Positions 1 through 64,000 of a stretch of DNA of 64,000 nucleotides are shown in pieces. The position numbers and the translations under genes were made by a program. Positions within the stretch are counted from its first letter, which is position 1; every line of letters begins with the position of its first letter. The notes below the pieces were generated by a model. The model worked only from the letters and a program-made list of their open reading frames with translations. It had not been told where the DNA came from and did not search any database. The DNA is from a phage: assembly GCA_036253495.1 (NCBI GenBank), contig GCA_036253495.1_4125.1; one strand, written 5' to 3'.

Positions 1-3000
1 CACTTGGTAGTGAACCAATCTTTTCCCAACGTTGGGTTACGTCATTAAATTGTGCATATTCTAAATCCCAAATGTCTTTTTCAGTCTTAACCCACACACC
101 ATCAACTAAAATATAGCCATCTGGGTCAAGGTCATTACTGATACCATTAATCAAATCATCATCAGAAGTTTTCTGTTCTATTTGAGAACGGATTTTGGTT
201 CTGTATGGTTTAACTTCTTCGAAGTACTCAACAATTTGATTAATCAAGTTGTCATTTGAGTAGTTTTGTACGAGAGATTGTTCTAAACCTACAATATAGA
301 TATATGAGGTTTTGAATACCCAGTCAACAACACTTTGTTCAGTGTGTACGTACTTAACCATATCAAAAACAATATTACTTTGATATAAGTTGAATGTATT
401 TTTCAACAACGCTAACGCATTACGAACGTTAACCTCATGAGAATTCAAAGAACCATCATCATTGTAAACATTGTACCCAGAATATAACATTGAATTCAAT
501 TCAACTGTACTATTCTCACGTCCAATAGCTTTCCAGTATATATTATTACGAGATGCAGTCTTGATGTATAATGTCCAAACACCATCACTATCAGTTACAC
601 GGATAATATCACCAATTTGGTAATTTTTAGTGTTTGCGTCATCTAAACTAACTTCTTGTGTATATTCAGTGTTGCTATCGTATCCAGTATCGTACCAATC
701 AGCCAGATTCCAGTACTGGGTCATATCCAAAGATGTACCAAGTGATTCTATGAAGTCAGCTTGTTTAATCATCTTGTGTTGACCTTCACCTCTATTTTCT
801 AGAGTGATTGTAACAGTACTACCAACTGTACTTGGACTGTTCATCAATTGAATGTATCCATTTGGATCAATGTGAACAAAATATACTGAACTAGAAGATA
901 ATGGTGATGGCAGAGTTCCGATGGAACTTACAAATACTGCATCATTCTCTTTAAAGCGGTTATCTTCTGGTGCAATTACCAATTCATTGTTAAATGATAG
1001 AACACGGAATGTAATATCATTTGGGTTCATTTTTAATGTTTTCACATTAAACACATCATTCATAACAACACTGTTAGTTGTGATGTTCTGTGAACGGTAA
1101 AAGTTATTTGCACTCTCAACAAACGCACGACGAGCTTCAATGACATTCTGGAACCAAGTTTTATTAGAACCTAAACCAGTTTCAACTTTAGGATAAATTA
1201 TTTCATTTACAACACCAGTTGAAGTAGTTTCTTGACCAATTAGTGAGTTCCATAGTGAATTCCAAATATCTGGGTTAAAGTCATAACTATCACCTTCTTT
1301 ACAGAGTTGATATTGATCATGCTTCAGTACTTCGATATTGTCATTTCTATATGAAATTGTCAAAATGCTTGTATCATCATTAACTTCAAATTGCATATTA
1401 CTTAGAATGAAACTATTTTCATTAATAGGTGCAAACCAAGGAACATTCAATTGTGTTGGATCTTGAATAATACGTGCAATATCAGTACAAGACTTACTAC
1501 GAGTAGTCATTGGTGGAACATAAATGGTATTACGAACCCAGAAATAATAACGAACTACATATGTATCAGTGATTGGATCATATTCCATAGATGAACTGTA
1601 GTTCTCATCCATTGCAATCCCACTTGGGAGATACATAGTATTGTTTTTATTTTTATTGGCTTGTTCTGCACAATATTTTTCCCAGTTGTATGGTTCTACT
1701 GGTGAACTAACCCATTCTAGAACATCAATAACACTGTGTGGTAATAATTTACCCCAATTATAACGCTTATATTCATTAGTTGCTTTTACATCAACGTTAC
1801 CATCCTCATCAAAGATTGGACGGGTATAATCCAGATAGAATGCAGTGCTAGTGTTCCACCACACTTTACCTACCTTTTCAGCACCCCATGCTTGTAATAG
1901 TTCACCGTTACTGCTATACTGTGCTGGGTCCACTGGAGAGATGAAATCAACATCTTGCATTGCAACCCCAGGAATAACACCGTTAATTGGGTCAAACACA
2001 TTCAAATACAATGCAGTAATGTTTGTTCTTTCATCATACGTAGTAGGACGGTCAAACAAAGTGCTTTCAGGTGCACTGTAACTATATTTTTTAGCAATAT
2101 ATTCATCGCGTTCTTGTTGAGTACTAAATCTACTAACATAACGATACAAACGTGGTGCTGATTCTACTGTTGAAAAGTCAATAGTAATGGAAGTGTCAAA
2201 TGGCACTACCATAACTTTTGGATCTAGTCCAGAAGTGTAGTATTGGCATTCATCACGTAGGGCATCAGGCATAAAGTTTGTTTCATCAACAAAATAATAA
2301 TAATCACCATCATTGAGTGGGATATCATCAGACAATAGTACTTTACAATATTGCTCAGCATATGGATCTTCACTTTCAATTGGTGTAATAGAAACCATTG
2401 TAATACCAGTATCTACTAAATCATACACATTCCATTCGTTATTGATATCTTGGAACATCCAAACAGATGTTGGGATTTTACCAGAATTATTCATATAACT
2501 AATGCGGTCTTGATTTGCAGTTTCGTAATTTAATGTGGTATAATCAATTTCATCTAGGGTTACTGGTCCAATATTAGGTAATTGGATATTCTCACTTCTC
2601 CCATTACGCATAGGGAATGAGAATTTACCTTTTGGACGACTAATCCAGCGTGAATCTTCACCAATTTCACCATAATATACAATTTCATTCTCAGATTCAA
2701 CCTTATCGGAATAACGGTCAAACGTAATCATTTGTGGTTGTTGTTTAAACTCATTATTAATTAGTTTAAATTGAAGATTTTTAACACCATCAATGTTACC
2801 ATAAGAACCAACACGGAATGCCCATTCTTGTAATGCTTTATACTCATCAGTATTATATGATTTAGATACACGTAATACTTTTTCTAGTACTTGGTTAGTG
2901 CCTTTATCATGAATAAAACCTTTATAGAAATCAATTCGACCAGGCTCATTAGTGATCATACGTTGTAAGTAATCACGAGACTGATAGCCAATTAAGTGGT

Positions 3001-6000
3001 TTGAAAGTTCATTTAATTGAACATCACTAACTGGGGTTTCATTATCATAATAATGTTGGAAATTAGACACCAAAGTTTCAAATGATGGTAATGTCCCAGC
3101 TTCTAGGATGATAAATCCAGGAGCTTGTAAACGTCCAGACCATGAACCAGTGATATATCCATACAATTTAATCAATTCTTGAACTGCACCATAGGTTGGT
3201 TCATAGATATAATCACCGAAAATAGTCTGATCATCAAAAATAACAGCATGTTCATAAGAACTGATACTTAAACGAATAAGTGCCATGCGTTTATTTGATT
3301 CTTCAGTAGTTCTTACCGTGAATATGTTACCAATACGAGATGTTTCAATCTCAAATTGACGTATACCTTGGTTTGAATCATCTAATAATGACCAAACACC
3401 ACCACTATTTTGTGCAATTGACTGAACTGAACCAAAATCTGTACCAAATTTAGCATTAATTGCTGATGGGGTACAAGAAATGAATTCACCAGTACTCAAT
3501 TGTTGTTGACTCCAGATTAAAAAGTCTTTTGCAATTGTATTCCAGTCCTGTTGGATACCAGATTCATCAACTTCTTCAAAAATCCAACCATGTTGCTTTA
3601 GATACTCACCATAACCACAAATAAATGTGTAAACTTCCTGGAAGGTATTCATCAAAGTTCCGTAAGGAATGGATGCATCATTTTTCCACTCATTATAATG
3701 AACAACATTACGATTATCAACTTTCAAAGATACTTTATGACCGTTTTTAACAGGCAATTTATAATTGAATGTTGCAGAGACTAAATCATAACCATCAATT
3801 TGGTAAGCACTACCAGTCCAAGTAATTTTAATTGCACTCATTTGCTCATTTCTAATATTATTAGAACGAACTAAACCGATAGATTGGTTTTCTTGTGAAA
3901 TTAGACCAGTTGCTTCTGATGTAAATGTTAATTGATCAGCTTTAGTGAATCCACCTAGTTTATGACCCACATTAATATGAGAAGAACGAACAATTTCACC
4001 GTACTTAGTTGTAATATTTTTGTTTTGATACATCAAATAATCACTAACAATCATTTGATAACCAATAACGCGAGTACTATTCTCACCATGTACGATTGTA
4101 TCACTATTAAAGTTCAAACGTAAACGAGTATCACCATATAAAAACTGTGGTTCATTACCAGATACAGTTTTTAATGTATTATTTCGGGTATCCCAGAAAT
4201 AGTTTGTGAACTGTGCAGGTTTAGCTTTGAATAACATCAATAATTCATCATATGCAAACATTGCTGTGTTCATATAAGTGAATTCCATATCACCCATATC
4301 ACCATAAGTCCACGGTTCAGCACGATGATTTAGACTACCATATACAAGACCTAAAACTTCAGGAGCAATGTACTCAATGACGCAAATATCAACACCAGAT
4401 GCTGTCTGCTTGCCTGTTTCAGTGATCTTAAATGGTTGTGTACCAAAACGTTTGTACTTGTCATATTGACCTTTACGTGCACCAAACAAGATAGTACCCG
4501 TTGAGCTATCACCTTTCTCGTTACCAACGTCCCATAACCCACTAGGAACCATGTTACCTTGTTCGTTGATAACTAATGCCTCATATACATAAACAACATC
4601 ACCATCACGTTCGCCAACTTGAACTGCGGTAGGTTCATATTCCTGGTTCCACCAAACTGGACGTTGGGAGAAACCAAACATTTCCCACGGATGGGTTGCT
4701 GGGCGATATGTACCAAATTGGTCAGTGTAGATTGCTCGCCATGATCCACGTGCTTCTATTTGTGTTTGTTGACCATTAACCATATAATGTGTTCCAGTAT
4801 AGTTCCAAGTCATCCAGTTATTTGGATCATAATCATGTGAACTGTTACTGATACCATTGGTTGCGATGAAATTAATATAACCACGTAGTAGTAAGTTCTT
4901 TTTCTCTTCGTCATTATACTCTGTATCTCTGAAATACGGAGTTGGGAAAAGATCAGAAGCATCTAGCTTAGGTTGGTAATCTTCATCTTTGAAAATAACA
5001 TCAATACTATTGAAAATTCTATTTTCTAACTCATATATAACGTCATCCATTTTATCAACACCGTTTATTACACGGTATGCTTTAGTGATTGCACCTGTAT
5101 GACTGATGTTATAACAGCTTTGCTTACTACCAGCATTCAAAAATGTTGCTTTTTCTGGAACGTGTGCTTTCAAAATACCCAAAAACTGTGGAGTTGGTGG
5201 TACAAACGCACGAATGAAGCCAGAAGTACTTGCTACGTTATCATAATAGAATGGGAAAGTATTATCATGACCCATATTAATAATTGTTAGAATTTCATCA
5301 ACAATATTAGAAGCATTATTAGCTAAGAAGTTTGCTGGGTTCTCATTGTACAAACGGATCATTTGTGTATTGAACTTGTTTACGAAACGGAAATATTCGG
5401 ATTGCATAAACAATACAGATTCAAATAGGTCAATATCTTCATTTGCAGAATGTGCCATTAACGGTAGCATTGATGCTTCGTTTTGAATAATCTTAGTACC
5501 AACGGAGTTATCCACTAAACCTTTAGACAAACGATCTTCGTAGTCGTTGAAATCATCAACGGAACCACTGGTGATATTCTTTTGAATGATATCTTTAAAA
5601 TGTAATGTAAAATTACTTTGGTTGATATAAAGAATATTATCGTTGTATGGGTTATTTTGTAAATTGATTGGGATTTCATATGCACCCAACTCTTTATTTG
5701 GTACTTCAGTACTGCTGTATGTTCTAATTTGAATCACTGATTCATCTTTAAGAGCTACATCTTCACCTAAAGTGATGCTTTGAACCTTGTTATTATATAC
5801 ATGACGTGTATAATCGGTTACATCAACTCCATCAACTTGAATTTCAATGATTTCGGTACTCTTACCATCAATAATTTTCTGGGCTAATTCAAATGTGCGA
5901 TTGAAACGTTCACTTTGAATACCTTCACCACTAATTACATGCCAATCCATATAGGTTTGACGTTCTTCTTTGTAATATTGATAGGTACGATCCACTTCAG

Positions 6001-7486
6001 TAACATATGCATACATACCTTCTAATGGATTTTTAAAGTTTTCCATTTCGAATACAGTATTGAATACACGATACATATCAGTGTGTTCTATTTGTGGCGT
6101 TTGTTTAACGAATTGCTTTGAATCTTCCTTAGAACGAACCCAATCGGTCTTAAGGTGTAGTTCATTATCTTTACCAACTACATTATAGTAGTACAATCCA
6201 GAAATTTCAGTTTCAACACCCAAATGATCATATGTATAACGAACACTTTGTAGGAAGTTTTCGTACATATAGTAATTATAATTACCTAGTTCGATATTAT
6301 AACCATATACTTTATCAGTGCCGTAATTATAGTTGATTTTAAAACCAAATAGGGATGAACCATCAAAATTACTTGATGGATAAATTGTAGAATCATTTAA
6401 TTTAAAACCATCACGGTCATATAATTGGAATTGTGGGAATACGTTTACACCAGATTTTGTTTGTGCTCTAATCCAGTTAACACCATTCCAGTACATGGAT
6501 GTATTTTTATATACATTACCATCACGCACCAAAATAACATCACCATTATGTGGCTCACCACTTGGGCGGTCATCAGTTTCTTCATCTGGGTCCAATGCTA
6601 GACCATATGTGCGAGAACCATCTTGCATTTTCTTAATAAAAACTTTATAAATGCGGTTGTTTTCACCAACGTTACCTATACTAGTGAAAAGAATACGCAT
6701 ACCATCTTGTGGAATAATCCCGTCAATACGAATACCATCATTTACGTCTTTTTGGACGATATCTTCTGGTTTAATTGTATCAGAGAAAAGATCCACAACA
6801 CCACGGAAATGTGTCCCGTAGTTAATTAATTCGATATTTTTATTGTACTCGATGATTGGTGCTTGTGCACGAATAAAACGAGTATCTTGTGTCATGTCAG
6901 CAGTTAGTACTGTTCCATCTTCTAGTGTTTGACCAATAGTATACCAAAAGTTCTGTAGGGACCATGTGTTTCCGTTATCAGCACCACGTTCCATAACAAT
7001 AAAGTCAGGAGTTGTGATACCATAACTATTTTTACTATCCCACAAATAGGAACTGTAGTTGGTCATTTTGTTTGGGTTAATTGGTGGTGTCCAAGAATAG
7101 AACTTACCAGAAAATAGACGGCTCTCGTTTGAAGTTAACGTGCCGTAGTGTTCCATGTAGCCAACCAAATCATCATAAAATTGAAGCGAACGAATGCTTG
7201 TGTCATCATTACGAGACACATATGCTGTTGATAATTGATATAGCTGACGTTCAACGGTTGCTTCGTCAAGGAAAATCTTAGCAGATGCAGCAGGAGAACC
7301 CATATCACCAATATATCCATCAACGATTTCATTATCCGCTGGATTGAACCATTGTTGAATTACATCATCACTAACCTTTTGAATGTCTTCTAAGCCTTGC
7401 ATCCATTCAGGTAATCTTTTAATGAAAAGCTTCTGTTGTACTGCTTCTGCCGTTTTAGTTGGTAGAAACTTAAAATTATTAGTCAT
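1..7486 (-). CDS. Very large virion structural protein, 3' end beyond window start (>2,495 codons in window); probable baseplate/tail-fibre module component
   Basis: Minus-strand frame has no stop from 7486 down to position 1 (the ORF track shows only short spurious ORFs here). ATG at 7486-7484 preceded by GGAG. N-terminus reads MTNNFKFLPTKTAEAVQQKLFIKRLPEWMQG. Lies after the gp6-like gene in the baseplate block. Function not recognised. Confidence 0.6.
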   Translation of the reverse strand, partial: MTNNFKFLPTKTAEAVQQKLFIKRLPEWMQGLEDIQKVSDDVIQQWFNPADNEIVDGYIGDMGSPAASAKIFLDEATVERQLYQLSTAYVSRNDDTSIRSLQFYDDLVGYMEHYGTLTSNESRLFSGKFYSWTPPINPNKMTNYSSYLWDSKNSYGITTPDFIVMERGADNGNTWSLQNFWYTIGQTLEDGTVLTADMTQDTRFIRAQAPIIEYNKNIELINYGTHFRGVVDLFSDTIKPEDIVQKDVNDGIRIDGIIPQDGMRILFTSIGNVGENNRIYKVFIKKMQDGSRTYGLALDPDEETDDRPSGEPHNGDVILVRDGNVYKNTSMYWNGVNWIRAQTKSGVNVFPQFQLYDRDGFKLNDSTIYPSSNFDGSSLFGFKINYNYGTDKVYGYNIELGNYNYYMYENFLQSVRYTYDHLGVETEISGLYYYNVVGKDNELHLKTDWVRSKEDSKQFVKQTPQIEHTDMYRVFNTVFEMENFKNPLEGMYAYVTEVDRTYQYYKEERQTYMDWHVISGEGIQSERFNRTFELAQKIIDGKSTEIIEIQVDGVDVTDYTRHVYNNKVQSITLGEDVALKDESVIQIRTYSSTEVPNKELGAYEIPINLQNNPYNDNILYINQSNFTLHFKDIIQKNITSGSVDDFNDYEDRLSKGLVDNSVGTKIIQNEASMLPLMAHSANEDIDLFESVLFMQSEYFRFVNKFNTQMIRLYNENPANFLANNASNIVDEILTIINMGHDNTFPFYYDNVASTSGFIRAFVPPTPQFLGILKAHVPEKATFLNAGSKQSCYNISHTGAITKAYRVINGVDKMDDVIYELENRIFNSIDVIFKDEDYQPKLDASDLFPTPYFRDTEYNDEEKKNLLLRGYINFIATNGISNSSHDYDPNNWMTWNYTGTHYMVNGQQTQIEARGSWRAIYTDQFGTYRPATHPWEMFGFSQRPVWWNQEYEPTAVQVGERDGDVVYVYEALVINEQGNMVPSGLWDVGNEKGDSSTGTILFGARKGQYDKYKRFGTQPFKITETGKQTASGVDICVIEYIAPEVLGLVYGSLNHRAEPWTYGDMGDMEFTYMNTAMFAYDELLMLFKAKPAQFTNYFWDTRNNTLKTVSGNEPQFLYGDTRLRLNFNSDTIVHGENSTRVIGYQMIVSDYLMYQNKNITTKYGEIVRSSHINVGHKLGGFTKADQLTFTSEATGLISQENQSIGLVRSNNIRNEQMSAIKITWTGSAYQIDGYDLVSATFNYKLPVKNGHKVSLKVDNRNVVHYNEWKNDASIPYGTLMNTFQEVYTFICGYGEYLKQHGWIFEEVDESGIQQDWNTIAKDFLIWSQQQLSTGEFISCTPSAINAKFGTDFGSVQSIAQNSGGVWSLLDDSNQGIRQFEIETSRIGNIFTVRTTEESNKRMALIRLSISSYEHAVIFDDQTIFGDYIYEPTYGAVQELIKLYGYITGSWSGRLQAPGFIILEAGTLPSFETLVSNFQHYYDNETPVSDVQLNELSNHLIGYQSRDYLQRMITNEPGRIDFYKGFIHDKGTNQVLEKVLRVSKSYNTDEYKALQEWAFRVGSYGNIDGVKNLQFKLINNEFKQQPQMITFDRYSDKVESENEIVYYGEIGEDSRWISRPKGKFSFPMRNGRSENIQLPNIGPVTLDEIDYTTLNYETANQDRISYMNNSGKIPTSVWMFQDINNEWNVYDLVDTGITMVSITPIESEDPYAEQYCKVLLSDDIPLNDGDYYYFVDETNFMPDALRDECQYYTSGLDPKVMVVPFDTSITIDFSTVESAPRLYRYVSRFSTQQERDEYIAKKYSYSAPESTLFDRPTTYDERTNITALYLNVFDPINGVIPGVAMQDVDFISPVDPAQYSSNGELLQAWGAEKVGKVWWNTSTAFYLDYTRPIFDEDGNVDVKATNEYKRYNWGKLLPHSVIDVLEWVSSPVEPYNWEKYCAEQANKNKNNTMYLPSGIAMDENYSSSMEYDPITDTYVVRYYFWVRNTIYVPPMTTRSKSCTDIARIIQDPTQLNVPWFAPINENSFILSNMQFEVNDDTSILTISYRNDNIEVLKHDQYQLCKEGDSYDFNPDIWNSLWNSLIGQETTSTGVVNEIIYPKVETGLGSNKTWFQNVIEARRAFVESANNFYRSQNITTNSVVMNDVFNVKTLKMNPNDITFRVLSFNNELVIAPEDNRFKENDAVFVSSIGTLPSPLSSSSVYFVHIDPNGYIQLMNSPSTVGSTVTITLENRGEGQHKMIKQADFIESLGTSLDMTQYWNLADWYDTGYDSNTEYTQEVSLDDANTKNYQIGDIIRVTDSDGVWTLYIKTASRNNIYWKAIGRENSTVELNSMLYSGYNVYNDDGSLNSHEVNVRNALALLKNTFNLYQSNIVFDMVKYVHTEQSVVDWVFKTSYIYIVGLEQSLVQNYSNDNLINQIVEYFEEVKPYRTKIRSQIEQKTSDDDLINGISNDLDPDGYILVDGVWVKTEKDIWDLEYAQFNDVTQRWEKIGSLPS

Positions 7487-7532
7487 GTATAGGACTCCAT
7501 AAATTCGTTCATTCATTTGATTTATTTATGCT

Positions 7533-7558
7533 ATAAAAAAGGCGACCCGAAGGCCGCC
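7533..7558 (-). terminator. Intrinsic terminator downstream of gp6-like gene
   Basis: GC-rich hairpin ggcggcc-UUCG-ggtcgcc (minus-strand sense, one mismatch) followed by U-run (plus-strand A-run 7535-7540). Confidence 0.55.
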
Positions 7559-7567
7559 ACGATTTTA

Positions 7568-10500
7568 TTAAAAACCAATATTAATATTACTTTTAGCTAG
7601 AGAGTTAACGATTTGTACGTTATCAACGGTAGCAGTACTAATGAATATTTGGTCAGGTCTAGAAGGTATCTCAAACAATGAACCAAACTTAGAATTAGGG
7701 TTTTGAGCTACAATTACAACAGTACTAATGTGTCTACCAAGTTGGGTATGAAGGTACGTACACAAATCAGTATAATAGAAACTTTCACCAAAATCCCAGT
7801 TCTCAACTGCAAAGTACTGGTTAGTTAATGAAACAATATTTTGACGAATTTCATCATCACTCATTGTACTATTAGGTAATTTCACTACTTTGAAATCAGC
7901 TTTATAATCCGGTGCTGCACTATTACCAAATAAAGGCAAATATTCAGCACTGTGCCATATCAAACTATCACTAATTACAGTTTTCTTCTCAACATCCTTG
8001 AAGATATCTTGTAATTCAACCGATGTTGGTGGTTTAGGCATATCACCTTTAGCACCATTCTTCAACCAAATATCAACTTCTGTCTTATATGAGTTTGTTA
8101 AAACATACATATCAATTAAGTTGGTTCTGCTTGGGTCGATTCGATTATCATCTGGTGCATAATGCTTCCAGTGGAAGTTAATAGACGTTCTAGCATTAGT
8201 TTTTATAGTAAGTTCAGATGTAATATCCTTATAACCATAATAATTAAGCTTTTTATTAGCGTCAACACTTGTACCCATGTTTTTAATACAACGATAGAAA
8301 GCAGTTTCTGGAGTAGCCGCACTTGGGTCTGTAACTTCAGTCATGTTCTGAATTAGAACACCCAAACGGTCATTGTTATTACCAACTGTTTGTTCGATGA
8401 AGTAATATTGCCCTTCGTATTGGAATGCAATAATAAAACCAGTACCTTTACTATATAGTTCACTTAGTGTAGTTGAGCGAATTTCATTATTACGAATGAA
8501 TTCTTGTCTCTTGTACGCATTAGTTTCCGCTAATGCCTGATCCATTGTGTAATTCCATGTTGAATCCATGATAGTGAATGATGAATTTGGTAATGTCAAT
8601 GAAGAAATAGTAAAATCTTCATTTTGTTGAAATACCAATATACCACCATATTTTCTAGAATCTTCACCTGTCCAATCAGGAACAATAGATTGGAATTGGT
8701 TAGGATTTAATGGAATACCATTACTATCCATACTTTCTGATGTAATTACAACTCTTGAACCATCCAAATAACCATTTTCTTGTTTTATTGTATCCAGAAT
8801 CTGGAAATCAATGTTATTGGTTAGACCCACGTTACTAGTACTGGTAGAGTTTGATGAAAGAATCTCAATTTTATCACTTTGCACTGAACCAGAACTAATA
8901 TCAGTGATTTTCTTAGAGCTTACAAAGTAAAAACGAACTTTTTCTCCACCAACAAATACATACTCAACACCATTGGAATCAAATTCCCATGTTTCAGCAG
9001 TGTATTGGATGTTAACCATCACCTGTACTAACGAACCATTGTATGTTATAGTATCACTAGTGGTTGTCATTTCCAAAGGAACCCATGTAGTGGATACAAT
9101 ATCATAAATTAGAATAAAGTTAGTTTTCTTATCTAACATTGCAGCAATATTTTGTACTTCAACTGTGTTGAAACGAGTTCTATATGGGCTAATGTACTCC
9201 TGAATCTGCATAGAGGAAGAAATAGGCGTACTTAGAACATAAAAACCGTTAGGTAACACGCTAACAATACTAGCCCATACGATATTATTTGAACTACTAC
9301 CGAATTTAATTAATGTACCAACTTTATAATCACCATAAATTGTACCAGTTGCCCCAATAATACGACCATATGTATTAGTTGCATAGCTTGAACTATATGA
9401 TGGAACCCAGTTTTGTTGTAATTCAACACGTACTGTATTCTGCGGATATGCTTGATACTTCTGAATAACAGCATTTTCACCAATTAATGGTTGTATATCA
9501 TCGATAACAATACTAGAATTAGATTTAGTACTTGGTAAATTAACAGATTTATTGTATTTGGTGACATTTTTGTACATTGCACCATCATCACTAAACACAT
9601 CAGTGTTTTGATACTTACCAGTTGGGTCATTTATGTCAATAAATCGTGATTGTCCACTGTAAATTCGGTTAATCGCTTTAGATTTCAGTACTGCATTACC
9701 TTGACTCAACGGAGCAATGTTATAATCTTCACCATTCACAAAACGGTTTTGTGTATAATACATTTGTGGTGCACGAGCTTTAATTTGTTCAAGGGTTTCT
9801 GCACTTTGTGCACGGTCTGATTCAAATTGTAAACTAAATTTAATATCTAATGTACTATTCTCATAGTTAGATTGTGATTTAGTTCTGTAAATGTACTTAA
9901 CACTTTTGTTTTGAATGTCAGCAGTTTTGATGTTGTATGTTTCGCCATTACTAACACGATACCAAACGCGATATGTACCACGTGGAACAACACCACTACG
10001 TGAATCAGGGAACTTAATACTGATTTGGTCACGATCACGAGTAGTTACCGCATAAATTGTTTTAAGTTGGCGTGTTACAGTGTTATATGCGATACTTTCC
10101 ATCGATGGAACCTTAGTCCATTTAGTACGAACTATACCATCTTCAGTGATTTCCTGTACCCATACGTCAGTTTCGTTAATATTGTCTACGTTTATATCCT
10201 GAATACGGTTTTCTTGTCTTACATCGTATTGGAAATCTTGATATTGTAATGTTCCTTGAATAAAATAAACAAAGAATCCAGTATTAGGTGAACTAAAACC
10301 ATTACCATCATTCTGATACACAATATATTTCTGTTCTTGTGGCTCAGGGTGTCTTTCATCAACACCAATAACGTTAATATCTGGGTTTACGACTTCAAAT
10401 GTCATCGATTCACCATTTACTGTTGCGGTGAATGGTAAATTAGGTGCAGACATAGGTAAAGTGTTCATTCTATACAAATGACGAGACACACCATTAATAT

Positions 10501-11032
10501 CTAAACGTTTTACTGGATTACCAAACTGGTTAGTACTGACAAATGCACTATTCATCACCAGAATAAAGTTTTCATACCAGTTAGAGTCCATTGGGTCATT
10601 CCAACGGATAATTTTATCTTTAAGAGATTCGTTATAGCTGTTGCGAACGTCTTGGTTAGTTTTAATTTCAGTTAGTTTTGCTGTTGCTCGCCCTGGATAT
10701 GCACGACGAGGTGAATATGAGATCATTTTAGCTAATTTAAGTACAGATGCACGACGACTAGCAGTATCTAGGAAGTTTTCACGCGTGTTTAAATCCATAC
10801 GAAATGCTAAGTTTTGTCCAAGCATCGCAATGGTATCTAAAATGAAGATAAACTGGTCATTCTCAATCCAGTCATTGAATGAATCAGGATATGTTTGACG
10901 CAAATAATCAATCATACTTTGACGTATAGTATCGAAGTCATAAGCCGTCAGATTTATTTTATAGAAACTTTCATATACCTGGGTCCAGTCTTCCCCCGCG
11001 TATAAATTAGATTGTCTTTTTTGTTGTGACAT
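7568..11032 (-). CDS. Baseplate wedge protein, gp6-like (1154 aa)
   Basis: ORF with ATG and AAGGA RBS. N-terminal region (…LDYDF…, …TASRRASVLKLAKMISYSP…) resembles T4 gp6/baseplate J family from memory. Sits next to gp25-like gene as in canonical contractile-tail baseplate order. Confidence 0.55.
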   Translation of the reverse strand: MSQQKRQSNLYAGEDWTQVYESFYKINLTAYDFDTIRQSMIDYLRQTYPDSFNDWIENDQFIFILDTIAMLGQNLAFRMDLNTRENFLDTASRRASVLKLAKMISYSPRRAYPGRATAKLTEIKTNQDVRNSYNESLKDKIIRWNDPMDSNWYENFILVMNSAFVSTNQFGNPVKRLDINGVSRHLYRMNTLPMSAPNLPFTATVNGESMTFEVVNPDINVIGVDERHPEPQEQKYIVYQNDGNGFSSPNTGFFVYFIQGTLQYQDFQYDVRQENRIQDINVDNINETDVWVQEITEDGIVRTKWTKVPSMESIAYNTVTRQLKTIYAVTTRDRDQISIKFPDSRSGVVPRGTYRVWYRVSNGETYNIKTADIQNKSVKYIYRTKSQSNYENSTLDIKFSLQFESDRAQSAETLEQIKARAPQMYYTQNRFVNGEDYNIAPLSQGNAVLKSKAINRIYSGQSRFIDINDPTGKYQNTDVFSDDGAMYKNVTKYNKSVNLPSTKSNSSIVIDDIQPLIGENAVIQKYQAYPQNTVRVELQQNWVPSYSSSYATNTYGRIIGATGTIYGDYKVGTLIKFGSSSNNIVWASIVSVLPNGFYVLSTPISSSMQIQEYISPYRTRFNTVEVQNIAAMLDKKTNFILIYDIVSTTWVPLEMTTTSDTITYNGSLVQVMVNIQYTAETWEFDSNGVEYVFVGGEKVRFYFVSSKKITDISSGSVQSDKIEILSSNSTSTSNVGLTNNIDFQILDTIKQENGYLDGSRVVITSESMDSNGIPLNPNQFQSIVPDWTGEDSRKYGGILVFQQNEDFTISSLTLPNSSFTIMDSTWNYTMDQALAETNAYKRQEFIRNNEIRSTTLSELYSKGTGFIIAFQYEGQYYFIEQTVGNNNDRLGVLIQNMTEVTDPSAATPETAFYRCIKNMGTSVDANKKLNYYGYKDITSELTIKTNARTSINFHWKHYAPDDNRIDPSRTNLIDMYVLTNSYKTEVDIWLKNGAKGDMPKPPTSVELQDIFKDVEKKTVISDSLIWHSAEYLPLFGNSAAPDYKADFKVVKLPNSTMSDDEIRQNIVSLTNQYFAVENWDFGESFYYTDLCTYLHTQLGRHISTVVIVAQNPNSKFGSLFEIPSRPDQIFISTATVDNVQIVNSLAKSNINIGF

Positions 11033-11095
11033 TTATTAATCCTTTAAGCCAATAAAGTACTGGGTCAGTACTGAAATTTTATATAGAAATATTTA

Positions 11096-11124
11096 TCCAA
11101 AAGAAAAGCACTCCGAAGAGTGCT
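11096..11124 (-). terminator. Intrinsic terminator downstream of gp25-like gene
   Basis: Perfect 7-bp stem agcactc/gagtgct with C(UUCG)G tetraloop on minus strand, followed by U-run. Confidence 0.65.
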
Positions 11125-11131
11125 TAGTAAA

Positions 11132-11527
11132 TTATAATTTAGATGTTGTGAATGTCGCCATTCTATTATTACTTCTGGCATCAAACACTATAGTTAGTTG
11201 TTCTAATTTATCAAGCATTACATACTCTAAAATTATATCCAAACGATAACCATATTCAACATTACTAACTGTTAGATTTTTTAAATTCAAACGTGGGTCT
11301 AATGAAATAATTCTACGAGCGTCAGCTTCTAAAAGATTTTTTGTATTATAACCATCAAGTTCAAAAATCAAATCCCAAGCAATGAAACCATAATCAGCAT
11401 CAAATGCTCTTTCACCTTTCTTTGTATTGAAGTGGTTCATCAAATCCTGTCTCACCAACTCAGCATCATACAGAGTTTGTGTTTTACCCACAACAGGAGT
11501 AGAGAAACCTTTAAAAACTATTGCCAT
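11132..11527 (-). CDS. Baseplate wedge protein, gp25-like (GPW/gp25 family)
   Basis: 131 aa. Motif KGERAFDADYGFIAWDLIFE matches T4 gp25 KGSRPFDPEFGCDLSDQLFE. GAGGA RBS. Confidence 0.7.
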   Translation of the reverse strand: MAIVFKGFSTPVVGKTQTLYDAELVRQDLMNHFNTKKGERAFDADYGFIAWDLIFELDGYNTKNLLEADARRIISLDPRLNLKNLTVSNVEYGYRLDIILEYVMLDKLEQLTIVFDARSNNRMATFTTSKL

Positions 11528-11540
11528 AGACTTTCCTCAT

Positions 11541-12029
11541 TTATACGGATTCAACAATCCTTGCCATTTTTTCAGCACGAGAAGTTGTTTGACGATACCA
11601 AGCGGAATCACGCATTTCTTTGCCAGCGGTTTTATAATCACCACGACCCAATGCTGCCATTGCTTTCTTAAAGTTCAATACACGAGATTTACCCATTTGG
11701 AATACCATCATCCAAAGTACACGTTGTACTTGAATAGGTGCAGTCATTCCGAATTGATCGTAAATCTCTTTTGCTTCTCTGTATGCATTTAGGGAATCTT
11801 TTTGAAGTAATGCTTCAGCTTCAGCTTCCGTTAGCCCTGCACTGAAATTTTCACCTTTTAGTACTAAGTGACCATATCCAATGGTATCTAGTCCTAGGCT
11901 ATCTTTATAAACTCTGAATTTACCATTCTTGAAATAACCTAATTTAGTTTGGAAAGCAATAGTACCTTCAAACTCTTTAATTTCTTTCAAATACTGTGCA
12001 TCATCAGGTTTAATTTCCCATTTACTCAT
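11541..12029 (-). CDS. T4-type lysozyme (GH24 endolysin-like)
   Basis: 162 aa. KDSLGLDTIGYGH, MVFQMG and SAWYRQTTSRAEKMARIV align with T4 lysozyme KDTEGYYTIGIGH, MVFQMG, SRWYNQTPNRAKRVITTF. Confidence 0.85.
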   Translation of the reverse strand: MSKWEIKPDDAQYLKEIKEFEGTIAFQTKLGYFKNGKFRVYKDSLGLDTIGYGHLVLKGENFSAGLTEAEAEALLQKDSLNAYREAKEIYDQFGMTAPIQVQRVLWMMVFQMGKSRVLNFKKAMAALGRGDYKTAGKEMRDSAWYRQTTSRAEKMARIVESV

Positions 12030-12044
12030 ATACTTCTCCTATAA

Positions 12045-12067
12045 TATTTATTGGATAAAATATTTAT
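12045..12067 (-). promoter_or_regulatory. Putative T4-type late promoter(s) for lysozyme gene
   Basis: Two ATAAATA cores on minus strand 15-40 nt upstream of the lysozyme ATG. Confidence 0.3.
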
Positions 12068-14727
12068 TGACATGCCTCAATTCTACGTGCCATTAACTCT
12101 GCACGACGAGTTGTTTGACGATACCAAGCGGAACTACGTATATGAGCAGCAGCACCACGATAATCACCTTTAGCTAAACATCCAAGCATACCCTTGAATT
12201 TTTGAACTTTGTATTTGCCCATTTGGAATACCATTTGACATAGTACTTGTTGAGCAATAACAGGTGTTTTTAAATCCCAGGCCGCATATATTGATTTGGC
12301 ATCATTAATTGCTTGCGTACTGTCTCGTACTAATATTGCTTCAGCTTCTGCTTCAGTTATACCACCAGAAAAATCTTCACCTCCGACAATAAGGTGTCCA
12401 TATCCAATTGTAGGGAATCCACGGCTATCAATATAACGCCAGAATTTTCCATTTCTGAAATATCCAAGTGCTGTTTGATATTGGATAGTACCTTCGTGTT
12501 CTTTAAGTTCGGATATAAATTGGGAATCACCCGGAGCAACTTTCCATCCAACGGCAGTTTTATCAACATTACCTACATTATAATTTTGTTCAACTTTTGG
12601 AGCGGTTCCTGCATTTCGAGGCTTACGTTCTCTACGACGAGGAACATGACGAGAACCACGTTGTGAATAACCAGTTCCAATAGTTCGTATGCGAGTTGAT
12701 ATTACCAATTCATCACTATCAGCAGATGGTCTGACCACATCTTTAGGGTTATTTTGTGTTGATGGTTGACCACCAATTAATGTTTTATTCGCCGCAGCAG
12801 AACCCTGACCAGTTACAGTTGTGTAGAATAATCCAGGATCAACTGAACCACTAAAACCATAGATATTAGATGAGCGAACTCTTATTTCAAATCGTAATAT
12901 ACCATTAGCAGTTCCTATTACTTGTCCTTTTTCAACAACATCTTTATTGAATAGGTCAGAAGTTAAACCATAGAAAACAGATTTATAACCAGATTTATGC
13001 TCAACAATAAGAGCATCACCACTGATACCAACAATCCCACCATCTGGTGCAACCACACTTCCACGGGCTTGAATTTCCCATCCACTACTATCACGCTTGG
13101 TTCCATTCTCGGTCGTTACACCCTTACCCCAATAACCATTCTGGCGAATAGTACCGCTACATGGCATAAGCATATGCAAACCTTCAAACGTCTGCGAATA
13201 ACCAGTCATTCCTGGTTCAGCCGCCATTAAATCTTGTGTTTGAACTTCACTTGTCTCTGGGGCATAATTTACAAATTGAATTGCTTCTGTTTCTTGTTGC
13301 TCTGCAAGTGTAGGTTGAACATCATTTGCTGGTTGTGGCTCAACTGGAGATGTTGTACTACCTTGACCACCACCACTTATACCAGGATCAACCCTATCAC
13401 CGTGGTTTTCTGCATCTTTCCAGTTAGCAATCATATGAATGTGGTCATTAAGACCCACTGATGGAGTTTTGAAGTCAGGAGCCATGAATGCAGCACTACC
13501 ACTATTACCTGCACTATCAACCGTTAGGTTTTGACCACCACCACTAATGTTAACGGATGAACCACCAATAACGTTTGCTGAGGATGAACCTTTAATAGAT
13601 GCAGTTGACCCAGCCGTAATATCAGTACTGCTACCACTTTGAAGACGTAATGAAGCACCAGTAACCAAACGAAGATCAGCACCAGAATTAATTACAACCT
13701 GACCATTGACCTTAGCATCCAAATTACCGACCAATTCCAGTTTGGTATTTCCACCAACACGAGTATTGAAGTCTTGCCCACTTTCAATATTATAAGAACG
13801 ACCTGCAACCATGTTAATATCTTGACCTGCACGAATGTTTATGTTTTTATCACAGTGCATTTCAATATCACCATCGCCAGTGAATTTAATACGAGCCGTA
13901 CCATCACGGTTAATTAATAAAACATTACCAGTGGCTTCAGAAATAAGAAGTTGTGCACCACTACGTGTTTTAATAACAATACCTTCATTCTTTCTGGAAC
14001 CAACACGAGTGTCATTAACTGGGTTGTTAAATTGTGTGTCTTGGTATCCATCAGGGTCTTGATCCCATGTTGGCTTGGTCAATTCTTCTTCTGTATATCC
14101 ATCATCAAGAATAAAACTATTACCACGAGGTGTACTCATACCATATACAGTACTGGTTGTTTGACGAGTACTGCTGCGGTTTGCAACACCTGCTTCATCA
14201 TCGTATAATAAGTTTTGTTTTTTCAATCCTTCAACAGCAGGAACGTTAATATATTTGTCTTGCATGTCAGTTGTGATTGTGTTACGATCATAATCAGTTA
14301 CTGGTAATGGCATATCAGTACCATTGTAATTGGTATCCGCAGTTGCCATTCCAGGAACCATTGTATTCATACGTTGGTCATAAACACATCCAATCCAGTA
14401 AGCTTGGAATGTACGTGCTTGTGCAAAAATAACAACAACAGTACATCCCACATCTGGTGGAACGGCCCAAAAACCATAACCCTTTGGATATTGTCCATAA
14501 CTATCTGCACTCGGTATTCCTGGAGTTTTGCCAGCAAACGGAGCCATATAAGAAGCTTCAATCCATGAATCTTTAGAGTTTTTATCACTTTGTGAACCTT
14601 GTATCCATACTTTTAGCTTACCAGATTTCGTAGGATCACGGTTATCCATAACGGTTGCTAATTGTGGATAAGATGGGTCAAAACGACCCAACTGTTCCTT
14701 TGCATACTTTTTACTTGTATCTGCCAT
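12064..14727 (-). CDS. Baseplate central spike, gp5-like, with C-terminal GH24 lysozyme domain and a degenerate M23-like domain
   Basis: 887 aa. N-terminal OB/spike-like region, Gly/Ser-rich beta-helix-like repeats (residues ~290-400), M23/LytM-like segment (…IVEHKSGYKSVFYGLT…GQVIGTANGILRFEIR) lacking the HxH motif, and C-terminal ~160 aa paralogous to the adjacent lysozyme (TIGYGH, MVFQMG, SAWYRQTTRRAELMARRI). Confidence 0.75.
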   Translation of the reverse strand: MADTSKKYAKEQLGRFDPSYPQLATVMDNRDPTKSGKLKVWIQGSQSDKNSKDSWIEASYMAPFAGKTPGIPSADSYGQYPKGYGFWAVPPDVGCTVVVIFAQARTFQAYWIGCVYDQRMNTMVPGMATADTNYNGTDMPLPVTDYDRNTITTDMQDKYINVPAVEGLKKQNLLYDDEAGVANRSSTRQTTSTVYGMSTPRGNSFILDDGYTEEELTKPTWDQDPDGYQDTQFNNPVNDTRVGSRKNEGIVIKTRSGAQLLISEATGNVLLINRDGTARIKFTGDGDIEMHCDKNINIRAGQDINMVAGRSYNIESGQDFNTRVGGNTKLELVGNLDAKVNGQVVINSGADLRLVTGASLRLQSGSSTDITAGSTASIKGSSSANVIGGSSVNISGGGQNLTVDSAGNSGSAAFMAPDFKTPSVGLNDHIHMIANWKDAENHGDRVDPGISGGGQGSTTSPVEPQPANDVQPTLAEQQETEAIQFVNYAPETSEVQTQDLMAAEPGMTGYSQTFEGLHMLMPCSGTIRQNGYWGKGVTTENGTKRDSSGWEIQARGSVVAPDGGIVGISGDALIVEHKSGYKSVFYGLTSDLFNKDVVEKGQVIGTANGILRFEIRVRSSNIYGFSGSVDPGLFYTTVTGQGSAAANKTLIGGQPSTQNNPKDVVRPSADSDELVISTRIRTIGTGYSQRGSRHVPRRRERKPRNAGTAPKVEQNYNVGNVDKTAVGWKVAPGDSQFISELKEHEGTIQYQTALGYFRNGKFWRYIDSRGFPTIGYGHLIVGGEDFSGGITEAEAEAILVRDSTQAINDAKSIYAAWDLKTPVIAQQVLCQMVFQMGKYKVQKFKGMLGCLAKGDYRGAAAHIRSSAWYRQTTRRAELMARRIEACQ

Positions 14728-16877
14728 TACTCACCACCTGGGTTTATTATACTATCTTTACGTTTAAGTGCACGAGCGACAATAGCACCTTGAATTTGTT
14801 GCGTGAAAGTACCGTTTGTACCAAAATCATGAATTATTTTGTTTACGCGATAGATTGTTTCGTTGAATGTGGTTGGCGTGGTTATGTCCAAAATACCAGT
14901 ATTATCATTAATAGAAACAACTGGTTGTAATTTCAATAACAAATATGCTTCAGTTGAAATATAATTTGCATATTTGAAATCCTCTGGATTTATATATAAT
15001 GCTTCACCATTTACCAACATATCCAAATATTGAAGATATGCATGATCACCCCACCCCAACCAATATGGGTCACCAATTACACGCATATCCAACTTACACA
15101 TAAATGGACGGTTATAATAGTTGTCGCGTATTTTACGTCTGTCCATTTCATACGTACTACTATTATCGTTATCAGATGCCGATAAAGTTGTATGGTTGTT
15201 TGTAGCTTCAGTTGGTATAGTGAATATTTCACCCCTACGATCACCAATTCCATCAGCACCCATGTCATTTTCTTCATATACACTACGATAATCTTCAATG
15301 TATTCAGGAAGGACATGAACTTTGTAATTCATATAAGCATCTTGTTCTTCTTGATTACCCACACCCATCGCATTTTTTAATTGCTCATCTACTTCATTTA
15401 GTAATGCAGTTTGAGCTTGTGTTATAATTTCCCCTTTACTTCGTGCTTTTCTTATATCACTAGTCTTATTCCACGCATCTAATGGGTTACTATATTGAAC
15501 CCCTTGTATGGTTAATTCCTGTGATGCATGTGTACCACTTCTGTTACCTTGGTCTTGTATTGGACCTGGGTTACGTGTTGTAGCTACATAAAATTGCTGA
15601 TCGAAATTCATATCCAAATCTAATATTTCATTATTCAATCCACTGAATTGATAATTGTATATTTTCATTCTTAACTTTTCTTCATTATCTCTAGGGTCAA
15701 GATAACGTTCAGAGTTTTCTAGGAACGTTTCGAAGTTAAAGTTTTCTGGTTGTAAATCCGATTCATGAACAACATCACCAATTCGAAAACGAACAATATT
15801 AAAAATAACTTTATATACTGATGTATTACGTAAATTATCAAAACCAACATATTGTTTAAGTGGGATTATATTAACAAATTGGCGAACGCTAGTACTATCA
15901 CCTTCACGAACAGTACATGCATCAATAACATCATCAATTATTCTTGATATTGGTGTACTTGGATTCCATGAAAAGTTTTTAGAACCCTGTGAACCATTTT
16001 TTGTTGAAGTTACTTCAGTCATTTGTTTAGAATCATAGTTTATGAACATATCAGCAAGTTCAGGTGCAACTTTAAATTCAAAAAATTTACCTTCTGCCAG
16101 TTCTGGAAATTTCATACACAAATAACCATACTGTTGTTCTGACATTTCATTTAACTTATCTTCCAAATCATAACAAAATGCTCCAAATTGTGCAGCAGTA
16201 CATGAGAATGTTTCTTTTAATGTCCATTCTACGTTATCAACCAATGCAGCACGATTGTGTACTAAGTTAATGGTATATAACATTGTACTACCAGTTGCAC
16301 TGGCACTTGCTTTAACGTTGTTAATCTTCACTGACCAACGTTTTGTAGTGTTTGGTATGACTTGAGGAACACCATCTTCATTATAACCAATGAACTTTAG
16401 TTCAAGGATTAATGGTAAATCCATAAATTTATGATAACGAAGTTTATTACTTAATGATATCAACTCATCGTAAAAACTCATACTATTGTTTTCTGACATA
16501 CTTATTGAAGCAGTATTAAATGTATAGTTTGTTGTCATACCAGGAGTTGAGGGACCAGCTTGCGTCATCTGAACATTTGTGATATTATACTTACCAGTAA
16601 CGCCACTTTCAGTGATTACATAACGTTGGACTTCAGCATCTGGATTTTCCCAGAACATCTTAAAGTCATCTTTATCTAAGGCAAACAAGGTAAAGTGCCA
16701 CGTTGCTGAATTGTATTTTAATAAAACATTTTCATTGTCAATAATAAAATCAGAAATCTTTTTATCGTCATAAATTCTATCAGTATGTGTGCTTTGAATT
16801 GGTTTTGATTGTACGTTACTTACTTTAGCACCATATTTGTTACTCTGACTAGGGTCTAGTCCAATTTTAGTATCCAT
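14727..16877 (-). CDS. Baseplate hub-like structural protein (gp27/gpD position), hypothetical
   Basis: 716-aa ORF with GGAG RBS directly upstream of the spike gene. Assignment by position only. Confidence 0.35.
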   Translation of the reverse strand: MDTKIGLDPSQSNKYGAKVSNVQSKPIQSTHTDRIYDDKKISDFIIDNENVLLKYNSATWHFTLFALDKDDFKMFWENPDAEVQRYVITESGVTGKYNITNVQMTQAGPSTPGMTTNYTFNTASISMSENNSMSFYDELISLSNKLRYHKFMDLPLILELKFIGYNEDGVPQVIPNTTKRWSVKINNVKASASATGSTMLYTINLVHNRAALVDNVEWTLKETFSCTAAQFGAFCYDLEDKLNEMSEQQYGYLCMKFPELAEGKFFEFKVAPELADMFINYDSKQMTEVTSTKNGSQGSKNFSWNPSTPISRIIDDVIDACTVREGDSTSVRQFVNIIPLKQYVGFDNLRNTSVYKVIFNIVRFRIGDVVHESDLQPENFNFETFLENSERYLDPRDNEEKLRMKIYNYQFSGLNNEILDLDMNFDQQFYVATTRNPGPIQDQGNRSGTHASQELTIQGVQYSNPLDAWNKTSDIRKARSKGEIITQAQTALLNEVDEQLKNAMGVGNQEEQDAYMNYKVHVLPEYIEDYRSVYEENDMGADGIGDRRGEIFTIPTEATNNHTTLSASDNDNSSTYEMDRRKIRDNYYNRPFMCKLDMRVIGDPYWLGWGDHAYLQYLDMLVNGEALYINPEDFKYANYISTEAYLLLKLQPVVSINDNTGILDITTPTTFNETIYRVNKIIHDFGTNGTFTQQIQGAIVARALKRKDSIINPGGE

Positions 16878-16888
16878 GTGTTACTCCA

Positions 16889-17203
16889 TTAACCTACACT
16901 GCGTGTACCATTAAGGTATGATTGAATGCGTTGACTTGACGGTACTCTAATAGTTATTCCAGTTTGAAAGTTGTAAATCGGGTCTTCACCCAATAAATCA
17001 GGATTAAGTAAGGCGAATACATAATATAAACGCTCATTACCATACATTTCATACGCTAAACGCCACGGTTGGTGGTTGTACTTTGCAGGTATTTCATAAA
17101 AATCATCAGTATCTGCTGGAATTATGTCACGAGGTAAGGTATAATCCAAATACCACGTCTGTTTAACTTTTGCATAAGGTGAATATTGACTATAGTTTGA
17201 CAT
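16889..17203 (-). CDS. LysM-like baseplate/tail protein (P2 gpX / T4 gp53-type)
   Basis: 104 aa. Segment YEIPAKYNHQPWRLAYEMYGNERLYYVFALLNPDL…FQTGITIRVP resembles a LysM fold. Start overlaps upstream stop (TAATG), GGAGGA RBS. Confidence 0.4.
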   Translation of the reverse strand: MSNYSQYSPYAKVKQTWYLDYTLPRDIIPADTDDFYEIPAKYNHQPWRLAYEMYGNERLYYVFALLNPDLLGEDPIYNFQTGITIRVPSSQRIQSYLNGTRSVG

Positions 17204-17934
17204 TAAATGAATCCTCCATTGCGAAGCATATCACCACGCTTAAATGCGTTAAGATTAAACTTCTTAGTCATAAATTCTGATGTTGGTTGCTCTTCTAATT
17301 GAATAGTTACCGATATCTTTTGTGGAACCCACACTTCATCTTGTGGATTCATGTACCCAGAACTTCTTAATTGTTCAAAAAATTGTCTACTATCCATATC
17401 GGACAAATTAAAAGTACTGTTACTACTATCCAATGGTACTTGAATATAAGAAACATCATTTGGATAGGTAAAATTATATGATTTCATTACTACAGGAATA
17501 TCATTATATGTATAACGACCATACCCACTTAGTAATAGGATTGGTGGTGGTGCACCAGGAACAGCTAAATCGGGGTTATTAGCTGATGCAGCTTTTCTAC
17601 CAAAATCCATCAATGATACAGAGCGAATAAAATGCATACATGCTAAAGTGTATAGAGCTTCAGCAGCAGTATTTGCATAAAATTCACCTTGTATCGTGAA
17701 AATAGTATTACTTGTATTTTTATAGTTGTTATAGTTACTATTTGAATGCACAGGAGACTGTGTTTCATACTGAATACTTCTTTGTTCAGTGATTGTTGGC
17801 GTTACGGTCCATACCAAACCATTGGTTGGACGCAAAAACGATAGTAGTGTTGGGTTGGCTCCGTCACCAAAATCCCCATACACATAGTTAGCACCAGCGG
17901 CTTTAGGTCTTAGTCGGATTCGACGATCAATCAT
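17203..17934 (-). CDS. Hypothetical baseplate-associated protein
   Basis: Track ORF 17203..17961 begins at an upstream ATG with no RBS; the internal ATG at 17934 (MIDRRIRLRPK…) follows a GGAG RBS. Function unknown. Confidence 0.55.
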   Translation of the reverse strand: MIDRRIRLRPKAAGANYVYGDFGDGANPTLLSFLRPTNGLVWTVTPTITEQRSIQYETQSPVHSNSNYNNYKNTSNTIFTIQGEFYANTAAEALYTLACMHFIRSVSLMDFGRKAASANNPDLAVPGAPPPILLLSGYGRYTYNDIPVVMKSYNFTYPNDVSYIQVPLDSSNSTFNLSDMDSRQFFEQLRSSGYMNPQDEVWVPQKISVTIQLEEQPTSEFMTKKFNLNAFKRGDMLRNGGFI

Positions 17935-17967
17935 TTGTGTTACTCCATTACAAGGAAACATTTGAAG

Positions 17968-17975
17968 TATTTATA
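17968..17975 (-). promoter_or_regulatory. T4-type late promoter TATAAATA (minus strand)
   Basis: Exact TATAAATA on minus strand about 35 nt upstream of the baseplate operon start. Confidence 0.45.
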
Positions 17976-17978
17976 GGT

Positions 17979-18006
17979 GGGACAAAGCTGATTTTAGTGC
18001 TATAAT
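17979..18006 (+). promoter_or_regulatory. sigma70-like early promoter, GGGACA-N16-TGcTATAAT
   Basis: GGGACA 17979-17984, 16-nt spacer, extended -10 TGcTATAAT ending 18006. Member of a recurrent motif family (see findings). Confidence 0.5.
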
Positions 18007-18058
18007 ATTAGCGATGGCACACGGATTGTGCCTATTGGTCATTACATGGAGAGTTACA

Positions 18059-18898
18059 ATGATAAACAAGCCGAAGCGTAAGAAGTATCTGAATAACGCA
18101 GACTTATTACGTGAAATACATAAAAGTAAGATATCATACTGCTGGCTTTTGGATAAAAGTTATGGTATGTATGATTATATTGTGTTTCATGAGTCTGAAA
18201 TCACAGAAGAATTACTTGAAAAGGCAAAAGCAGCACGAATCAAACGTTTGAATAATGAAATGCTTGATAGTGTTCGCGAAAAAGAGAATATGAGTGCTAA
18301 GAAAGCAAAGGAATATGCTGATGAGCACGGTCTATTCGTAAATGATGTACCACTGGATGAAGTGGTGATTAGAGTTATCACTGATGAGCACATTCCACCA
18401 GATACACGAGTGAATTTTGAACCATTTAAACATTATATCGTTGATAATGAAGGTATTCTGTATGAAGTTGTTCGTTCACATTGGAAAGGCGACTTGGAAG
18501 ATGGCGATTTCTGCTTAACACATGGTAAAATCACAAATGAACTCGGTAAAATGTTCATTAAACTAGCCGAAGAGATCTCTCACAAATCTAACTACAGAAA
18601 TTATACGTATTTGGATGAAATGATGGGTGATGCTAGAATACAATTAGTTAAAAATGCACTTCTCTTTAAAGAGAGTATCTTGTATAAGAAAGATAAACCC
18701 GCTGTCCAACTAAATCCTTTCTCATACTATACGTCATTCGTTAACAATAGCTTCCGTTCTATTTTGAACAGTGAGAAGAATGTACGTAACATTCGCGACG
18801 ACCTTCTTGAGATGCATGGTTTTACACCATCACATACAAGACAGATTGAAATCGAAATGAATATGATTGAAAGGAAAAATGACGATGGCACTATTTGA
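18059..18898 (+). CDS. Late-transcription sigma factor, gp55-like (putative)
   Basis: Start chosen at ATG 18059 (MINKPKRKKYLNNADLLREIH) after GGAGAG RBS. N-terminus resembles T4 gp55 (…YNYVNNKELLQAI…). Adjacent to gp47/gp46 as in T4. Confidence 0.45.
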   Translation: MINKPKRKKYLNNADLLREIHKSKISYCWLLDKSYGMYDYIVFHESEITEELLEKAKAARIKRLNNEMLDSVREKENMSAKKAKEYADEHGLFVNDVPLDEVVIRVITDEHIPPDTRVNFEPFKHYIVDNEGILYEVVRSHWKGDLEDGDFCLTHGKITNELGKMFIKLAEEISHKSNYRNYTYLDEMMGDARIQLVKNALLFKESILYKKDKPAVQLNPFSYYTSFVNNSFRSILNSEKNVRNIRDDLLEMHGFTPSHTRQIEIEMNMIERKNDDGTI

Positions 18899-19916
18899 TA
18901 AAGCAATTACATTCACTGATATTCATTTAGGATTAAAGAATAACAGTAAGCAGCACAACGAAGATTGTTTGAACTTCATTAAATTTATGATTGATGAAGC
19001 CAAAAAGAAAGGTATTAAAGTATGTGTGTTTATGGGAGATTACTTCCATAACCGCAGCAACATTAATATTCAAACATTAAACTATGGTTTACAAATTCTC
19101 CAATTACTAAATGACAACTTTGATAAAGTTTACTTCTTAGTTGGGAACCATGACATGTATCATAAAAACAAACGCGATATTACAAGTATTAATATGGCAC
19201 AAGTTTATGAAAACATCGAGTTCATTAATGAAATTACTACAATCGACGATTGTACTTTCATTCCATTTATGATTGAAGATGAATACAAAATGCTACCTAA
19301 ATTACAAAGCAAATATGTATTTGGTCATCTTGAATTACCTGGATATTTGCTTAACAAAATGGTAGAAATGCCAGATCATGGCAAAGAGACTGAAGGTTCT
19401 TTTGGTGGTTGTGAGTATGTTTTTAGTGGGCATTTCCATAAACGACAATCAAAACTCACATCCAAAGGAACTCGTGTCATTTATACTGGTAACTGTTTCC
19501 CTCATAACTTCTCAGACACATGGGATGATGCTAGAGGTGTTATGATTCTTGAACACGGTTCAGAACCAACATTCAAATCATGGGATGCTGCACCGAAATA
19601 CAGAACATTTACTTTGTCAGAGCTACTAACTGATCCAAGTTATTACTTACAAGATAACTCTATCTCGAAAGTTCAGGTTGATATTCCAATCACAACTGAT
19701 GAGATTAGTTTTATTCGTGATACTTTTACTAAACTTTATAATATTCGTGAGTTTAACGTTGTTACAAGTAAACAAAGTATCAAAGAACTTTTGGAAGAAG
19801 GTGAACACTTTGAAAGTACTGAATCAGTTGATGAGATAGTTTTACAACAAATCATGGAAATTGATTCTCCAATGTTCGACAAGAATCTACTAATACAAAT
19901 CTATAGATCATTATAA
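18885..19916 (+). CDS. 47: Recombination nuclease subunit gp47 (Mre11/SbcD-like)
   Basis: Phosphoesterase motifs DIHLG, GNHD, GHLEL, SGHFH. Collinear with T4 gp47. Start at ATG 18885 by RBS spacing. Confidence 0.85.
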   Translation: MALFDKAITFTDIHLGLKNNSKQHNEDCLNFIKFMIDEAKKKGIKVCVFMGDYFHNRSNINIQTLNYGLQILQLLNDNFDKVYFLVGNHDMYHKNKRDITSINMAQVYENIEFINEITTIDDCTFIPFMIEDEYKMLPKLQSKYVFGHLELPGYLLNKMVEMPDHGKETEGSFGGCEYVFSGHFHKRQSKLTSKGTRVIYTGNCFPHNFSDTWDDARGVMILEHGSEPTFKSWDAAPKYRTFTLSELLTDPSYYLQDNSISKVQVDIPITTDEISFIRDTFTKLYNIREFNVVTSKQSIKELLEEGEHFESTESVDEIVLQQIMEIDSPMFDKNLLIQIYRSL

Positions 19917-19925
19917 GGGACACGG

Positions 19926-22073
19926 ATGTTAAACATTACACGTATAACAATGAGGAATTTCTTTTCCTTTGGTAATGCACCACAAGTTATTGATTTAAAT
20001 GGTGCTGACATATCTTTAGTACTCGGTCAAAACAATGATGCTGTCATTGAAGGTGGTGATAGTTCTGGTCGTCGTAACGGTGTAGGTAAAAGTGCAATTA
20101 TTCAAGGTCTTGTTTTTGGACTATTTGGAAAAAGTATTGGTAACGATATTAAAATTCCAAACTTAGTTAATAAAACAAATGCTAAAAATTGTGAAGTTAC
20201 CGTTGAGTTCGAGAAAGACGGTATACAATACCTTGTTGAGCGTGGGCGTAGTCCCACATATTTCAATTTCATCACTCTAGGTCAGGACAATAAAGTTCTC
20301 GATGAATCAAGAGGTGAAAAGAAAGATACACAAGAAGATCTAAATGAAATTCTAGGAATCTCTCAATTACTTTTTGAGCACATTGTAGTACTGAATGCTA
20401 ACGTTGAACCTTTCCTTGCTCTTTCTTCACAGAAACAACGTGATATGATTGAAGAGCTATTAGGTATTACCCAATTAACAGAGAAAGCTGAACTGTTAAA
20501 GGATATGAACAAAGAGTCAAAACGTTTAGCTGACCAAGAGAAGTTTAAAATTGAAACAGTTGCAGCAAGTAATGAACGCATTCAACGCAGCATTGAAACC
20601 TTACAGGAACAGGCTAATAAGTTTGAAATTGATAAGGCTAATAGAGTGCAAAAACTAAAAAGTGAATTGGAAGTATACAGTACTTTTGTATTTTCTGATT
20701 TATATGCTGCTGCTGAAGAGAAAGAAGAAGCACTTCTACACATCTCTAAACGTTTACAACTCGAACGTAGAGTTCAAGAACTTGCAGTGAAATATGATCA
20801 GTACGATAGAGAACTAGCCACTAATAAAAATATTATTCAGCATAGTATCGATAAATTAAAAACTATTGATATTGAATCTGAATTAAAAAACCATGAAGAA
20901 ATGGAACTGTGGAAACAACTAGAATCTATCTTAAAAGATAATCAGTTGCAAAAGAATTTCAAAACACAGAAACTAAATTCACTAAATCTTTCGTTGAATG
21001 CTCATATTAAATCTCTTACAGCAGAAGAAGAGAAATTAAAATCAGTTGAGGATAGTAAATGTCCACTTTGTTTATCAGAGTTGGAGCATAATGAGCATGG
21101 TAATGGTATAAAAGATAAGATTAATGATACTATTCGTCTAATCAGAGAAAATATAAGTAAGGTTGAGTTGGAAATTGCAACACTATCAGATGAAATCAAT
21201 GCAATTGAGATATTTGATATGCCCCCTAAACCTGTAACTTTCTATAATACCCTTACCGAAGCCCAAATGCATGACCATAAGCTACAAGAACTTATTAAAA
21301 AGAGTGAGGAAGAACAAATTAACATCTACCGTGATGAACTAATGTCTTCTTATGAGGCTCTTGATGCATTAGAAGTAAAGGAAGTTCCAGATGCGTTGAA
21401 TAAATCAGAAGTTAAAGAGTTAGAAATGACTTTTAACTCACTTACTCAACAACTTGAACGCGAAATGAACACAACTAATACGTTTATTAGTCAGATTAAT
21501 ACTTTAACAACCGATTCGTTGGTTCCTATTGATTATACTGACTTCAATAACCTTGAAAAATTGGCTAATCACCAAGATTTCTTAGTTAAACTATTGCTCA
21601 ATAAGGATAGTTATGTTCGTAAACGTATCATTGAACAAAATATCTCATATTTGAACTCCAGATTGCAGTACTATATTGATATGTGTGGTTCAGAACACAA
21701 TGTGGTCTTCTTGAATGACCTTAGTGTTGAGATTGAGAAGAGTGGACAGTACTTTGACTATAAACAATTGAGTCGTGGAGAACGAACACGTGTTAATATT
21801 GCATTATCATGTGCTTTCCGCGATACTTATGAATCATTATATCAAAGTATTAATATTCTTATCATAGATGAGATGATAGATCAGGGTCTTGATTCAAGTG
21901 GTGTTCTAAGAGTATGGTCAATCTTCCAGGATATGGCTGCTGTACGTGGTAAAAACGTATATGCAATATCTCACAGAGAAGAATTACTATCTAAAACAGA
22001 AAAAATCCTTAAAGTGGTAAAAGAAGACGGTTTCAGTACTGTTGAATATGCTACTCTTGATGATATTTTCTAA
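19926..22073 (+). CDS. 46: Recombination ATPase gp46 (Rad50/SbcC-like)
   Basis: N-terminal Walker A GRRNGVGKSAI, long coiled-coil middle, C-terminal ABC signature region (LSRGERTRVNIAL…IIDEMIDQGLD). Confidence 0.85.
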   Translation: MLNITRITMRNFFSFGNAPQVIDLNGADISLVLGQNNDAVIEGGDSSGRRNGVGKSAIIQGLVFGLFGKSIGNDIKIPNLVNKTNAKNCEVTVEFEKDGIQYLVERGRSPTYFNFITLGQDNKVLDESRGEKKDTQEDLNEILGISQLLFEHIVVLNANVEPFLALSSQKQRDMIEELLGITQLTEKAELLKDMNKESKRLADQEKFKIETVAASNERIQRSIETLQEQANKFEIDKANRVQKLKSELEVYSTFVFSDLYAAAEEKEEALLHISKRLQLERRVQELAVKYDQYDRELATNKNIIQHSIDKLKTIDIESELKNHEEMELWKQLESILKDNQLQKNFKTQKLNSLNLSLNAHIKSLTAEEEKLKSVEDSKCPLCLSELEHNEHGNGIKDKINDTIRLIRENISKVELEIATLSDEINAIEIFDMPPKPVTFYNTLTEAQMHDHKLQELIKKSEEEQINIYRDELMSSYEALDALEVKEVPDALNKSEVKELEMTFNSLTQQLEREMNTTNTFISQINTLTTDSLVPIDYTDFNNLEKLANHQDFLVKLLLNKDSYVRKRIIEQNISYLNSRLQYYIDMCGSEHNVVFLNDLSVEIEKSGQYFDYKQLSRGERTRVNIALSCAFRDTYESLYQSINILIIDEMIDQGLDSSGVLRVWSIFQDMAAVRGKNVYAISHREELLSKTEKILKVVKEDGFSTVEYATLDDIF

Positions 22074-22085
22074 TATAATGAATAA

Positions 22086-22102
22086 AGGGAGCCTTAGCTC
22101 CC
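22086..22102. terminator. Bidirectional intrinsic terminator between convergent gp46 and endonuclease genes
   Basis: Hairpin gggagc-ctta-gctccc flanked by A-run and T-run. The minus-strand gene's stop codon lies in the loop. Confidence 0.6.
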
Positions 22103-22585
22103 TTTTTTTATATCTAACATGTTTAATTTGCCGTCCTTAATAAGCTTCCTAGCCTGTTTTACACGAGCAGTAGTGTTGCTACAAGGGACAACTCCTAACC
22201 CTTCCAGAATCGCGTTTTGCTGCGTTGCTGGGAGCCTTTTAAACTTATTAACATCCACAGTTAATGCCGTGTGATGAATCACTTGCTCTTCTGGTGGAAT
22301 ATTATTGTTCTTTTCAAGATAATCTGCCAGATTTCTTAGTACTTCATGAAGAGGTTTATCAGTTAAATGACGCAAGTATCGATTGAAAGAGTTCTGCACC
22401 TTACCTTCCCATGCGTTAACCTCATTTTGTAGAACTTCTCTACAATGCTGGTTTTCGAAGTGATAGTGGTCGAGTACTGGTTTCTTAATCGGTTCCTTGA
22501 TTATAGGATCAATACCTTTTTGCTTTTTTAATAATTCATTTCTGTACGTAGCAGCTTCCTTACTATCTTTAAGTCTTCGTTTCAT
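22094..22585 (-). CDS. HNH / endonuclease VII-family nuclease (gp49-like, putative)
   Basis: 163 aa. LDHYHFENQ…NEVNAWEG resembles the endo VII core HLDHDHELNG…CNAAEG, but the zinc-binding Cys pairs are not conserved. Confidence 0.5.
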   Translation of the reverse strand: MKRRLKDSKEAATYRNELLKKQKGIDPIIKEPIKKPVLDHYHFENQHCREVLQNEVNAWEGKVQNSFNRYLRHLTDKPLHEVLRNLADYLEKNNNIPPEEQVIHHTALTVDVNKFKRLPATQQNAILEGLGVVPCSNTTARVKQARKLIKDGKLNMLDIKKGS

Positions 22586-22681
22586 AATGTGCCTTAGATC
22601 TAAGTTAGTTTATGAAATATTTATGAAATACATTCCTAAGAAATTTTTAAGTACTTTTTTATAAAAAAGATTAGATATTTT

Positions 22682-22709
22682 GAGACACTTTTAAATTGCG
22701 TGCTATAAT
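22682..22709 (+). promoter_or_regulatory. sigma70-like promoter GAGACA-N16-TGcTATAAT driving an ORF-free transcript
   Basis: -35 GAGACA 22682-22687, 16-nt spacer, TGcTATAAT 22701-22709. Confidence 0.55.
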
Positions 22710-22715
22710 GTTTCA

Positions 22716-23192
22716 TGTAGTACTGACAATCCTGTTGAATGCAGAAATGCATATAAATTAGAACCTAATCCACTCGAAAATGTAGAGGGTAGATGAGCAG
22801 TTCAACAGTGCGATGAGCAAAAGAAACCCGTTAGATGTGGGCATATTATGAACCCCTCACGGCGACACGGCTCAATAAAGAACTCCGATAAGCATACAGA
22901 GAGTTCCTCGATAGATGTATAAGGATCGCACCTTACCAGATATGCTAAGGGAGTTTGATGATTCATTTCATTAAACAGCCTGAAGTTTGATTGTATAGAC
23001 TTTCAGGTGAGTGTCAGGATGTTTAAGACTGACGACCGTTGCACATGACTGCGATAGAGAGAAACAGAGCAACCCGCTTTCGTTCTTAATATTTTTTACA
23101 ATATAATTACGTTTAAATTTTAAGAAATTCGCAATACAATAATACCGATGCCATCAGCGTCAAGAAACAGAGACTTAATTGTCTCTTTTTTA
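22716..23192 (+). ncRNA. Candidate non-coding RNA (~470 nt), unclassified
   Basis: Promoter-to-terminator interval with no ORF above 17 codons, locally higher GC, several hairpins. No tRNA-like cloverleaf found by eye. Confidence 0.3.
23169..23192 (+). terminator. Intrinsic terminator (weak), followed by a second GC-rich hairpin at 23199-23220
   Basis: agagac-ttaatt-gtctct stem-loop plus TTTTTT, then tcattcccc-tgc-gggggatga hairpin. Confidence 0.45.
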
Positions 23193-23283
23193 TTATCTTC
23201 ATTCCCCTGCGGGGGGATGAAATATCCTCAACAAATCCCGTCAAGTATTAAATCATTTAAAGTTCTTTATAATTATATTAAAA

Positions 23284-23365
23284 TGAATATGAGTTAACGT
23301 AGTTAACGAATATTCTTCAGCTAACGAATGAAATGAGTTAGATGAGTTCAATATAAATCAAATGA
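23284..23365. repeat. Cluster of short degenerate direct repeats (ATGAGTT / AGTTAACG / TAACGAAT / ATGAAT)
   Basis: ATGAGTT x3, AGTTAACG x2 in tandem, TAACGAAT x2, in an AT-rich gap between convergent terminators. Confidence 0.4.
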
Positions 23366-23424
23366 ATTCCTTCAAGAATAAATCTTTTAAGATCATAATT
23401 TCTTTCATCTACTTTGTAAGTAAA

Positions 23425-23467
23425 AACCCAAAAAAACAAAAACAAAAAACCAGCAACAATGTGCTGG
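23425..23467 (-). terminator. Intrinsic terminator for minus-strand genes 23481-24529
   Basis: Hairpin ccagca-caatgt-tgctgg followed on the minus strand by a long U-rich tract. Confidence 0.5.
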
Positions 23468-23480
23468 CTTCTTATGAGTA

Positions 23481-23642
23481 TTAGTGCTTCTCGTTCATCT
23501 TCTTTACTTTCTTATTGTATGCCTTAATAAGCATATCTCTGTCATTTACTGGCATATTAAGTAGAGTTGCATAATCGACATTATCTACATAAACAGCAGC
23601 ATCCATAAGGGCATTTTTAATATCTGATTTATTCAACTCCAT
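23481..23642 (-). CDS. Small hypothetical protein (53 aa), below the ORF-track cutoff
   Basis: ATG…TAA frame MELNKSDIKNALMDAAVYVDNVDYATLLNMPVNDRDMLIKAYNKKVKKMNEKH, 17 nt after the upstream stop and just before the terminator. Weak RBS. Confidence 0.35.
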   Translation of the reverse strand: MELNKSDIKNALMDAAVYVDNVDYATLLNMPVNDRDMLIKAYNKKVKKMNEKH

Positions 23643-23659
23643 ATCATCCAGAAGTTCTT

Positions 23660-24529
23660 TTATTTCTTCTGGGTTTGAGAAGAGAAGCTGAGATCGAAAA
23701 AATGAGTAGGGTCATACTTTAATCCAGTAAGTTCCCATTGATGCTGACATTCAATACATTCAACTTCCATTGTATGCGATACACCAATCTCTAGTACTTC
23801 ATCCATTTTCTCTCTGATTTGCTTGATCACTTCTTTTGATTGAGTACCTAACCATTCACTTATGAATTTCTTATCTGATACTTCATCACCATCAGGAGTA
23901 ATTACCTTATCAATAACTCCAGCAATCATATCAAAGTTTAGTTGTGCCATGTTTTCAAATACTTCAGAAAACATTTTAATTTTATCATCTTCAGAAATAT
24001 CAATAGTACTTTCAAGATACTTAGTTTTTTGCTGTTCAGCTAACATACGTTGAGAAAACTCTGAATATTCTTTCCAAGTAAGTGGTCTGAACTGAAGAGA
24101 CAAACCATTATTAAGATCAATACTAGGAATTTCAGTAAAAGATTCTGCCGTTTCCAATAGATAAGAAAGATCACGTTCAAAACGGCCTTCTTTGGAACAT
24201 GATGGACATACGACATTGACATCATAACTGGTTTCTTTGGATGCTAACTTGATAGCAATAAGAATTTGCTCAACATCATTGACAAAAAGCTCATCTGCGT
24301 TTAGAATGTTTGGTACACAGTTTTCGATAACAGATGACACTGCACTACCATTGAGTAACATATCAGGTGTATTGAGCATCATTTCGTCACGAGCACTACG
24401 AGCACAGACACCACATTTAATGCCTTTGCTCCCCAATACACCATCTTTGTACTGGAAAATGTTGTTAGTGACGAGTTTAGTACTAATTTCTTCGATTTTT
24501 GTGTATTTTGCTAACGGGTTCATTGACAT
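23660..24529 (-). CDS. Hypothetical Cys-rich (putative zinc-binding) protein
   Basis: Track ORF starts at TTG 24547; ATG at 24529 (MSMNPLAKY…) follows GGAGAAAG. Cys pairs CGVC, CPSC, CIEC. Function not recognised. Confidence 0.65.
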   Translation of the reverse strand: MSMNPLAKYTKIEEISTKLVTNNIFQYKDGVLGSKGIKCGVCARSARDEMMLNTPDMLLNGSAVSSVIENCVPNILNADELFVNDVEQILIAIKLASKETSYDVNVVCPSCSKEGRFERDLSYLLETAESFTEIPSIDLNNGLSLQFRPLTWKEYSEFSQRMLAEQQKTKYLESTIDISEDDKIKMFSEVFENMAQLNFDMIAGVIDKVITPDGDEVSDKKFISEWLGTQSKEVIKQIREKMDEVLEIGVSHTMEVECIECQHQWELTGLKYDPTHFFDLSFSSQTQKK

Positions 24530-24606
24530 AATACTTTCTCCATGCAATAATTATGAAAGTATTTATGTATGTTCAAAACTTCAAAATCACCCAAGAGGAA
24601 TATTTT

Positions 24607-25095
24607 ATGATAAAGACAACAATCAAACGTTTGTTCCAAGCCTTTGGTATCTTTATGGTTGTTATGTTAGTAATCGGTATGATTGTTCCGAAAAGCGAAA
24701 CATCCACAACTAAAGAATCAGAGTACAAAGAGCAGTTAACTAAACGTGAATTACCAACACAAATTGTTAGCTACAAAGGTAAACTGTATAACGAAGATCC
24801 TAATGAGGAACATTTAAAATGGACATTCATCCAATTCACTGTTAACGGTGATGAAGTACTGATGGGTCAGACATATGAATCATGGAGTTATATTGGAAGT
24901 ACTGCATCTGGATATGATGTTTATTACAACATTAACGACTTCACTTATACTGTCGGCGGTGTTCAAAAGACAGTAAAACTTGAAGGTACATTGTATGTTA
25001 ATAGAGAAACAAACTCTATCATATTCAGTAATAAAAATGTTAGTGACGGTTCACCAAAACGAACCTATAGTGCAGTACTGGAACCACGATACTAA
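24607..25095 (+). CDS. Hypothetical membrane-anchored protein
   Basis: ATG 24607 after AAGAGGA RBS. N-terminal hydrophobic segment FQAFGIFMVVMLVIGMIVP followed by a ~140-aa soluble domain. Confidence 0.6.
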   Translation: MIKTTIKRLFQAFGIFMVVMLVIGMIVPKSETSTTKESEYKEQLTKRELPTQIVSYKGKLYNEDPNEEHLKWTFIQFTVNGDEVLMGQTYESWSYIGSTASGYDVYYNINDFTYTVGGVQKTVKLEGTLYVNRETNSIIFSNKNVSDGSPKRTYSAVLEPRY

Positions 25096-25113
25096 AATAA
25101 TTAAATAAAATCA

Positions 25114-25151
25114 AAGCCCATATGGTTAATATCCATGTGGGCTTTTTTTTT
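25114..25151 (+). terminator. Intrinsic terminator
   Basis: aagcccatatgg-loop-ccatgtgggct stem followed by T9. Confidence 0.7.
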
Positions 25152-25204
25152 ATGCATTGCATTTCATAAATATTCCTATATAAACTTAATGTAGGAATTA
25201 TTAT

Positions 25205-27376
25205 ATGGCTGTAAACAACAGTGATTACTTACTACAACAGATAGTGAATAAATCTAATGATACCGTAGATGGTCTTTCAGCTATACGTGAATTGTTAGCA
25301 GAAAGTTTAAAGAATGATAAAAAGAAAAATAATGGTGGTGGTAACCCATCACCTGGCGATTCATCTGGACCAAGTGGTGGTGGACGCGGTTCTCGTGGTA
25401 ATTCATCCTCTATGGGTAAAATGTTCAGAGCAATGTCCAGCGAAATGACAAACGTTGGTAAAACAATGATGAGTACTTCAGCGAATGTCAGTACTGTCAT
25501 TAACTCAATGGGTATGAGTGCATCATCCGTAGCTGGCTCTCTTTCTATGATCCCTGGTCCTGTAGGAATGGCAGCATCAGCATTTAAAATGGTTGCTGAT
25601 GTAGGGATGGCAGTATATAACGTAATGAACGCCCAGCTTGAAATGTACAACAGAGTCAACAGTGCGGGTGTTTCTCTTGCTGAAGGTTATGGCTCTTTGC
25701 TAAAAGGTTCAGGTTCAGCGTTAATGTCTATGGATCTATTCAGTGAAGTAATATCAACTCATAGTGATGTTATTGCACAATTGGATGGTTCGTATGGAGA
25801 TGGCGTTAAGGAATTTGGTAAATTGTTAGGTGTAGTTCAAAATGCCCAAGATAAACTTGGCCTATTTGGTATGTCACAAAAAACTTTATCAGATTTAGCA
25901 GCACGTAACATCAAAATTCAAAAACAATTTGGTGGTGCAGAACTAGTAAGGAATATAAACCAAGCACAAAGTACCCAAGAGTTAATTAAAACTATGTCTA
26001 CTTTTAGTAAGACAATGGGTATGTCAATTGATGAATTACTTAAAAAGACACAATCACTTGATAAATCATTTGATGCAAGAATACTAAAAACTACACTAAA
26101 CAACTGGGTGGGACTATCAGAAGAAACCGCAACATTAACCACTAAAGCACTTACCGAAGCGGCAGGTGGTATGGGGGATATGGGTACTGATTTCCTAAGA
26201 TTGATTAGCCACAGAATATCAATTGGTGGTGTTCCTGATGATTTATTATCTCCAATGATTAGCGAATTCGCTGACCTTGGTGAGAACATGGTTAAGTCTG
26301 GTGTAACCGATGCAAAAGCTATACGTGAAGCACAATATCAGTGGGTGAAGAAAAACAGAAAACGCGTTGAAAAAGATATGGAAGATATGCAACGAAGTCA
26401 AAACTTCACCGCTGCCGCATTTGCTAAGCAAATGTTAGATATGGAAGCTGCAATTAATGCTGACAAAAATCGACCAGCAGATAAAATCGCAGAATTTACT
26501 GATAGATTGAACAGATGGGTCAGTACTGAATTTGTTGCTCCATTCAATAAAATGTATGCTGATGTTCAAAATAATGTTGTTGATTATTTGACAGCAATTG
26601 CAGATCGTACCGATAGTGCATGGGGATTTATTTGGGAATTGGCTAAAGATGGATTTGGGTTAGTTCCAATATTCAAGGATGCAGTTGCTTATGTTGATCG
26701 TGTCGGTAATGAATTTGTATTGTGGCTTGAAGGATTAGGTGCAGATATATTTGGTGATACATACACTCAAGTTTCAAAAGCATTCGATGACTTCATGAAG
26801 AATCTCATGGATTTACCTGGAAAGTTATGGGATAAAGTAAAAGGATGGTTTGGTTCAGATGATAAATCTGAAAAACAAGAAGAACCTAAAAAGAAAATAG
26901 AAGAGAAAGCTACATCTTTCTGGGATTCTATTGGTAATTCAGTAGACGATTTCACAAAATTTGTAGAAGAAAAAACACTTGACTTCCAAAAATGGAAATC
27001 TTCTAAATTATATACACCACCTAGACCATTTAACGTAGATAATGCATATCGAGTCTTGGGCTATGAACCACCTAAAAACGTCCAGACTACAGTAATGCCA
27101 AATACACCACCTATGATGGAATTAACTCGTAAACATTATGATAAATCCGCATGGAAACCTGGTGAAGCACCATTCCCACCAGAACCAGATCGTGATATAA
27201 AATCTCTGGTAACGCCACAAAACGGAACTATAAATAATGACATGAGTTCAGAAGAGATCAAAGAAATTTTTAAACGTCTAGCAGAAATGAGTGAACAATC
27301 ACTCGCAGCAACAAATCAGACAAATAATTACTTAAGAACAATTTCTGAAAATACACAAGGTGAACGCAATAGTTAA
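25205..27376 (+). CDS. Large Gly/Met/Ser-rich virion protein (tape-measure-like or internal protein, putative)
   Basis: 723 aa with Gly-rich N-terminus, Met/Ala-rich hydrophobic helices (MGMSASSVAGSLSMIPGPVGMAASAFKMV), long helical middle, immediately upstream of portal. Function inferred from composition only. Confidence 0.3.
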   Translation: MAVNNSDYLLQQIVNKSNDTVDGLSAIRELLAESLKNDKKKNNGGGNPSPGDSSGPSGGGRGSRGNSSSMGKMFRAMSSEMTNVGKTMMSTSANVSTVINSMGMSASSVAGSLSMIPGPVGMAASAFKMVADVGMAVYNVMNAQLEMYNRVNSAGVSLAEGYGSLLKGSGSALMSMDLFSEVISTHSDVIAQLDGSYGDGVKEFGKLLGVVQNAQDKLGLFGMSQKTLSDLAARNIKIQKQFGGAELVRNINQAQSTQELIKTMSTFSKTMGMSIDELLKKTQSLDKSFDARILKTTLNNWVGLSEETATLTTKALTEAAGGMGDMGTDFLRLISHRISIGGVPDDLLSPMISEFADLGENMVKSGVTDAKAIREAQYQWVKKNRKRVEKDMEDMQRSQNFTAAAFAKQMLDMEAAINADKNRPADKIAEFTDRLNRWVSTEFVAPFNKMYADVQNNVVDYLTAIADRTDSAWGFIWELAKDGFGLVPIFKDAVAYVDRVGNEFVLWLEGLGADIFGDTYTQVSKAFDDFMKNLMDLPGKLWDKVKGWFGSDDKSEKQEEPKKKIEEKATSFWDSIGNSVDDFTKFVEEKTLDFQKWKSSKLYTPPRPFNVDNAYRVLGYEPPKNVQTTVMPNTPPMMELTRKHYDKSAWKPGEAPFPPEPDRDIKSLVTPQNGTINNDMSSEEIKEIFKRLAEMSEQSLAATNQTNNYLRTISENTQGERNS

Positions 27377-27391
27377 AGGATTAATAATATA

Positions 27392-29119
27392 ATGAGTTGG
27401 AAACGTCACATGACTATGGGAAGATCAAAATTATCGATCGTACCCCAGCAATCCAATAGTAATAAATCCACTGGGAGCAAAACTAATTTTGCTTCCTACC
27501 TTCCGGTGGTTTATAACGGATTGGCAAACCGTACTGACCGTTACAGTCAATACGACCAGATGGATCAAGACCCAGAAATCAGAACGGCACTAAACATTAT
27601 TGCTGACTTTTGTACACAGAGTACTGAAGATTTTGGTCTACCATATAAAATTAAATATAAAGATAATATTGGTGATACGGAAGTAACCACTATTGAAGAC
27701 CGCTTAGATGCATGGACTGAACAGAATGATTTCAAAACAAGAATGTATGAAATTGTTCGCGGACTACTTAAGTACGGTGACCAGTTCTTTATTCGTGACC
27801 CAGAAACATTCGACTGGTATTGGGTTAACCCAAAAAATGTCGAACAGGTTTTTGTTAACGAAGCAACCGGAAAAACACCAGTAATATACTATATAAGAGA
27901 TGTATCTCTTAACCTTAAAGATAAAGTTTTTAGTAACCTTCAAATTGGTTTTGATAAAGCTTCATATCCAGGGGCAATACCGAACACACTAGGTGGTGGT
28001 GGTCAAGTTGCCGCAGGTGGTGCATCTGGTTTTACCAACCAAGGTAATAGTTCCGATCCATTTAATACAAATGGTCGTATGGATATTATACCAGTTGGTG
28101 CAGAACACGTAATTCATCTGTCACTAAATACAGGACAAGATGGAGTTTGGCCTTTCGGTACAAGTATACTAGAAGATGTCTTTAAAGTCTACAAACAAAA
28201 AGAACTTCTTGAAGATAGTATTATTATCTATCGTGTACAACGTGCACCAGAACGCCGTGTATTCAAAATTGATGTTGGTGATATGCAAACTCACCAAGCA
28301 ATGGCATATGTTGAACGCTTTAAAAATGAAATCCATCAAAGACGTATACCTTCTAATAAAGGTGGCAGTACTTCATTGATGGATGCAGCATACAACCCAC
28401 TAAGTATATTGGAAGACTATTTCTTCCCACAAACTTCCGAAGGTCGTGGTTCAGATGTTCAAACACTACCTGGTGGTGATAACTTAGGTCAGATTGATGA
28501 CTTGAGATATTTTAATAATAAACTAATTCGTGGCTTACAAATCCCAGCATCTTACCTTCCACAAGGTCCAGATGACGGCGGCGTATCACTATTTGGTGAT
28601 GGGGCAACTCAAGCAATGGCAAGTGAATTACGTTTTAATAACCAATGTATGCGTTATCAGCGTCTAGTTGCAAAAATTTTCGATGCCGAATTTAAGCGTT
28701 TTATGGTAAAAAATGGATATAACATTAGTACTTCTTCTTTTGAAGTTATTATGAATCCACCAATTAACTTGGCTTCTTATCGTAAAGCAGAATTGGATGC
28801 GAAACTCATTAATACATATATGCCACTTAATGAATTACCATATATGGCGAAACAAACTATCCTTGAAAAAATGGGCTTCTCCCAGAAAGATATTGTTAAA
28901 AATGAACAGCTATGGTTACAAGAGAATCCACAAGATTCTAATGCACCACAACAAGAAGATGTTGCTGGATTACAGTCAGTTGGTATCGACTCTCCTAATG
29001 ACCCAGGTATGGACCTAGGATTAGATGCAGAAGGTAATCTGGAAAGTGCTGACGCTGAATACCAAAATCAGCAAGGAAATGGCTCTTTTGACCCTAATAA
29101 TTTAGGTGAATCTTTTTAA
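27392..29119 (+). CDS. 20: Portal vertex protein (gp20-like)
   Basis: IIIYRVQRAPERRVFKIDVGDM…LPGGDNLGQIDDLRYF… aligns with T4 gp20 [22 protein letters not shown]…LPGADNTGNMEDIRWF. Confidence 0.9.
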   Translation: MSWKRHMTMGRSKLSIVPQQSNSNKSTGSKTNFASYLPVVYNGLANRTDRYSQYDQMDQDPEIRTALNIIADFCTQSTEDFGLPYKIKYKDNIGDTEVTTIEDRLDAWTEQNDFKTRMYEIVRGLLKYGDQFFIRDPETFDWYWVNPKNVEQVFVNEATGKTPVIYYIRDVSLNLKDKVFSNLQIGFDKASYPGAIPNTLGGGGQVAAGGASGFTNQGNSSDPFNTNGRMDIIPVGAEHVIHLSLNTGQDGVWPFGTSILEDVFKVYKQKELLEDSIIIYRVQRAPERRVFKIDVGDMQTHQAMAYVERFKNEIHQRRIPSNKGGSTSLMDAAYNPLSILEDYFFPQTSEGRGSDVQTLPGGDNLGQIDDLRYFNNKLIRGLQIPASYLPQGPDDGGVSLFGDGATQAMASELRFNNQCMRYQRLVAKIFDAEFKRFMVKNGYNISTSSFEVIMNPPINLASYRKAELDAKLINTYMPLNELPYMAKQTILEKMGFSQKDIVKNEQLWLQENPQDSNAPQQEDVAGLQSVGIDSPNDPGMDLGLDAEGNLESADAEYQNQQGNGSFDPNNLGESF

Positions 29120-29189
29120 TAATAAATAACAATGTATATAAATGAAGGGAACGTAAAAAATTCCCTTCATATTAATGCAAGGAGATAGC

Positions 29190-29420
29190 ATGTTAAAGGA
29201 TATCTTTGAATCGAATTCTGATTCTATGTACGACCCTGAAGATGATCAGACCGTATATAAAATTACGGATTCCAGAAAACCCAAACTCACATTGCAAGTA
29301 CTTAACAATCTGCGTAAGTACAGAGAATTTAAAGCAAATGAAGAACAGCGTAGAAATAATGTAGTCGCTGTTGTTTATGCTCCAGCACCAGCACCTGATG
29401 CTAATGCCGGAATGATGTAA
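29190..29420 (+). CDS. Small head-associated protein (gp67-like position), hypothetical
   Basis: ATG 29190 after AAGGAG. 76 aa with C-terminal AP-repeat (AVVYAPAPAPDA). Sits between portal and acidic core protein. Confidence 0.45.
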   Translation: MLKDIFESNSDSMYDPEDDQTVYKITDSRKPKLTLQVLNNLRKYREFKANEEQRRNNVVAVVYAPAPAPDANAGMM

Positions 29421-29524
29421 TACCTTAAAAATCGCTCTTTTTAAAGCTTTTAAAAATGACGAATTTTTTCAGTACTAAATAATATCATACTTTATAGGAA
29501 TTAAATATATCTTTGGAGGATATA

Positions 29525-30367
29525 ATGGCTAATTTAAAACTACTACAAGAAGCAATCGAAGCTTTTGCTAACGGCGAGCAAGATGTAGCTGATAAAAAAA
29601 TGCGTAAGTACTTTGTTGAACAAGCACAAGAAATTAACAAAGAACTAGAAGAAAGCATGGACGACGAAGAATGCTGCGATGAAGACGACAAAGAAGAGAA
29701 ACTAGAAGAAGACTTCGACGTTTCCCCAGATGCTGGTCTTAATAGTCAAATCGAATATTCTCTTGGTGAAGAAGACAAGAGTGCTGAAGATGATATCGAA
29801 TTCCAAGCTGGTGAAGAAGATTCTGAAGGTGAAGTTGGTGCAGAAGGTGAAGAAGTCCCTTCCGAAGACCAATGGGCTTCCATTCAAGATGCTTTCCGTG
29901 GCCTACAACAAATGTTTGATGAAATCTCCGGCGAAGGTGAAGTTGACCTAGACGCTGAAGAACCAGTAGGTGGCGAAGAAGAAGTTGATCTAGAAGTTGG
30001 TTCCGAAGACGGCGGTGATGATTTCGCTGATGTTCAATTCGGTGATGAAAAAGTTGGTGAGTCTTTCAAACTAAAAGCAGTTGCTGATGTTGATAAGAAA
30101 GAAAAAGCTGGTGCAAATACTAAATCCCCAGTTGCTTCCCAAGCTAAATCTCCAGTACAAGGCGTAGCTCCAGTAAAAATCGCTAAAAACTCAACTCCAG
30201 TAGTTGATGACAAATTTGATGGCGTAGATACTGAATCTCACACCGTACCAGAAGATATGAATAATGTTATGGATAGCGGCAAAGGCGTAATGAAAGACGT
30301 TAAGAAAGTAACCACTGGTTCTTCTAAGTCTCGTTCCCCACTACCAAAATCACAACCAAAATTCTAA
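29525..30367 (+). CDS. Highly acidic head core/scaffold-like protein (gp68/internal-protein-like)
   Basis: ATG 29525 after GGAGGA. Extremely D/E-rich N-terminal half, Lys/Ser/Pro-rich C-terminus. Located between portal and prohead protease. Confidence 0.5.
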   Translation: MANLKLLQEAIEAFANGEQDVADKKMRKYFVEQAQEINKELEESMDDEECCDEDDKEEKLEEDFDVSPDAGLNSQIEYSLGEEDKSAEDDIEFQAGEEDSEGEVGAEGEEVPSEDQWASIQDAFRGLQQMFDEISGEGEVDLDAEEPVGGEEEVDLEVGSEDGGDDFADVQFGDEKVGESFKLKAVADVDKKEKAGANTKSPVASQAKSPVQGVAPVKIAKNSTPVVDDKFDGVDTESHTVPEDMNNVMDSGKGVMKDVKKVTTGSSKSRSPLPKSQPKF

Positions 30368-30397
30368 TAATAAATAAAACAAAGAAAGGAGATCATT

Positions 30398-31018
30398 ATG
30401 AGTATGATTCGTGAATGGTCTTCATTCAATGATTCACAAATTGTTATGGAACATCGTGATAATGGGCTGGGAGGTCGCGATTGCTATCTTCGTGGTATCG
30501 CAATTCAAGCTGACCAGCGTAATTTGAACGAAAGAATTTACCCTTTAGCCGAAATTGCTAAAGCTGTTAATAATATGGCTCAACGTTTGGCTAAAGGCGA
30601 AAGCATTCTAGTAGAATGTGACCACCCTGAAACTTTGACTATTAACCTTGACCGTGTAGCAGCAATGATTACTAAAGTCTGGATGGAAGGTTCTAATGGG
30701 ATGGCAGAAATCAAATTACTTGATACTGCACATGGTCAAAATATTCGTAAAATGCTCGAAGCAGGTGTAAAACTTGGTGTAAGTTCTCGTGGTTCCGGTA
30801 ACGTTGATTATAATGGAATAGTTTCTGATTTCGAAATTATCACAATTGATATTGTTGCTCAACCTAGTGCTCCCGAAGCGTACCCAACAGCGGTATTTGA
30901 GTCTTTGATGAGTAAGTACGGCTCACCTTGCAATGGACCTAAAAAAATCACAGAATCTAAATCAGTAAATAAACTAGATTCTGAAATTTATGATTTTTTC
31001 AAGAAATTAAAAGGTTAA
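30398..31018 (+). CDS. 21: Prohead core protease (gp21-like)
   Basis: …NERIYPLAEIAKAV…VSSRGSGN…AQPSAPEAYPTAV… parallels T4 gp21 …KRLYPKRILEKAV…VSSRGLGS…WGPSAPDAWVTP…. Confidence 0.75.
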   Translation: MSMIREWSSFNDSQIVMEHRDNGLGGRDCYLRGIAIQADQRNLNERIYPLAEIAKAVNNMAQRLAKGESILVECDHPETLTINLDRVAAMITKVWMEGSNGMAEIKLLDTAHGQNIRKMLEAGVKLGVSSRGSGNVDYNGIVSDFEIITIDIVAQPSAPEAYPTAVFESLMSKYGSPCNGPKKITESKSVNKLDSEIYDFFKKLKG

Positions 31019-31029
31019 CATTTTAAAAT

Positions 31030-31037
31030 TATAAATA
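31030..31037 (+). promoter_or_regulatory. T4-type late promoter TATAAATA upstream of scaffold gene
   Basis: Exact TATAAATA 50 nt upstream of the ATG at 31087. Confidence 0.45.
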
Positions 31038-31086
31038 TTTGTATATTTGAAGTACAGATATTTCAGTACTTAAAGGAGAGAACAGA

Positions 31087-32205
31087 ATGTCTAAATTAGA
31101 AAAGCTTCTAAAAGAATCATCTCTTTCTGATGAAGCAAAACAGCTAATTCAGGAAGCATGGAATGAAGAAAAGAACACACTAGCCGCTGAAATGCGTGAA
31201 GAAATGAAAGGCCGTTATAAACAAGACCTAGCTGAACTAACAGAAGGTCTTAACACTATGGTTACTCAAGTTATCGCTGAAGAAATGGGTGCAGTATATG
31301 ACGAGAAAAAACGTCTCGTTGAAGACCGCGTTACCCTCCGTAAAACTCTTGGTAACTTCTCTGAATTCGCTAATTCAGTACTAGCTGAAGAAGTTAAACA
31401 AATGCGTAACGAACGTAAACTAGTTCAAGAAAGCCTCGGTAAATTCGTTAATTTCTCTAACGGTATCCTAGCTGAAGAACTAAAAGAATTCCACAGCGAA
31501 AAACGTCAACTAGTAGAAGCTCGTGTAAAACTACTTGCTGAAGGTTCTCGTCAAATTGCAGAAGCACGTAATAACTTTATCAAACGTACCTCTGAAAGTG
31601 CTGCTAAATATATTGCAGAAACCACTCAGAAAAATCTTTACGCTTTGAAACAAGATCTTGCTGAAGCTAAACAAAATATGTTCGGTCGTAAAATCTTTGA
31701 AGCATTTGCTCAAGAATTTAATACCAAACAATTTAATGAGAATTCACTACTTCGTTCTTTGACTGAATCAATCAAATCTAAAGAAGATGAGATTGCTCAA
31801 GTTAAACAAGAACTAAATGAATCTGTTAACGCAGTTAAAGAAGTTCAATCAAAACTACGTATCATGGAAGATACACAGGCACGCAATGCAATTATGTCTG
31901 AATTGGTTAAGCCTTTGACTAGTCAACAAAAACAAATTATGGAATCCCTTCTAGCTGCTTCTCCAACAGAAAAGCTTAAAGAAGATTTCAGCAAGTACCA
32001 TAAGTCTGTACTTAACGGTACTAAAGTAAATGAATCTGCTACCACTCGTCAAGCAGTTCAACCTTCAGCGAAGAAAACAACCCTAGCAGAAGGTAAAGTA
32101 ATCACTGGCAACCGTCAGGCTATTGTTGAAAGCGAAGAAATGACCGCTGACGATATGGCATTCCTAAAAGAACTCGACGTTCTTTCTGGTATCAATAAAA
32201 AATAA
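31087..32205 (+). CDS. 22: Prohead scaffold protein (gp22-like), coiled-coil
   Basis: 372-aa E/K/A/L-rich helical protein between protease and major capsid protein genes. Strong AGGAGAG RBS. Confidence 0.6.
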   Translation: MSKLEKLLKESSLSDEAKQLIQEAWNEEKNTLAAEMREEMKGRYKQDLAELTEGLNTMVTQVIAEEMGAVYDEKKRLVEDRVTLRKTLGNFSEFANSVLAEEVKQMRNERKLVQESLGKFVNFSNGILAEELKEFHSEKRQLVEARVKLLAEGSRQIAEARNNFIKRTSESAAKYIAETTQKNLYALKQDLAEAKQNMFGRKIFEAFAQEFNTKQFNENSLLRSLTESIKSKEDEIAQVKQELNESVNAVKEVQSKLRIMEDTQARNAIMSELVKPLTSQQKQIMESLLAASPTEKLKEDFSKYHKSVLNGTKVNESATTRQAVQPSAKKTTLAEGKVITGNRQAIVESEEMTADDMAFLKELDVLSGINKK

Positions 32206-32297
32206 ACATTTTAAAGCATTTTAATAATCAATTTTTTCAGTACCATAAATAATAACATACTGAAAAACGAATATAACATCTTTAAGGAGATAATATA

Positions 32298-33473
32298 ATG
32301 TCACAACTACTAAATGAATCCAAATGGGTAGCAGTTAAAGAGAAACTAGTTGAAGGTCTTCAAGGTACTCGTAAATCCGTAATGGAAACCGTTCTTGATA
32401 ACCATCGTAAAGTTATGCTACAAGAATCTGCAACCGCTGGTGCAACTTCTGCTGGTAACATCGCTACTCTAAACAAAGTGATTCTACCAATTATGCGTCG
32501 TGTAATGCCAACCGTTATCGCTAACGAAATCATCGGTGTTCAACCAATGACTGGCCCAGTTGGTCAAATCCACACTCTACGTGTTCAATACGCTGACAAC
32601 GCACCAGGTGTTGTAGCTGGCGAAGAAATGCTATCTCCATTCAAGATTGCTAAATCTTACACTGGTGAGCTAAACTCTGACAACAGCAACCCACAAGCTG
32701 CTCCTACTAGCCAACTAGAAGGTACTATGGGTCGTCGCGTTAACATCCGTATCCTACGTGAAACTGTTGAAGCGAAATCTCGTCGTCTATCTGCACGCTG
32801 GACTGTTGAATCTGCACAAGATGCACAATCTCAACATGGTATCGACGTTGAAGCTGAACTAATGGCTGCTATTGCACAAGAAGTTACCGTTGAAATCGAC
32901 CAAGAACTACTAAGCCGTCTACGTGCACTACCTGGTGCTGCTGCTGTAACTTATGACCAATCTAAAGTTACTGGCGTTGCAACCTTCGTAGGTGATGAGC
33001 ACGCTGCTCTAGCTACCCTAATCAACCGTCAAGCGAACGAAGTTGCTCGTCGTACCAAACGTGGTGCTGCGAACTGGGCTGTTGTTTCCCCAACCGCTCT
33101 AACTATTCTACAATCTGCAACTACTTCTAGCTTTGCACGTACTACTGAAGGTACTTTTGAAGCACCAACTAACGTTAAATTCGTTGGTACTCTAAACAGC
33201 ACCATGCGTATCTTCGTTGATACCTATGCTTCAGATGTTGAAGATATCCTAATCGGTTACAAAGGTAATGCAGAAACTGACGCTGGTGTTTTCTACTGCC
33301 CATACATCCCATTGATGGCATCTGGTACTGTTATGGACCCTAACACTGGAGAACTCGTTACAACCTTCTTGACACGCTATGGCTACGTCCAGCTAACAGA
33401 TTCTACTAGTTCACTAGGTAATGCAGCAGATTATTATTCTAAAATTGCTATCAAAAACGTTACTTTCATGTAA
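32298..33473 (+). CDS. 23: Major capsid protein (gp23-like, compact form of 391 aa)
   Basis: IANEIIGVQPMTGPVGQIHTLRVQY, VEAKSRRLSARWTVESAQDAQSQHGIDVEAEL and GYKGNAETDAGVFYCPYIPL align with T4 gp23 blocks. Lacks the T4 insertion domain. Confidence 0.9.
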   Translation: MSQLLNESKWVAVKEKLVEGLQGTRKSVMETVLDNHRKVMLQESATAGATSAGNIATLNKVILPIMRRVMPTVIANEIIGVQPMTGPVGQIHTLRVQYADNAPGVVAGEEMLSPFKIAKSYTGELNSDNSNPQAAPTSQLEGTMGRRVNIRILRETVEAKSRRLSARWTVESAQDAQSQHGIDVEAELMAAIAQEVTVEIDQELLSRLRALPGAAAVTYDQSKVTGVATFVGDEHAALATLINRQANEVARRTKRGAANWAVVSPTALTILQSATTSSFARTTEGTFEAPTNVKFVGTLNSTMRIFVDTYASDVEDILIGYKGNAETDAGVFYCPYIPLMASGTVMDPNTGELVTTFLTRYGYVQLTDSTSSLGNAADYYSKIAIKNVTFM

Positions 33474-33528
33474 TTTACAAAAAAGTAGAAAAAAGCAAAA
33501 ACACAGAATTAAATTCTTTTCAAAAAAA

Positions 33529-33560
33529 GGGACTCTTCGGAGTCCCTTTTCTTTTTTTTC
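33529..33560 (+). terminator. Strong intrinsic terminator after the capsid gene
   Basis: gggactc-UUCG-gagtccc (C(UUCG)G tetraloop) followed by TTTTCTTTTTTTT. Confidence 0.8.
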
Positions 33561-33569
33561 AAAAAAGTG

Positions 33570-33598
33570 TTGACATAGATCCTAGAAATAGATATAAT
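33570..33598 (+). promoter_or_regulatory. Consensus sigma70 promoter (TTGACA-N17-TATAAT)
   Basis: Perfect -35 TTGACA 33570-33575 and -10 TATAAT 33593-33598 with 17-nt spacer, directly upstream of the endonuclease-like gene. Confidence 0.7.
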
Positions 33599-33633
33599 AC
33601 GCGTATAGTAATTAATGTATAGGATATGAAGAA

Positions 33634-34773
33634 ATGAACAAAGAGCGGTTTGTTGAAAGTATGAATGAAAAGTATTCGTCATTGGGAATTAACGGTGACT
33701 TTGATTTCTCAAATTTAGTTTTTAAGACAAGTAAGATGACCGTAAAATGTAACCACTGTGGTAAAGAAAACACAAAAAGTGCATTACGCCATTTGGAATG
33801 TACCTGCAAATGTTATTCAAATCTTTCACAGAAAATATCAAAAGACGAATTTATTGATAGAATGAATGAAAAATTTGGTGTTGGTGTTTATAAATTTGAT
33901 AAACTTTTCTTTTTGAATGTTAGGGATGTTATTGAAGTATACTGTTCCAAACACGAAGGATACTTTAAAACAACCCCATACAATATGAGTCGTAGTGTGA
34001 ATGGGTGTAACATTTGCATTCCAAATAAAAAAATGAATCATGATGAATTTGTTTATAGATGTAACGCGTTATATCCGTATTTGGATTTTAACCGAGTTGA
34101 TGAAAATGGTGATAAAATAACAAAATTTGTAGGAACAACAAAGTATATAAAAGTATGGTGTAATAGACATAATGGAATTTGGGATGTTTATGCAAATACT
34201 TTGTTGAAAGGTAAAAATCATTGTGGTATATGTACCGGACGCAAACTTAGAACCAAAGAACAATTTGTAGAATTAGCATCTAAGATTCATGATAACAAAT
34301 ATGATTATTCAGAAGTTGAATATAAAAATAGTGAACATAAGGTGAAAATTATTTGTACAGAATGTAATGAATCATTTTCACAACAGCCAAAAGCTCACTT
34401 ATCTGGTAGAGGGTGTCCGGTATGTGGGAAGTATGGATATCAACAAAATAAGCCAGGTTATTTTTATATACAAAAATTAACTCCAAAAAATATAAATGAA
34501 GTAGCAATTTATAAAATTGGAATTACTGGAGATTTATTCAGAAGAATGTATGAACAATCTCTACATTCAGAATATTTTCATGAGTTTATCAGAACTGAAT
34601 TCTTTAGTGATGGTATAAAACCACTGGAGTTAGAAACACTTATAAAAAAAACTATTACATGTGGAATAATAACAGAAAATGAATTACAAGATGGATTTAG
34701 TGAAACGATTTCATCAAATGATGTTTATGAAGTTCACAAAATCGTAAATAAATTTATAGAGAGTGAAAAATGA
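33634..34773 (+). CDS. T5orf172/GIY-YIG-like nuclease-domain protein with four N-terminal zinc-ribbon-like repeats (putative homing endonuclease)
   Basis: C-terminus PGYFYIQKL…VAIYKIGITGDLFRRM matches the T5orf172 (GIY-YIG superfamily) signature. N-terminal ~45-aa modules each carry a C…H…GC(P)xC pattern (e.g. VKCNHCG…ECTCKC; IICTECN…GRGCPVCG). Confidence 0.55.
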   Translation: MNKERFVESMNEKYSSLGINGDFDFSNLVFKTSKMTVKCNHCGKENTKSALRHLECTCKCYSNLSQKISKDEFIDRMNEKFGVGVYKFDKLFFLNVRDVIEVYCSKHEGYFKTTPYNMSRSVNGCNICIPNKKMNHDEFVYRCNALYPYLDFNRVDENGDKITKFVGTTKYIKVWCNRHNGIWDVYANTLLKGKNHCGICTGRKLRTKEQFVELASKIHDNKYDYSEVEYKNSEHKVKIICTECNESFSQQPKAHLSGRGCPVCGKYGYQQNKPGYFYIQKLTPKNINEVAIYKIGITGDLFRRMYEQSLHSEYFHEFIRTEFFSDGIKPLELETLIKKTITCGIITENELQDGFSETISSNDVYEVHKIVNKFIESEK

Positions 34774-35267
34774 AATATAAAAATTTACAAAAAATGAAAT
34801 ATTATGCTGTTCTTCATGGCGAAGAAGGGGATGACTGGGCTTTTTATAATTATGATAAATTAGTTGAAGGATATGCTTATAATTTTGATGATGATTATTA
34901 TCAATTAAGAATTCAATATGATGAATATATAATATTTTCTGACAATTTCTGCACTAACTCAACTTCCATTGGTATTGGATCTATCAAAAATGAACTTACA
35001 AATCAAATAGTAAAGTGTAGAAATAAATCAAATGAAGTTATTGTGTATACGGAAGGTGCAAACTATTCATCTGGTATGAAACTGATCGGACGACCTAATT
35101 TCGATAGTACTGACGAACTATTTCAAATATCAACAGTATGTAATATTGATTGGGATAAAGTCAAAGAAGCATTTCGTATATTGGATGAATTGAATGAGAT
35201 AATCAATTTTAAATATTATCTAACTAAACCATCTGAATCTCTAGAATTAACTAATTTACCGAAATAA
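34770..35267 (+). CDS. Hypothetical protein
   Basis: 165-aa AT-rich ORF in the accessory island; no recognised motif. Confidence 0.5.
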   Translation: MKYKNLQKMKYYAVLHGEEGDDWAFYNYDKLVEGYAYNFDDDYYQLRIQYDEYIIFSDNFCTNSTSIGIGSIKNELTNQIVKCRNKSNEVIVYTEGANYSSGMKLIGRPNFDSTDELFQISTVCNIDWDKVKEAFRILDELNEIINFKYYLTKPSESLELTNLPK

Positions 35268-35287
35268 CAATAAGGAGGTTAACACGG

Positions 35288-35638
35288 ATGTTAACTGTAT
35301 ACATTTTTAAAAAAGAAGAGTACTTAAAGAGTCAGTACTCAAAAATTGAGATCAATGTTCCTTATGGAACGTTGGTGGGTTATGATGAGGCTACGGAGAC
35401 GTTGTATTACAATGATGATCGTCTGGATTACAGTACTGATCATTTTATAGAAGATATATTGAGTACTGATTCAGAAGACATGTTGTATGAAGAATATATT
35501 GACAAATACAAAGAACGCATGTCGAAGTTACATGCTGATGCTCCAGTACTGAACACTCCTAAAACCCCATCCGAGTTTGATCCTCAAAATCCATTTCAAC
35601 GCCTGATAGATGCGGGTGTAAACTTCAGAATTAGTTAA
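35288..35638 (+). CDS. Hypothetical protein
   Basis: 116-aa ORF with AAGGAGG RBS; no recognised motif. Confidence 0.55.
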   Translation: MLTVYIFKKEEYLKSQYSKIEINVPYGTLVGYDEATETLYYNDDRLDYSTDHFIEDILSTDSEDMLYEEYIDKYKERMSKLHADAPVLNTPKTPSEFDPQNPFQRLIDAGVNFRIS

Positions 35639-35668
35639 TAATAAATATCTCCATACTAGGAGATATCT

Positions 35669-35977
35669 ATGTCACAAATATGTTATGTAATCACTAATAG
35701 TGCATGGCCTGAATATGTAAAGATAGGCTTCACTACAAAATCAGAGATGAAAGAGCGTTTAGGTGTTTACCAGACTGCTTCACCATTCAGGGATTTTGAG
35801 GTATACCATCAGGTTATGTTTGACGATGCACGAACAGCAGAAAAGGAAGTGCATAAGAGATTAAAGCAAATGAATGCAACAAGGCAACCTAACTCTGAAT
35901 GGTTCAAGATGCCTAAAAAGTTAGCTGCAAATATTATTGATTCCGTATTGGATGATATGGAAAATGATTTACTATAG
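35669..35977 (+). CDS. T5orf172/MUG113-like (GIY-YIG superfamily) domain protein
   Basis: ICYVITNSAWPEYVKIGFTTKSEMKERL…SPFRDFEVY…ARTAEKEVHKRL…SEWFKM matches the T5orf172 domain pattern. AGGAG RBS. Confidence 0.6.
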   Translation: MSQICYVITNSAWPEYVKIGFTTKSEMKERLGVYQTASPFRDFEVYHQVMFDDARTAEKEVHKRLKQMNATRQPNSEWFKMPKKLAANIIDSVLDDMENDLL

Positions 35978-36017
35978 ATATAAATATGATATATATTAAA
36001 CAAAAAAGGATTTTTAC

Positions 36018-37628
36018 ATGAGCATAAGTTTTAATCATCCACAGAATACTGTAACCAGTACTGCGGAAAATGGTTCATTGAATCTAATAGTACTAGGTGG
36101 TACACCAACTAATCCTCGACCAATTAGAATGAATTCTTCATCGGTAATACTACCTGTTCAGGATTTGCCTGTTGGTGAAGCAGGGGCGATAGTATTTGAC
36201 AAAAACACTCTTACTTTGAAGTATCATGATGGTACTAACTGGATTGAAATGTTAAGTGCTGCCGATGTAGTTGCACCAATTGAACAACAGATTCAGGATA
36301 TCAATTCTATACTTGGAACTAAGGTTGATAGAGTAACCTATTCAATGTCATCAATTCCAACTGCTTCTATTAGCGGAACTACATTGAATATTATATTCCC
36401 AACACCTTCATCAATTCAAGGTGCTAATGGTTTGTACACGAGTGCTAAACCTGGATGTATTATGCATTATAGCTTGACATCTGGACAAACCGTTGCTAGT
36501 ATACGTGAACAAATGTCGGGTAGTACTGGTGGACAGAGTGGTCGTGACGGCTCCCAAGCTAAACCGTGGAAAACATCCGATGGTTGGTGTTTTGCTGATG
36601 GTATGTGGTGGCAGTGGCAAGGTGCTAATGGTACAATAACCAAACAAGTACCAAACTTGAACCGTGATGGATATTTAAGAAGTATCACCACTAGTGGTAT
36701 AACCAAAACTGACGCAATGATAGCAGGTGGTGGTTCATTAACACCGAGTACTTTCACTATTCCAGACCACATTCATGGGACTGGTAAAATGTTAGGTACT
36801 AACGGTAGTGATGCGGATGATGCTGTTTTCATTAGTGGTAGAGCATGGAATGATGGCAGAGGCTATCGTGGTCCTGCAATCTTTGGTGATAAGAATGCCC
36901 GTATGGAGTTTAGTGTAGATGGTAACAATGCAGCAACTGCATTATCAACTTCACAACCAATTTATGATGATGCGAATGCACGCACAATAACCCATAACCA
37001 TACAGTAACAGGTATTGACGTACCACACTTTAACACTGCAATTTTGTATAACATTTCCGAACCATCAGTTGCGATGAGCGAAAATACTGCAAATGGTCGT
37101 TTTGTTCGTAAAACTGGTGATACAATGTCTGGTGAATTATACATTGCTAACCGTGCTGGTATTCGTGGTGGTGGTGATTTGTACTTATTCTTCCAGAACG
37201 CTAGTGGTGGTGAACGTGCCGCAGTATACTTCCAAGGTAATGAACTAAGACTTCGTGCTGGTGGTGGTGCTGTAACAGTTAACAGTGGTGGTTCTTTGTA
37301 TATACCAGGTTCATTAACAGTTAACGCAGCATCAGCAACTGTCGGAACGAAACATATAGTACGTTCTGTTAACGGCTCAACTGCTGGTTCTGATGGTAAT
37401 GTAAATATATCTGTCGGATCAGTACAAGATGTACGTTTTTTCAATCAAGATTATTATTGGCCGGGTGGTAATGAGTTATCATGGCACTTTGTGTGTCCAT
37501 CAGGTGCAGTACTAAGTGGTATAAATGTACAAGATGTTGGTAAAAACTCTGCTGATAACATTGGTGGTGTGAATTATAAATTTATACAAATTTTGGTTGA
37601 TGGTAGCTGGAGAAATATAAACGGATAA
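36018..37628 (+). CDS. Tail fibre protein
   Basis: 536 aa, Gly/Ser/Thr/Asn-rich, with the tail-fibre motif VRKTGDTMSGELY and repeated beta-rich segments. Followed by a Tfa chaperone gene. Confidence 0.7.
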   Translation: MSISFNHPQNTVTSTAENGSLNLIVLGGTPTNPRPIRMNSSSVILPVQDLPVGEAGAIVFDKNTLTLKYHDGTNWIEMLSAADVVAPIEQQIQDINSILGTKVDRVTYSMSSIPTASISGTTLNIIFPTPSSIQGANGLYTSAKPGCIMHYSLTSGQTVASIREQMSGSTGGQSGRDGSQAKPWKTSDGWCFADGMWWQWQGANGTITKQVPNLNRDGYLRSITTSGITKTDAMIAGGGSLTPSTFTIPDHIHGTGKMLGTNGSDADDAVFISGRAWNDGRGYRGPAIFGDKNARMEFSVDGNNAATALSTSQPIYDDANARTITHNHTVTGIDVPHFNTAILYNISEPSVAMSENTANGRFVRKTGDTMSGELYIANRAGIRGGGDLYLFFQNASGGERAAVYFQGNELRLRAGGGAVTVNSGGSLYIPGSLTVNAASATVGTKHIVRSVNGSTAGSDGNVNISVGSVQDVRFFNQDYYWPGGNELSWHFVCPSGAVLSGINVQDVGKNSADNIGGVNYKFIQILVDGSWRNING

Positions 37629-37631
37629 TTT

Positions 37632-38087
37632 ATGATAACTTTAAAAAATTTTAAATCATATGAAGGTAATGACCCTAAATTAAAAAAATTAAATGTTGCT
37701 TTTTTAATTTCAGAATGTGGAATGGATTGGTATGATTCTCAAAAATTATTTTCCGAAAATACAATGAAAATTGTGGTTGATAAAAATAATATAGTTTGCA
37801 ATGCAACACGTGATATTACTATGATGTATCCAGTGGATGCTAGTGTATATGAAATTGAATATGATGGTGATGGACATGAACTAAGAGGAAAAATATATCA
37901 TGAAGAAGATGGCACTTTTTCTGAAAGACCACCTCGTAAACCTACCCCACAACAAATATTCAATGATTTGAGTGAACGTAAAAAAGTACTGGACATGAAG
38001 AAAGAATTCGATATGTTGAGCACTGAAGAAGCTGCTGAGTACGAGAAGCTAATCTCTGATCTTAAAGAAGTTTTAAACCTTCTTTAA
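37632..38087 (+). CDS. tfa: Tail fibre assembly chaperone (lambda/E. coli Tfa-type)
   Basis: MITLKNFKSYEGN…DWYDSQ…TMKIVVDKNNIVCNATRDITMMYPVDASVYEI parallels enterobacterial Tfa (…LKNIKAGN…NWYEE…[32 protein letters not shown]) from memory. Confidence 0.65.
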   Translation: MITLKNFKSYEGNDPKLKKLNVAFLISECGMDWYDSQKLFSENTMKIVVDKNNIVCNATRDITMMYPVDASVYEIEYDGDGHELRGKIYHEEDGTFSERPPRKPTPQQIFNDLSERKKVLDMKKEFDMLSTEEAAEYEKLISDLKEVLNLL

Positions 38088-38093
38088 AAATTT

Positions 38094-38121
38094 GGGACAC
38101 ATTGAGAAGTACTGATATAAT
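38094..38121 (+). promoter_or_regulatory. sigma70-like promoter GGGACA-N16-TGaTATAAT
   Basis: Same motif family as 17979, 22682, 42060, 50886, 50962 and 61008. Confidence 0.5.
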
Positions 38122-38123
38122 AG

Positions 38124-38163
38124 AGACATTCCACGAGGAACATTGTGGAGTGTCTATTTTTTC
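38124..38163 (+). terminator. Terminator-like hairpin (11-bp stem plus U-run) immediately downstream of the promoter; possible attenuator
   Basis: agacattccac-gaggaacatt-gtggagtgtct followed by ATTTTTTC, located in the leader of the dsbA-like gene. Confidence 0.55.
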
Positions 38164-38185
38164 ATTAACACATGGAGATACAACA

Positions 38186-38488
38186 ATGGCTAAGTCTAAA
38201 AAAGAAGCAAAAGTAGAAATTCGTGACCTAAACGACGAACAACGTAAACGTCTAAGTGATGGTCTAAACAATGCAGTGGTACAGCTAACCTTTATTGATG
38301 ATACCAAAGCTTCCTATACTGATTTCATCAACTCTCTTTCTGATGAGCTAGGTATTGATGCATCCGATATCAAACAAGCTGCACAACGCATTTACAAAGG
38401 CGATTACTTTGATAAGCAAAACAAACTAGACAACATCGAAACTATCCTAAGCGTAACTAATAATCTACCACAAGCTGATGATTATTAA
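38186..38488 (+). CDS. dsDNA-binding protein DsbA-like (putative)
   Basis: ATG 38186 after GGAGA. …DFINSLSDELGIDASDIKQAAQRIYKGDYFDKQ… resembles T4 DsbA …DIRIRAKDELGVDGKMFNRLLALYHKDNRDVF…. Confidence 0.4.
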   Translation: MAKSKKEAKVEIRDLNDEQRKRLSDGLNNAVVQLTFIDDTKASYTDFINSLSDELGIDASDIKQAAQRIYKGDYFDKQNKLDNIETILSVTNNLPQADDY

Positions 38489-38573
38489 TCAGTACTGAAT
38501 ACTTAAAAATTTATGAGCCTCCAATGTTGGGGGCTTTTATTTTAACTTAATACAATGTAAAGGAATACAATAG

Positions 38574-41500
38574 ATGTATATCGATGCTTATATGGAACGT
38601 AAACGTACTGGTGATATTCTTCACGTAGTTGAACGTAAAAACGGGAAGCGTATTCTCCGTGAACTGGAGCCAGTATTTGAGTATTATGTAGAATCACCAT
38701 TAGGTACACACAAAACTGTATATGGTACAATGGCACAACATCTTGAGTTTTCTTCACAGGCTCAAATGAATAAAAGCGTAGAGCAGCACAAAAGTGAAGG
38801 TCTACGAATTTTTGAAAGTGATTGTAACATTACGTTTAAAACGTTAGCGAAAGAGTACATGGGTAAGGGTTCTCCTGACCTTAACATTGCATTCTTCGAT
38901 ATCGAAACAGACTTCCATAAGAAGTTTGGGTATGCACCACCATCAGACCCGTTCAACCGTGTAACTGCAATTTCTTTGTATCAATCATGGACTGGTAAGG
39001 ATTATGTTTTAACACTTCCTCCAGTTGACATGGAAATTTACGAAGCACAAGACATTGTTCGACGTTTGAACGAAGAGACAAATGATCCTAACAGTACTGT
39101 CATCCTTTATACGGATGAAAAAGAAATGTTTATGGAATTCTTTAGTCTTATTGATGATTCTGATGTATTATCAGGGTGGAATAGTGAGTTCTTTGATATT
39201 CCATACATGATTAACCGCACAAAGAAAATCTTCAATGAAGCAACCACTGCTCGTTGGTGCTTGTGGAATAAGAAACCTAGTGCTCGTGAAGCAGATAACT
39301 TTGGTAAAACTGTAGTAACCTATGATTTAGTTGGTCGTGTTCACTTAGATTATCTTGCTCTTTATAAGAAACATGCTGGTCAAGTTGAACAATCATATAA
39401 ACTAGATTACATTGCAGAGAAAGTAACTAAAGAGAATAAAGTATCTTATGAAGGTTCTTTGGATAAACTATATCGTGAAGATTACATTACCTTCTTGCGT
39501 TATTCTAAGCAGGATAGTATTCTTCTGAAGAAAATTGATGCTGTATGTGACTTTATCAACCTACACAACCGTCTTGCTCATAAAGAGTGTGTACTAATTA
39601 GTACTACAATGGGTTCGGTAGCTCTGATTGATACTGCAATTATTAACCTTGCACATAGTCGTGGTGAAGTGGTATTCAACAAAGCACCTAAAGATGATTT
39701 TGAAGTTGATTATGAAACAGAATCATATGAAGATGAAGATGATGAAGCAGATGAGAAAATTAGTGCTAAAGCTGCTGGTGCATGGGTACAAGATCCAGTA
39801 CTAGGTTTGGTGAGTGATTTGGGATGTACTGACTTTAACTCACTGTATCCAACTGTACTTCGTACATTAGGTATGAGTACTGAATGCATTCTTGGGCAAC
39901 TTCGTCAGGATTACACTGATGCGTATCTTGCTGCTAAAATTCAAGAGCAAAAGGCCAAATCCAAATCGAAATCATTCGAACCAGACTGGACTGCTGCATG
40001 GCATGGTTTGTTTGCTGCTGTTGAGTTTACAATGGTTCATGAGAAATCAGATCAAACAATCATTGTTGATTTGGAAGATGGAAGTTCTTTCCATGCGACT
40101 GGCAAAGAGTTGTATGATATAATCTTTGCCGAGGACAGTACTATTGTTCTAAGTGCTAACGGAACACTATTTGACAAGTCTAAGTATGGTGTAATTCCAG
40201 ACATTCTAACTCAATGGTATTCTGAACGTAAAGCACAACAAAAGATGGTAATTGATTACAAACACATGTATAGTGATGGTTGGGAATTTAATGGTCATGA
40301 GAAAGTTGAACCACTTCTATCCAACTATATTCCTGGTACAATGTTCCGCACCAACTTACATGAAAATGATCCTGTTTATCTATTGCGTATTGCAATTGGT
40401 AAAGGTCAATGGGAAGATGTAGCTAAACTAATTGTTGAAAATGGTTTAGAACTAAAAGACGGAAGAATTTTCTGTTCTAAAGAAGATAAAGCATATTTCA
40501 AACAACAAAGTGCATTCTGGAAACAGAACCAGCAGATTCGTAAGATTCTTCTAAACAGTCTATATGGTGCACTATTGAACAAAGGTTCACGTTTCTTTGA
40601 TAAGCGTTTGGGTCAGTCTGTTACCTTAACTGGTCGTTCTATGACTAAACACATGGCGAGTCGTATCAATGAAATTACAACTGGTGTTTACAATCACCAG
40701 GGTGGTTCTGTAATTTATGGTGATACTGACTCCGTATACTTCAGTGTAACCCATTACTTGAAAGAACAAGGTATTCCGTACAATCTATCTAAAGAAGAAA
40801 TTGTTGATATGTACATTAAAATTGGTGATGAAGTTGGTGAGTCCTTCCCATCTTTTATGCATCAGATGTTCAACACTGGAATTGAGAAAGGTAAGATTGT
40901 AGGTGCTGACCTTGAGATGGTAGGTTCTCGTGGATTGTTCCTGAAGAAGAAACGTTATGCAATTCTGAAGTACTGGGAAGATGGATTCCGTAAAGATGTT
41001 GATGGTAAACCTGGTGAAATCAAGGCAATGGGTCTTGAGATTAAACGTTCAGATACGCCAAAATACATCCAGAACTTCCTAGAAGAGACTCTAATCGCTC
41101 TACTGGTAGGGGAGTCAGAGGCTGAACTAAAACAGCGTGTACGTGACTTTAAAGCGGTATTTAAAGACATTCCTGTACACGAGAAAGGTTCTCCGCGTAC
41201 CGTTAAGAACTACACTAATCTGGAAGCTGAATATAACACTACTGGTAAGTGTAAAGTTGGACACGTATTGGCAGGTATTCAATGGAACCGTCTACGTGAA
41301 GTGTATGATGACAAGTCAGTACCAGAAGTTACTGATGGTACAAAAGTTATCGTGTGTAATCTAAAAGATAACCCAATGGGAATTAAAGCTGTAGGATATC
41401 CAATTGACTGTGTAGAGTATCTACCTGAATGGTTCTTAGAATTACCGTTTGATAGTGAGAAAATGGAAGAGATAGTTTTAACTAAGAAATTAGAAAACAT

Positions 41501-41579
41501 CTTTGGTATTCTCGATATGGATATTGGTATTCATGAGAAAAGTACAGCAGCAGTTAACAATGGTTTCTTCTCTTGGTAA
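38574..41579 (+). CDS. 43: DNA polymerase, family B (gp43-like)
   Basis: Exo I FFDIETD, Pol motif A DFNSLYPTV, motif C VIYGDTDSVYF, 1001 aa. Confidence 0.95.
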   Translation: MYIDAYMERKRTGDILHVVERKNGKRILRELEPVFEYYVESPLGTHKTVYGTMAQHLEFSSQAQMNKSVEQHKSEGLRIFESDCNITFKTLAKEYMGKGSPDLNIAFFDIETDFHKKFGYAPPSDPFNRVTAISLYQSWTGKDYVLTLPPVDMEIYEAQDIVRRLNEETNDPNSTVILYTDEKEMFMEFFSLIDDSDVLSGWNSEFFDIPYMINRTKKIFNEATTARWCLWNKKPSAREADNFGKTVVTYDLVGRVHLDYLALYKKHAGQVEQSYKLDYIAEKVTKENKVSYEGSLDKLYREDYITFLRYSKQDSILLKKIDAVCDFINLHNRLAHKECVLISTTMGSVALIDTAIINLAHSRGEVVFNKAPKDDFEVDYETESYEDEDDEADEKISAKAAGAWVQDPVLGLVSDLGCTDFNSLYPTVLRTLGMSTECILGQLRQDYTDAYLAAKIQEQKAKSKSKSFEPDWTAAWHGLFAAVEFTMVHEKSDQTIIVDLEDGSSFHATGKELYDIIFAEDSTIVLSANGTLFDKSKYGVIPDILTQWYSERKAQQKMVIDYKHMYSDGWEFNGHEKVEPLLSNYIPGTMFRTNLHENDPVYLLRIAIGKGQWEDVAKLIVENGLELKDGRIFCSKEDKAYFKQQSAFWKQNQQIRKILLNSLYGALLNKGSRFFDKRLGQSVTLTGRSMTKHMASRINEITTGVYNHQGGSVIYGDTDSVYFSVTHYLKEQGIPYNLSKEEIVDMYIKIGDEVGESFPSFMHQMFNTGIEKGKIVGADLEMVGSRGLFLKKKRYAILKYWEDGFRKDVDGKPGEIKAMGLEIKRSDTPKYIQNFLEETLIALLVGESEAELKQRVRDFKAVFKDIPVHEKGSPRTVKNYTNLEAEYNTTGKCKVGHVLAGIQWNRLREVYDDKSVPEVTDGTKVIVCNLKDNPMGIKAVGYPIDCVEYLPEWFLELPFDSEKMEEIVLTKKLENIFGILDMDIGIHEKSTAAVNNGFFSW

Positions 41580-41589
41580 GGATAATATT

Positions 41590-41745
41590 ATGACTAAATT
41601 AGTAAATGATGAAGTAGAACTAAGCTACAATGAAGTATATGATGTATATTCAAACGCAGAACTTGAAATTACTGAAGATGATTTGAATTCAGCATGGGAA
41701 GTATATGTGAAGTGGGCCGCTACTCAAGGGGATAAACATGAGTAA
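41590..41745 (+). CDS. Small acidic hypothetical protein (51 aa)
   Basis: ATG 41590 after AAGGAT; track ORF 41503..41745 extends upstream into the polymerase gene. Confidence 0.4.
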   Translation: MTKLVNDEVELSYNEVYDVYSNAELEITEDDLNSAWEVYVKWAATQGDKHE

Positions 41746-42049
41746 TGTTTACAAACGTATTGGTGAAGTACTGGAAGATAGCACAATTATCAATTCAGTA
41801 CTTGCGTATGATAATGATGAAGAAGAAGTACTAAAAGGTGCGGGTTTTACCCGTACTGGTTCGGTTGTTATTGATGGTGATATTGTGGATGTATACTCAC
41901 TAGCCAAAAAACGTAAGGTTGTCGTGATAGATGAGTCTTGGACACAACAAGACTTGGATAATTTACACAAAACAAAAACCATCAACCGCATTGGTATGAG
42001 TTCAAACATCGATAAACCATATCTAAAAAAATGGAATACAAAATTCTGA
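41738..42049 (+). CDS. Hypothetical protein
   Basis: 103-aa ORF between polymerase and clamp genes; no recognised motif. Confidence 0.5.
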   Translation: MSNVYKRIGEVLEDSTIINSVLAYDNDEEEVLKGAGFTRTGSVVIDGDIVDVYSLAKKRKVVVIDESWTQQDLDNLHKTKTINRIGMSSNIDKPYLKKWNTKF

Positions 42050-42059
42050 TAAAATAATT

Positions 42060-42087
42060 GAGACAAGCACTGTTAACGAGATATAAT
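42060..42087 (+). promoter_or_regulatory. sigma70-like promoter GAGACA-N16-TATAAT upstream of clamp gene
   Basis: GAGACA 42060-42065, 16-nt spacer, TATAAT 42082-42087. Confidence 0.5.
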
Positions 42088-42142
42088 GGTGCTTGTCATA
42101 GACTTGACATTAACGAACAAAACAATAAACGGAGAATATATA

Positions 42143-42874
42143 ATGGATCTACGCAATGTACTACGTGACCTAGTTAACACCACTAGCGGTATTGATTTTT
42201 CTTGTATCGCAATCAGCAGTGAAGACCGTGGTGAAGGTCAACGCGTTTACATGGAAGCATATACCGATGACCGCACTTTGGTTATGCGTGCATACACTAA
42301 AGAAGACGTTCCAGAAGTTCAAGGTCGTTTTGGTCTAGGTAACTTGGGTCTTCTACAAGGTCTAATGTCCCTAAAGACTTACAGTACTGAAGGTACTACT
42401 ATCACTTCTAATTTGAAAGATGGTGTTGTTAAAAGCCTAGCATTCAAATCTGAAGAAGCAAGCACTACCTTTATGGTACAAGCTGAAAAACTAATTCCAC
42501 CACAACCACGTTTCACTGAACAACCATATGACGTACAGGTTACACCTAGTGCAGCTAAAGTTCAGGAACTAAAGAGTTTCTCTGGTGTGTTTAAATCTTT
42601 CAGTTCACTAGTTACCCCATACACTGAAGGTGACACCCTTTACTTCCACGTTGGTGAGAAGAACAAGAGTAACCACGTTGGTGCTCTAGCTTTCTCTAAA
42701 ACTGAAGGTGAATTAGGTTTGGGCTTTGGTTATAACATTGACCGTGTTCTTCAAGCATTAGCTCGTGTATCTAATGCAGAATCAGTAACACTTGGTTTAA
42801 CCAAGACTGGTATGATGAACGTTACATTAGATACTGGTATCGCAGTATACAAAATCTATGTAACTGGTTGTTAA
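42143..42874 (+). CDS. 45: DNA polymerase sliding clamp (gp45-like)
   Basis: ATG 42143 after GGAGA. N-terminus VLRDLVNTTSGIDF resembles T4 gp45 LLKNFATINSGIM. ~243 aa, downstream of the polymerase. Confidence 0.55.
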   Translation: MDLRNVLRDLVNTTSGIDFSCIAISSEDRGEGQRVYMEAYTDDRTLVMRAYTKEDVPEVQGRFGLGNLGLLQGLMSLKTYSTEGTTITSNLKDGVVKSLAFKSEEASTTFMVQAEKLIPPQPRFTEQPYDVQVTPSAAKVQELKSFSGVFKSFSSLVTPYTEGDTLYFHVGEKNKSNHVGALAFSKTEGELGLGFGYNIDRVLQALARVSNAESVTLGLTKTGMMNVTLDTGIAVYKIYVTGC

Positions 42875-42884
42875 TAAAAGTACA

Positions 42885-42912
42885 GGGGAACTGGAGTTCC
42901 CCTTTTGGTTTT
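42885..42912 (+). terminator. Intrinsic terminator after clamp gene
   Basis: ggggaac-tgga-gttcccc followed by TTTTGGTTTT. Confidence 0.65.
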
Positions 42913-42933
42913 AAAAGTAAAGGAAGATATAAA

Positions 42934-43140
42934 ATGCCACTATATACATATCGTTGTGAAAAAGAAGACTGTAAACACAGTATGGATAAAATTGTAAAAA
43001 TCGCAAATCGTGAAGAACCACACGATTGTCCTATTTGTAATGGTGAAAAAACCATGAAATTGGAATTGTTCACTCCAGGTGATAAAGGGGCTAATCTTTA
43101 TTTCCGTGGTAAATGGTTTGCAAACACTGGAGGTTACTAA
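42934..43140 (+). CDS. Small zinc-ribbon protein
   Basis: ATG 42934 after AAGGAAG. CEKEDC…CPIC Cys pairs in 68 aa. Confidence 0.5.
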   Translation: MPLYTYRCEKEDCKHSMDKIVKIANREEPHDCPICNGEKTMKLELFTPGDKGANLYFRGKWFANTGGY

Positions 43141-43141
43141 T

Positions 43142-43441
43142 ATGAAACTAAAAATGATTAACGATTATGTTCTTGTTCGTCAGATTGAAGCACAAAACAA
43201 AAGTACTGGTGGTATTATCCTCGGTAATGTAGAGCCTCCATGTGTTGGTATGGTTATTTCTGTTGGTGAAGGTAAAGTACTACCAAATGGTCAAATCGCT
43301 GAACATAACATTCGTGAGGGTGATATGGTTGTTTTTGGTCGTTCTTCTCTGAACACCCCCCTGACTGAAGATCTTGGTGGTGGTGAAGATACATACTATG
43401 TAATGAAAATTGAAGAAATCTTTGGAAAGAAAAATGGCTAA
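43142..43441 (+). CDS. GroES-like co-chaperonin (functional analogue of T4 gp31)
   Basis: ATG 43142 after GGAGG. NDYVLVRQIEAQNKSTGGIIL…VGMVISVGEGKVLPNGQ…REGDMVVFGR…YYVMKIEEI follows the GroES/Hsp10 pattern. Confidence 0.7.
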   Translation: MKLKMINDYVLVRQIEAQNKSTGGIILGNVEPPCVGMVISVGEGKVLPNGQIAEHNIREGDMVVFGRSSLNTPLTEDLGGGEDTYYVMKIEEIFGKKNG

Positions 43442-44159
43442 GAAAAGGTTATTACCTTTCTGGATGGTCCCCGCTCATTGGGGACTTTCTGGTAAAGCGA
43501 AAGAGATTGCTAAAGCATACTATTACAATGACGATTATGAAGCAGATTTGAAAGTTGCAGAACTAACATATCTTACTGAATATGAAGTTGATGTTGCACA
43601 ATTGGACATTAAAAAGAAATATGGTGTTATTGATACACTAAAATATCTAATTGAACAGGCGGCTGTCGAATTAAAGTACTCTAAGATTACACGTGAAGAG
43701 TACGATTTAAAAGTACTTGACGCAAAGTTAAGTACTGATACTATTACTCAAAAAGAGTATGATATGGAAGTAATCGAGCTAATGCCTGAAGGTGATGATA
43801 AACGATTGAAAGCCATTGAGTATGCGTATAAGTATGATGAAATTACACAACAAGAGTATTCAAAGGAAATCTATACATTACGTAAAGAGCCTTGGATTGA
43901 TTTGGATGTAATTTTGAATCCTGATACAAACGAAGTAGAATTTGTATTTGATTACAATGAATACTTTTGGAAGAAATTAAAAGCCGAAGGTCACCCAGGA
44001 ACGGATGAAGAAGAGATTATTGATAACTTTGTTCGTGATTTGGGTCGCAAATTAGCTACTGACGATTATAGTGATAACGAAGATGCAAAGCTAGTGAGTG
44101 CGAACGCAGGGTTAGAGAATCTACCTGGTTTACCTGAAGGTTTCAAATCATACAAATAA
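43434..44159 (+). CDS. Hypothetical protein with internal tandem repeats
   Basis: Four ~20-aa repeats of the type (K/T/E)IT(R/Q)(E/K/Q)EYDxxV. Start overlaps the GroES stop. Confidence 0.55.
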   Translation: MAKKRLLPFWMVPAHWGLSGKAKEIAKAYYYNDDYEADLKVAELTYLTEYEVDVAQLDIKKKYGVIDTLKYLIEQAAVELKYSKITREEYDLKVLDAKLSTDTITQKEYDMEVIELMPEGDDKRLKAIEYAYKYDEITQQEYSKEIYTLRKEPWIDLDVILNPDTNEVEFVFDYNEYFWKKLKAEGHPGTDEEEIIDNFVRDLGRKLATDDYSDNEDAKLVSANAGLENLPGLPEGFKSYK

Positions 44160-44190
44160 AAAAAAGGAGAACAATATGTTCTCCTTTTCT
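44157..44190. terminator. Bidirectional intrinsic terminator between convergent genes
   Basis: A-run, ggagaac-aatat-gttctcc hairpin, T-run. Confidence 0.7.
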
Positions 44191-44202
44191 TGTATTAATT
44201 TA

Positions 44203-44895
44203 TTAAACCATTGCTGGGATAGATTTGAACATCTTGATACCGAAATCACCAGCAGCATCAGCAGCTTGGGATTTTAGGAAGACTTCAGTAACGCCATCTT
44301 TTGCAAGCATTGGGATACCAGTTAGATCGTCGATAAGTAGGCGACCTTCTTCGATTTCAGTACTTGGAACGCCTTGGAAAGATACTAGGTCTTTGTCAAA
44401 TACGTTCGCACGCTCAACTAGGAAAGTAACAACAGAAGCACTTGCAATATCAACAGTACCAACACTTAGTACACCATCAACTGCGTTAGTGAAACCTTCA
44501 ACTGCTAGTGGAGCGGAAGCATCATTACCACCGATTTCAGAAGTACTTAGAACAACTGCACGTTGTTGAACAACATCAACTAGACGTTTAACGTTAGTTT
44601 GAGCAGCGTAGGAAGCATTGTAATCAGCTTCAACAGTTGCAACTTCGAATGGAGTACCGTCGATACGGATGATACCTTTGTCATTTAGATATTCGGTAAT
44701 AACTTCAGGAATATCAGTGTTTAGAAAACGTTGTAGACCAGCAAAAGAACCAACTGCACCAGTAACACGCACGTTAACGTCACCTAGTTTACTAACAGCG
44801 ATAGAAGCTAGGGCGTTAGTACCACAGAAATAACCTAGAATTTTGTCAAAAGAATAACCGTTAATTCGTTCAAAAGAAGTATTAATATTAGACAT
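44203..44895 (-). CDS. Hypothetical Ala/Val-rich protein, paralogue A (probable abundant virion protein)
   Basis: 230 aa, strong AAGGAG RBS, locally higher GC. Shares blocks with the adjacent gene (QQRAVVLSTS / FLVERANVFDKDLVSFQG). Confidence 0.6.
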   Translation of the reverse strand: MSNINTSFERINGYSFDKILGYFCGTNALASIAVSKLGDVNVRVTGAVGSFAGLQRFLNTDIPEVITEYLNDKGIIRIDGTPFEVATVEADYNASYAAQTNVKRLVDVVQQRAVVLSTSEIGGNDASAPLAVEGFTNAVDGVLSVGTVDIASASVVTFLVERANVFDKDLVSFQGVPSTEIEEGRLLIDDLTGIPMLAKDGVTEVFLKSQAADAAGDFGIKMFKSIPAMV

Positions 44896-44910
44896 GTTAA
44901 TCTCCTTATA

Positions 44911-45510
44911 TTATAGTTGAACTGGTAGAGCAGCACGAACTTTAATAGCTACAGCTTTAGCAGCTTCAGCATCACCAACACCATCAGTAGTAACATCTAC
45001 GAAAGATTTAGTACGGAAGAATTTAGCTTGAGCGATTACTTTAGCTAGTTCAACAGTTGGATCAACTGGAACAGAGTAAGCAGCACCTGGACGAACATCT
45101 TGTTTAGCGAAAACGTCTTGACGTTCGCAGATGAAGGTTAGTGCAACAGAACCAGCACCGCCAGCAACATCAGCACCAGAAGTACCGAAAGCAACTACGT
45201 TACCGCCAACAGTTTTGAAATCCGCTGGGATTACTACGTCAGTGTCAAGAGCTAGTACAGAAGTAGTAACTAGAACAGCACGTTGTTGTAGTAGTTGGGT
45301 TAGCATGAATTGGTTGTATTGTGCGTTAGTGATCGCAGTTTGTAGTGCTTCATCTTGTAGTTCAGAACCATCGGAAGTTACTTTGGTAGTACCAACTTCA
45401 ACATCTGCTGGTAGATCAACAACGATAGTTACAAAACCATTATCACCACCCCAGTACTCACGGGAGTTAGCAGACATACCATAGTTACGGTTAAAAGAAT
45501 TAAGACTCAT
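44911..45510 (-). CDS. Hypothetical Ala/Val-rich protein, paralogue B
   Basis: 199 aa, AAGGAG RBS. QQRAVLVTTS and FICERQDVFAKQDVRPG match paralogue A. Confidence 0.6.
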   Translation of the reverse strand: MSLNSFNRNYGMSANSREYWGGDNGFVTIVVDLPADVEVGTTKVTSDGSELQDEALQTAITNAQYNQFMLTQLLQQRAVLVTTSVLALDTDVVIPADFKTVGGNVVAFGTSGADVAGGAGSVALTFICERQDVFAKQDVRPGAAYSVPVDPTVELAKVIAQAKFFRTKSFVDVTTDGVGDAEAAKAVAIKVRAALPVQL

Positions 45511-45633
45511 AAAAATCTCCTTGTCAATTTTGTGCAGGACTCTCCTGCTTAAGATTATTTATCAATTATTTAAAAGCACCCACATAATAAGTGATTTTCT
45601 TTCCTTGATTATATGCTATTATTTATCAATTAT

Positions 45634-45661
45634 GGGAAGAGACATTTATATGTGCTATAAT
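45634..45661 (+). promoter_or_regulatory. sigma70-like promoter (GGGAAG-N16-TGcTATAAT) upstream of rnh
   Basis: Extended -10 TGcTATAAT 45653-45661. -35 is a weaker match (GGGAAG). Confidence 0.4.
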
Positions 45662-45727
45662 TATTAACGAAAAACACGAAAAATGGATTTTCATGGCATC
45701 CAGAATGGTAACATCCATCACCGATAA

Positions 45728-47213
<1,486 letters not shown>

Positions 47214-47245
47214 CTGGAGAGGGATGCCGTATGGTGTCCCTATAG

Positions 47246-52147
<4,902 letters not shown>

Positions 52148-52168
52148 TTAGTATTAGATAAATGTACG

Positions 52169-52198
52169 TAGGGCAACGGAGTTTGCCCTATTTTATTT
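52169..52198 (+). terminator. Intrinsic terminator after gp32-like gene
   Basis: tagggcaa-cggagt-ttgcccta followed by TTTTATTT. Confidence 0.65.
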
Positions 52199-52220
52199 CA
52201 TAAAATTCAAGGAGTGAATT

Positions 52221-53339
52221 ATGAAAATGACAAGTGGTTTTGCAAACATTCTAAAAAATAGTACTGGTAGTGTTAAAAAGAATACAGGTGTAAGTGTTGG
52301 TTTTCACGATCCAGACACATGGATTAGTACTGGTAACTACGCTCTGAACTACCGTATTAGTGGTTATTTTGACCGTGGTATTCCACTAGGTAAAGTAACT
52401 ATGTTTGCTGGCGAATCTGGTTCTGGTAAATCATTTATCGTATCTGGTAACATCGCACGTGAAGCACAACAGCAAGGTATCTTCGTTGTCATGATTGACT
52501 CTGAAAACGCCCTTGATTCTGATTGGCTACATGCACTCGGAGTAGATACTTCCGAAGAAAAATTATTGAAAGTAAACATGGGTATGATTGGCGACGTTGC
52601 TAAATTCACCTATGAGTTCATTGAAGGGTATCGTAAAGAATACGAAAATACCCCTAAAGAAGAACGTCAAAAAGTGTTGTTCATTATCGATTCTATTGGT
52701 ATGCTTAACACTGAAGTTGCAAATGACCAAATGAAAGCTGGTAACCTAAAAGGTGATATGGGTCACAAACCTAAACAGCTTAAAGCATATATCACGAACT
52801 GTGTAAACAGTATCGGGGCATTGAACATTGGTATGGTTTGTGTTAACCATAGTTATGAGTCACAGGACATGTTCAACCCTGATCCTAAAGTTTCCGGTGG
52901 TAGCGGATTGATTTATGCATCATCTATGGTAATTGCAATGGGTAAACTAAAACTTAAAGAAGATGAAGACGGTAATAAAACATCTGATGTAAGTGGTATT
53001 CGTTCAAAATGTAAAGTAATGAAAACACGTTATAATAAACCGTTTGAAGATGTAGAAATCAAGATTCCTTGGGATAAAGGAATGGACCCACGTAGTGGTC
53101 TACTAGATATGTTCGAGAAATACGGCCTGATTGTTAAATCTGGTAACCGACTAATGTATGTAGACATTGACACTGGTGAACAAATCCTCAAGTATCGCAA
53201 AGACTGGATGCGTAATGAAGATTCATGTTTAGATTTGGTTATGCATCAATTTAAACGTCACCCACTGATTGAAGAAGTCAAGGAAGAAGAAAAAGGTGAT
53301 GAATCTTTTGGTACTGACATTGAACTCGGTGAGGAATAA
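52221..53339 (+). CDS. uvsX: Recombinase UvsX (RecA-like)
   Basis: Walker A GESGSGKS, …CVNHSYESQDMF…, …DPRSGLLDMFEKYG… match T4 UvsX (…NHTYETQEMF…, …DPYSGLLDMALELG…). Confidence 0.9.
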   Translation: MKMTSGFANILKNSTGSVKKNTGVSVGFHDPDTWISTGNYALNYRISGYFDRGIPLGKVTMFAGESGSGKSFIVSGNIAREAQQQGIFVVMIDSENALDSDWLHALGVDTSEEKLLKVNMGMIGDVAKFTYEFIEGYRKEYENTPKEERQKVLFIIDSIGMLNTEVANDQMKAGNLKGDMGHKPKQLKAYITNCVNSIGALNIGMVCVNHSYESQDMFNPDPKVSGGSGLIYASSMVIAMGKLKLKEDEDGNKTSDVSGIRSKCKVMKTRYNKPFEDVEIKIPWDKGMDPRSGLLDMFEKYGLIVKSGNRLMYVDIDTGEQILKYRKDWMRNEDSCLDLVMHQFKRHPLIEEVKEEEKGDESFGTDIELGEE

Positions 53340-53800
53340 TGAAACCTTGGCATTGGATCATTAAAGATGATAAAAGCAAACTTATTGATATGATTACATT
53401 CTTCGATGAAGAAATCGAAGAAGCACGTAAGGAAGTCAAGAAGATTGGTATCATTGAAAAGATTGCTCAAGAAATCCCTGGCTGGCATGAGACACGTCTT
53501 AGTCAGCTTCAAGAACTTGAAGCAGTACTGGAAATGTTAGAAATTGAAATGAAGCAGATACAAGCTGAAAAGTTCAAATACTATCTTGAGGCATACCGTA
53601 GAGCATTATCATCATCTGATTGTAAAAAGTATGTTGATGGTGATAAAGAAGTATGTGAATTATATGAACTAATTAATGAAGTATCATATATTCGAAATCA
53701 ATATAGTAGCATTGTTAAATCGTTGGAGATGAAAGCATTTCAACTTAACAATATAGTAAAACTAAGAACAGCAGGTATCGAAGATGCTCGTTTAGAATAA
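53339..53800 (+). CDS. Recombination mediator UvsY-like (putative)
   Basis: EMLEIEMKQIQAEKFKYY and IVKSLEMKAFQLNN resemble T4 UvsY EMLRIEAQKKVALKARLDYY and AIKHIQDMRAFEAG. Translationally coupled to uvsX. Confidence 0.4.
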   Translation: MKPWHWIIKDDKSKLIDMITFFDEEIEEARKEVKKIGIIEKIAQEIPGWHETRLSQLQELEAVLEMLEIEMKQIQAEKFKYYLEAYRRALSSSDCKKYVDGDKEVCELYELINEVSYIRNQYSSIVKSLEMKAFQLNNIVKLRTAGIEDARLE

Positions 53801-53810
53801 ACTAATCATA

Positions 53811-53837
53811 AGGACGCAATCATGCGTCCTTTTTATT
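53811..53837 (+). terminator. Intrinsic terminator
   Basis: aggacgca-atca-tgcgtcct followed by TTTTTATTT. Confidence 0.65.
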
Positions 53838-53849
53838 TGAGAAAAAAAC

Positions 53850-54668
53850 ATGTCTAAAATAGATGATTTTCTAAAACAAGTCTCAGTACTCGACACTGAA
53901 ACCACTGGTGTTGAGAGTGATGATGATATTATTGAATTTAGTATTTCTTATCCTCAAAATGCACATGAAAATATTGACACAGTTGATAACTATACATTGC
54001 GATATAAACCATTGAAAGACATTCCACCTGAAGCGTCGGCAGTGCATTTTATCAGTACTGAAGATGTTGCAAATTGTATTGGGTATAAAGATGATCTTGA
54101 AAATATTGACGCACTAATGGGGTGTAGAGAATATTATGTTGGTCATAATGTGCAATTTGACCGTAGAATGATGGTTGATAATGAATATAAATATCGTAAC
54201 TCAATTTCACAGTATCTTCTTGATGAGGATAAATGGATTTGTACCCTTCGTTTTGCTAAGAAAATGTTTGCTGAAGATGTAGAATTCAAAAATCTAACAC
54301 TAAGTTATTTGTGGTATAAATTTGGATGTTATCGTGATGTACATCGTCCTGTTAATGCTCATGCTGCAAAAGATGATGTATTCATGTGCTATCAGGTTCT
54401 AATTAAACTTATTGAAGTTGCTATTGAACGTGGTCATATTGATCCAGAACAGGATATTGGTGAACAAATTGTCACATTCTGCAATACACCAATGCGTTAT
54501 CAATTTATGCCATTTGGTAAGCATAAAGGCGAACCAATGAGTACTGTACCATTGAATTACATTGAATGGATGATTACTAATAGTGATATCCTAGACACGA
54601 GTAATCCAAACTGTGATAAAGATTTAGTATATACATTTGAGTACGAGTATAGTAGTCGTACTAACTAA
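53850..54668 (+). CDS. DnaQ-like 3'-5' exonuclease (DEDDh) with C-terminal FGKHKG module
   Basis: Exo I VLDTETTG, Exo II YVGHNVQFD, Exo III HAAKDDVFMCYQ. C-terminal …MPFGKHKGEPMSTVPLNYIEWM…. Confidence 0.75.
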   Translation: MSKIDDFLKQVSVLDTETTGVESDDDIIEFSISYPQNAHENIDTVDNYTLRYKPLKDIPPEASAVHFISTEDVANCIGYKDDLENIDALMGCREYYVGHNVQFDRRMMVDNEYKYRNSISQYLLDEDKWICTLRFAKKMFAEDVEFKNLTLSYLWYKFGCYRDVHRPVNAHAAKDDVFMCYQVLIKLIEVAIERGHIDPEQDIGEQIVTFCNTPMRYQFMPFGKHKGEPMSTVPLNYIEWMITNSDILDTSNPNCDKDLVYTFEYEYSSRTN

Positions 54669-54682
54669 AAGGATATTCATGG

Positions 54683-56167
54683 ATGAATACTTGTAAGCTA
54701 ACCTTATTGGATGAGGTTAATTGTAAATTTGAAGGACTTTCTCCTTCAATTCGTCAAAAGATGATTAGGGCAACTGAATATGTGTTGCCTTATGCTAAAT
54801 TCACCCCAGCAGGTAGAATCGGGCGTTGGGATGGAAAAGTTCAATTTATGAATTTAGGTGGAAGCACTTACTTTCATATGCTTGACAAACTTTTACCTAT
54901 TCTTGAAGAAGCTAACATTGACATTGAACTTGAAGACCATAGACCAAATTATGGATTCAATTTTGAACCTATTGATGAAAATATCTTTAGTGATGTGGTT
55001 TTTGGTGCTGGACACCACATGGAAGGTAAGTCAATCAAGCTCAGGGAGCACCAGGTTAATGCAGTTAATGCTTGCCTTGCTAACCCACATGGTTTATTAT
55101 TAGCTGCTACTGGTGCGGGTAAGACGCTAATCACAGCAGCATTATCCAAGAAGGTCCAAGAGTATGGACGTTCTGTTATTATTGTACCTAGTACTGATCT
55201 AGTTCAACAGACATATGATGATTATGTCATGTGTGGACTAGACACTGGTGTTTTTTATGGTGCACAAAAGGATTTTGGTCACCAACACACAATCACAACA
55301 TGGCAATCATTCAACTCTTTATGGAAAAAGACGAAGAAGGGTGAAATTGAACTAACTGAACAAGACGTTCATGATTTCATCGATGGTGTTGTGTGTGTTA
55401 TCGTTGATGAATGTCAAGGTGCTGGTGGTGATGCATTAGTGCAGGTTCTATCAAAGGTAATGAACAATGTCCCGTTGCGTTGGGGACTAACTGGTACAAT
55501 ACCAAAAGATCCAGTAGTTGCAGCAAAGATAAAATGTAATGTTGGTGATGTGATTTTCAAAATCACTGCAAAAGAATTACAAGATAAACAAATTCTAAGT
55601 ACCTGTAACGTAAACTGTATCAAATTAAAAAGTAATTTAAAATTTGCATCATATGCAGAAGAATTAAAATACTTAGTAACTGACCGTGACCGAATGGCAT
55701 ATGTGGCATCTTTGATAAGTGCACTGTCTGAATCTGGTAACACGTTGGTTCTTGTTGACCGTTTGGAAGCTGGTGAATTGTTATGTGAATTTTTGGGAAT
55801 CCCCAAAACTGAATTTGTTCGTGGTGAAACGAAGAAGAAAGACCGTGAATCATCATATGGTGAAATTCGCTGGGCTGACAACAAAATACTCATTGCAACA
55901 TATGGTGTAGCTAGTACTGGTATTAGTATTTCACGTTTATATAACGTAGTACTGATAGAGCCAGGTAAAAGCTTTGTGCGAACTATACAGTCCATTGGAC
56001 GTGGGTTGCGTAGAGCAGAAGATAAAGACCACGTAGAAATTTATGATATAAGTGGATCTAATAAGTACAGTGCAAAACACTTACGTGAAAGAATTGCATA
56101 TTATAAAGAAGCACAATATCCACATAGTGTAATCGACGTGAAAGATTGGGAAAATACAGCGGGATAA
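54683..56167 (+). CDS. SF2 DNA helicase (UvsW-like, putative)
   Basis: Walker A AATGAGKT, DExx box VIVDECQ, later motifs TYGVASTGISI and QSIGRGLR. Confidence 0.7.
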   Translation: MNTCKLTLLDEVNCKFEGLSPSIRQKMIRATEYVLPYAKFTPAGRIGRWDGKVQFMNLGGSTYFHMLDKLLPILEEANIDIELEDHRPNYGFNFEPIDENIFSDVVFGAGHHMEGKSIKLREHQVNAVNACLANPHGLLLAATGAGKTLITAALSKKVQEYGRSVIIVPSTDLVQQTYDDYVMCGLDTGVFYGAQKDFGHQHTITTWQSFNSLWKKTKKGEIELTEQDVHDFIDGVVCVIVDECQGAGGDALVQVLSKVMNNVPLRWGLTGTIPKDPVVAAKIKCNVGDVIFKITAKELQDKQILSTCNVNCIKLKSNLKFASYAEELKYLVTDRDRMAYVASLISALSESGNTLVLVDRLEAGELLCEFLGIPKTEFVRGETKKKDRESSYGEIRWADNKILIATYGVASTGISISRLYNVVLIEPGKSFVRTIQSIGRGLRRAEDKDHVEIYDISGSNKYSAKHLRERIAYYKEAQYPHSVIDVKDWENTAG

Positions 56168-56200
56168 TCCCGCTGTTAATGATATAATGGACTGTATAAT
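56161..56200 (+). promoter_or_regulatory. Tandem -10 elements (GGGATA-N16-TATAAT and TGtATAAT)
   Basis: TATAAT at 56183-56188 and TGtATAAT at 56193-56200. The -35-like GGGATA sits inside a 9-bp hairpin whose loop holds the helicase stop codon. Confidence 0.4.
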
Positions 56201-56221
56201 AAATCAAGGATGTTAACAAAT

Positions 56222-56647
56222 ATGGAACTTAAATCGAGTATCGCATTTATCTGCGACCAAGAAACTTTAGACATTATGGATGTGTTATTGAATGATGATA
56301 ATATCATGGATGACATGGTATCTTCATTGGATTATATTTCCGAATTAGAAACAGATGACACAAATGTATGGCGTTGTAACACAGATGGTGATTCATGGGT
56401 TAATATCTATGAATTACAGCAACGCATTGATTCTAAATTTGAATCACTAAAATATGATATCATTTATGCAAGTACTGATTCTAAAACATTCGTTGATATT
56501 GTTAGTCTAAGTGGAAACTTTGATTCATATCTTGATACTGATACTGATAAGATTCAAGAACTTTGTGATACCTATGGATTAGAATTTTATGGGTGTGATG
56601 AAGAAGAAGATTATTATGATGAAGAAGACGAAGATTCATTATACTAA
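56222..56647 (+). CDS. Highly acidic hypothetical protein (candidate DNA mimic)
   Basis: ~141 aa, very D/E-rich throughout with a C-terminal DEEEDYYDEEDEDSLY tail. Start could also be ATG 56210. Confidence 0.5.
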   Translation: MELKSSIAFICDQETLDIMDVLLNDDNIMDDMVSSLDYISELETDDTNVWRCNTDGDSWVNIYELQQRIDSKFESLKYDIIYASTDSKTFVDIVSLSGNFDSYLDTDTDKIQELCDTYGLEFYGCDEEEDYYDEEDEDSLY

Positions 56648-56656
56648 GGAGACAAT

Positions 56657-57154
56657 ATGAACGTATTAACCCCAGAAAATAATTCATTTGATATGGATTT
56701 GGTTACTGAACACATTCCAGAAGAAATGTATTGTGTGTTGGATTTGAGTGCAAATGGTGATTCAGATTTTTATTTCCGACATATTCTAAACACTGTATCT
56801 TTTAATAGTATCAGTGCAGATCTTCAAATTGGTGATAAGGTTATTCAAGTACCATTGGGATGGCAAATTATGCTAGGTGATGAAGAATCAGGTATGGTTG
56901 AGATGTGTACTATTGAAAACATCTTAAACATGAAAGAGCCTAAAGCATTTGTATACAACCCGATTCGTTCGATGTATCCAAAATTCGAGCCAGTAAAAGT
57001 ACTAAGAGTATTTGCACTTACAACTAAGTGGCAGATTCCTATGTTACCTAAAAAGAATTTACTATGTGTTCCATTGAGTAGTGGTGATAATCCACCATGT
57101 GTTTACTTCGCCGATGAGAACGAAAAGATTCAAGACTTATACTTAGGAGTATAA
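56657..57154 (+). CDS. Hypothetical protein
   Basis: 165-aa ORF; no recognised motif. Confidence 0.5.
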   Translation: MNVLTPENNSFDMDLVTEHIPEEMYCVLDLSANGDSDFYFRHILNTVSFNSISADLQIGDKVIQVPLGWQIMLGDEESGMVEMCTIENILNMKEPKAFVYNPIRSMYPKFEPVKVLRVFALTTKWQIPMLPKKNLLCVPLSSGDNPPCVYFADENEKIQDLYLGV

Positions 57155-57158
57155 AATA

Positions 57159-58001
57159 GTGTTAGATTTCAGTAATGTTAAAAGTAAATCGTCTGATGAA
57201 GTTATTAAACAAGAAAGTCATTCATTTTCTATTAATGATTTTCTTAAACATATTGACAGGGCTGATTACAAATATTACTCTGAAATGACCGAAGAAGAAC
57301 GTAAAGATTTCACACCTTATACTGTTCTTCGTTGGGTAAGTTCGTTGGATGATTCTTTGCAAGTAACTTACCCAAGTAGTAAAGTTGAAAGCGTTTTTGG
57401 TAAATGGAAAGCTGGTGGCAAAGATGCACTTACTGAATTAATCAATGAATTAAATTCAAGTGGTGTAAATGTGTCATCAGTGACAAAGTACTGTCATGCT
57501 GATTATGATTGGAGAATCAAGTTTGCAGTACAGGGTCAGTCCGATGCAAATAAATTGATTGCAGCCATGAATGATTTTAGCATTTCAGGGTCGGAAGTGA
57601 TTTCATTGGTTGATAGCACAACAGTAAAATACCAATTGATTATGTTAAATGATATGGTCAATGATGGTTTCTGGGATATGAAAGAACACCCTGAACTAGT
57701 TTATCAATTGATGTGTACTGTTCAGGATATGGTTGGTGGTAAAGAATTACCACGTAGTTGGCTTAACTTTTCAAAGAGTTTAAAACATGTAAACAATGCA
57801 TTATTTGACTTGATTAAAAGTACACAACCAAGTTCAGTTGCCAATCAAATGAACGAGGATGAGTATAAAATCATCTTATTACAATACACTAAGAAATCAT
57901 TCGAAACTTTACTTGACAACATGGGTTATCAAGATAAAGATTCAAAAGCAATGATGAAACTATTCAAAGAAGAATGTAAGAAATATGGCAAAGATATCTA
58001 A
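57159..58001 (+). CDS. Hypothetical protein (GTG start)
   Basis: 280-aa ORF starting at GTG 57159, 9 nt after AGGAG. Confidence 0.5.
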   Translation: MLDFSNVKSKSSDEVIKQESHSFSINDFLKHIDRADYKYYSEMTEEERKDFTPYTVLRWVSSLDDSLQVTYPSSKVESVFGKWKAGGKDALTELINELNSSGVNVSSVTKYCHADYDWRIKFAVQGQSDANKLIAAMNDFSISGSEVISLVDSTTVKYQLIMLNDMVNDGFWDMKEHPELVYQLMCTVQDMVGGKELPRSWLNFSKSLKHVNNALFDLIKSTQPSSVANQMNEDEYKIILLQYTKKSFETLLDNMGYQDKDSKAMMKLFKEECKKYGKDI

Positions 58002-58692
58002 ACCTGTATATCAATGTAAATTTTGTGATCGTGAATTTAAACGTGAAGACACAGTACATTCTCACAAATGTGAAAAGCGTGATAGATATGAAAATCGAGA
58101 CAGCCGCACCATGCGTGAGGCTTTTCGTTTATATATGCAATTCATGGAAACTAACAATTTCAAAATTAAAAAAGATGTAGAACCATATATTAGTTTTATC
58201 AAGTCAAGATACTTTAAAGATTTCTATGATTTTGCAGAATACTATCTGAATAATAGGGATATATTGCATATAGATGATTTCACTTTACATCTTATGAGAA
58301 CTAATGTTCCTATTATGCAATGGAGCACCTACAAAGCTAAGGATGAATGGATACTTTCATGTATACGAAATGAGCACCCAAACGATGCCGTTGCAAGAAG
58401 CGTAAATGCTTTAGTAGAATGGGAACAAATGACAAATAATCCGTGGAATACATTCTTTAAGAATGTTAGTTCTGCACGTTTGATTTCTTGGATTGAAAGT
58501 GGTAAAATATCACCTTGGTTGATATGGACTGCCCCAGTGAGTTCATCCAATGAATTGTTCTCACGACTATCAGATTCTGAATTTGAATATATACTTAAAT
58601 ACATCGATCCTAGCTTTTTTGAAATTAAAAAGTTGAAATATAAGAAAGAGTTTGAGGATATAAGAAGTATGTTAACTCAGGTGGGTTTATGA
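57985..58692 (+). CDS. Hypothetical protein with N-terminal zinc-knuckle (CxxC…HxH)
   Basis: YQCKFCDREFKREDTVHSHKC at the N-terminus; 235 aa. Confidence 0.5.
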   Translation: MAKISKPVYQCKFCDREFKREDTVHSHKCEKRDRYENRDSRTMREAFRLYMQFMETNNFKIKKDVEPYISFIKSRYFKDFYDFAEYYLNNRDILHIDDFTLHLMRTNVPIMQWSTYKAKDEWILSCIRNEHPNDAVARSVNALVEWEQMTNNPWNTFFKNVSSARLISWIESGKISPWLIWTAPVSSSNELFSRLSDSEFEYILKYIDPSFFEIKKLKYKKEFEDIRSMLTQVGL

Positions 58693-59018
58693 ATAATAAA
58701 AGTATATACAATAAAATACCAGAAGGGTACGTTCCTGTACCTAAATCGGACAAAAGTAAAGAATTACAATTACTTCGTCAAGGAAGCATAACTGAAATAA
58801 CATTGGGTGACAAAACGTTCCAAGTTCATGATCCAGTAAAAATAGAACAATTGATTAAGCTAGTCGAGAGGCATGAAGAACGTTTACATTCTGTGTCTAA
58901 TGAGTCAGCACAGTTGAAAAGAAAGATTCAGTACATGGAAAACGAAATACGAACCTTAAGAAATTCTATTAATAAATTACAGGATCAAATAAAGAATGCA
59001 GGATTCAACCAATTCTAA
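58689..59018 (+). CDS. Hypothetical coiled-coil protein
   Basis: 109 aa; C-terminal heptad-like segment (…LKRKIQYMENEIRTLRNSINKLQDQIK…). Confidence 0.5.
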   Translation: MNNKSIYNKIPEGYVPVPKSDKSKELQLLRQGSITEITLGDKTFQVHDPVKIEQLIKLVERHEERLHSVSNESAQLKRKIQYMENEIRTLRNSINKLQDQIKNAGFNQF

Positions 59019-59634
59019 TCATTACAGAAAAGCTAGAACAGATATTGATATTGATTTTAAAGATAGTAAATCTGTCATAGCTCAATTGCCATGTGTAAGA
59101 AGTACTGAAAAGATTACAGAAGATGGATTGATTGCACATAATAGTGGTGTACACTTTGATAATATTCCAATCGATCCAATAACTGGTTTGGCGAGTATAC
59201 AATATAAAGAAGCCGAAAGATTGGGGTATCAGAAGGTTGATATCCTTTCACAATCGGCTTACATGTATGTTCGTGACAGAGAACATCTAAAGGAACTTAT
59301 GAACAGAGAGCCTAATTGGGATCTGTTGTTAGAACCAGAAATTGTTGATCATTTATCACAAATTAAAAAGCATATAACTTTACTTAATGTTTGGAAACCC
59401 CGTTCTATAGACGAGTTGGCTATGTTTATTGCTATGATTCGCCCAGGGAAACGAAATTGTCAAAGTATGAACTCTTGGTCTGAAGTAGAATCGGTTATTT
59501 GGGATTATAGTAGTATTGGGCTAGATAGTGAGGGCAAAAAATTGCGTTATTTTAAAAAACCACATGCTTATGCTTATAGCTTAATGATTGTGGTACAATT
59601 AAACGCATTGGTTGAACATCTTACTTCTTCTTAA
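58996..59634 (+). CDS. Hypothetical protein with DnaE (Pol III alpha)-like motifs
   Basis: IDELAMFIAMIRPGK and KPHAYAYSLMIVVQLNALVEH resemble DnaE segments FEDMIALVALFRPGP and [20 protein letters not shown] from memory. Only ~212 aa. Confidence 0.35.
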   Translation: MQDSTNSNHYRKARTDIDIDFKDSKSVIAQLPCVRSTEKITEDGLIAHNSGVHFDNIPIDPITGLASIQYKEAERLGYQKVDILSQSAYMYVRDREHLKELMNREPNWDLLLEPEIVDHLSQIKKHITLLNVWKPRSIDELAMFIAMIRPGKRNCQSMNSWSEVESVIWDYSSIGLDSEGKKLRYFKKPHAYAYSLMIVVQLNALVEHLTSS

Positions 59635-59974
59635 GTGCCACATTACGTCTTTTAATACGTTTTTGTGGCAAATCACTTAACGAAATTACCGGACCACAAA
59701 CGAAATTCACCATAGGCGTATCGAAGCGTTGTGTGAAAGGTTCAAATTTCTCCATTTCTTCTTGAAAGAAAAGACACACTGGGATTGACCTGTTACTTTG
59801 CCACCACCAATCGTGTGCTATTCCTAACAATTCATCTTGCATAGATTCATCCATAAGATCAAAACAATACAAAGTAGTATATTGCTTACTTTTAATCTTG
59901 ATGATACCAATGTAAGTTTTACCATTATATTGCAGTACTGTAATAAATGGTGGAATAGTATTATATTGATTCAT
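59621..59974 (-). CDS. Hypothetical protein, lone opposite-strand gene in a plus-strand block
   Basis: 117 aa, Trp-rich middle (HDWWWQSN), basic C-terminus (KRIKRRNVALKKK). Confidence 0.5.
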   Translation of the reverse strand: MNQYNTIPPFITVLQYNGKTYIGIIKIKSKQYTTLYCFDLMDESMQDELLGIAHDWWWQSNRSIPVCLFFQEEMEKFEPFTQRFDTPMVNFVCGPVISLSDLPQKRIKRRNVALKKK

Positions 59975-59980
59975 ATGAGT

Positions 59981-60020
59981 TCCATAAATATTAGTATAAA
60001 TTTATACCTATTATTTATGG
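59981..60020. promoter_or_regulatory. Nested palindrome between divergent genes (bidirectional late-promoter-like element)
   Basis: Perfect 14-bp palindrome GTATAAATTTATAC (59994-60007) flanked by inverted 10-mers tccataaata / tatttatgga. Contains TATAAAT on both strands. Confidence 0.45.
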
Positions 60021-60031
60021 AAGGAATAATC

Positions 60032-61009
60032 ATGTCCCATCACGGTGTGTATATGTACCCTTATAATCAGGAAGTATCATTGGGCAATTTTAATATGCCA
60101 TTTAACAATGATAAGTTAACGATTTATCGTGGTGCTAACAATAACGTAACTTTCACAGTACACAATGCTGATGGAAAGTACACTCAATTAAAAACTAATG
60201 AATATTTAACATTTATGATTTTCGATGCACGTAACAACACGATTTTGTTTGATACTGTATTGGAAAAGATTTTACCAAGTTGGTTAAACGATAGTGGTCA
60301 GGCTAAACCTACTTTGGGTAATAGTAAAAAAGTATATTATGGTTGTATAATCCCTGCTGGTATTATACAAGATACTAGCCCTGGTTCCAAATACAGATGG
60401 AGTATTACTAAAGTAACTATGGACGGTTCGTTGATTGAACCAACACAGTACTTATATACTGGTTTAAATTATGAAGCATCATCTGAACTAATTATCTCCG
60501 ACAAAGCAGCACCTGTTTTCGTACCAAGCATTGAAGTTTCTGCTGATCAGAATCCATCTTGGAAATCTATCAAGTCTGCGTTCAGAGAACCTATTAGTGA
60601 TGGTTTTAAAGGTGAATTTGATGTTATGTGTACATCGCCTTTGAGAGCACAAATGCAATATGGTTTAGTTGATGGTTTAAGTACTATTGCAATTTACTGT
60701 AATGGTTTTATTGGTAGGATACAGTTACAAGGATGCTTGAGTAATGATGTACCAAGTGATAGTGATAACTATAAGTGGTTTATTATCAAGTTGGATGGAA
60801 AAGAGTACATCGAGAATGGCATAGATGAGAATGGCGTACCTGTTCCGTTGGAAGGTATACAGGCATTTAATTTTAAAGGTAATTACATGTGGCTTCGTGT
60901 GGTTGTTAGTATTCGTCCAATCTCCAAACCAATCCCATATGATTATGCTGCAATCCGTAAAATCTATAACCCACTCTTAACTGTTCCTAAAATTTTGATT
61001 CGTCGATGA
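60032..61009 (+). CDS. Hypothetical protein (325 aa)
   Basis: ATG 60032 after AAGGAA; track ORF 59837..61009 extends upstream. No recognised motif. Confidence 0.55.
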   Translation: MSHHGVYMYPYNQEVSLGNFNMPFNNDKLTIYRGANNNVTFTVHNADGKYTQLKTNEYLTFMIFDARNNTILFDTVLEKILPSWLNDSGQAKPTLGNSKKVYYGCIIPAGIIQDTSPGSKYRWSITKVTMDGSLIEPTQYLYTGLNYEASSELIISDKAAPVFVPSIEVSADQNPSWKSIKSAFREPISDGFKGEFDVMCTSPLRAQMQYGLVDGLSTIAIYCNGFIGRIQLQGCLSNDVPSDSDNYKWFIIKLDGKEYIENGIDENGVPVPLEGIQAFNFKGNYMWLRVVVSIRPISKPIPYDYAAIRKIYNPLLTVPKILIRR

Positions 61010-61035
61010 GACATACTCATAAGCTGTGATATAAT
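61008..61035 (+). promoter_or_regulatory. sigma70-like promoter GAGACA-N16-TATAAT upstream of primase
   Basis: GAGACA 61008-61013, 16-nt spacer, TATAAT 61030-61035. Confidence 0.5.
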
Positions 61036-61062
61036 CATCGAAGACAAGAAAAGGAATTACAT

Positions 61063-62112
61063 ATGAACTCAGTACAAGACATTATGGCACAAATCATGAA
61101 TGACCCTGTACCTGGTATTGGTATATGGGCACACCACAACTGTCCTATGTGTGTGTTTCGTGGACATTCAAGACCTGATGTAAAGGGTCGTGGTAATCAT
61201 ATGTTTAATTCTGATGGTTCAGTATCTTATAACTGTTTTAACTGTAGTTTAAAGACAGGTTGGCAACCTGGAAAATATATGAGCAAAGATATGGAGTCTT
61301 TGCTCATTTCTTTTGGTGCACAACAAAAAGATATAGAATTATTAAAATTTTACATAAAAGAAATGGTAGAGAGTGGTGATTATGCTGAACAAGAGTCTAC
61401 CACATCGAAGTTATATCAAAGGGTAACAGCACGCGATTTACCACCTAATTCAAAGACATTTTTTGAATGGGCTTCAGATGATAATGCACCCAATGAATTT
61501 TTTAGTGTACTGAATGCAGTAAATGACCGAAATCCATATCTATTGGATTTGGAATTATATTGGAGTCCATCTAAAGAACATAAAATGTATGATAGATTTA
61601 TTATACCTTACTATATGAATGGTAAAATAATTGGGTATACTGCAAGACATAAATTAAAAGACCCAGGAAGTACGTATCGTTTTATTAATCAGGTAAGTAC
61701 TAATATTTTGTACAATTATGATTTGTTGAATGATGAACGTATAAAAACTTTATTGGTATGTGAAGGACCAATGGATGCCGCATTGATGGGTGGTGTATCA
61801 GCAAATAACTTTAAGTTATCTACACCACAGATTGAAATACTTAAACAGGCACAGAGTAAAGGTAAAAAAGTAGTAATTGTACCAGACAGGGATAAAGATG
61901 GATTAGTGACAATTGACCAAGCATTAGAGCATGGTTTTAGTGTTGCCTTTCCAAACTTTGGAGCCGTAAAAGAAGGTAGTGGTATTCGTCACATAAAAGA
62001 TTTTGACGAAGCCTGTGCCAAATATGGTCGTTTATTTTGTCTACAACTAATACATGAAAGTATAGTTGACGAACCTTTCTATATCAAAGCACAAACCGAT
62101 AAATGGATGTAA
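61063..62112 (+). CDS. 61: DNA primase (gp61-like; zinc ribbon plus TOPRIM)
   Basis: Zinc ribbon HHNCPMC…YNCFNC; TOPRIM motifs LLVCEGPMDAAL and VVIVPDRDKDG. Confidence 0.8.
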   Translation: MNSVQDIMAQIMNDPVPGIGIWAHHNCPMCVFRGHSRPDVKGRGNHMFNSDGSVSYNCFNCSLKTGWQPGKYMSKDMESLLISFGAQQKDIELLKFYIKEMVESGDYAEQESTTSKLYQRVTARDLPPNSKTFFEWASDDNAPNEFFSVLNAVNDRNPYLLDLELYWSPSKEHKMYDRFIIPYYMNGKIIGYTARHKLKDPGSTYRFINQVSTNILYNYDLLNDERIKTLLVCEGPMDAALMGGVSANNFKLSTPQIEILKQAQSKGKKVVIVPDRDKDGLVTIDQALEHGFSVAFPNFGAVKEGSGIRHIKDFDEACAKYGRLFCLQLIHESIVDEPFYIKAQTDKWM

Positions 62113-62130
62113 AAGAAATAAGGGAATATA

Positions 62131-63657
62131 ATGATTCAAAGCACAGTGGACGTCAAACAATATGGGATTAATGCCCAACAATATCTATTATCACAAATTT
62201 TCAGTAACCCAGATTTATATGTACGCTGTAAAAATATTCTTAAACCTGAATATTTCGATAGCACTTTTCATGAAAGTATTAAATTCGTTCATGATTACAG
62301 TGCAAAATATAGTGCATCACCAACTTTAAAAGATATTGAAGTTAAGGGTGGTTTTGCATACGATAGTACTGAAGTAAGTGAGCTACACAAGCAATCAGTA
62401 CTTGATACATGCAGTGAGTTCTGCCGACACAAAGCACTAGCTTTGGCTGTTGAGAAAGGTATGGAGTTAGTACATCAGAAAAAATATGGTGGAATCGAAG
62501 AACTAATTCGTGAAGCTATGCTTGTTTCTGTACAAAACGAACTAGGTCTGGATATCTTTGAAAATCCAGAAGATACAATTCGCTCACTAAGTACGATGCA
62601 AGGTTCATTCAAGAGTGGTTGGGAAACACTGGACTTTAAACTATTTGGTGGTTTCGGTCGCCGTGAACTTGAGATCTTCGCAGCAGCATCCGGTGGTGGT
62701 AAATCAGTTGTTCTGCAAAACTTAGCAGTAAACTTTGCTAAAGCTGGACTGAACGGTGCTTACATTTCACTAGAACTTGCTGAAGAGTTGGTTGCAGTCC
62801 GTATCTATGGTATGATGACTGAATCCAAATTGAGTAATGTTAAACATGAAGCAGACCGAATTGGTTTACAAGTACAAATGGAAGGTAAAAACAGTGGTGT
62901 AATGCGTATCAAGCGTTTGCCTGAATCTGTGACAACCACAGATGATATTGAAAGTTACCTTCGTGAATTACAAATCAAATTGGAAATTAAACTTGATTAT
63001 GTTTGTGTGGACTACTTAGATCTATTAACATCTAATCGTCTTGGTCCAAATGATAAATCGAATACATTTACCAAAGATAAGTTTGTTTCTGAAGAATTGC
63101 GTGCTCTAGCAACTAAGATGGATTTAACTGTATTCACTGCATCCCAGTTTAACCGTAGTGGTATGGGTGAAGATAAGAAAAGCCAAAGTCAGATTGCTGG
63201 TGGTATTTCAAAGATCTATACCGCAGATAACGTAATTTACATTGAAGCACGAAAAGAAACTGGTGAGATGTGGTTCGACTTCCAGAAAACACGTAACAGT
63301 AGTGCAGTTGGTTCTCGTTTGCGTATGTCTTATGACATTGATTCATTACGTGTGTTGGACCATGCAACAACCATTCAGCAATTCGAAACCGATGGTTCTG
63401 GGTTCAAGCATAGCGGACTAACAAAGGTCGGTGGTGGTAACATGGCACTCCCCCCAACCACTATGCAAACATTGCGTCACACGCTTTCTGGTGCACAAAA
63501 ACCAGTACAAACACAAAGTACTGTTGAAGCTGATGACGTAACACTAAATACAGAAAATGCTACACTTTCTAGCACTACAGAGGAAACCCAACAACCTGTT
63601 AATATTGGCACTAATCGTGCGAATATGATGAAACAATGGTTGAATCAAAGGAAATAA
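62131..63657 (+). CDS. 41: Replicative DNA helicase (gp41 / DnaB-like)
   Basis: Walker A AAASGGGKS, Walker B-like VCVDYLDLL, SQFNRSG motif, 508 aa, directly after primase. Confidence 0.85.
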   Translation: MIQSTVDVKQYGINAQQYLLSQIFSNPDLYVRCKNILKPEYFDSTFHESIKFVHDYSAKYSASPTLKDIEVKGGFAYDSTEVSELHKQSVLDTCSEFCRHKALALAVEKGMELVHQKKYGGIEELIREAMLVSVQNELGLDIFENPEDTIRSLSTMQGSFKSGWETLDFKLFGGFGRRELEIFAAASGGGKSVVLQNLAVNFAKAGLNGAYISLELAEELVAVRIYGMMTESKLSNVKHEADRIGLQVQMEGKNSGVMRIKRLPESVTTTDDIESYLRELQIKLEIKLDYVCVDYLDLLTSNRLGPNDKSNTFTKDKFVSEELRALATKMDLTVFTASQFNRSGMGEDKKSQSQIAGGISKIYTADNVIYIEARKETGEMWFDFQKTRNSSAVGSRLRMSYDIDSLRVLDHATTIQQFETDGSGFKHSGLTKVGGGNMALPPTTMQTLRHTLSGAQKPVQTQSTVEADDVTLNTENATLSSTTEETQQPVNIGTNRANMMKQWLNQRK

Positions 63658-63660
63658 CGA

Positions 63661-63933
63661 ATGGCTAATGAATCCAGTAAAAAGAATCTACTTGATAGTA
63701 TAGTAAATTATACTCCAGAGAAGGATACATTGCAGAGTTTTGGTAATAGGGCCGACCATGCCATAAATTCTGTAATTCATTTATTGGAGAGTATAGATAA
63801 TGAGTTTAATAGTATTGATGCTGAAGATTTAAAGAAACGATTATTTTTGAGTATCAAGAACCGAGATTACAAAAAGTTTCAGAAGGGGTTGGAAAATATA
63901 GCACTGGATGAAAAACGTAATAAAGGTAATTGA
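63661..63933 (+). CDS. Hypothetical protein
   Basis: 90-aa ORF; no recognised motif. Confidence 0.45.
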   Translation: MANESSKKNLLDSIVNYTPEKDTLQSFGNRADHAINSVIHLLESIDNEFNSIDAEDLKKRLFLSIKNRDYKKFQKGLENIALDEKRNKGN

Positions 63934-63934
63934 T

Positions 63935-64000
63935 ATGAAAAAGAAATTAAAAGAAAATGCTTCAGCAGGTGCTACCTCGGCAGGGGCAGTTGCATCAATC
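63935..64000 (+). CDS. Hypothetical protein, 5' fragment (continues beyond window end)
   Basis: ATG 63935 after AAAGG; MKKKLKENASAGATSAGAVASI…; open to the window end. Confidence 0.4.
   Translation, partial: MKKKLKENASAGATSAGAVASI

Follow-up and report, generated by a model that had tools for sequence, protein, structure and literature searches.

The window analysed here, the whole stretch of 64,000 nucleotides of phage DNA, carries two adjacent genes that encode a tail fibre protein and a Tfa-type chaperone:

36018-37628, plus strand: fibre gene, 536 aa, ATG start (ORF list)
37632-38087, plus strand: chaperone gene, 151 aa, ATG start (ORF list)

The stop codon of the fibre gene and the start codon of the chaperone gene are separated by 3 nt. 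In profile searches, the fibre matched PHROG 13229 'tail fiber protein' over aa 1-534 of 536 (E 1.3e-215), and the 151-aa protein matched PHROG 136 'tail fiber assembly protein' (E 4.9e-25); hence, the open reading frames are not due to chance. At least 80% of the fibre was covered in 71 phage records (tblastn), and a search of NCBIfam returned nothing useful for either protein. An earlier note, made from the letters of this DNA alone, had predicted a fibre with a GDTMSGEL motif and a Tfa-type chaperone at these positions. Both genes are real, the motif is present at aa 367-374 (nt 37116-37139), and the BLASTP and profile comparisons proposed in that note placed the fibre in PHROG 13229 and the chaperone in the Tfa family. 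The pair is known, ordinary phage biology and is already annotated in GenBank for phage A4.

The genes next to the pair and the baseplate genes of the window are located as follows:

33634-34773: endonuclease-like gene, upstream of the fibre gene
35669-35977: T5orf172 gene (GIY-YIG-like), upstream of the fibre gene
38574-41579: DNA polymerase gene, downstream of fibre and Tfa
7568-11032, minus strand: baseplate wedge gene
11132-11527, minus strand: gp25-like baseplate gene
11541-14727, minus strand: baseplate hub/lysozyme gene
23660-24529, minus strand: baseplate hub subunit gene

These positions agree with the earlier description of a pair situated between an endonuclease island and replication genes, on the opposite strand from distant baseplate genes, which lie 11.5-25 kb upstream of the fibre gene. 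The unusual location had been regarded as a mark of horizontal acquisition. Gene order was compared in 121Q, vB_Ec-M-J, UE-S1, WPEC5, GAP32, CBB, RaK2 and three metagenome contigs, and the common order was MCP, endonuclease-like genes, fibre, Tfa (where present), small regulator and DNA polymerase. An orthologous fibre occupies the locus in every relative examined, covering Asteriusvirus, Mimasvirus and Alcyoneusvirus (at least three genera), and with the position conserved to this extent it no longer marks an acquisition. The fibre locus goes back to the common ancestor of the RaK2-like jumbo phages, and a gene far from the baseplate genes is not for that reason a recently acquired one. Conservation of the cassette in both sequence and position, which had been named as speaking against acquisition, was found for position, not for sequence.

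Sequence features that may delimit a transcription unit were found on both sides of the pair:

35979-35986, plus strand: TATAAATA, match to the T4-type late-promoter consensus (consensus match only), 32 nt before the fibre ATG
38124-38165, plus strand: intrinsic-terminator-like hairpin (13-bp stem and T run), closing the fibre-Tfa unit
38186 (ATG start): small downstream gene, 100 aa, counterpart of A4_17 and of 121Q gp609

An AAGGA ribosome-binding site is present about 10 nt before the fibre ATG. As TATAAATA is not enriched in the window (five copies observed, 9.2 expected), the putative late promoter is a weak lead. Three of the five copies are intergenic and ahead of structural genes, and the annotations of A4 and vB_Ec-M-J include a gp55-like late sigma factor whose location matches window positions 18014-18898. 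The TTG-start open reading frame listed at 38102-38488 overlaps the hairpin; the actual downstream gene begins with the ATG at 38186.

With 99.3% identity, the window closely matches Escherichia phage A4 (ON286972), a jumbo coliphage. There, A4_14 ('putative tail fiber protein') is 99.2-99.4% identical to the fibre and A4_15 ('tail assembly chaperone') is 100% identical to Tfa, and the neighbours on both sides of the pair are the same. A4 was isolated on E. coli LF82, which supports the enterobacterial host suggested in the earlier note. The two phages differ upstream, where the window carries another endonuclease gene than A4 and an additional ORF of 165 aa, and directly after Tfa, where A4 alone of the two has a 695-bp insert with a second chaperone, A4_16 (165 aa), and its own terminator. 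This module was also found in the metagenome relative L008 and is absent from the window and from a further metagenome relative, L005. At the junction, the window sequence follows A4 until the final ~17 nt of the Tfa gene and resembles L005 from there on. The idea that A4_16 is a displaced 121Q-type Tfa was dismissed: its closest relatives are the Tfa proteins of the Salmonella jumbo phages Munch, SE_PL and 7t3 (32-34% identity).

Comparison with relatives divided the fibre into four parts:

36018-36737, plus strand: fibre aa 1-240, conserved N-terminal part and conserved central segment, presumed baseplate attachment
36738-37052, plus strand: fibre aa 241-345, middle module 'type 1', with two HxH motifs (aa 251-253 and 326-328)
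37053-37412, plus strand: fibre aa 346-465, shaft including GDTMSGEL
37413-37625, plus strand: fibre aa 466-536, distal tip, presumed receptor-binding domain

The first part is 57-70% identical to its counterparts in the 121Q group, RaK2 and GAP32/CBB, and 88-90% identical to those of A4-type metagenome relatives. It contains the sole stretch of the fibre gene that is detectable in the 121Q group at the DNA level (nt 36446-36712, ~79%). The middle module is 50-53% identical to that of RaK2, GAP32 and CBB. Against 121Q, vB_Ec-M-J, WPEC5 and UE-S1, identity dropped to 21-23% with 19 gap columns; the middle module of these phages is of another type with three HxH motifs. The shaft was alignable in all relatives (45-61%) and is 68% identical to that of L005, although core genes of L005 are 100% identical.

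The tip has its closest match outside this phage group. It is 61.5% identical to the tip of the Vequintavirinae phage TH18, 42-59% identical to the tips of Rac-SA53, phiTE-like, SfMu and P2-like phages and 47-48% identical to Shigella prophage tail proteins, compared with 16-32% for the tips of 121Q, GAP32 and RaK2. A motif of about 70 aa (V.D.R...PGGNE.SW.F..PSG..LSGI.VQ..GK.SADNIGGV.YK..QI...G.W) is common to the window fibre, the phiTE STF (9CUY chain c), TH18, Rac-SA53 and P2-like fibres, with 42-61% identity, and in these other phages the tip domain is carried on wholly different fibre bodies. Among solved structures, fibre aa 416-536 matched PDB 9cuy_c (phiTE 'Short tail fiber', E 7.8e-10), in which STF residues 3-92 alone were modelled from the map and the tip itself is without experimental resolution. 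A homologue search returned 3 relatives of the tip, and an AlphaFold2 model from the resulting shallow alignment (4 sequences) was poor, with a pLDDT of 38.

On the basis of sequence similarity and gene order, the fibre is an ortholog of Klebsiella phage RaK2 gp098 (= phiK64-1 S2-8). The latter is encoded at the same genomic position, is 56% identical over aa 1-465 and has the same middle-module type and shaft, but differs in its length (595 aa), in extra SQGSATVSGNI repeats, in a Gp53-like_C end (PF21882, E 5.5e-10) and in that no Tfa gene follows. In 121Q (gp607/gp608; also in PBECO4, phAPEC6 and vB_Ec-M-J; Asteriusvirus), locus, length class and the fibre-then-Tfa arrangement are the same; the fibre is 51% identical, with the other middle-module type and a tip identity of 21-32%. 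The Tfa of this type has 171 aa, passes PF02413, keeps an F-P-x-x-P tail and is 41% identical to the window Tfa over the N-terminal 90 aa only. Across relatives, the locus is a mosaic: the middle module is of one of two unrelated types, at least four kinds of tip occur, and Tfa may be present or absent. The expectation that related phages carry other fibre/Tfa versions at the same locus was borne out, the differences concerning middle modules, tips, chaperones or the lack of a chaperone.

The chaperone had been described as lambda-type and strikingly similar to enterobacterial Tfa proteins, which was overstated. Lambda Tfa (orf-194) showed no direct similarity to it (BLASTP E = 13), and neither PF02413 (Caudo_TAP) nor any other Pfam family matched the chaperone even at E <= 10, whereas the 121Q and vB_Ec-M-J proteins from the same locus matched PF02413 with E 2.7e-9 and 4.1e-9, respectively. 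Mu gpU was closer: the N-terminal domain is 39% identical over aa 1-75 (BLASTP, E 6e-14), PDB 5yvq_B (Mu gpU, TfaMu; 5YVQ chain B) matched aa 4-76 (phmmer, E 3e-8), and the Mu gene likewise lies directly after a fibre gene. A profile built from the Tfa proteins of lambda, Mu (U and U'), Rac and TH18 matched chaperone aa 2-138 with 97.9% probability (hhalign, E 4.9e-13). Judged by these alignments, the 151-aa protein is a Tfa-family chaperone with a Mu gpU-like and not a lambda-like N-terminal domain; 'Tfa-like' does not imply lambda-like. P2 gpG also belongs to the wider Tfa family.

The chaperone is shorter than Mu gpU and the wider Tfa family. It ends with ...LKEVLNLL, ~18-26 residues short of the W/F-P-x-x-P tail, which is present in lambda Tfa, Mu U/U', 121Q gp608, MJ_342 and A4_16 and absent from the C-terminus of the aligned chaperone; likewise, ~30 C-terminal profile columns (W..Y...DTS..P.IEWP..P) were left unmatched in the hhalign comparison. 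The helix motif D/E-M/L-x-S/A-T-x-E-E that precedes the missing tail is kept. The predicted layout comprises a beta-rich N-terminal domain (~aa 1-90) and C-terminal helices at aa 106-125 and 131-150. A homologue search returned 5 close relatives of Tfa, and in a poor AlphaFold2 model (5 sequences; mean pLDDT 58) the two helices reached 70-85 and the N-terminal domain was below 50. The chaperones of GAP32 and CBB (137 aa) have the same C-terminal shortening; that the shortened proteins form a functionally distinct chaperone subclass is a speculative and rather doubtful reading. The TH18 tip, which is closest to that of the window (~60-61.5%), is followed by a lambda-like Tfa unrelated to the N-terminal domain of the window Tfa, a misfit with a simple pairing of one tip with one chaperone. 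The mechanism of Tfa proteins has been described as modular (PMC9608196).

Next, divergence of the pair was compared with that of its neighbours. Against vB_Ec-M-J, 52 genes had a median identity of 85%; the fibre (53%) and Tfa (24%, whole length) were both among the six lowest. Against L005, MCP, DNA polymerase and the small regulator were 100% identical, while the fibre reached 82% and Tfa 76%. In this otherwise ~99% identical pair of sequences the following block stood out:

36088-37980, plus strand: low-identity block relative to L005, read as a recombination tract

Within the block, nucleotide identity in 100-nt windows was 64-92% (median ~82%), compared with 97-100% in the flanks at 35888-36087 and from 37982 to ~38700, and mostly 92-100% beyond. 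In the same comparison, dS was 0.66 in the fibre gene and 0.11-0.18 in MCP, orf116 and DNA polymerase (~4-6 times lower); it was also raised in the T5orf172 gene (0.42). Values of dN/dS were 0.19 for the fibre and 0.39 for Tfa versus 0.01-0.04 in flanking genes. The earlier proposal of a host-range cassette was upheld in a general sense, the pair being far more divergent than its neighbours and forming a sharp-edged block, but the proposed acquisition at an odd place was not.

Divergence and shared domains could also be accounted for by recent import of the whole fibre-Tfa cassette from a temperate phage of enterobacteria, lambda-like or otherwise, into an unusual site remote from the tail genes. 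The families of the tip and of the Tfa N-terminal domain are indeed shared with temperate and mid-sized enterobacterial phages (P2-like, SfMu, Rac, P1 and Mu), and few genes of the window diverge as much as the pair. We nevertheless consider such an import extremely unlikely; it is largely refuted by synteny, as the orthologous fibre sits at the locus in every relative examined. The best outside match of the tip is 61.5% only, the comparison with lambda Tfa gave the E value of 13 stated above, and none of 5,426 E. coli genomes searched showed a DNA match pointing to a prophage source of tip and Tfa. A comparison of GC and codon usage with those of the window genes, of the kind proposed in the earlier note, gave no hint of a foreign source: the fibre (GC z = +1.3, GC3 z = -0.6) and Tfa (GC z = -1.6, GC3 z = -1.7) were unremarkable, and the codon-usage scores of both were within the spread of 53 window genes. 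Flanking repeats, an invertase and paralogs were lacking as well. Specifically, no long inverted repeats with an invertase of the Mu G-segment type were found in the window, in which repeats were short and at chance level, and neither a DGR-type template copy nor a paralog of any cassette part was detected there at the DNA or protein level.

At the other extreme, fibre and chaperone might have diverged in place, without any exchange, under strong diversifying selection from host receptors. In all three comparisons dN/dS was 5-20 times higher in fibre and Tfa than in the flanks, and relative to L008 the dS of the cassette was similar to that of the flanks, so that for this pair fast protein evolution alone suffices. 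As a full explanation it is nonetheless improbable, given that relative to L005 the dS of the fibre itself is raised ~4-6 times and the edges of the block are sharp. Moreover, the middle module of the window could not be aligned with that of the 121Q group and is of the type found in RaK2, GAP32 and CBB; fibre aa 1-240 are equally far from 121Q (68%) and RaK2 (69%), unlike MCP (97% versus 81%); and chaperone genes come and go among relatives.

As to function, RaK2 gp098 is a virion protein, and antiserum against it lowers the plating efficiency (PMC10253068). Immunogold label was found mainly on particles with contracted tails, from which the authors concluded that gp098 is a baseplate protein and likely a secondary receptor-binding protein (RBP) (PMC10253068). 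Mass spectrometry of phAPEC6 (Asteriusvirus) identified 62 virion proteins, from which the fibre ortholog, expected to be gp221, was missing; a place of the fibre in the virion is therefore putative for the coliphage group. Very probably, fibre and Tfa of the window represent a baseplate RBP of the RaK2 gp098 type and its chaperone, encoded at an ancestral host-range locus that is exchanged piecewise and evolves fast.

As an alternative to a short baseplate fibre, the protein might form the distal subunit of a long tail fibre in the manner of T4 gp37, P2 H or Mu S. In P2, Mu and lambda, tips that depend on Tfa typically belong to long fibres or side fibres, the ortholog of a Yersinia relative is annotated 'Long tail fiber protein p37', and the HxH motifs are reminiscent of the T4 gp37 tip. 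This assignment appears unlikely in view of the best solved-structure match, deposited as 'Short tail fiber', of the six short fibres seen on the baseplates of phAPEC6 and fEgEco12, and of further fibre proteins of far greater size that these genomes encode at other loci. In addition, the immunogold label of RaK2 gp098 marked the baseplate and not the long fibres, the protein being accessible chiefly once the tail had contracted (PMC10253068).

As a baseplate RBP, the fibre would most likely be trimeric and anchored under the baseplate of the A4-like phage, and would probably act in secondary, irreversible binding. Its N-terminal part would attach to the baseplate, and the HxH middle module and shaft would carry the small distal tip, which is predicted to bind a receptor on the cell surface. 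Tfa, probably translationally coupled to the fibre, may bind the C-terminal region of the fibre via its Mu-U-like N-terminal domain, while its helical C-terminal part may help the three fibre chains to trimerise. Expression of the pair is probably late, from a promoter just upstream, and would end at the terminator at 38124-38165. Very probably, co-infecting relatives exchange parts of the locus through homologous recombination, and the locus in addition evolves quickly. Piecewise exchange and quick evolution at a conserved locus point to a host-range cassette at a fixed address.

A more speculative proposal, which we hold to be rather doubtful, is that the conserved T5orf172 and endonuclease-like genes upstream keep the fibre cassette mobile, cuts during co-infection leading to gene conversion across fibre and Tfa. 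If true, alleles for host range would be carried along and spread by the repair that the endonucleases trigger.

In therapeutic A4-like and 121Q-like jumbo coliphages, host range probably depends in part on this locus, beside large fibre genes elsewhere in the genome; the practical value is modest. Natural variants mark two points for cutting and re-joining, one just behind the initial ~70 nt of the fibre gene and the other close to the Tfa 3' end. The sole hints of endonuclease-driven exchange lay in the adjacency of the T5orf172 and endonuclease-like genes to the fibre gene in every relative, in the dS of 0.42 of the T5orf172 gene against L005 and in the high turnover of the endonuclease island.

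The fibre gene and its downstream chaperone (Tfa) gene, first noticed on inspection of the sequence, were both confirmed as open reading frames, with exactly the boundaries read then and 3 nt between them:

36018-37628, plus strand, fibre ORF (536 aa; GDTMSGEL at residues 367-374)
37632-38087, plus strand, chaperone (Tfa) ORF (151 aa)

The fibre matched PHROG 13229 'tail fiber protein' over its full length (E = 1.3e-215) and the 151-aa protein matched PHROG 136 'tail fiber assembly protein' (E = 4.9e-25), which excludes chance ORFs. The window originates from a jumbo coliphage; its DNA was 99.3% identical to that of Escherichia phage A4 (ON286972, 355.5 kb), and the enterobacterial host suspected earlier is borne out by this nearest genome, whose host is E. 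coli LF82. A4 is assigned to Asteriusvirus at NCBI; in a comparison from 2026 (PMC13070987) it appears as 'not defined', at 58.5% intergenomic similarity to fEgEco12. In A4 the pair is annotated as A4_14, 'putative tail fiber protein' (99.4% protein identity), and A4_15, 'tail assembly chaperone' (100%). With both genes annotated before in a near-identical public genome and the ortholog in phage RaK2 characterised, the pair is known, ordinary phage biology, namely a variable, recombining host-range determinant of an enterobacterial phage. The detail added here is where the cassette recombines.

In the earlier note the cassette seemed out of place, being some 20 kb away from the baseplate genes and encoded on the opposite strand. 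Those distances hold approximately, and the following reference genes do lie on the minus strand:

7568-11032, minus strand, baseplate wedge
11541-14727, minus strand, hub/lysozyme
23660-24529, minus strand, hub subunit

The arrangement itself, however, is normal and conserved. The order major capsid protein (MCP) gene, endonuclease-like gene, 116-aa ORF (orf116), T5orf172 gene, fibre, (Tfa), 100-aa regulator-like gene and DNA polymerase was found in phages 121Q, vB_Ec-M-J, UE-S1 and WPEC5, in Cronobacter phage GAP32, Pectobacterium phage CBB and Klebsiella phage RaK2, and in three metagenome contigs. Since this order is common to the relatives, the locus is ancestral to the whole RaK2-like group.

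No foreign composition was detected by GC, GC3 or codon usage. GC and GC3 were 0.402 (z +1.3) and 0.233 (z -0.6) for the fibre and 0.303 (z -1.6) and 0.191 (z -1.7) for Tfa, and in codon usage the pair scored inside the range shown by 53 genes of the window. A search of E. coli genomes for similar DNA found none. The term 'host-range cassette' holds in the sense of a variable, recombining unit; of a recent foreign insertion there is no sign. By protein identity, the pair is nevertheless a clear divergence outlier. For 52 window genes compared with vB_Ec-M-J, identity was 85% in the median, with an interquartile range of 74-92; the six lowest values included those of the fibre (53%) and full-length Tfa (24%), and Tfa had no detectable match past about residue 90.

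Protein identity of the cassette and flanking genes to phage 121Q and to metagenome contig L005
MCP: 97% (121Q), 100% (L005)
Fibre: 51% (121Q), 82% (L005)
Tfa: 33-41% (121Q), 76% (L005)
100-aa regulator-like gene: 90% (121Q), 100% (L005)
DNA polymerase: 94% (121Q), 100% (L005)

Of these comparisons, the one with L005 is the most informative. Between about 36088 and 37980, nucleotide identity to L005 was 64-92% (median about 82%, 100-nt windows), compared to 97-100% directly flanking on both sides and mostly 92-100% farther out. Against L005, dS of the fibre (0.66) was raised over that of MCP, orf116 and DNA polymerase (0.11-0.18), a contrast that points to a diverged allele having been swapped in and not to selection alone. 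In addition, dN/dS was elevated, at 0.19 for the fibre and 0.39 for Tfa versus 0.01-0.04 for flanking genes.

A ten-phage fibre alignment combined with segment identities showed that the fibre modules differ in history. Residues 1-240 were equally distant from 121Q (68% identity) and RaK2 (69%), even though MCP identity is 97% to the former and 81% to the latter. RaK2, GAP32 and CBB share the type found at residues 241-345 (50-53% identity, two HxH motifs), which is essentially unalignable with the three-motif type of the 121Q group (21-23%, 19 gap columns). The window tip shared 16-32% identity with tips of other jumbo phage lineages, compared to 61.5% with that of Vequintavirinae phage TH18, 42-59% with Rac-SA53, phiTE-like, SfMu and P2-like tips and 47-48% with Shigella prophage tail proteins. 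In contrast to the window, RaK2 and coliphage WPEC5 carry another C-terminal domain on the fibre (PF21882 in RaK2) and lack the chaperone gene. The WPEC5 fibre (L014, 5001-6710) has 569 aa and a RaK2-like C-terminal end, with no Tfa gene at the locus, and core genes of WPEC5-type coliphages are about 98% identical to those of the 121Q group; chaperone-dependent and chaperone-free tips thus alternate between close relatives.

A4 and metagenome contig L008 contain a 695-bp insert right behind Tfa, which is absent from the window and L005. On it lies a further Tfa-like chaperone gene, an orphan of 165-166 aa with a terminator of its own (A4 14071-14765, L008 3862-4362), whose product is closest to Tfa of Salmonella jumbo phages Munch, SE_PL and 7t3 (32-34%). 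The window sequence resembles A4 until ~17 nt before the end of the Tfa gene, from which point it resembles L005. A near-perfect palindrome (CTTAAAGAAG...CTTCTTTAA) makes up the final 26 nt of that gene (38062-38087). It is shared by the window and L005 but not found in A4 and L008, and it coincides with the presence/absence junction of the second-chaperone module. No signs of programmed variation (repeats, invertase, template copy, paralogs) were found in the window.

The description of the chaperone as lambda-type was not upheld. Direct comparison with lambda Tfa gave E = 13, and neither Pfam PF02413 nor NCBIfam matched. Its N-terminal 75 residues were 39% identical to Mu gpU (E = 6e-14; PDB 5yvq_B, E = 3e-8). 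When a profile of five window-type proteins was compared with one of the lambda Tfa, Mu U, Mu U', Rac and TH18 chaperones, residues 2-138 matched with 97.9% probability (E = 4.9e-13); it lacks the W..Y...DTS..P.IEWP..P tail that occupies the final ~30 columns of the profile. The protein is a Mu-U-like Tfa family member with a shortened C-terminus, a shortening shared by the GAP32 and CBB chaperones (137 aa). As Tfa proteins are described in a summary of the Mu work (PMC9608196), the fibre is bound by an N-domain that varies, while trimerisation is driven by a helical C-domain that is conserved. The AlphaFold2 model was weak overall (pLDDT 58); its two C-terminal helices (residues 106-125 and 131-150, pLDDT 70-85) fit that helical C-domain.

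Fibre residues 1-465 were 56% identical to RaK2 gp098/phiK64-1 S2-8. RaK2 gp098 is found in virions, antiserum to its C-terminal part reduces plating efficiency, and immunogold labels mainly contracted-tail particles; its authors consider it a baseplate protein and likely secondary receptor-binding protein outside the branched long fibres (PMC10253068). A caveat is that among 62 virion proteins detected by mass spectrometry in phAPEC6 (Asteriusvirus), the fibre ortholog and Tfa were absent. The tip (residues 416-536) matched a chain deposited as phage phiTE 'Short tail fiber' (9cuy_c, E = 7.8e-10), of which residues 3-92 only were modelled from the map.

Candidate expression signals are a late promoter, TATAAATA, which is the T4 late-promoter consensus 32 nt 5' of the fibre ATG and is unenriched in the window (5 copies versus 9.2 expected), and a post-Tfa terminator:

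38124-38155, terminator-like hairpin (13-bp stem), 3' of Tfa

A mechanically listed 128-aa TTG-start ORF (38102-38488) spans this hairpin; the actual gene is the 100-aa ATG-start ORF (38186-38488; PHROG 12534, weak match to a 'transcriptional regulator' PHROG), with 90-100% conservation among related coliphages and 78% for RaK2.

The endonuclease island (33475-35287) is the only portion of 24000-48000 not ~99% identical to A4, and nowhere in the window is GC lower (0.29 and 0.27). It comprises a 379-aa endonuclease-like gene (33634-34773), just 5' of which lies a perfect sigma-70 consensus (TTGACA-17-TATAAT, 33570-33598), and a 165-aa ORF (34770-35267) without Pfam or PHROG match or counterpart in six relatives. 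A strong terminator-like hairpin (33525-33550) is located 3' of the MCP gene, and the sigma-70 consensus comes directly behind it. For a 180-aa ORF (24553-25095) no match was found in the compared 73 kb of vB_Ec-M-J. Upstream of the portal gene, a structural protein of 723 aa (25205-27376) shares only 56% identity with its counterpart in vB_Ec-M-J, which is labelled 'tail length tape measure protein'; given the window median of 85%, it is another fast-diverging virion gene. A 232-aa ORF (47252-47950) that closely precedes the terminase large-subunit genes is a further outlier, only 31% identical to the same-position vB_Ec-M-J ORF; in A4, it and the next ORF are labelled 'large terminase subunit'.

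Follow-up and report, generated by a model that had tools for sequence, protein, structure and literature searches.

A conserved acidic protein with an aromatic-ended tail, encoded directly behind the UvsW-like helicase of Rak2-like jumbo phages, as a possible accessory factor of replication and recombination

Acidic C-terminal tails with an aromatic or hydrophobic tip serve as docking and self-gating elements in E. coli SSB, T7 gp2.5, and T4 gp32, and T4 UvsW is reported by Perumal et al. (2013) to bind the acidic tail of gp32. The C-terminal region of T4 gp32 recruits partner proteins (PMC11551737), and acidic SSB tails compete with ssDNA for the same surface, according to a study that a later paper cites (Marintcheva et al., 2008, cited in PMC10359462). 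In T4, the gene directly after uvsW is uvsW.1, the 76-aa product of which (confirmed against PDB 2JPN) ends in ELEDSDDEVEESF; the stand-alone copies in five T4-like phages end in DEVEESF, QEVEDF, GEEEKF, EEPEEDF, and EQEEEF respectively (5/5). UvsW.1, which has had a structure since 2007 without a known function, is thought to partner UvsW (PMC7824862). Its homologs were found, among the matches listed, in records of 141–235 kb, which are Straboviridae where checked and include no Rak2-like phage. The gene after uvsW differs in other groups: in a cyanophage and a rhizobiophage it encodes an unrelated acidic Sm-like protein without such a tail, and Vi01-like and Campylobacter phages have a different neighbor at this position.

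Rak2-like jumbo phages are under development for therapy, and most of their replication module is unannotated. The helicase ortholog of phage CBB has been matched to T4 UvsW, and several T4 replisome accessory proteins were not found in Rak2-like phages by published analyses (PMC5259590). The published descriptions of Sharanji and fEgEco12 are silent on the gene considered here, which is a fixed, lineage-wide member of the module and encodes an acidic, aromatic-tipped tail that is absent from the SSB of the lineage.

The gene was found in a stretch of phage DNA of 64,000 nt, the whole of which is referred to as the window (G+C content 35.7%). The 5-kb region around the gene is 99.3% identical to Escherichia phage A4 (Asteriusvirus, 355 kb) and ~81% identical to 121Q, PBECO4, and their relatives, and the window is therefore part of a Rak2-like jumbo myovirus genome. 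An open reading frame (ORF) at 56210–56647 on the plus strand encodes 145 aa as read from its upstream ATG. The original prediction had placed a gene across exactly this interval; the gene is real, but its start has to be moved, since the second ATG at 56222, which gives 141 aa, is likely the true one. It is the annotated start of A4_37, MEL(R/K)SS forms the N-terminus of the PHROG profile and of all homologs, and the upstream ATG is missing from Turkey3, where AAG replaces it. An AAGGA Shine-Dalgarno sequence is located at 56206–56210. The gene and its two parts are as follows.

56222 to 56647 (including the stop codon), plus strand: acidic protein gene, PHROG 16541, 141 aa, start as in A4_37
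56222 to 56593, plus strand: predicted globular alpha/beta domain, residues 1–124, net charge −22
56594 to 56644, plus strand: predicted disordered acidic C-terminal tail CDEEEDYYDEEDEDSLY, residues 125–141, net charge −11, terminal Tyr

The product, which ends in ...GCDEEEDYYDEEDEDSLY, had been described as an Asp/Glu-rich protein of ~141 aa, and its composition confirms this: it contains 26 Asp, 14 Glu, 5 Lys, and 2 Arg, which amounts to 28% acidic residues, a net charge of −33, and a pI of ~4.05. Its acidity is the highest among the long ORFs of the window (acidic fraction z = +3.2 and net charge per residue z = −4.5, relative to 45 plus-strand ORFs of at least 90 aa). The charge is shared between the body (net −22) and the tail (net −11), both of which likewise carry a net negative charge in 78/78 family members.

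The protein matches PHROG 16541 (function unknown) with an E-value of 5.6e-70 over residues 5–143 of the 145-aa reading. Searches of Pfam, NCBIfam, and PDB sequences with the single sequence and with a 25-member profile returned no match, nor did any of 25 family members match Pfam at E-values up to 10. A set of 5.8 billion proteins contains 60 homologs, all of them unnamed. By tblastn, the gene is present in 73 phage records, and all of the matches listed are Rak2-like jumbo phages, with hosts in Escherichia, Klebsiella, Salmonella, Erwinia, Yersinia, Serratia, Cronobacter, Pectobacterium, and Xanthomonas. An exhaustive search by profile across 1.84 billion representative proteins yielded no more than 20 clusters, including 17 full-length distant members of 130–156 aa; one of the 20 matches is a false positive (P0078) and another a fragment (P0068), and the rest belong to the same family. 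IMG/VR scans with three distant members found no loci, and the family alignment diverges too far for a pattern scan. Judging from these searches, the PHROG 16541 family appears to be confined to the Rak2-like lineage.

Only two residues, D101 and Y118, are invariant across the wide family, and the body is acidic in every member (net −14 to −27, n = 78). The tail is acidic in 77 of the 78 members, in which it has a net charge of −8 to −17 and a length of 16–37 residues; the exception, P0079, has a 5-residue stub with a net charge of −2. An aromatic residue (Tyr, Trp, or Phe) is located within the last three positions in 77/78 members and within the last five in 78/78. The sequence and length of the tail vary between homologs and the order of its residues is not conserved; the C-terminus is Tyr, Trp-Asp, or Trp-Asn, and the tail of the window protein contains several Tyr, two of them as an internal YY pair. 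As far as the alignments can tell, what selection preserves in this family is the composition together with the tail rule. An enzymatic reading was considered on account of a palm- or nucleotidyltransferase-like Asp motif around SGNFDSYLDTD and was rejected, as only D86 and D101 are conserved across the wide family.

Structure prediction, which had been proposed as a check on the DNA-mimic idea, yielded a ferredoxin-like model of moderate confidence, calculated by AlphaFold2 from a 35-sequence alignment (pLDDT 75.7, pTM 0.68). Its elements follow the order beta-alpha-beta-beta-alpha-beta-beta-beta-alpha in an alpha/beta ferredoxin-like arrangement, and the model has also been described as alpha/beta with eight strands. 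The pLDDT falls below 50 for residues 127–141, which are thus predicted to be disordered. With the caution that such a model calls for, its nearest fold is the ferredoxin-like domain of Api92/YubB (DUF1281_C, PF18406; PDB 2IJR), and no named DNA mimic was among its fold matches. F-plasmid YubB itself was confirmed to match PF18406, but hhalign of the family profile against it gave a probability of 0.15%, and the likeness to Api92/YubB is therefore at fold level only; homology to F-plasmid YubB is unsupported at the sequence level. No account of the function of DUF1281/YubB/Api92 was found in the literature, studies of the leading region included. A sliding-clamp domain, gp33, and gp59 were also considered as missing T4 parts and ruled out on fold and charge, the model being ferredoxin-like. 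A helix-turn-helix ortholog of gp33 has been reported in Group 2 jumbo phages (PMC7824862).

The acidic gene has a fixed place in the genome. Its adjacency to a helicase gene, pointed out in the original prediction, holds, as a 494-aa SF2 helicase ends 54 nt upstream. The neighbors that matter for the comparison below are these.

51074 to 52147, plus strand: gp32-like SSB (Pfam gp32, PHROG 1192), without an acidic tail, candidate partner
54683 to 56167, plus strand: UvsW-like SF2 helicase, 494 aa (Pfam ResIII 1.6e-16, DEAD, Helicase_C), invariant upstream neighbor
56657 to 57154, plus strand: protein with a free-standing Hint (intein-like) fold, 165 aa, PHROG 11279, downstream neighbor

We compared 14 loci, namely those of the window, A4, Turkey3 (in which the helicase is named uvsW), and eleven metagenomic loci that carry nine distinct homologs, down to ~22–29% identity. 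The acidic gene is located directly 3' of the UvsW-like helicase gene in 14/14. Upstream, the order is (terminase, structural protein), gp32-like SSB, UvsX, UvsY, DnaQ-like exonuclease, UvsW-like helicase, and acidic protein; downstream, the 165-aa protein is followed by a protein of 150 to 280 aa, a zinc-finger protein, a protein of ~100 aa, a Pol III alpha fragment, and, further on, primase and DnaB-like helicase. The acidic protein of the window shares 29–42% identity with its counterparts at four distant loci, compared with 30–46% for the exonuclease and other accessory proteins, and the acidic gene evolves no faster than the accessory genes of the module. In the A4 record, several neighbors have a structural label and the acidic protein has none; as it lacks any virion annotation there, it is probably not co-injected with the DNA.

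The module can also exist without this gene. The acidic family is missing from PA5oct-like Pseudomonas phages, which retain the helicase, the 165-aa protein, PHROG 11758, the zinc-finger protein, and the polymerase fragment; the acidic protein is therefore not indispensable to the module. In these phages, the slot of the acidic gene is occupied by an 83-aa ORF that is not acidic. We considered this ORF as a possible relative, given a short shared motif (VFLNIISGDFD compared with TFVDIVSLSGNFD), and rejected it; the hhalign result was not significant and the ORF has a single homolog cluster.

Three sequence elements are found between the end of the helicase gene and the acidic gene.

56156 to 56176, plus strand: perfect 9-bp hairpin ACAGCGGGA-TAA-TCCCGCTGT, with the helicase stop codon as its loop and no T-run after it
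56161 to 56188, plus strand: promoter-like motif GGGATA-N13-TGATATAAT (extended −10), member of a putative phage promoter class
56195 to 56200, plus strand: second TATAAT, present in the window and A4, TATGAC in Turkey3, probably no promoter element

The motif at 56161–56188 is one of seven matches in the window to the pattern G[GA]GA[CT]A-N13-TGNTATAAT, all of which are on the plus strand, compared with none in 100 shuffles. The other six are located at 17979, 22682, 38094, 50886, 50962, and 61008. The copy at 22682 heads an ORF-free stretch, and the remaining five precede gp55-like late-sigma/SbcCD-like genes, an operon of a regulator and PolB, the SSB gene (twice), and primase-DnaB. From this placement, the GGGACA-N13-TGNTATAAT motif most plausibly is a phage promoter class for DNA-metabolism genes. 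The promoter of the acidic gene would then not be a canonical early sigma-70 promoter, and the genes that the class precedes suggest a middle-type timing. The original prediction had the gene "among early/replication genes"; the replication/recombination module, of which it is a fixed member, is indeed its setting, but not an early or accessory region of variable content, and its promoter class is that of the SSB, PolB, primase, and late-sigma genes.

It had also been proposed that tandem −10 elements precede the gene. Two TATAAT hexamers do exist, at 56183–56188 and 56195–56200, but only the first sits in a supported motif and is kept in Turkey3, in which the whole motif at 56161–56188 is unchanged (81% identity overall); the second has no GGGACA-type element at the right spacing upstream and is not conserved in Turkey3. 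There is therefore one credible promoter and no tandem pair, and the tandem reading is ruled out. The CBB-type −35 motif TGAAAC combined with TATAAT is not enriched within the window.

The hairpin overlaps the −35-like element of the GGGATA motif. It is kept in A4 and Turkey3, being identical in the latter, and no intrinsic terminator was called at 56156–56176. Folding of the RNA of 56150–56225 gave a centroid of −15.3 kcal/mol, which consists of the hairpin alone, and a minimum free energy of −16.5 kcal/mol (z = −2.6 relative to shuffles). In distant relatives, the acidic gene is either preceded by a terminator-like hairpin or has a 4-nt overlap with the helicase stop codon, as at two metagenomic loci (L003 and L004), where it starts 4 nt before that codon. 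A private promoter is therefore not universal, and co-expression with the helicase block is.

The gp32-like SSB of the lineage is built differently from the tailed SSBs. Its OB core is followed by a neutral linker rich in Pro, Thr, Ala, and Gln and then by a conserved basic amphipathic end, and the net charge of this C-terminal part is −2 to +4 in the nine lineages examined. Two cases suggest that the SSB linker and the small protein may be complementary, a pattern that comes from one or two lineages: in the PA5oct-like phage Cassandra, from which the acidic gene is missing, the SSB linker contains an acidic/aromatic patch, IEDDNDDLPWED, and the SSB linker that accompanies the single nearly tailless member of the family (L009) includes TTEVPWT. 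The tail of the acidic protein resembles those of E. coli SSB (SSB-Ct), T7 gp2.5, T7 gp4, and T4 gp32 (A-domain) in its predicted disordered acidic end, its hydrophobic/aromatic tip, and its setting among replication genes. It differs in where it sits: tails of the SSB-Ct type are part of an SSB or a helicase, whereas the domain to which this one is attached is small, acidic, and not of the OB type, and DNA binding by that domain is very unlikely. By analogy, a disordered acidic tail with an aromatic end would be the signature of replisome docking tails, unlike the rigid scaffolds of DNA mimics.

Similarly to the acidic protein, T4 UvsW.1 (PF11637) is small and acidic, is encoded directly 3' of uvsW, and has an acidic tail that is short and ends in an aromatic residue. 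In size and fold the proteins differ, UvsW.1 being helical with 76 aa, and the Rak2-like protein having 141 aa and a predicted alpha/beta fold. They share no sequence similarity (BLASTP E-value of 2.7 on a low-complexity stretch of 19 residues), and PF11637, which matches T4 UvsW.1, does not match the acidic family. A small acidic tailed protein thus follows uvsW in two distantly related phage groups, in a pattern that is not universal. We regard the Rak2-like protein as a positional and probably also functional analog of UvsW.1, although the analogy transfers little mechanism.

We tentatively propose that the acidic protein is a non-enzymatic accessory factor or adaptor of the phage replication/recombination machinery that docks by an SSB-type tail, a reading we consider possible, and the most economical one, given the fixed position of the gene, its promoter class, the tail rule, the UvsW.1 parallel, the untailed SSB, the ordinary rate of divergence, and the lack of a virion label. 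The protein would be produced alongside other DNA-metabolism proteins from a middle-type promoter, and in some relatives its translation would be coupled to that of the UvsW-like helicase. The alpha/beta domain, small and acidic, would bind a basic surface of a partner, for which the basic amphipathic C-terminal helix of the gp32-like SSB is the best candidate and the helicase an alternative. The aromatic-ended tail, on the model of the tails of E. coli SSB, T7 gp2.5, T7 gp4, and T4 gp32, may dock in a basic/hydrophobic pocket or in the ssDNA-binding groove of another replisome or repair protein, and thereby recruit this protein to, or gate it at, forks and recombination intermediates. We infer every one of these binding partners, as well as any effect on the activity of the helicase or the SSB. 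Several points count against such an accessory role: the strong acidity of the body (net −14 to −27) is also compatible with a DNA mimic, the family is missing from PA5oct-like phages although these retain the other parts of the module, the complementarity with the SSB linker comes from one or two lineages, and small acidic proteins are common in phages. The family is real, conserved, and uncharacterized, is assigned to no known family, and is best filed as a variation on the acidic docking-tail theme. If the tail is a true docking element, it would show that an SSB can have its recruiting tail carried by another polypeptide, and the acidic protein would offer a first functional handle on T4 UvsW.1.

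The product had originally been taken for a candidate DNA mimic or anti-restriction factor. The extreme acidity and the non-enzymatic look on which this idea was based hold, and the protein could reasonably bind its partners through polyanionic mimicry of nucleic acid. Anti-restriction proper is unlikely, because the gene is a vertically inherited member of a core module with a replication-class promoter, and the protein has neither similarity to an anti-restriction family nor a virion label. In a broader version, which we consider rather unlikely, the protein would mimic DNA to inhibit a DNA-binding protein of the host, either an enzyme that threatens the replicating or recombining linear phage DNA or a protein that silences it; candidate targets are RecBCD, a type I restriction enzyme, H-NS, and RNA polymerase. 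Such a role would agree with the extreme charge density (28% Asp/Glu and net −33 in 141 aa, z = −4.5), with the acidity of the folded body, which is kept across the family even where single residues change, and with the lack of a recognizable catalytic motif. The absence of the gene from the PA5oct-like relatives, which infect another host genus, also fits a host-directed accessory function. Ocr, ArdA, Arn, Gam, and T7 gp5.9 are alike in their small size, very high negative charge density, and lack of a catalytic motif, and two of them, lambda Gam and T7 gp5.9, are RecBCD inhibitors encoded within replication/recombination gene blocks. Neither the five nor any other named DNA mimic turned up in the sequence searches or among the fold matches of the moderate-confidence model; DNA mimics are not known to have a common fold, and a missing fold match is therefore not decisive.

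Other evidence counts against a mimic. The acidic gene is a core syntenic gene with a replication-class promoter rather than an early or accessory gene, and the immediate-early expression or delivery with the DNA that characterizes proteins of the Ocr/ArdA type does not agree with its promoter class, with its translational coupling to the helicase in some relatives, or with the missing structural label in A4. Anti-defense genes are typically patchy, whereas this one shows strict synteny and vertical conservation from phages of Escherichia to those of Xanthomonas and to marine metagenomes, and its divergence is not accelerated relative to its neighbors. A promoter class common to replication genes would be late for anti-restriction proper, as far as timing can be read from sequence, and rigid mimics have no conserved disordered tail with an aromatic tip. 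If the protein is nevertheless a host-directed mimic, it would bring a new fold to that class.

A narrower form of the accessory-factor proposal, which we think clearly unlikely, is an SSB made of two polypeptides. The gp32-like SSB would have lost, or never had, an acidic recruiting and self-gating tail, and its basic helix would bind the small protein, which in turn would supply the acidic, aromatic-ended tail in trans; this tail would gate ssDNA binding and bring in the UvsW-like helicase along with other enzymes. T4 UvsW.1 would then represent an independent invention of a detached tail.

It is very unlikely that the protein acts as a decoy of the C-terminal tail of the host SSB, which would titrate exonuclease I, RecQ, RecG, PriA, and the chi subunit and thereby divert or disarm host repair and nuclease activities during infection. 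E. coli SSB ends in DDDIPF, a tip that many host enzymes recognize, and the acidic disordered tail with an aromatic residue at or near the C-terminus in 77/78 members, together with expression alongside DNA-metabolism genes as suggested by the promoter class, would suit such a decoy. However, the tails of the family have Tyr, Trp-Asp, or Trp-Asn at the C-terminus and not Pro-Phe; the tail rule is kept in phages of very different hosts, marine ones included; and the conserved folded domain would be left without a role.

Highly improbable, too, is a role in which the acidic protein assists or regulates the Hint-fold protein or some other uncharacterized product of the block at 56657–59634; it would, for example, chaperone or help to assemble a replisome sub-complex peculiar to the lineage and including a split minimal Pol III alpha. 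The block does encode several conserved proteins of unassigned role as well as a Pol III alpha fragment (PMC7824862), and the Hint-fold gene directly follows the acidic gene, with a gap of 9–85 nt, at 11 of 12 relatives' loci, but in PA5oct-like phages the Hint-fold protein occurs in the absence of the acidic family, together with PHROG 11758, the zinc-finger protein, and the polymerase fragment. Tight co-evolution with the Hint-fold protein is not evident, given that this protein is 52–76% identical between loci at which the acidic protein is 29–42% identical. The pair is split at one locus (L025) by a gene for a GIY-YIG homing endonuclease, which lies between the acidic and the Hint-fold genes and is the only interruption seen.

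The pattern G[GA]GA[CT]A-N13-TGNTATAAT has seven matches in the window against none expected, and these sites, all on the plus strand, probably represent the promoters of a middle or DNA-metabolism regulon of the phage. Downstream of them lie the late-sigma/SbcCD genes, the PolB operon, the gene encoding a single-stranded DNA-binding protein (SSB), which is preceded by a tandem pair of copies, the acidic gene, and the primase-DnaB genes. The copies, and a stretch of about 750 nt that one of them heads, are:

17979, 22682, 38094, 50886, 50962, 56161 and 61008, plus strand: copies of the promoter class
22710-23460, plus strand: ORF-free stretch, headed by the copy at 22682-22709

On the plus strand, no ORF in this stretch reaches 60 aa, no tRNA was found in it, and Rfam gave no match at E up to 0.1. 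The stretch is a candidate for a non-coding RNA of the phage.

Three genes lie in the replication and recombination module:

51074-52147, plus strand: gp32-like SSB whose Pro/Thr/Val/Ala linker is long and neutral and whose C-terminal motif is basic and amphipathic
53850-54668, plus strand: DnaQ-like exonuclease
58996-59634, plus strand: Pol III alpha fragment of 212 aa (by annotation, PHROG 11778)

Whereas T4 gp32 ends in an acidic tail, the gp32-like SSB carries its linker and conserved basic motif in that place, and this motif is kept in nine lineages as well as in PA5oct-like phages. That the polymerase fragment and the exonuclease share one block agrees with the split minimal Pol III alpha that PMC7824862 reports in group 2.2 jumbo phages.

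In PA5oct-like phages, among them Pseudomonas phage Cassandra, a different ORF lies where the helicase gene is followed by the Hint-fold gene, in the place of the acidic gene:

L018 (Cassandra locus) 3942-4193: non-acidic ORF of 83 aa

Homologues of this ORF form a single cluster. Its short motif VFLNIISGDFD resembles the most conserved strand-turn of the acidic family, TFVDIVSLSGNFD, at a level that is not significant. Mobile elements are carried by the module in the related loci L003 (1-1570), L026 (1-1278) and L025 (8501-9205): the terminase genes of relatives have intein or LAGLIDADG signatures, and in L025 a gene for a GIY-YIG homing endonuclease stands between the acidic gene and the Hint-fold gene.

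Elsewhere in the window lies its second most acidic ORF:

29525-30367, plus strand: ORF of 280 aa, 27.5% Asp/Glu, net charge -48

Its product matches PHROG 15696 ("virion structural protein") and may be a scaffold or an internal protein of the head.
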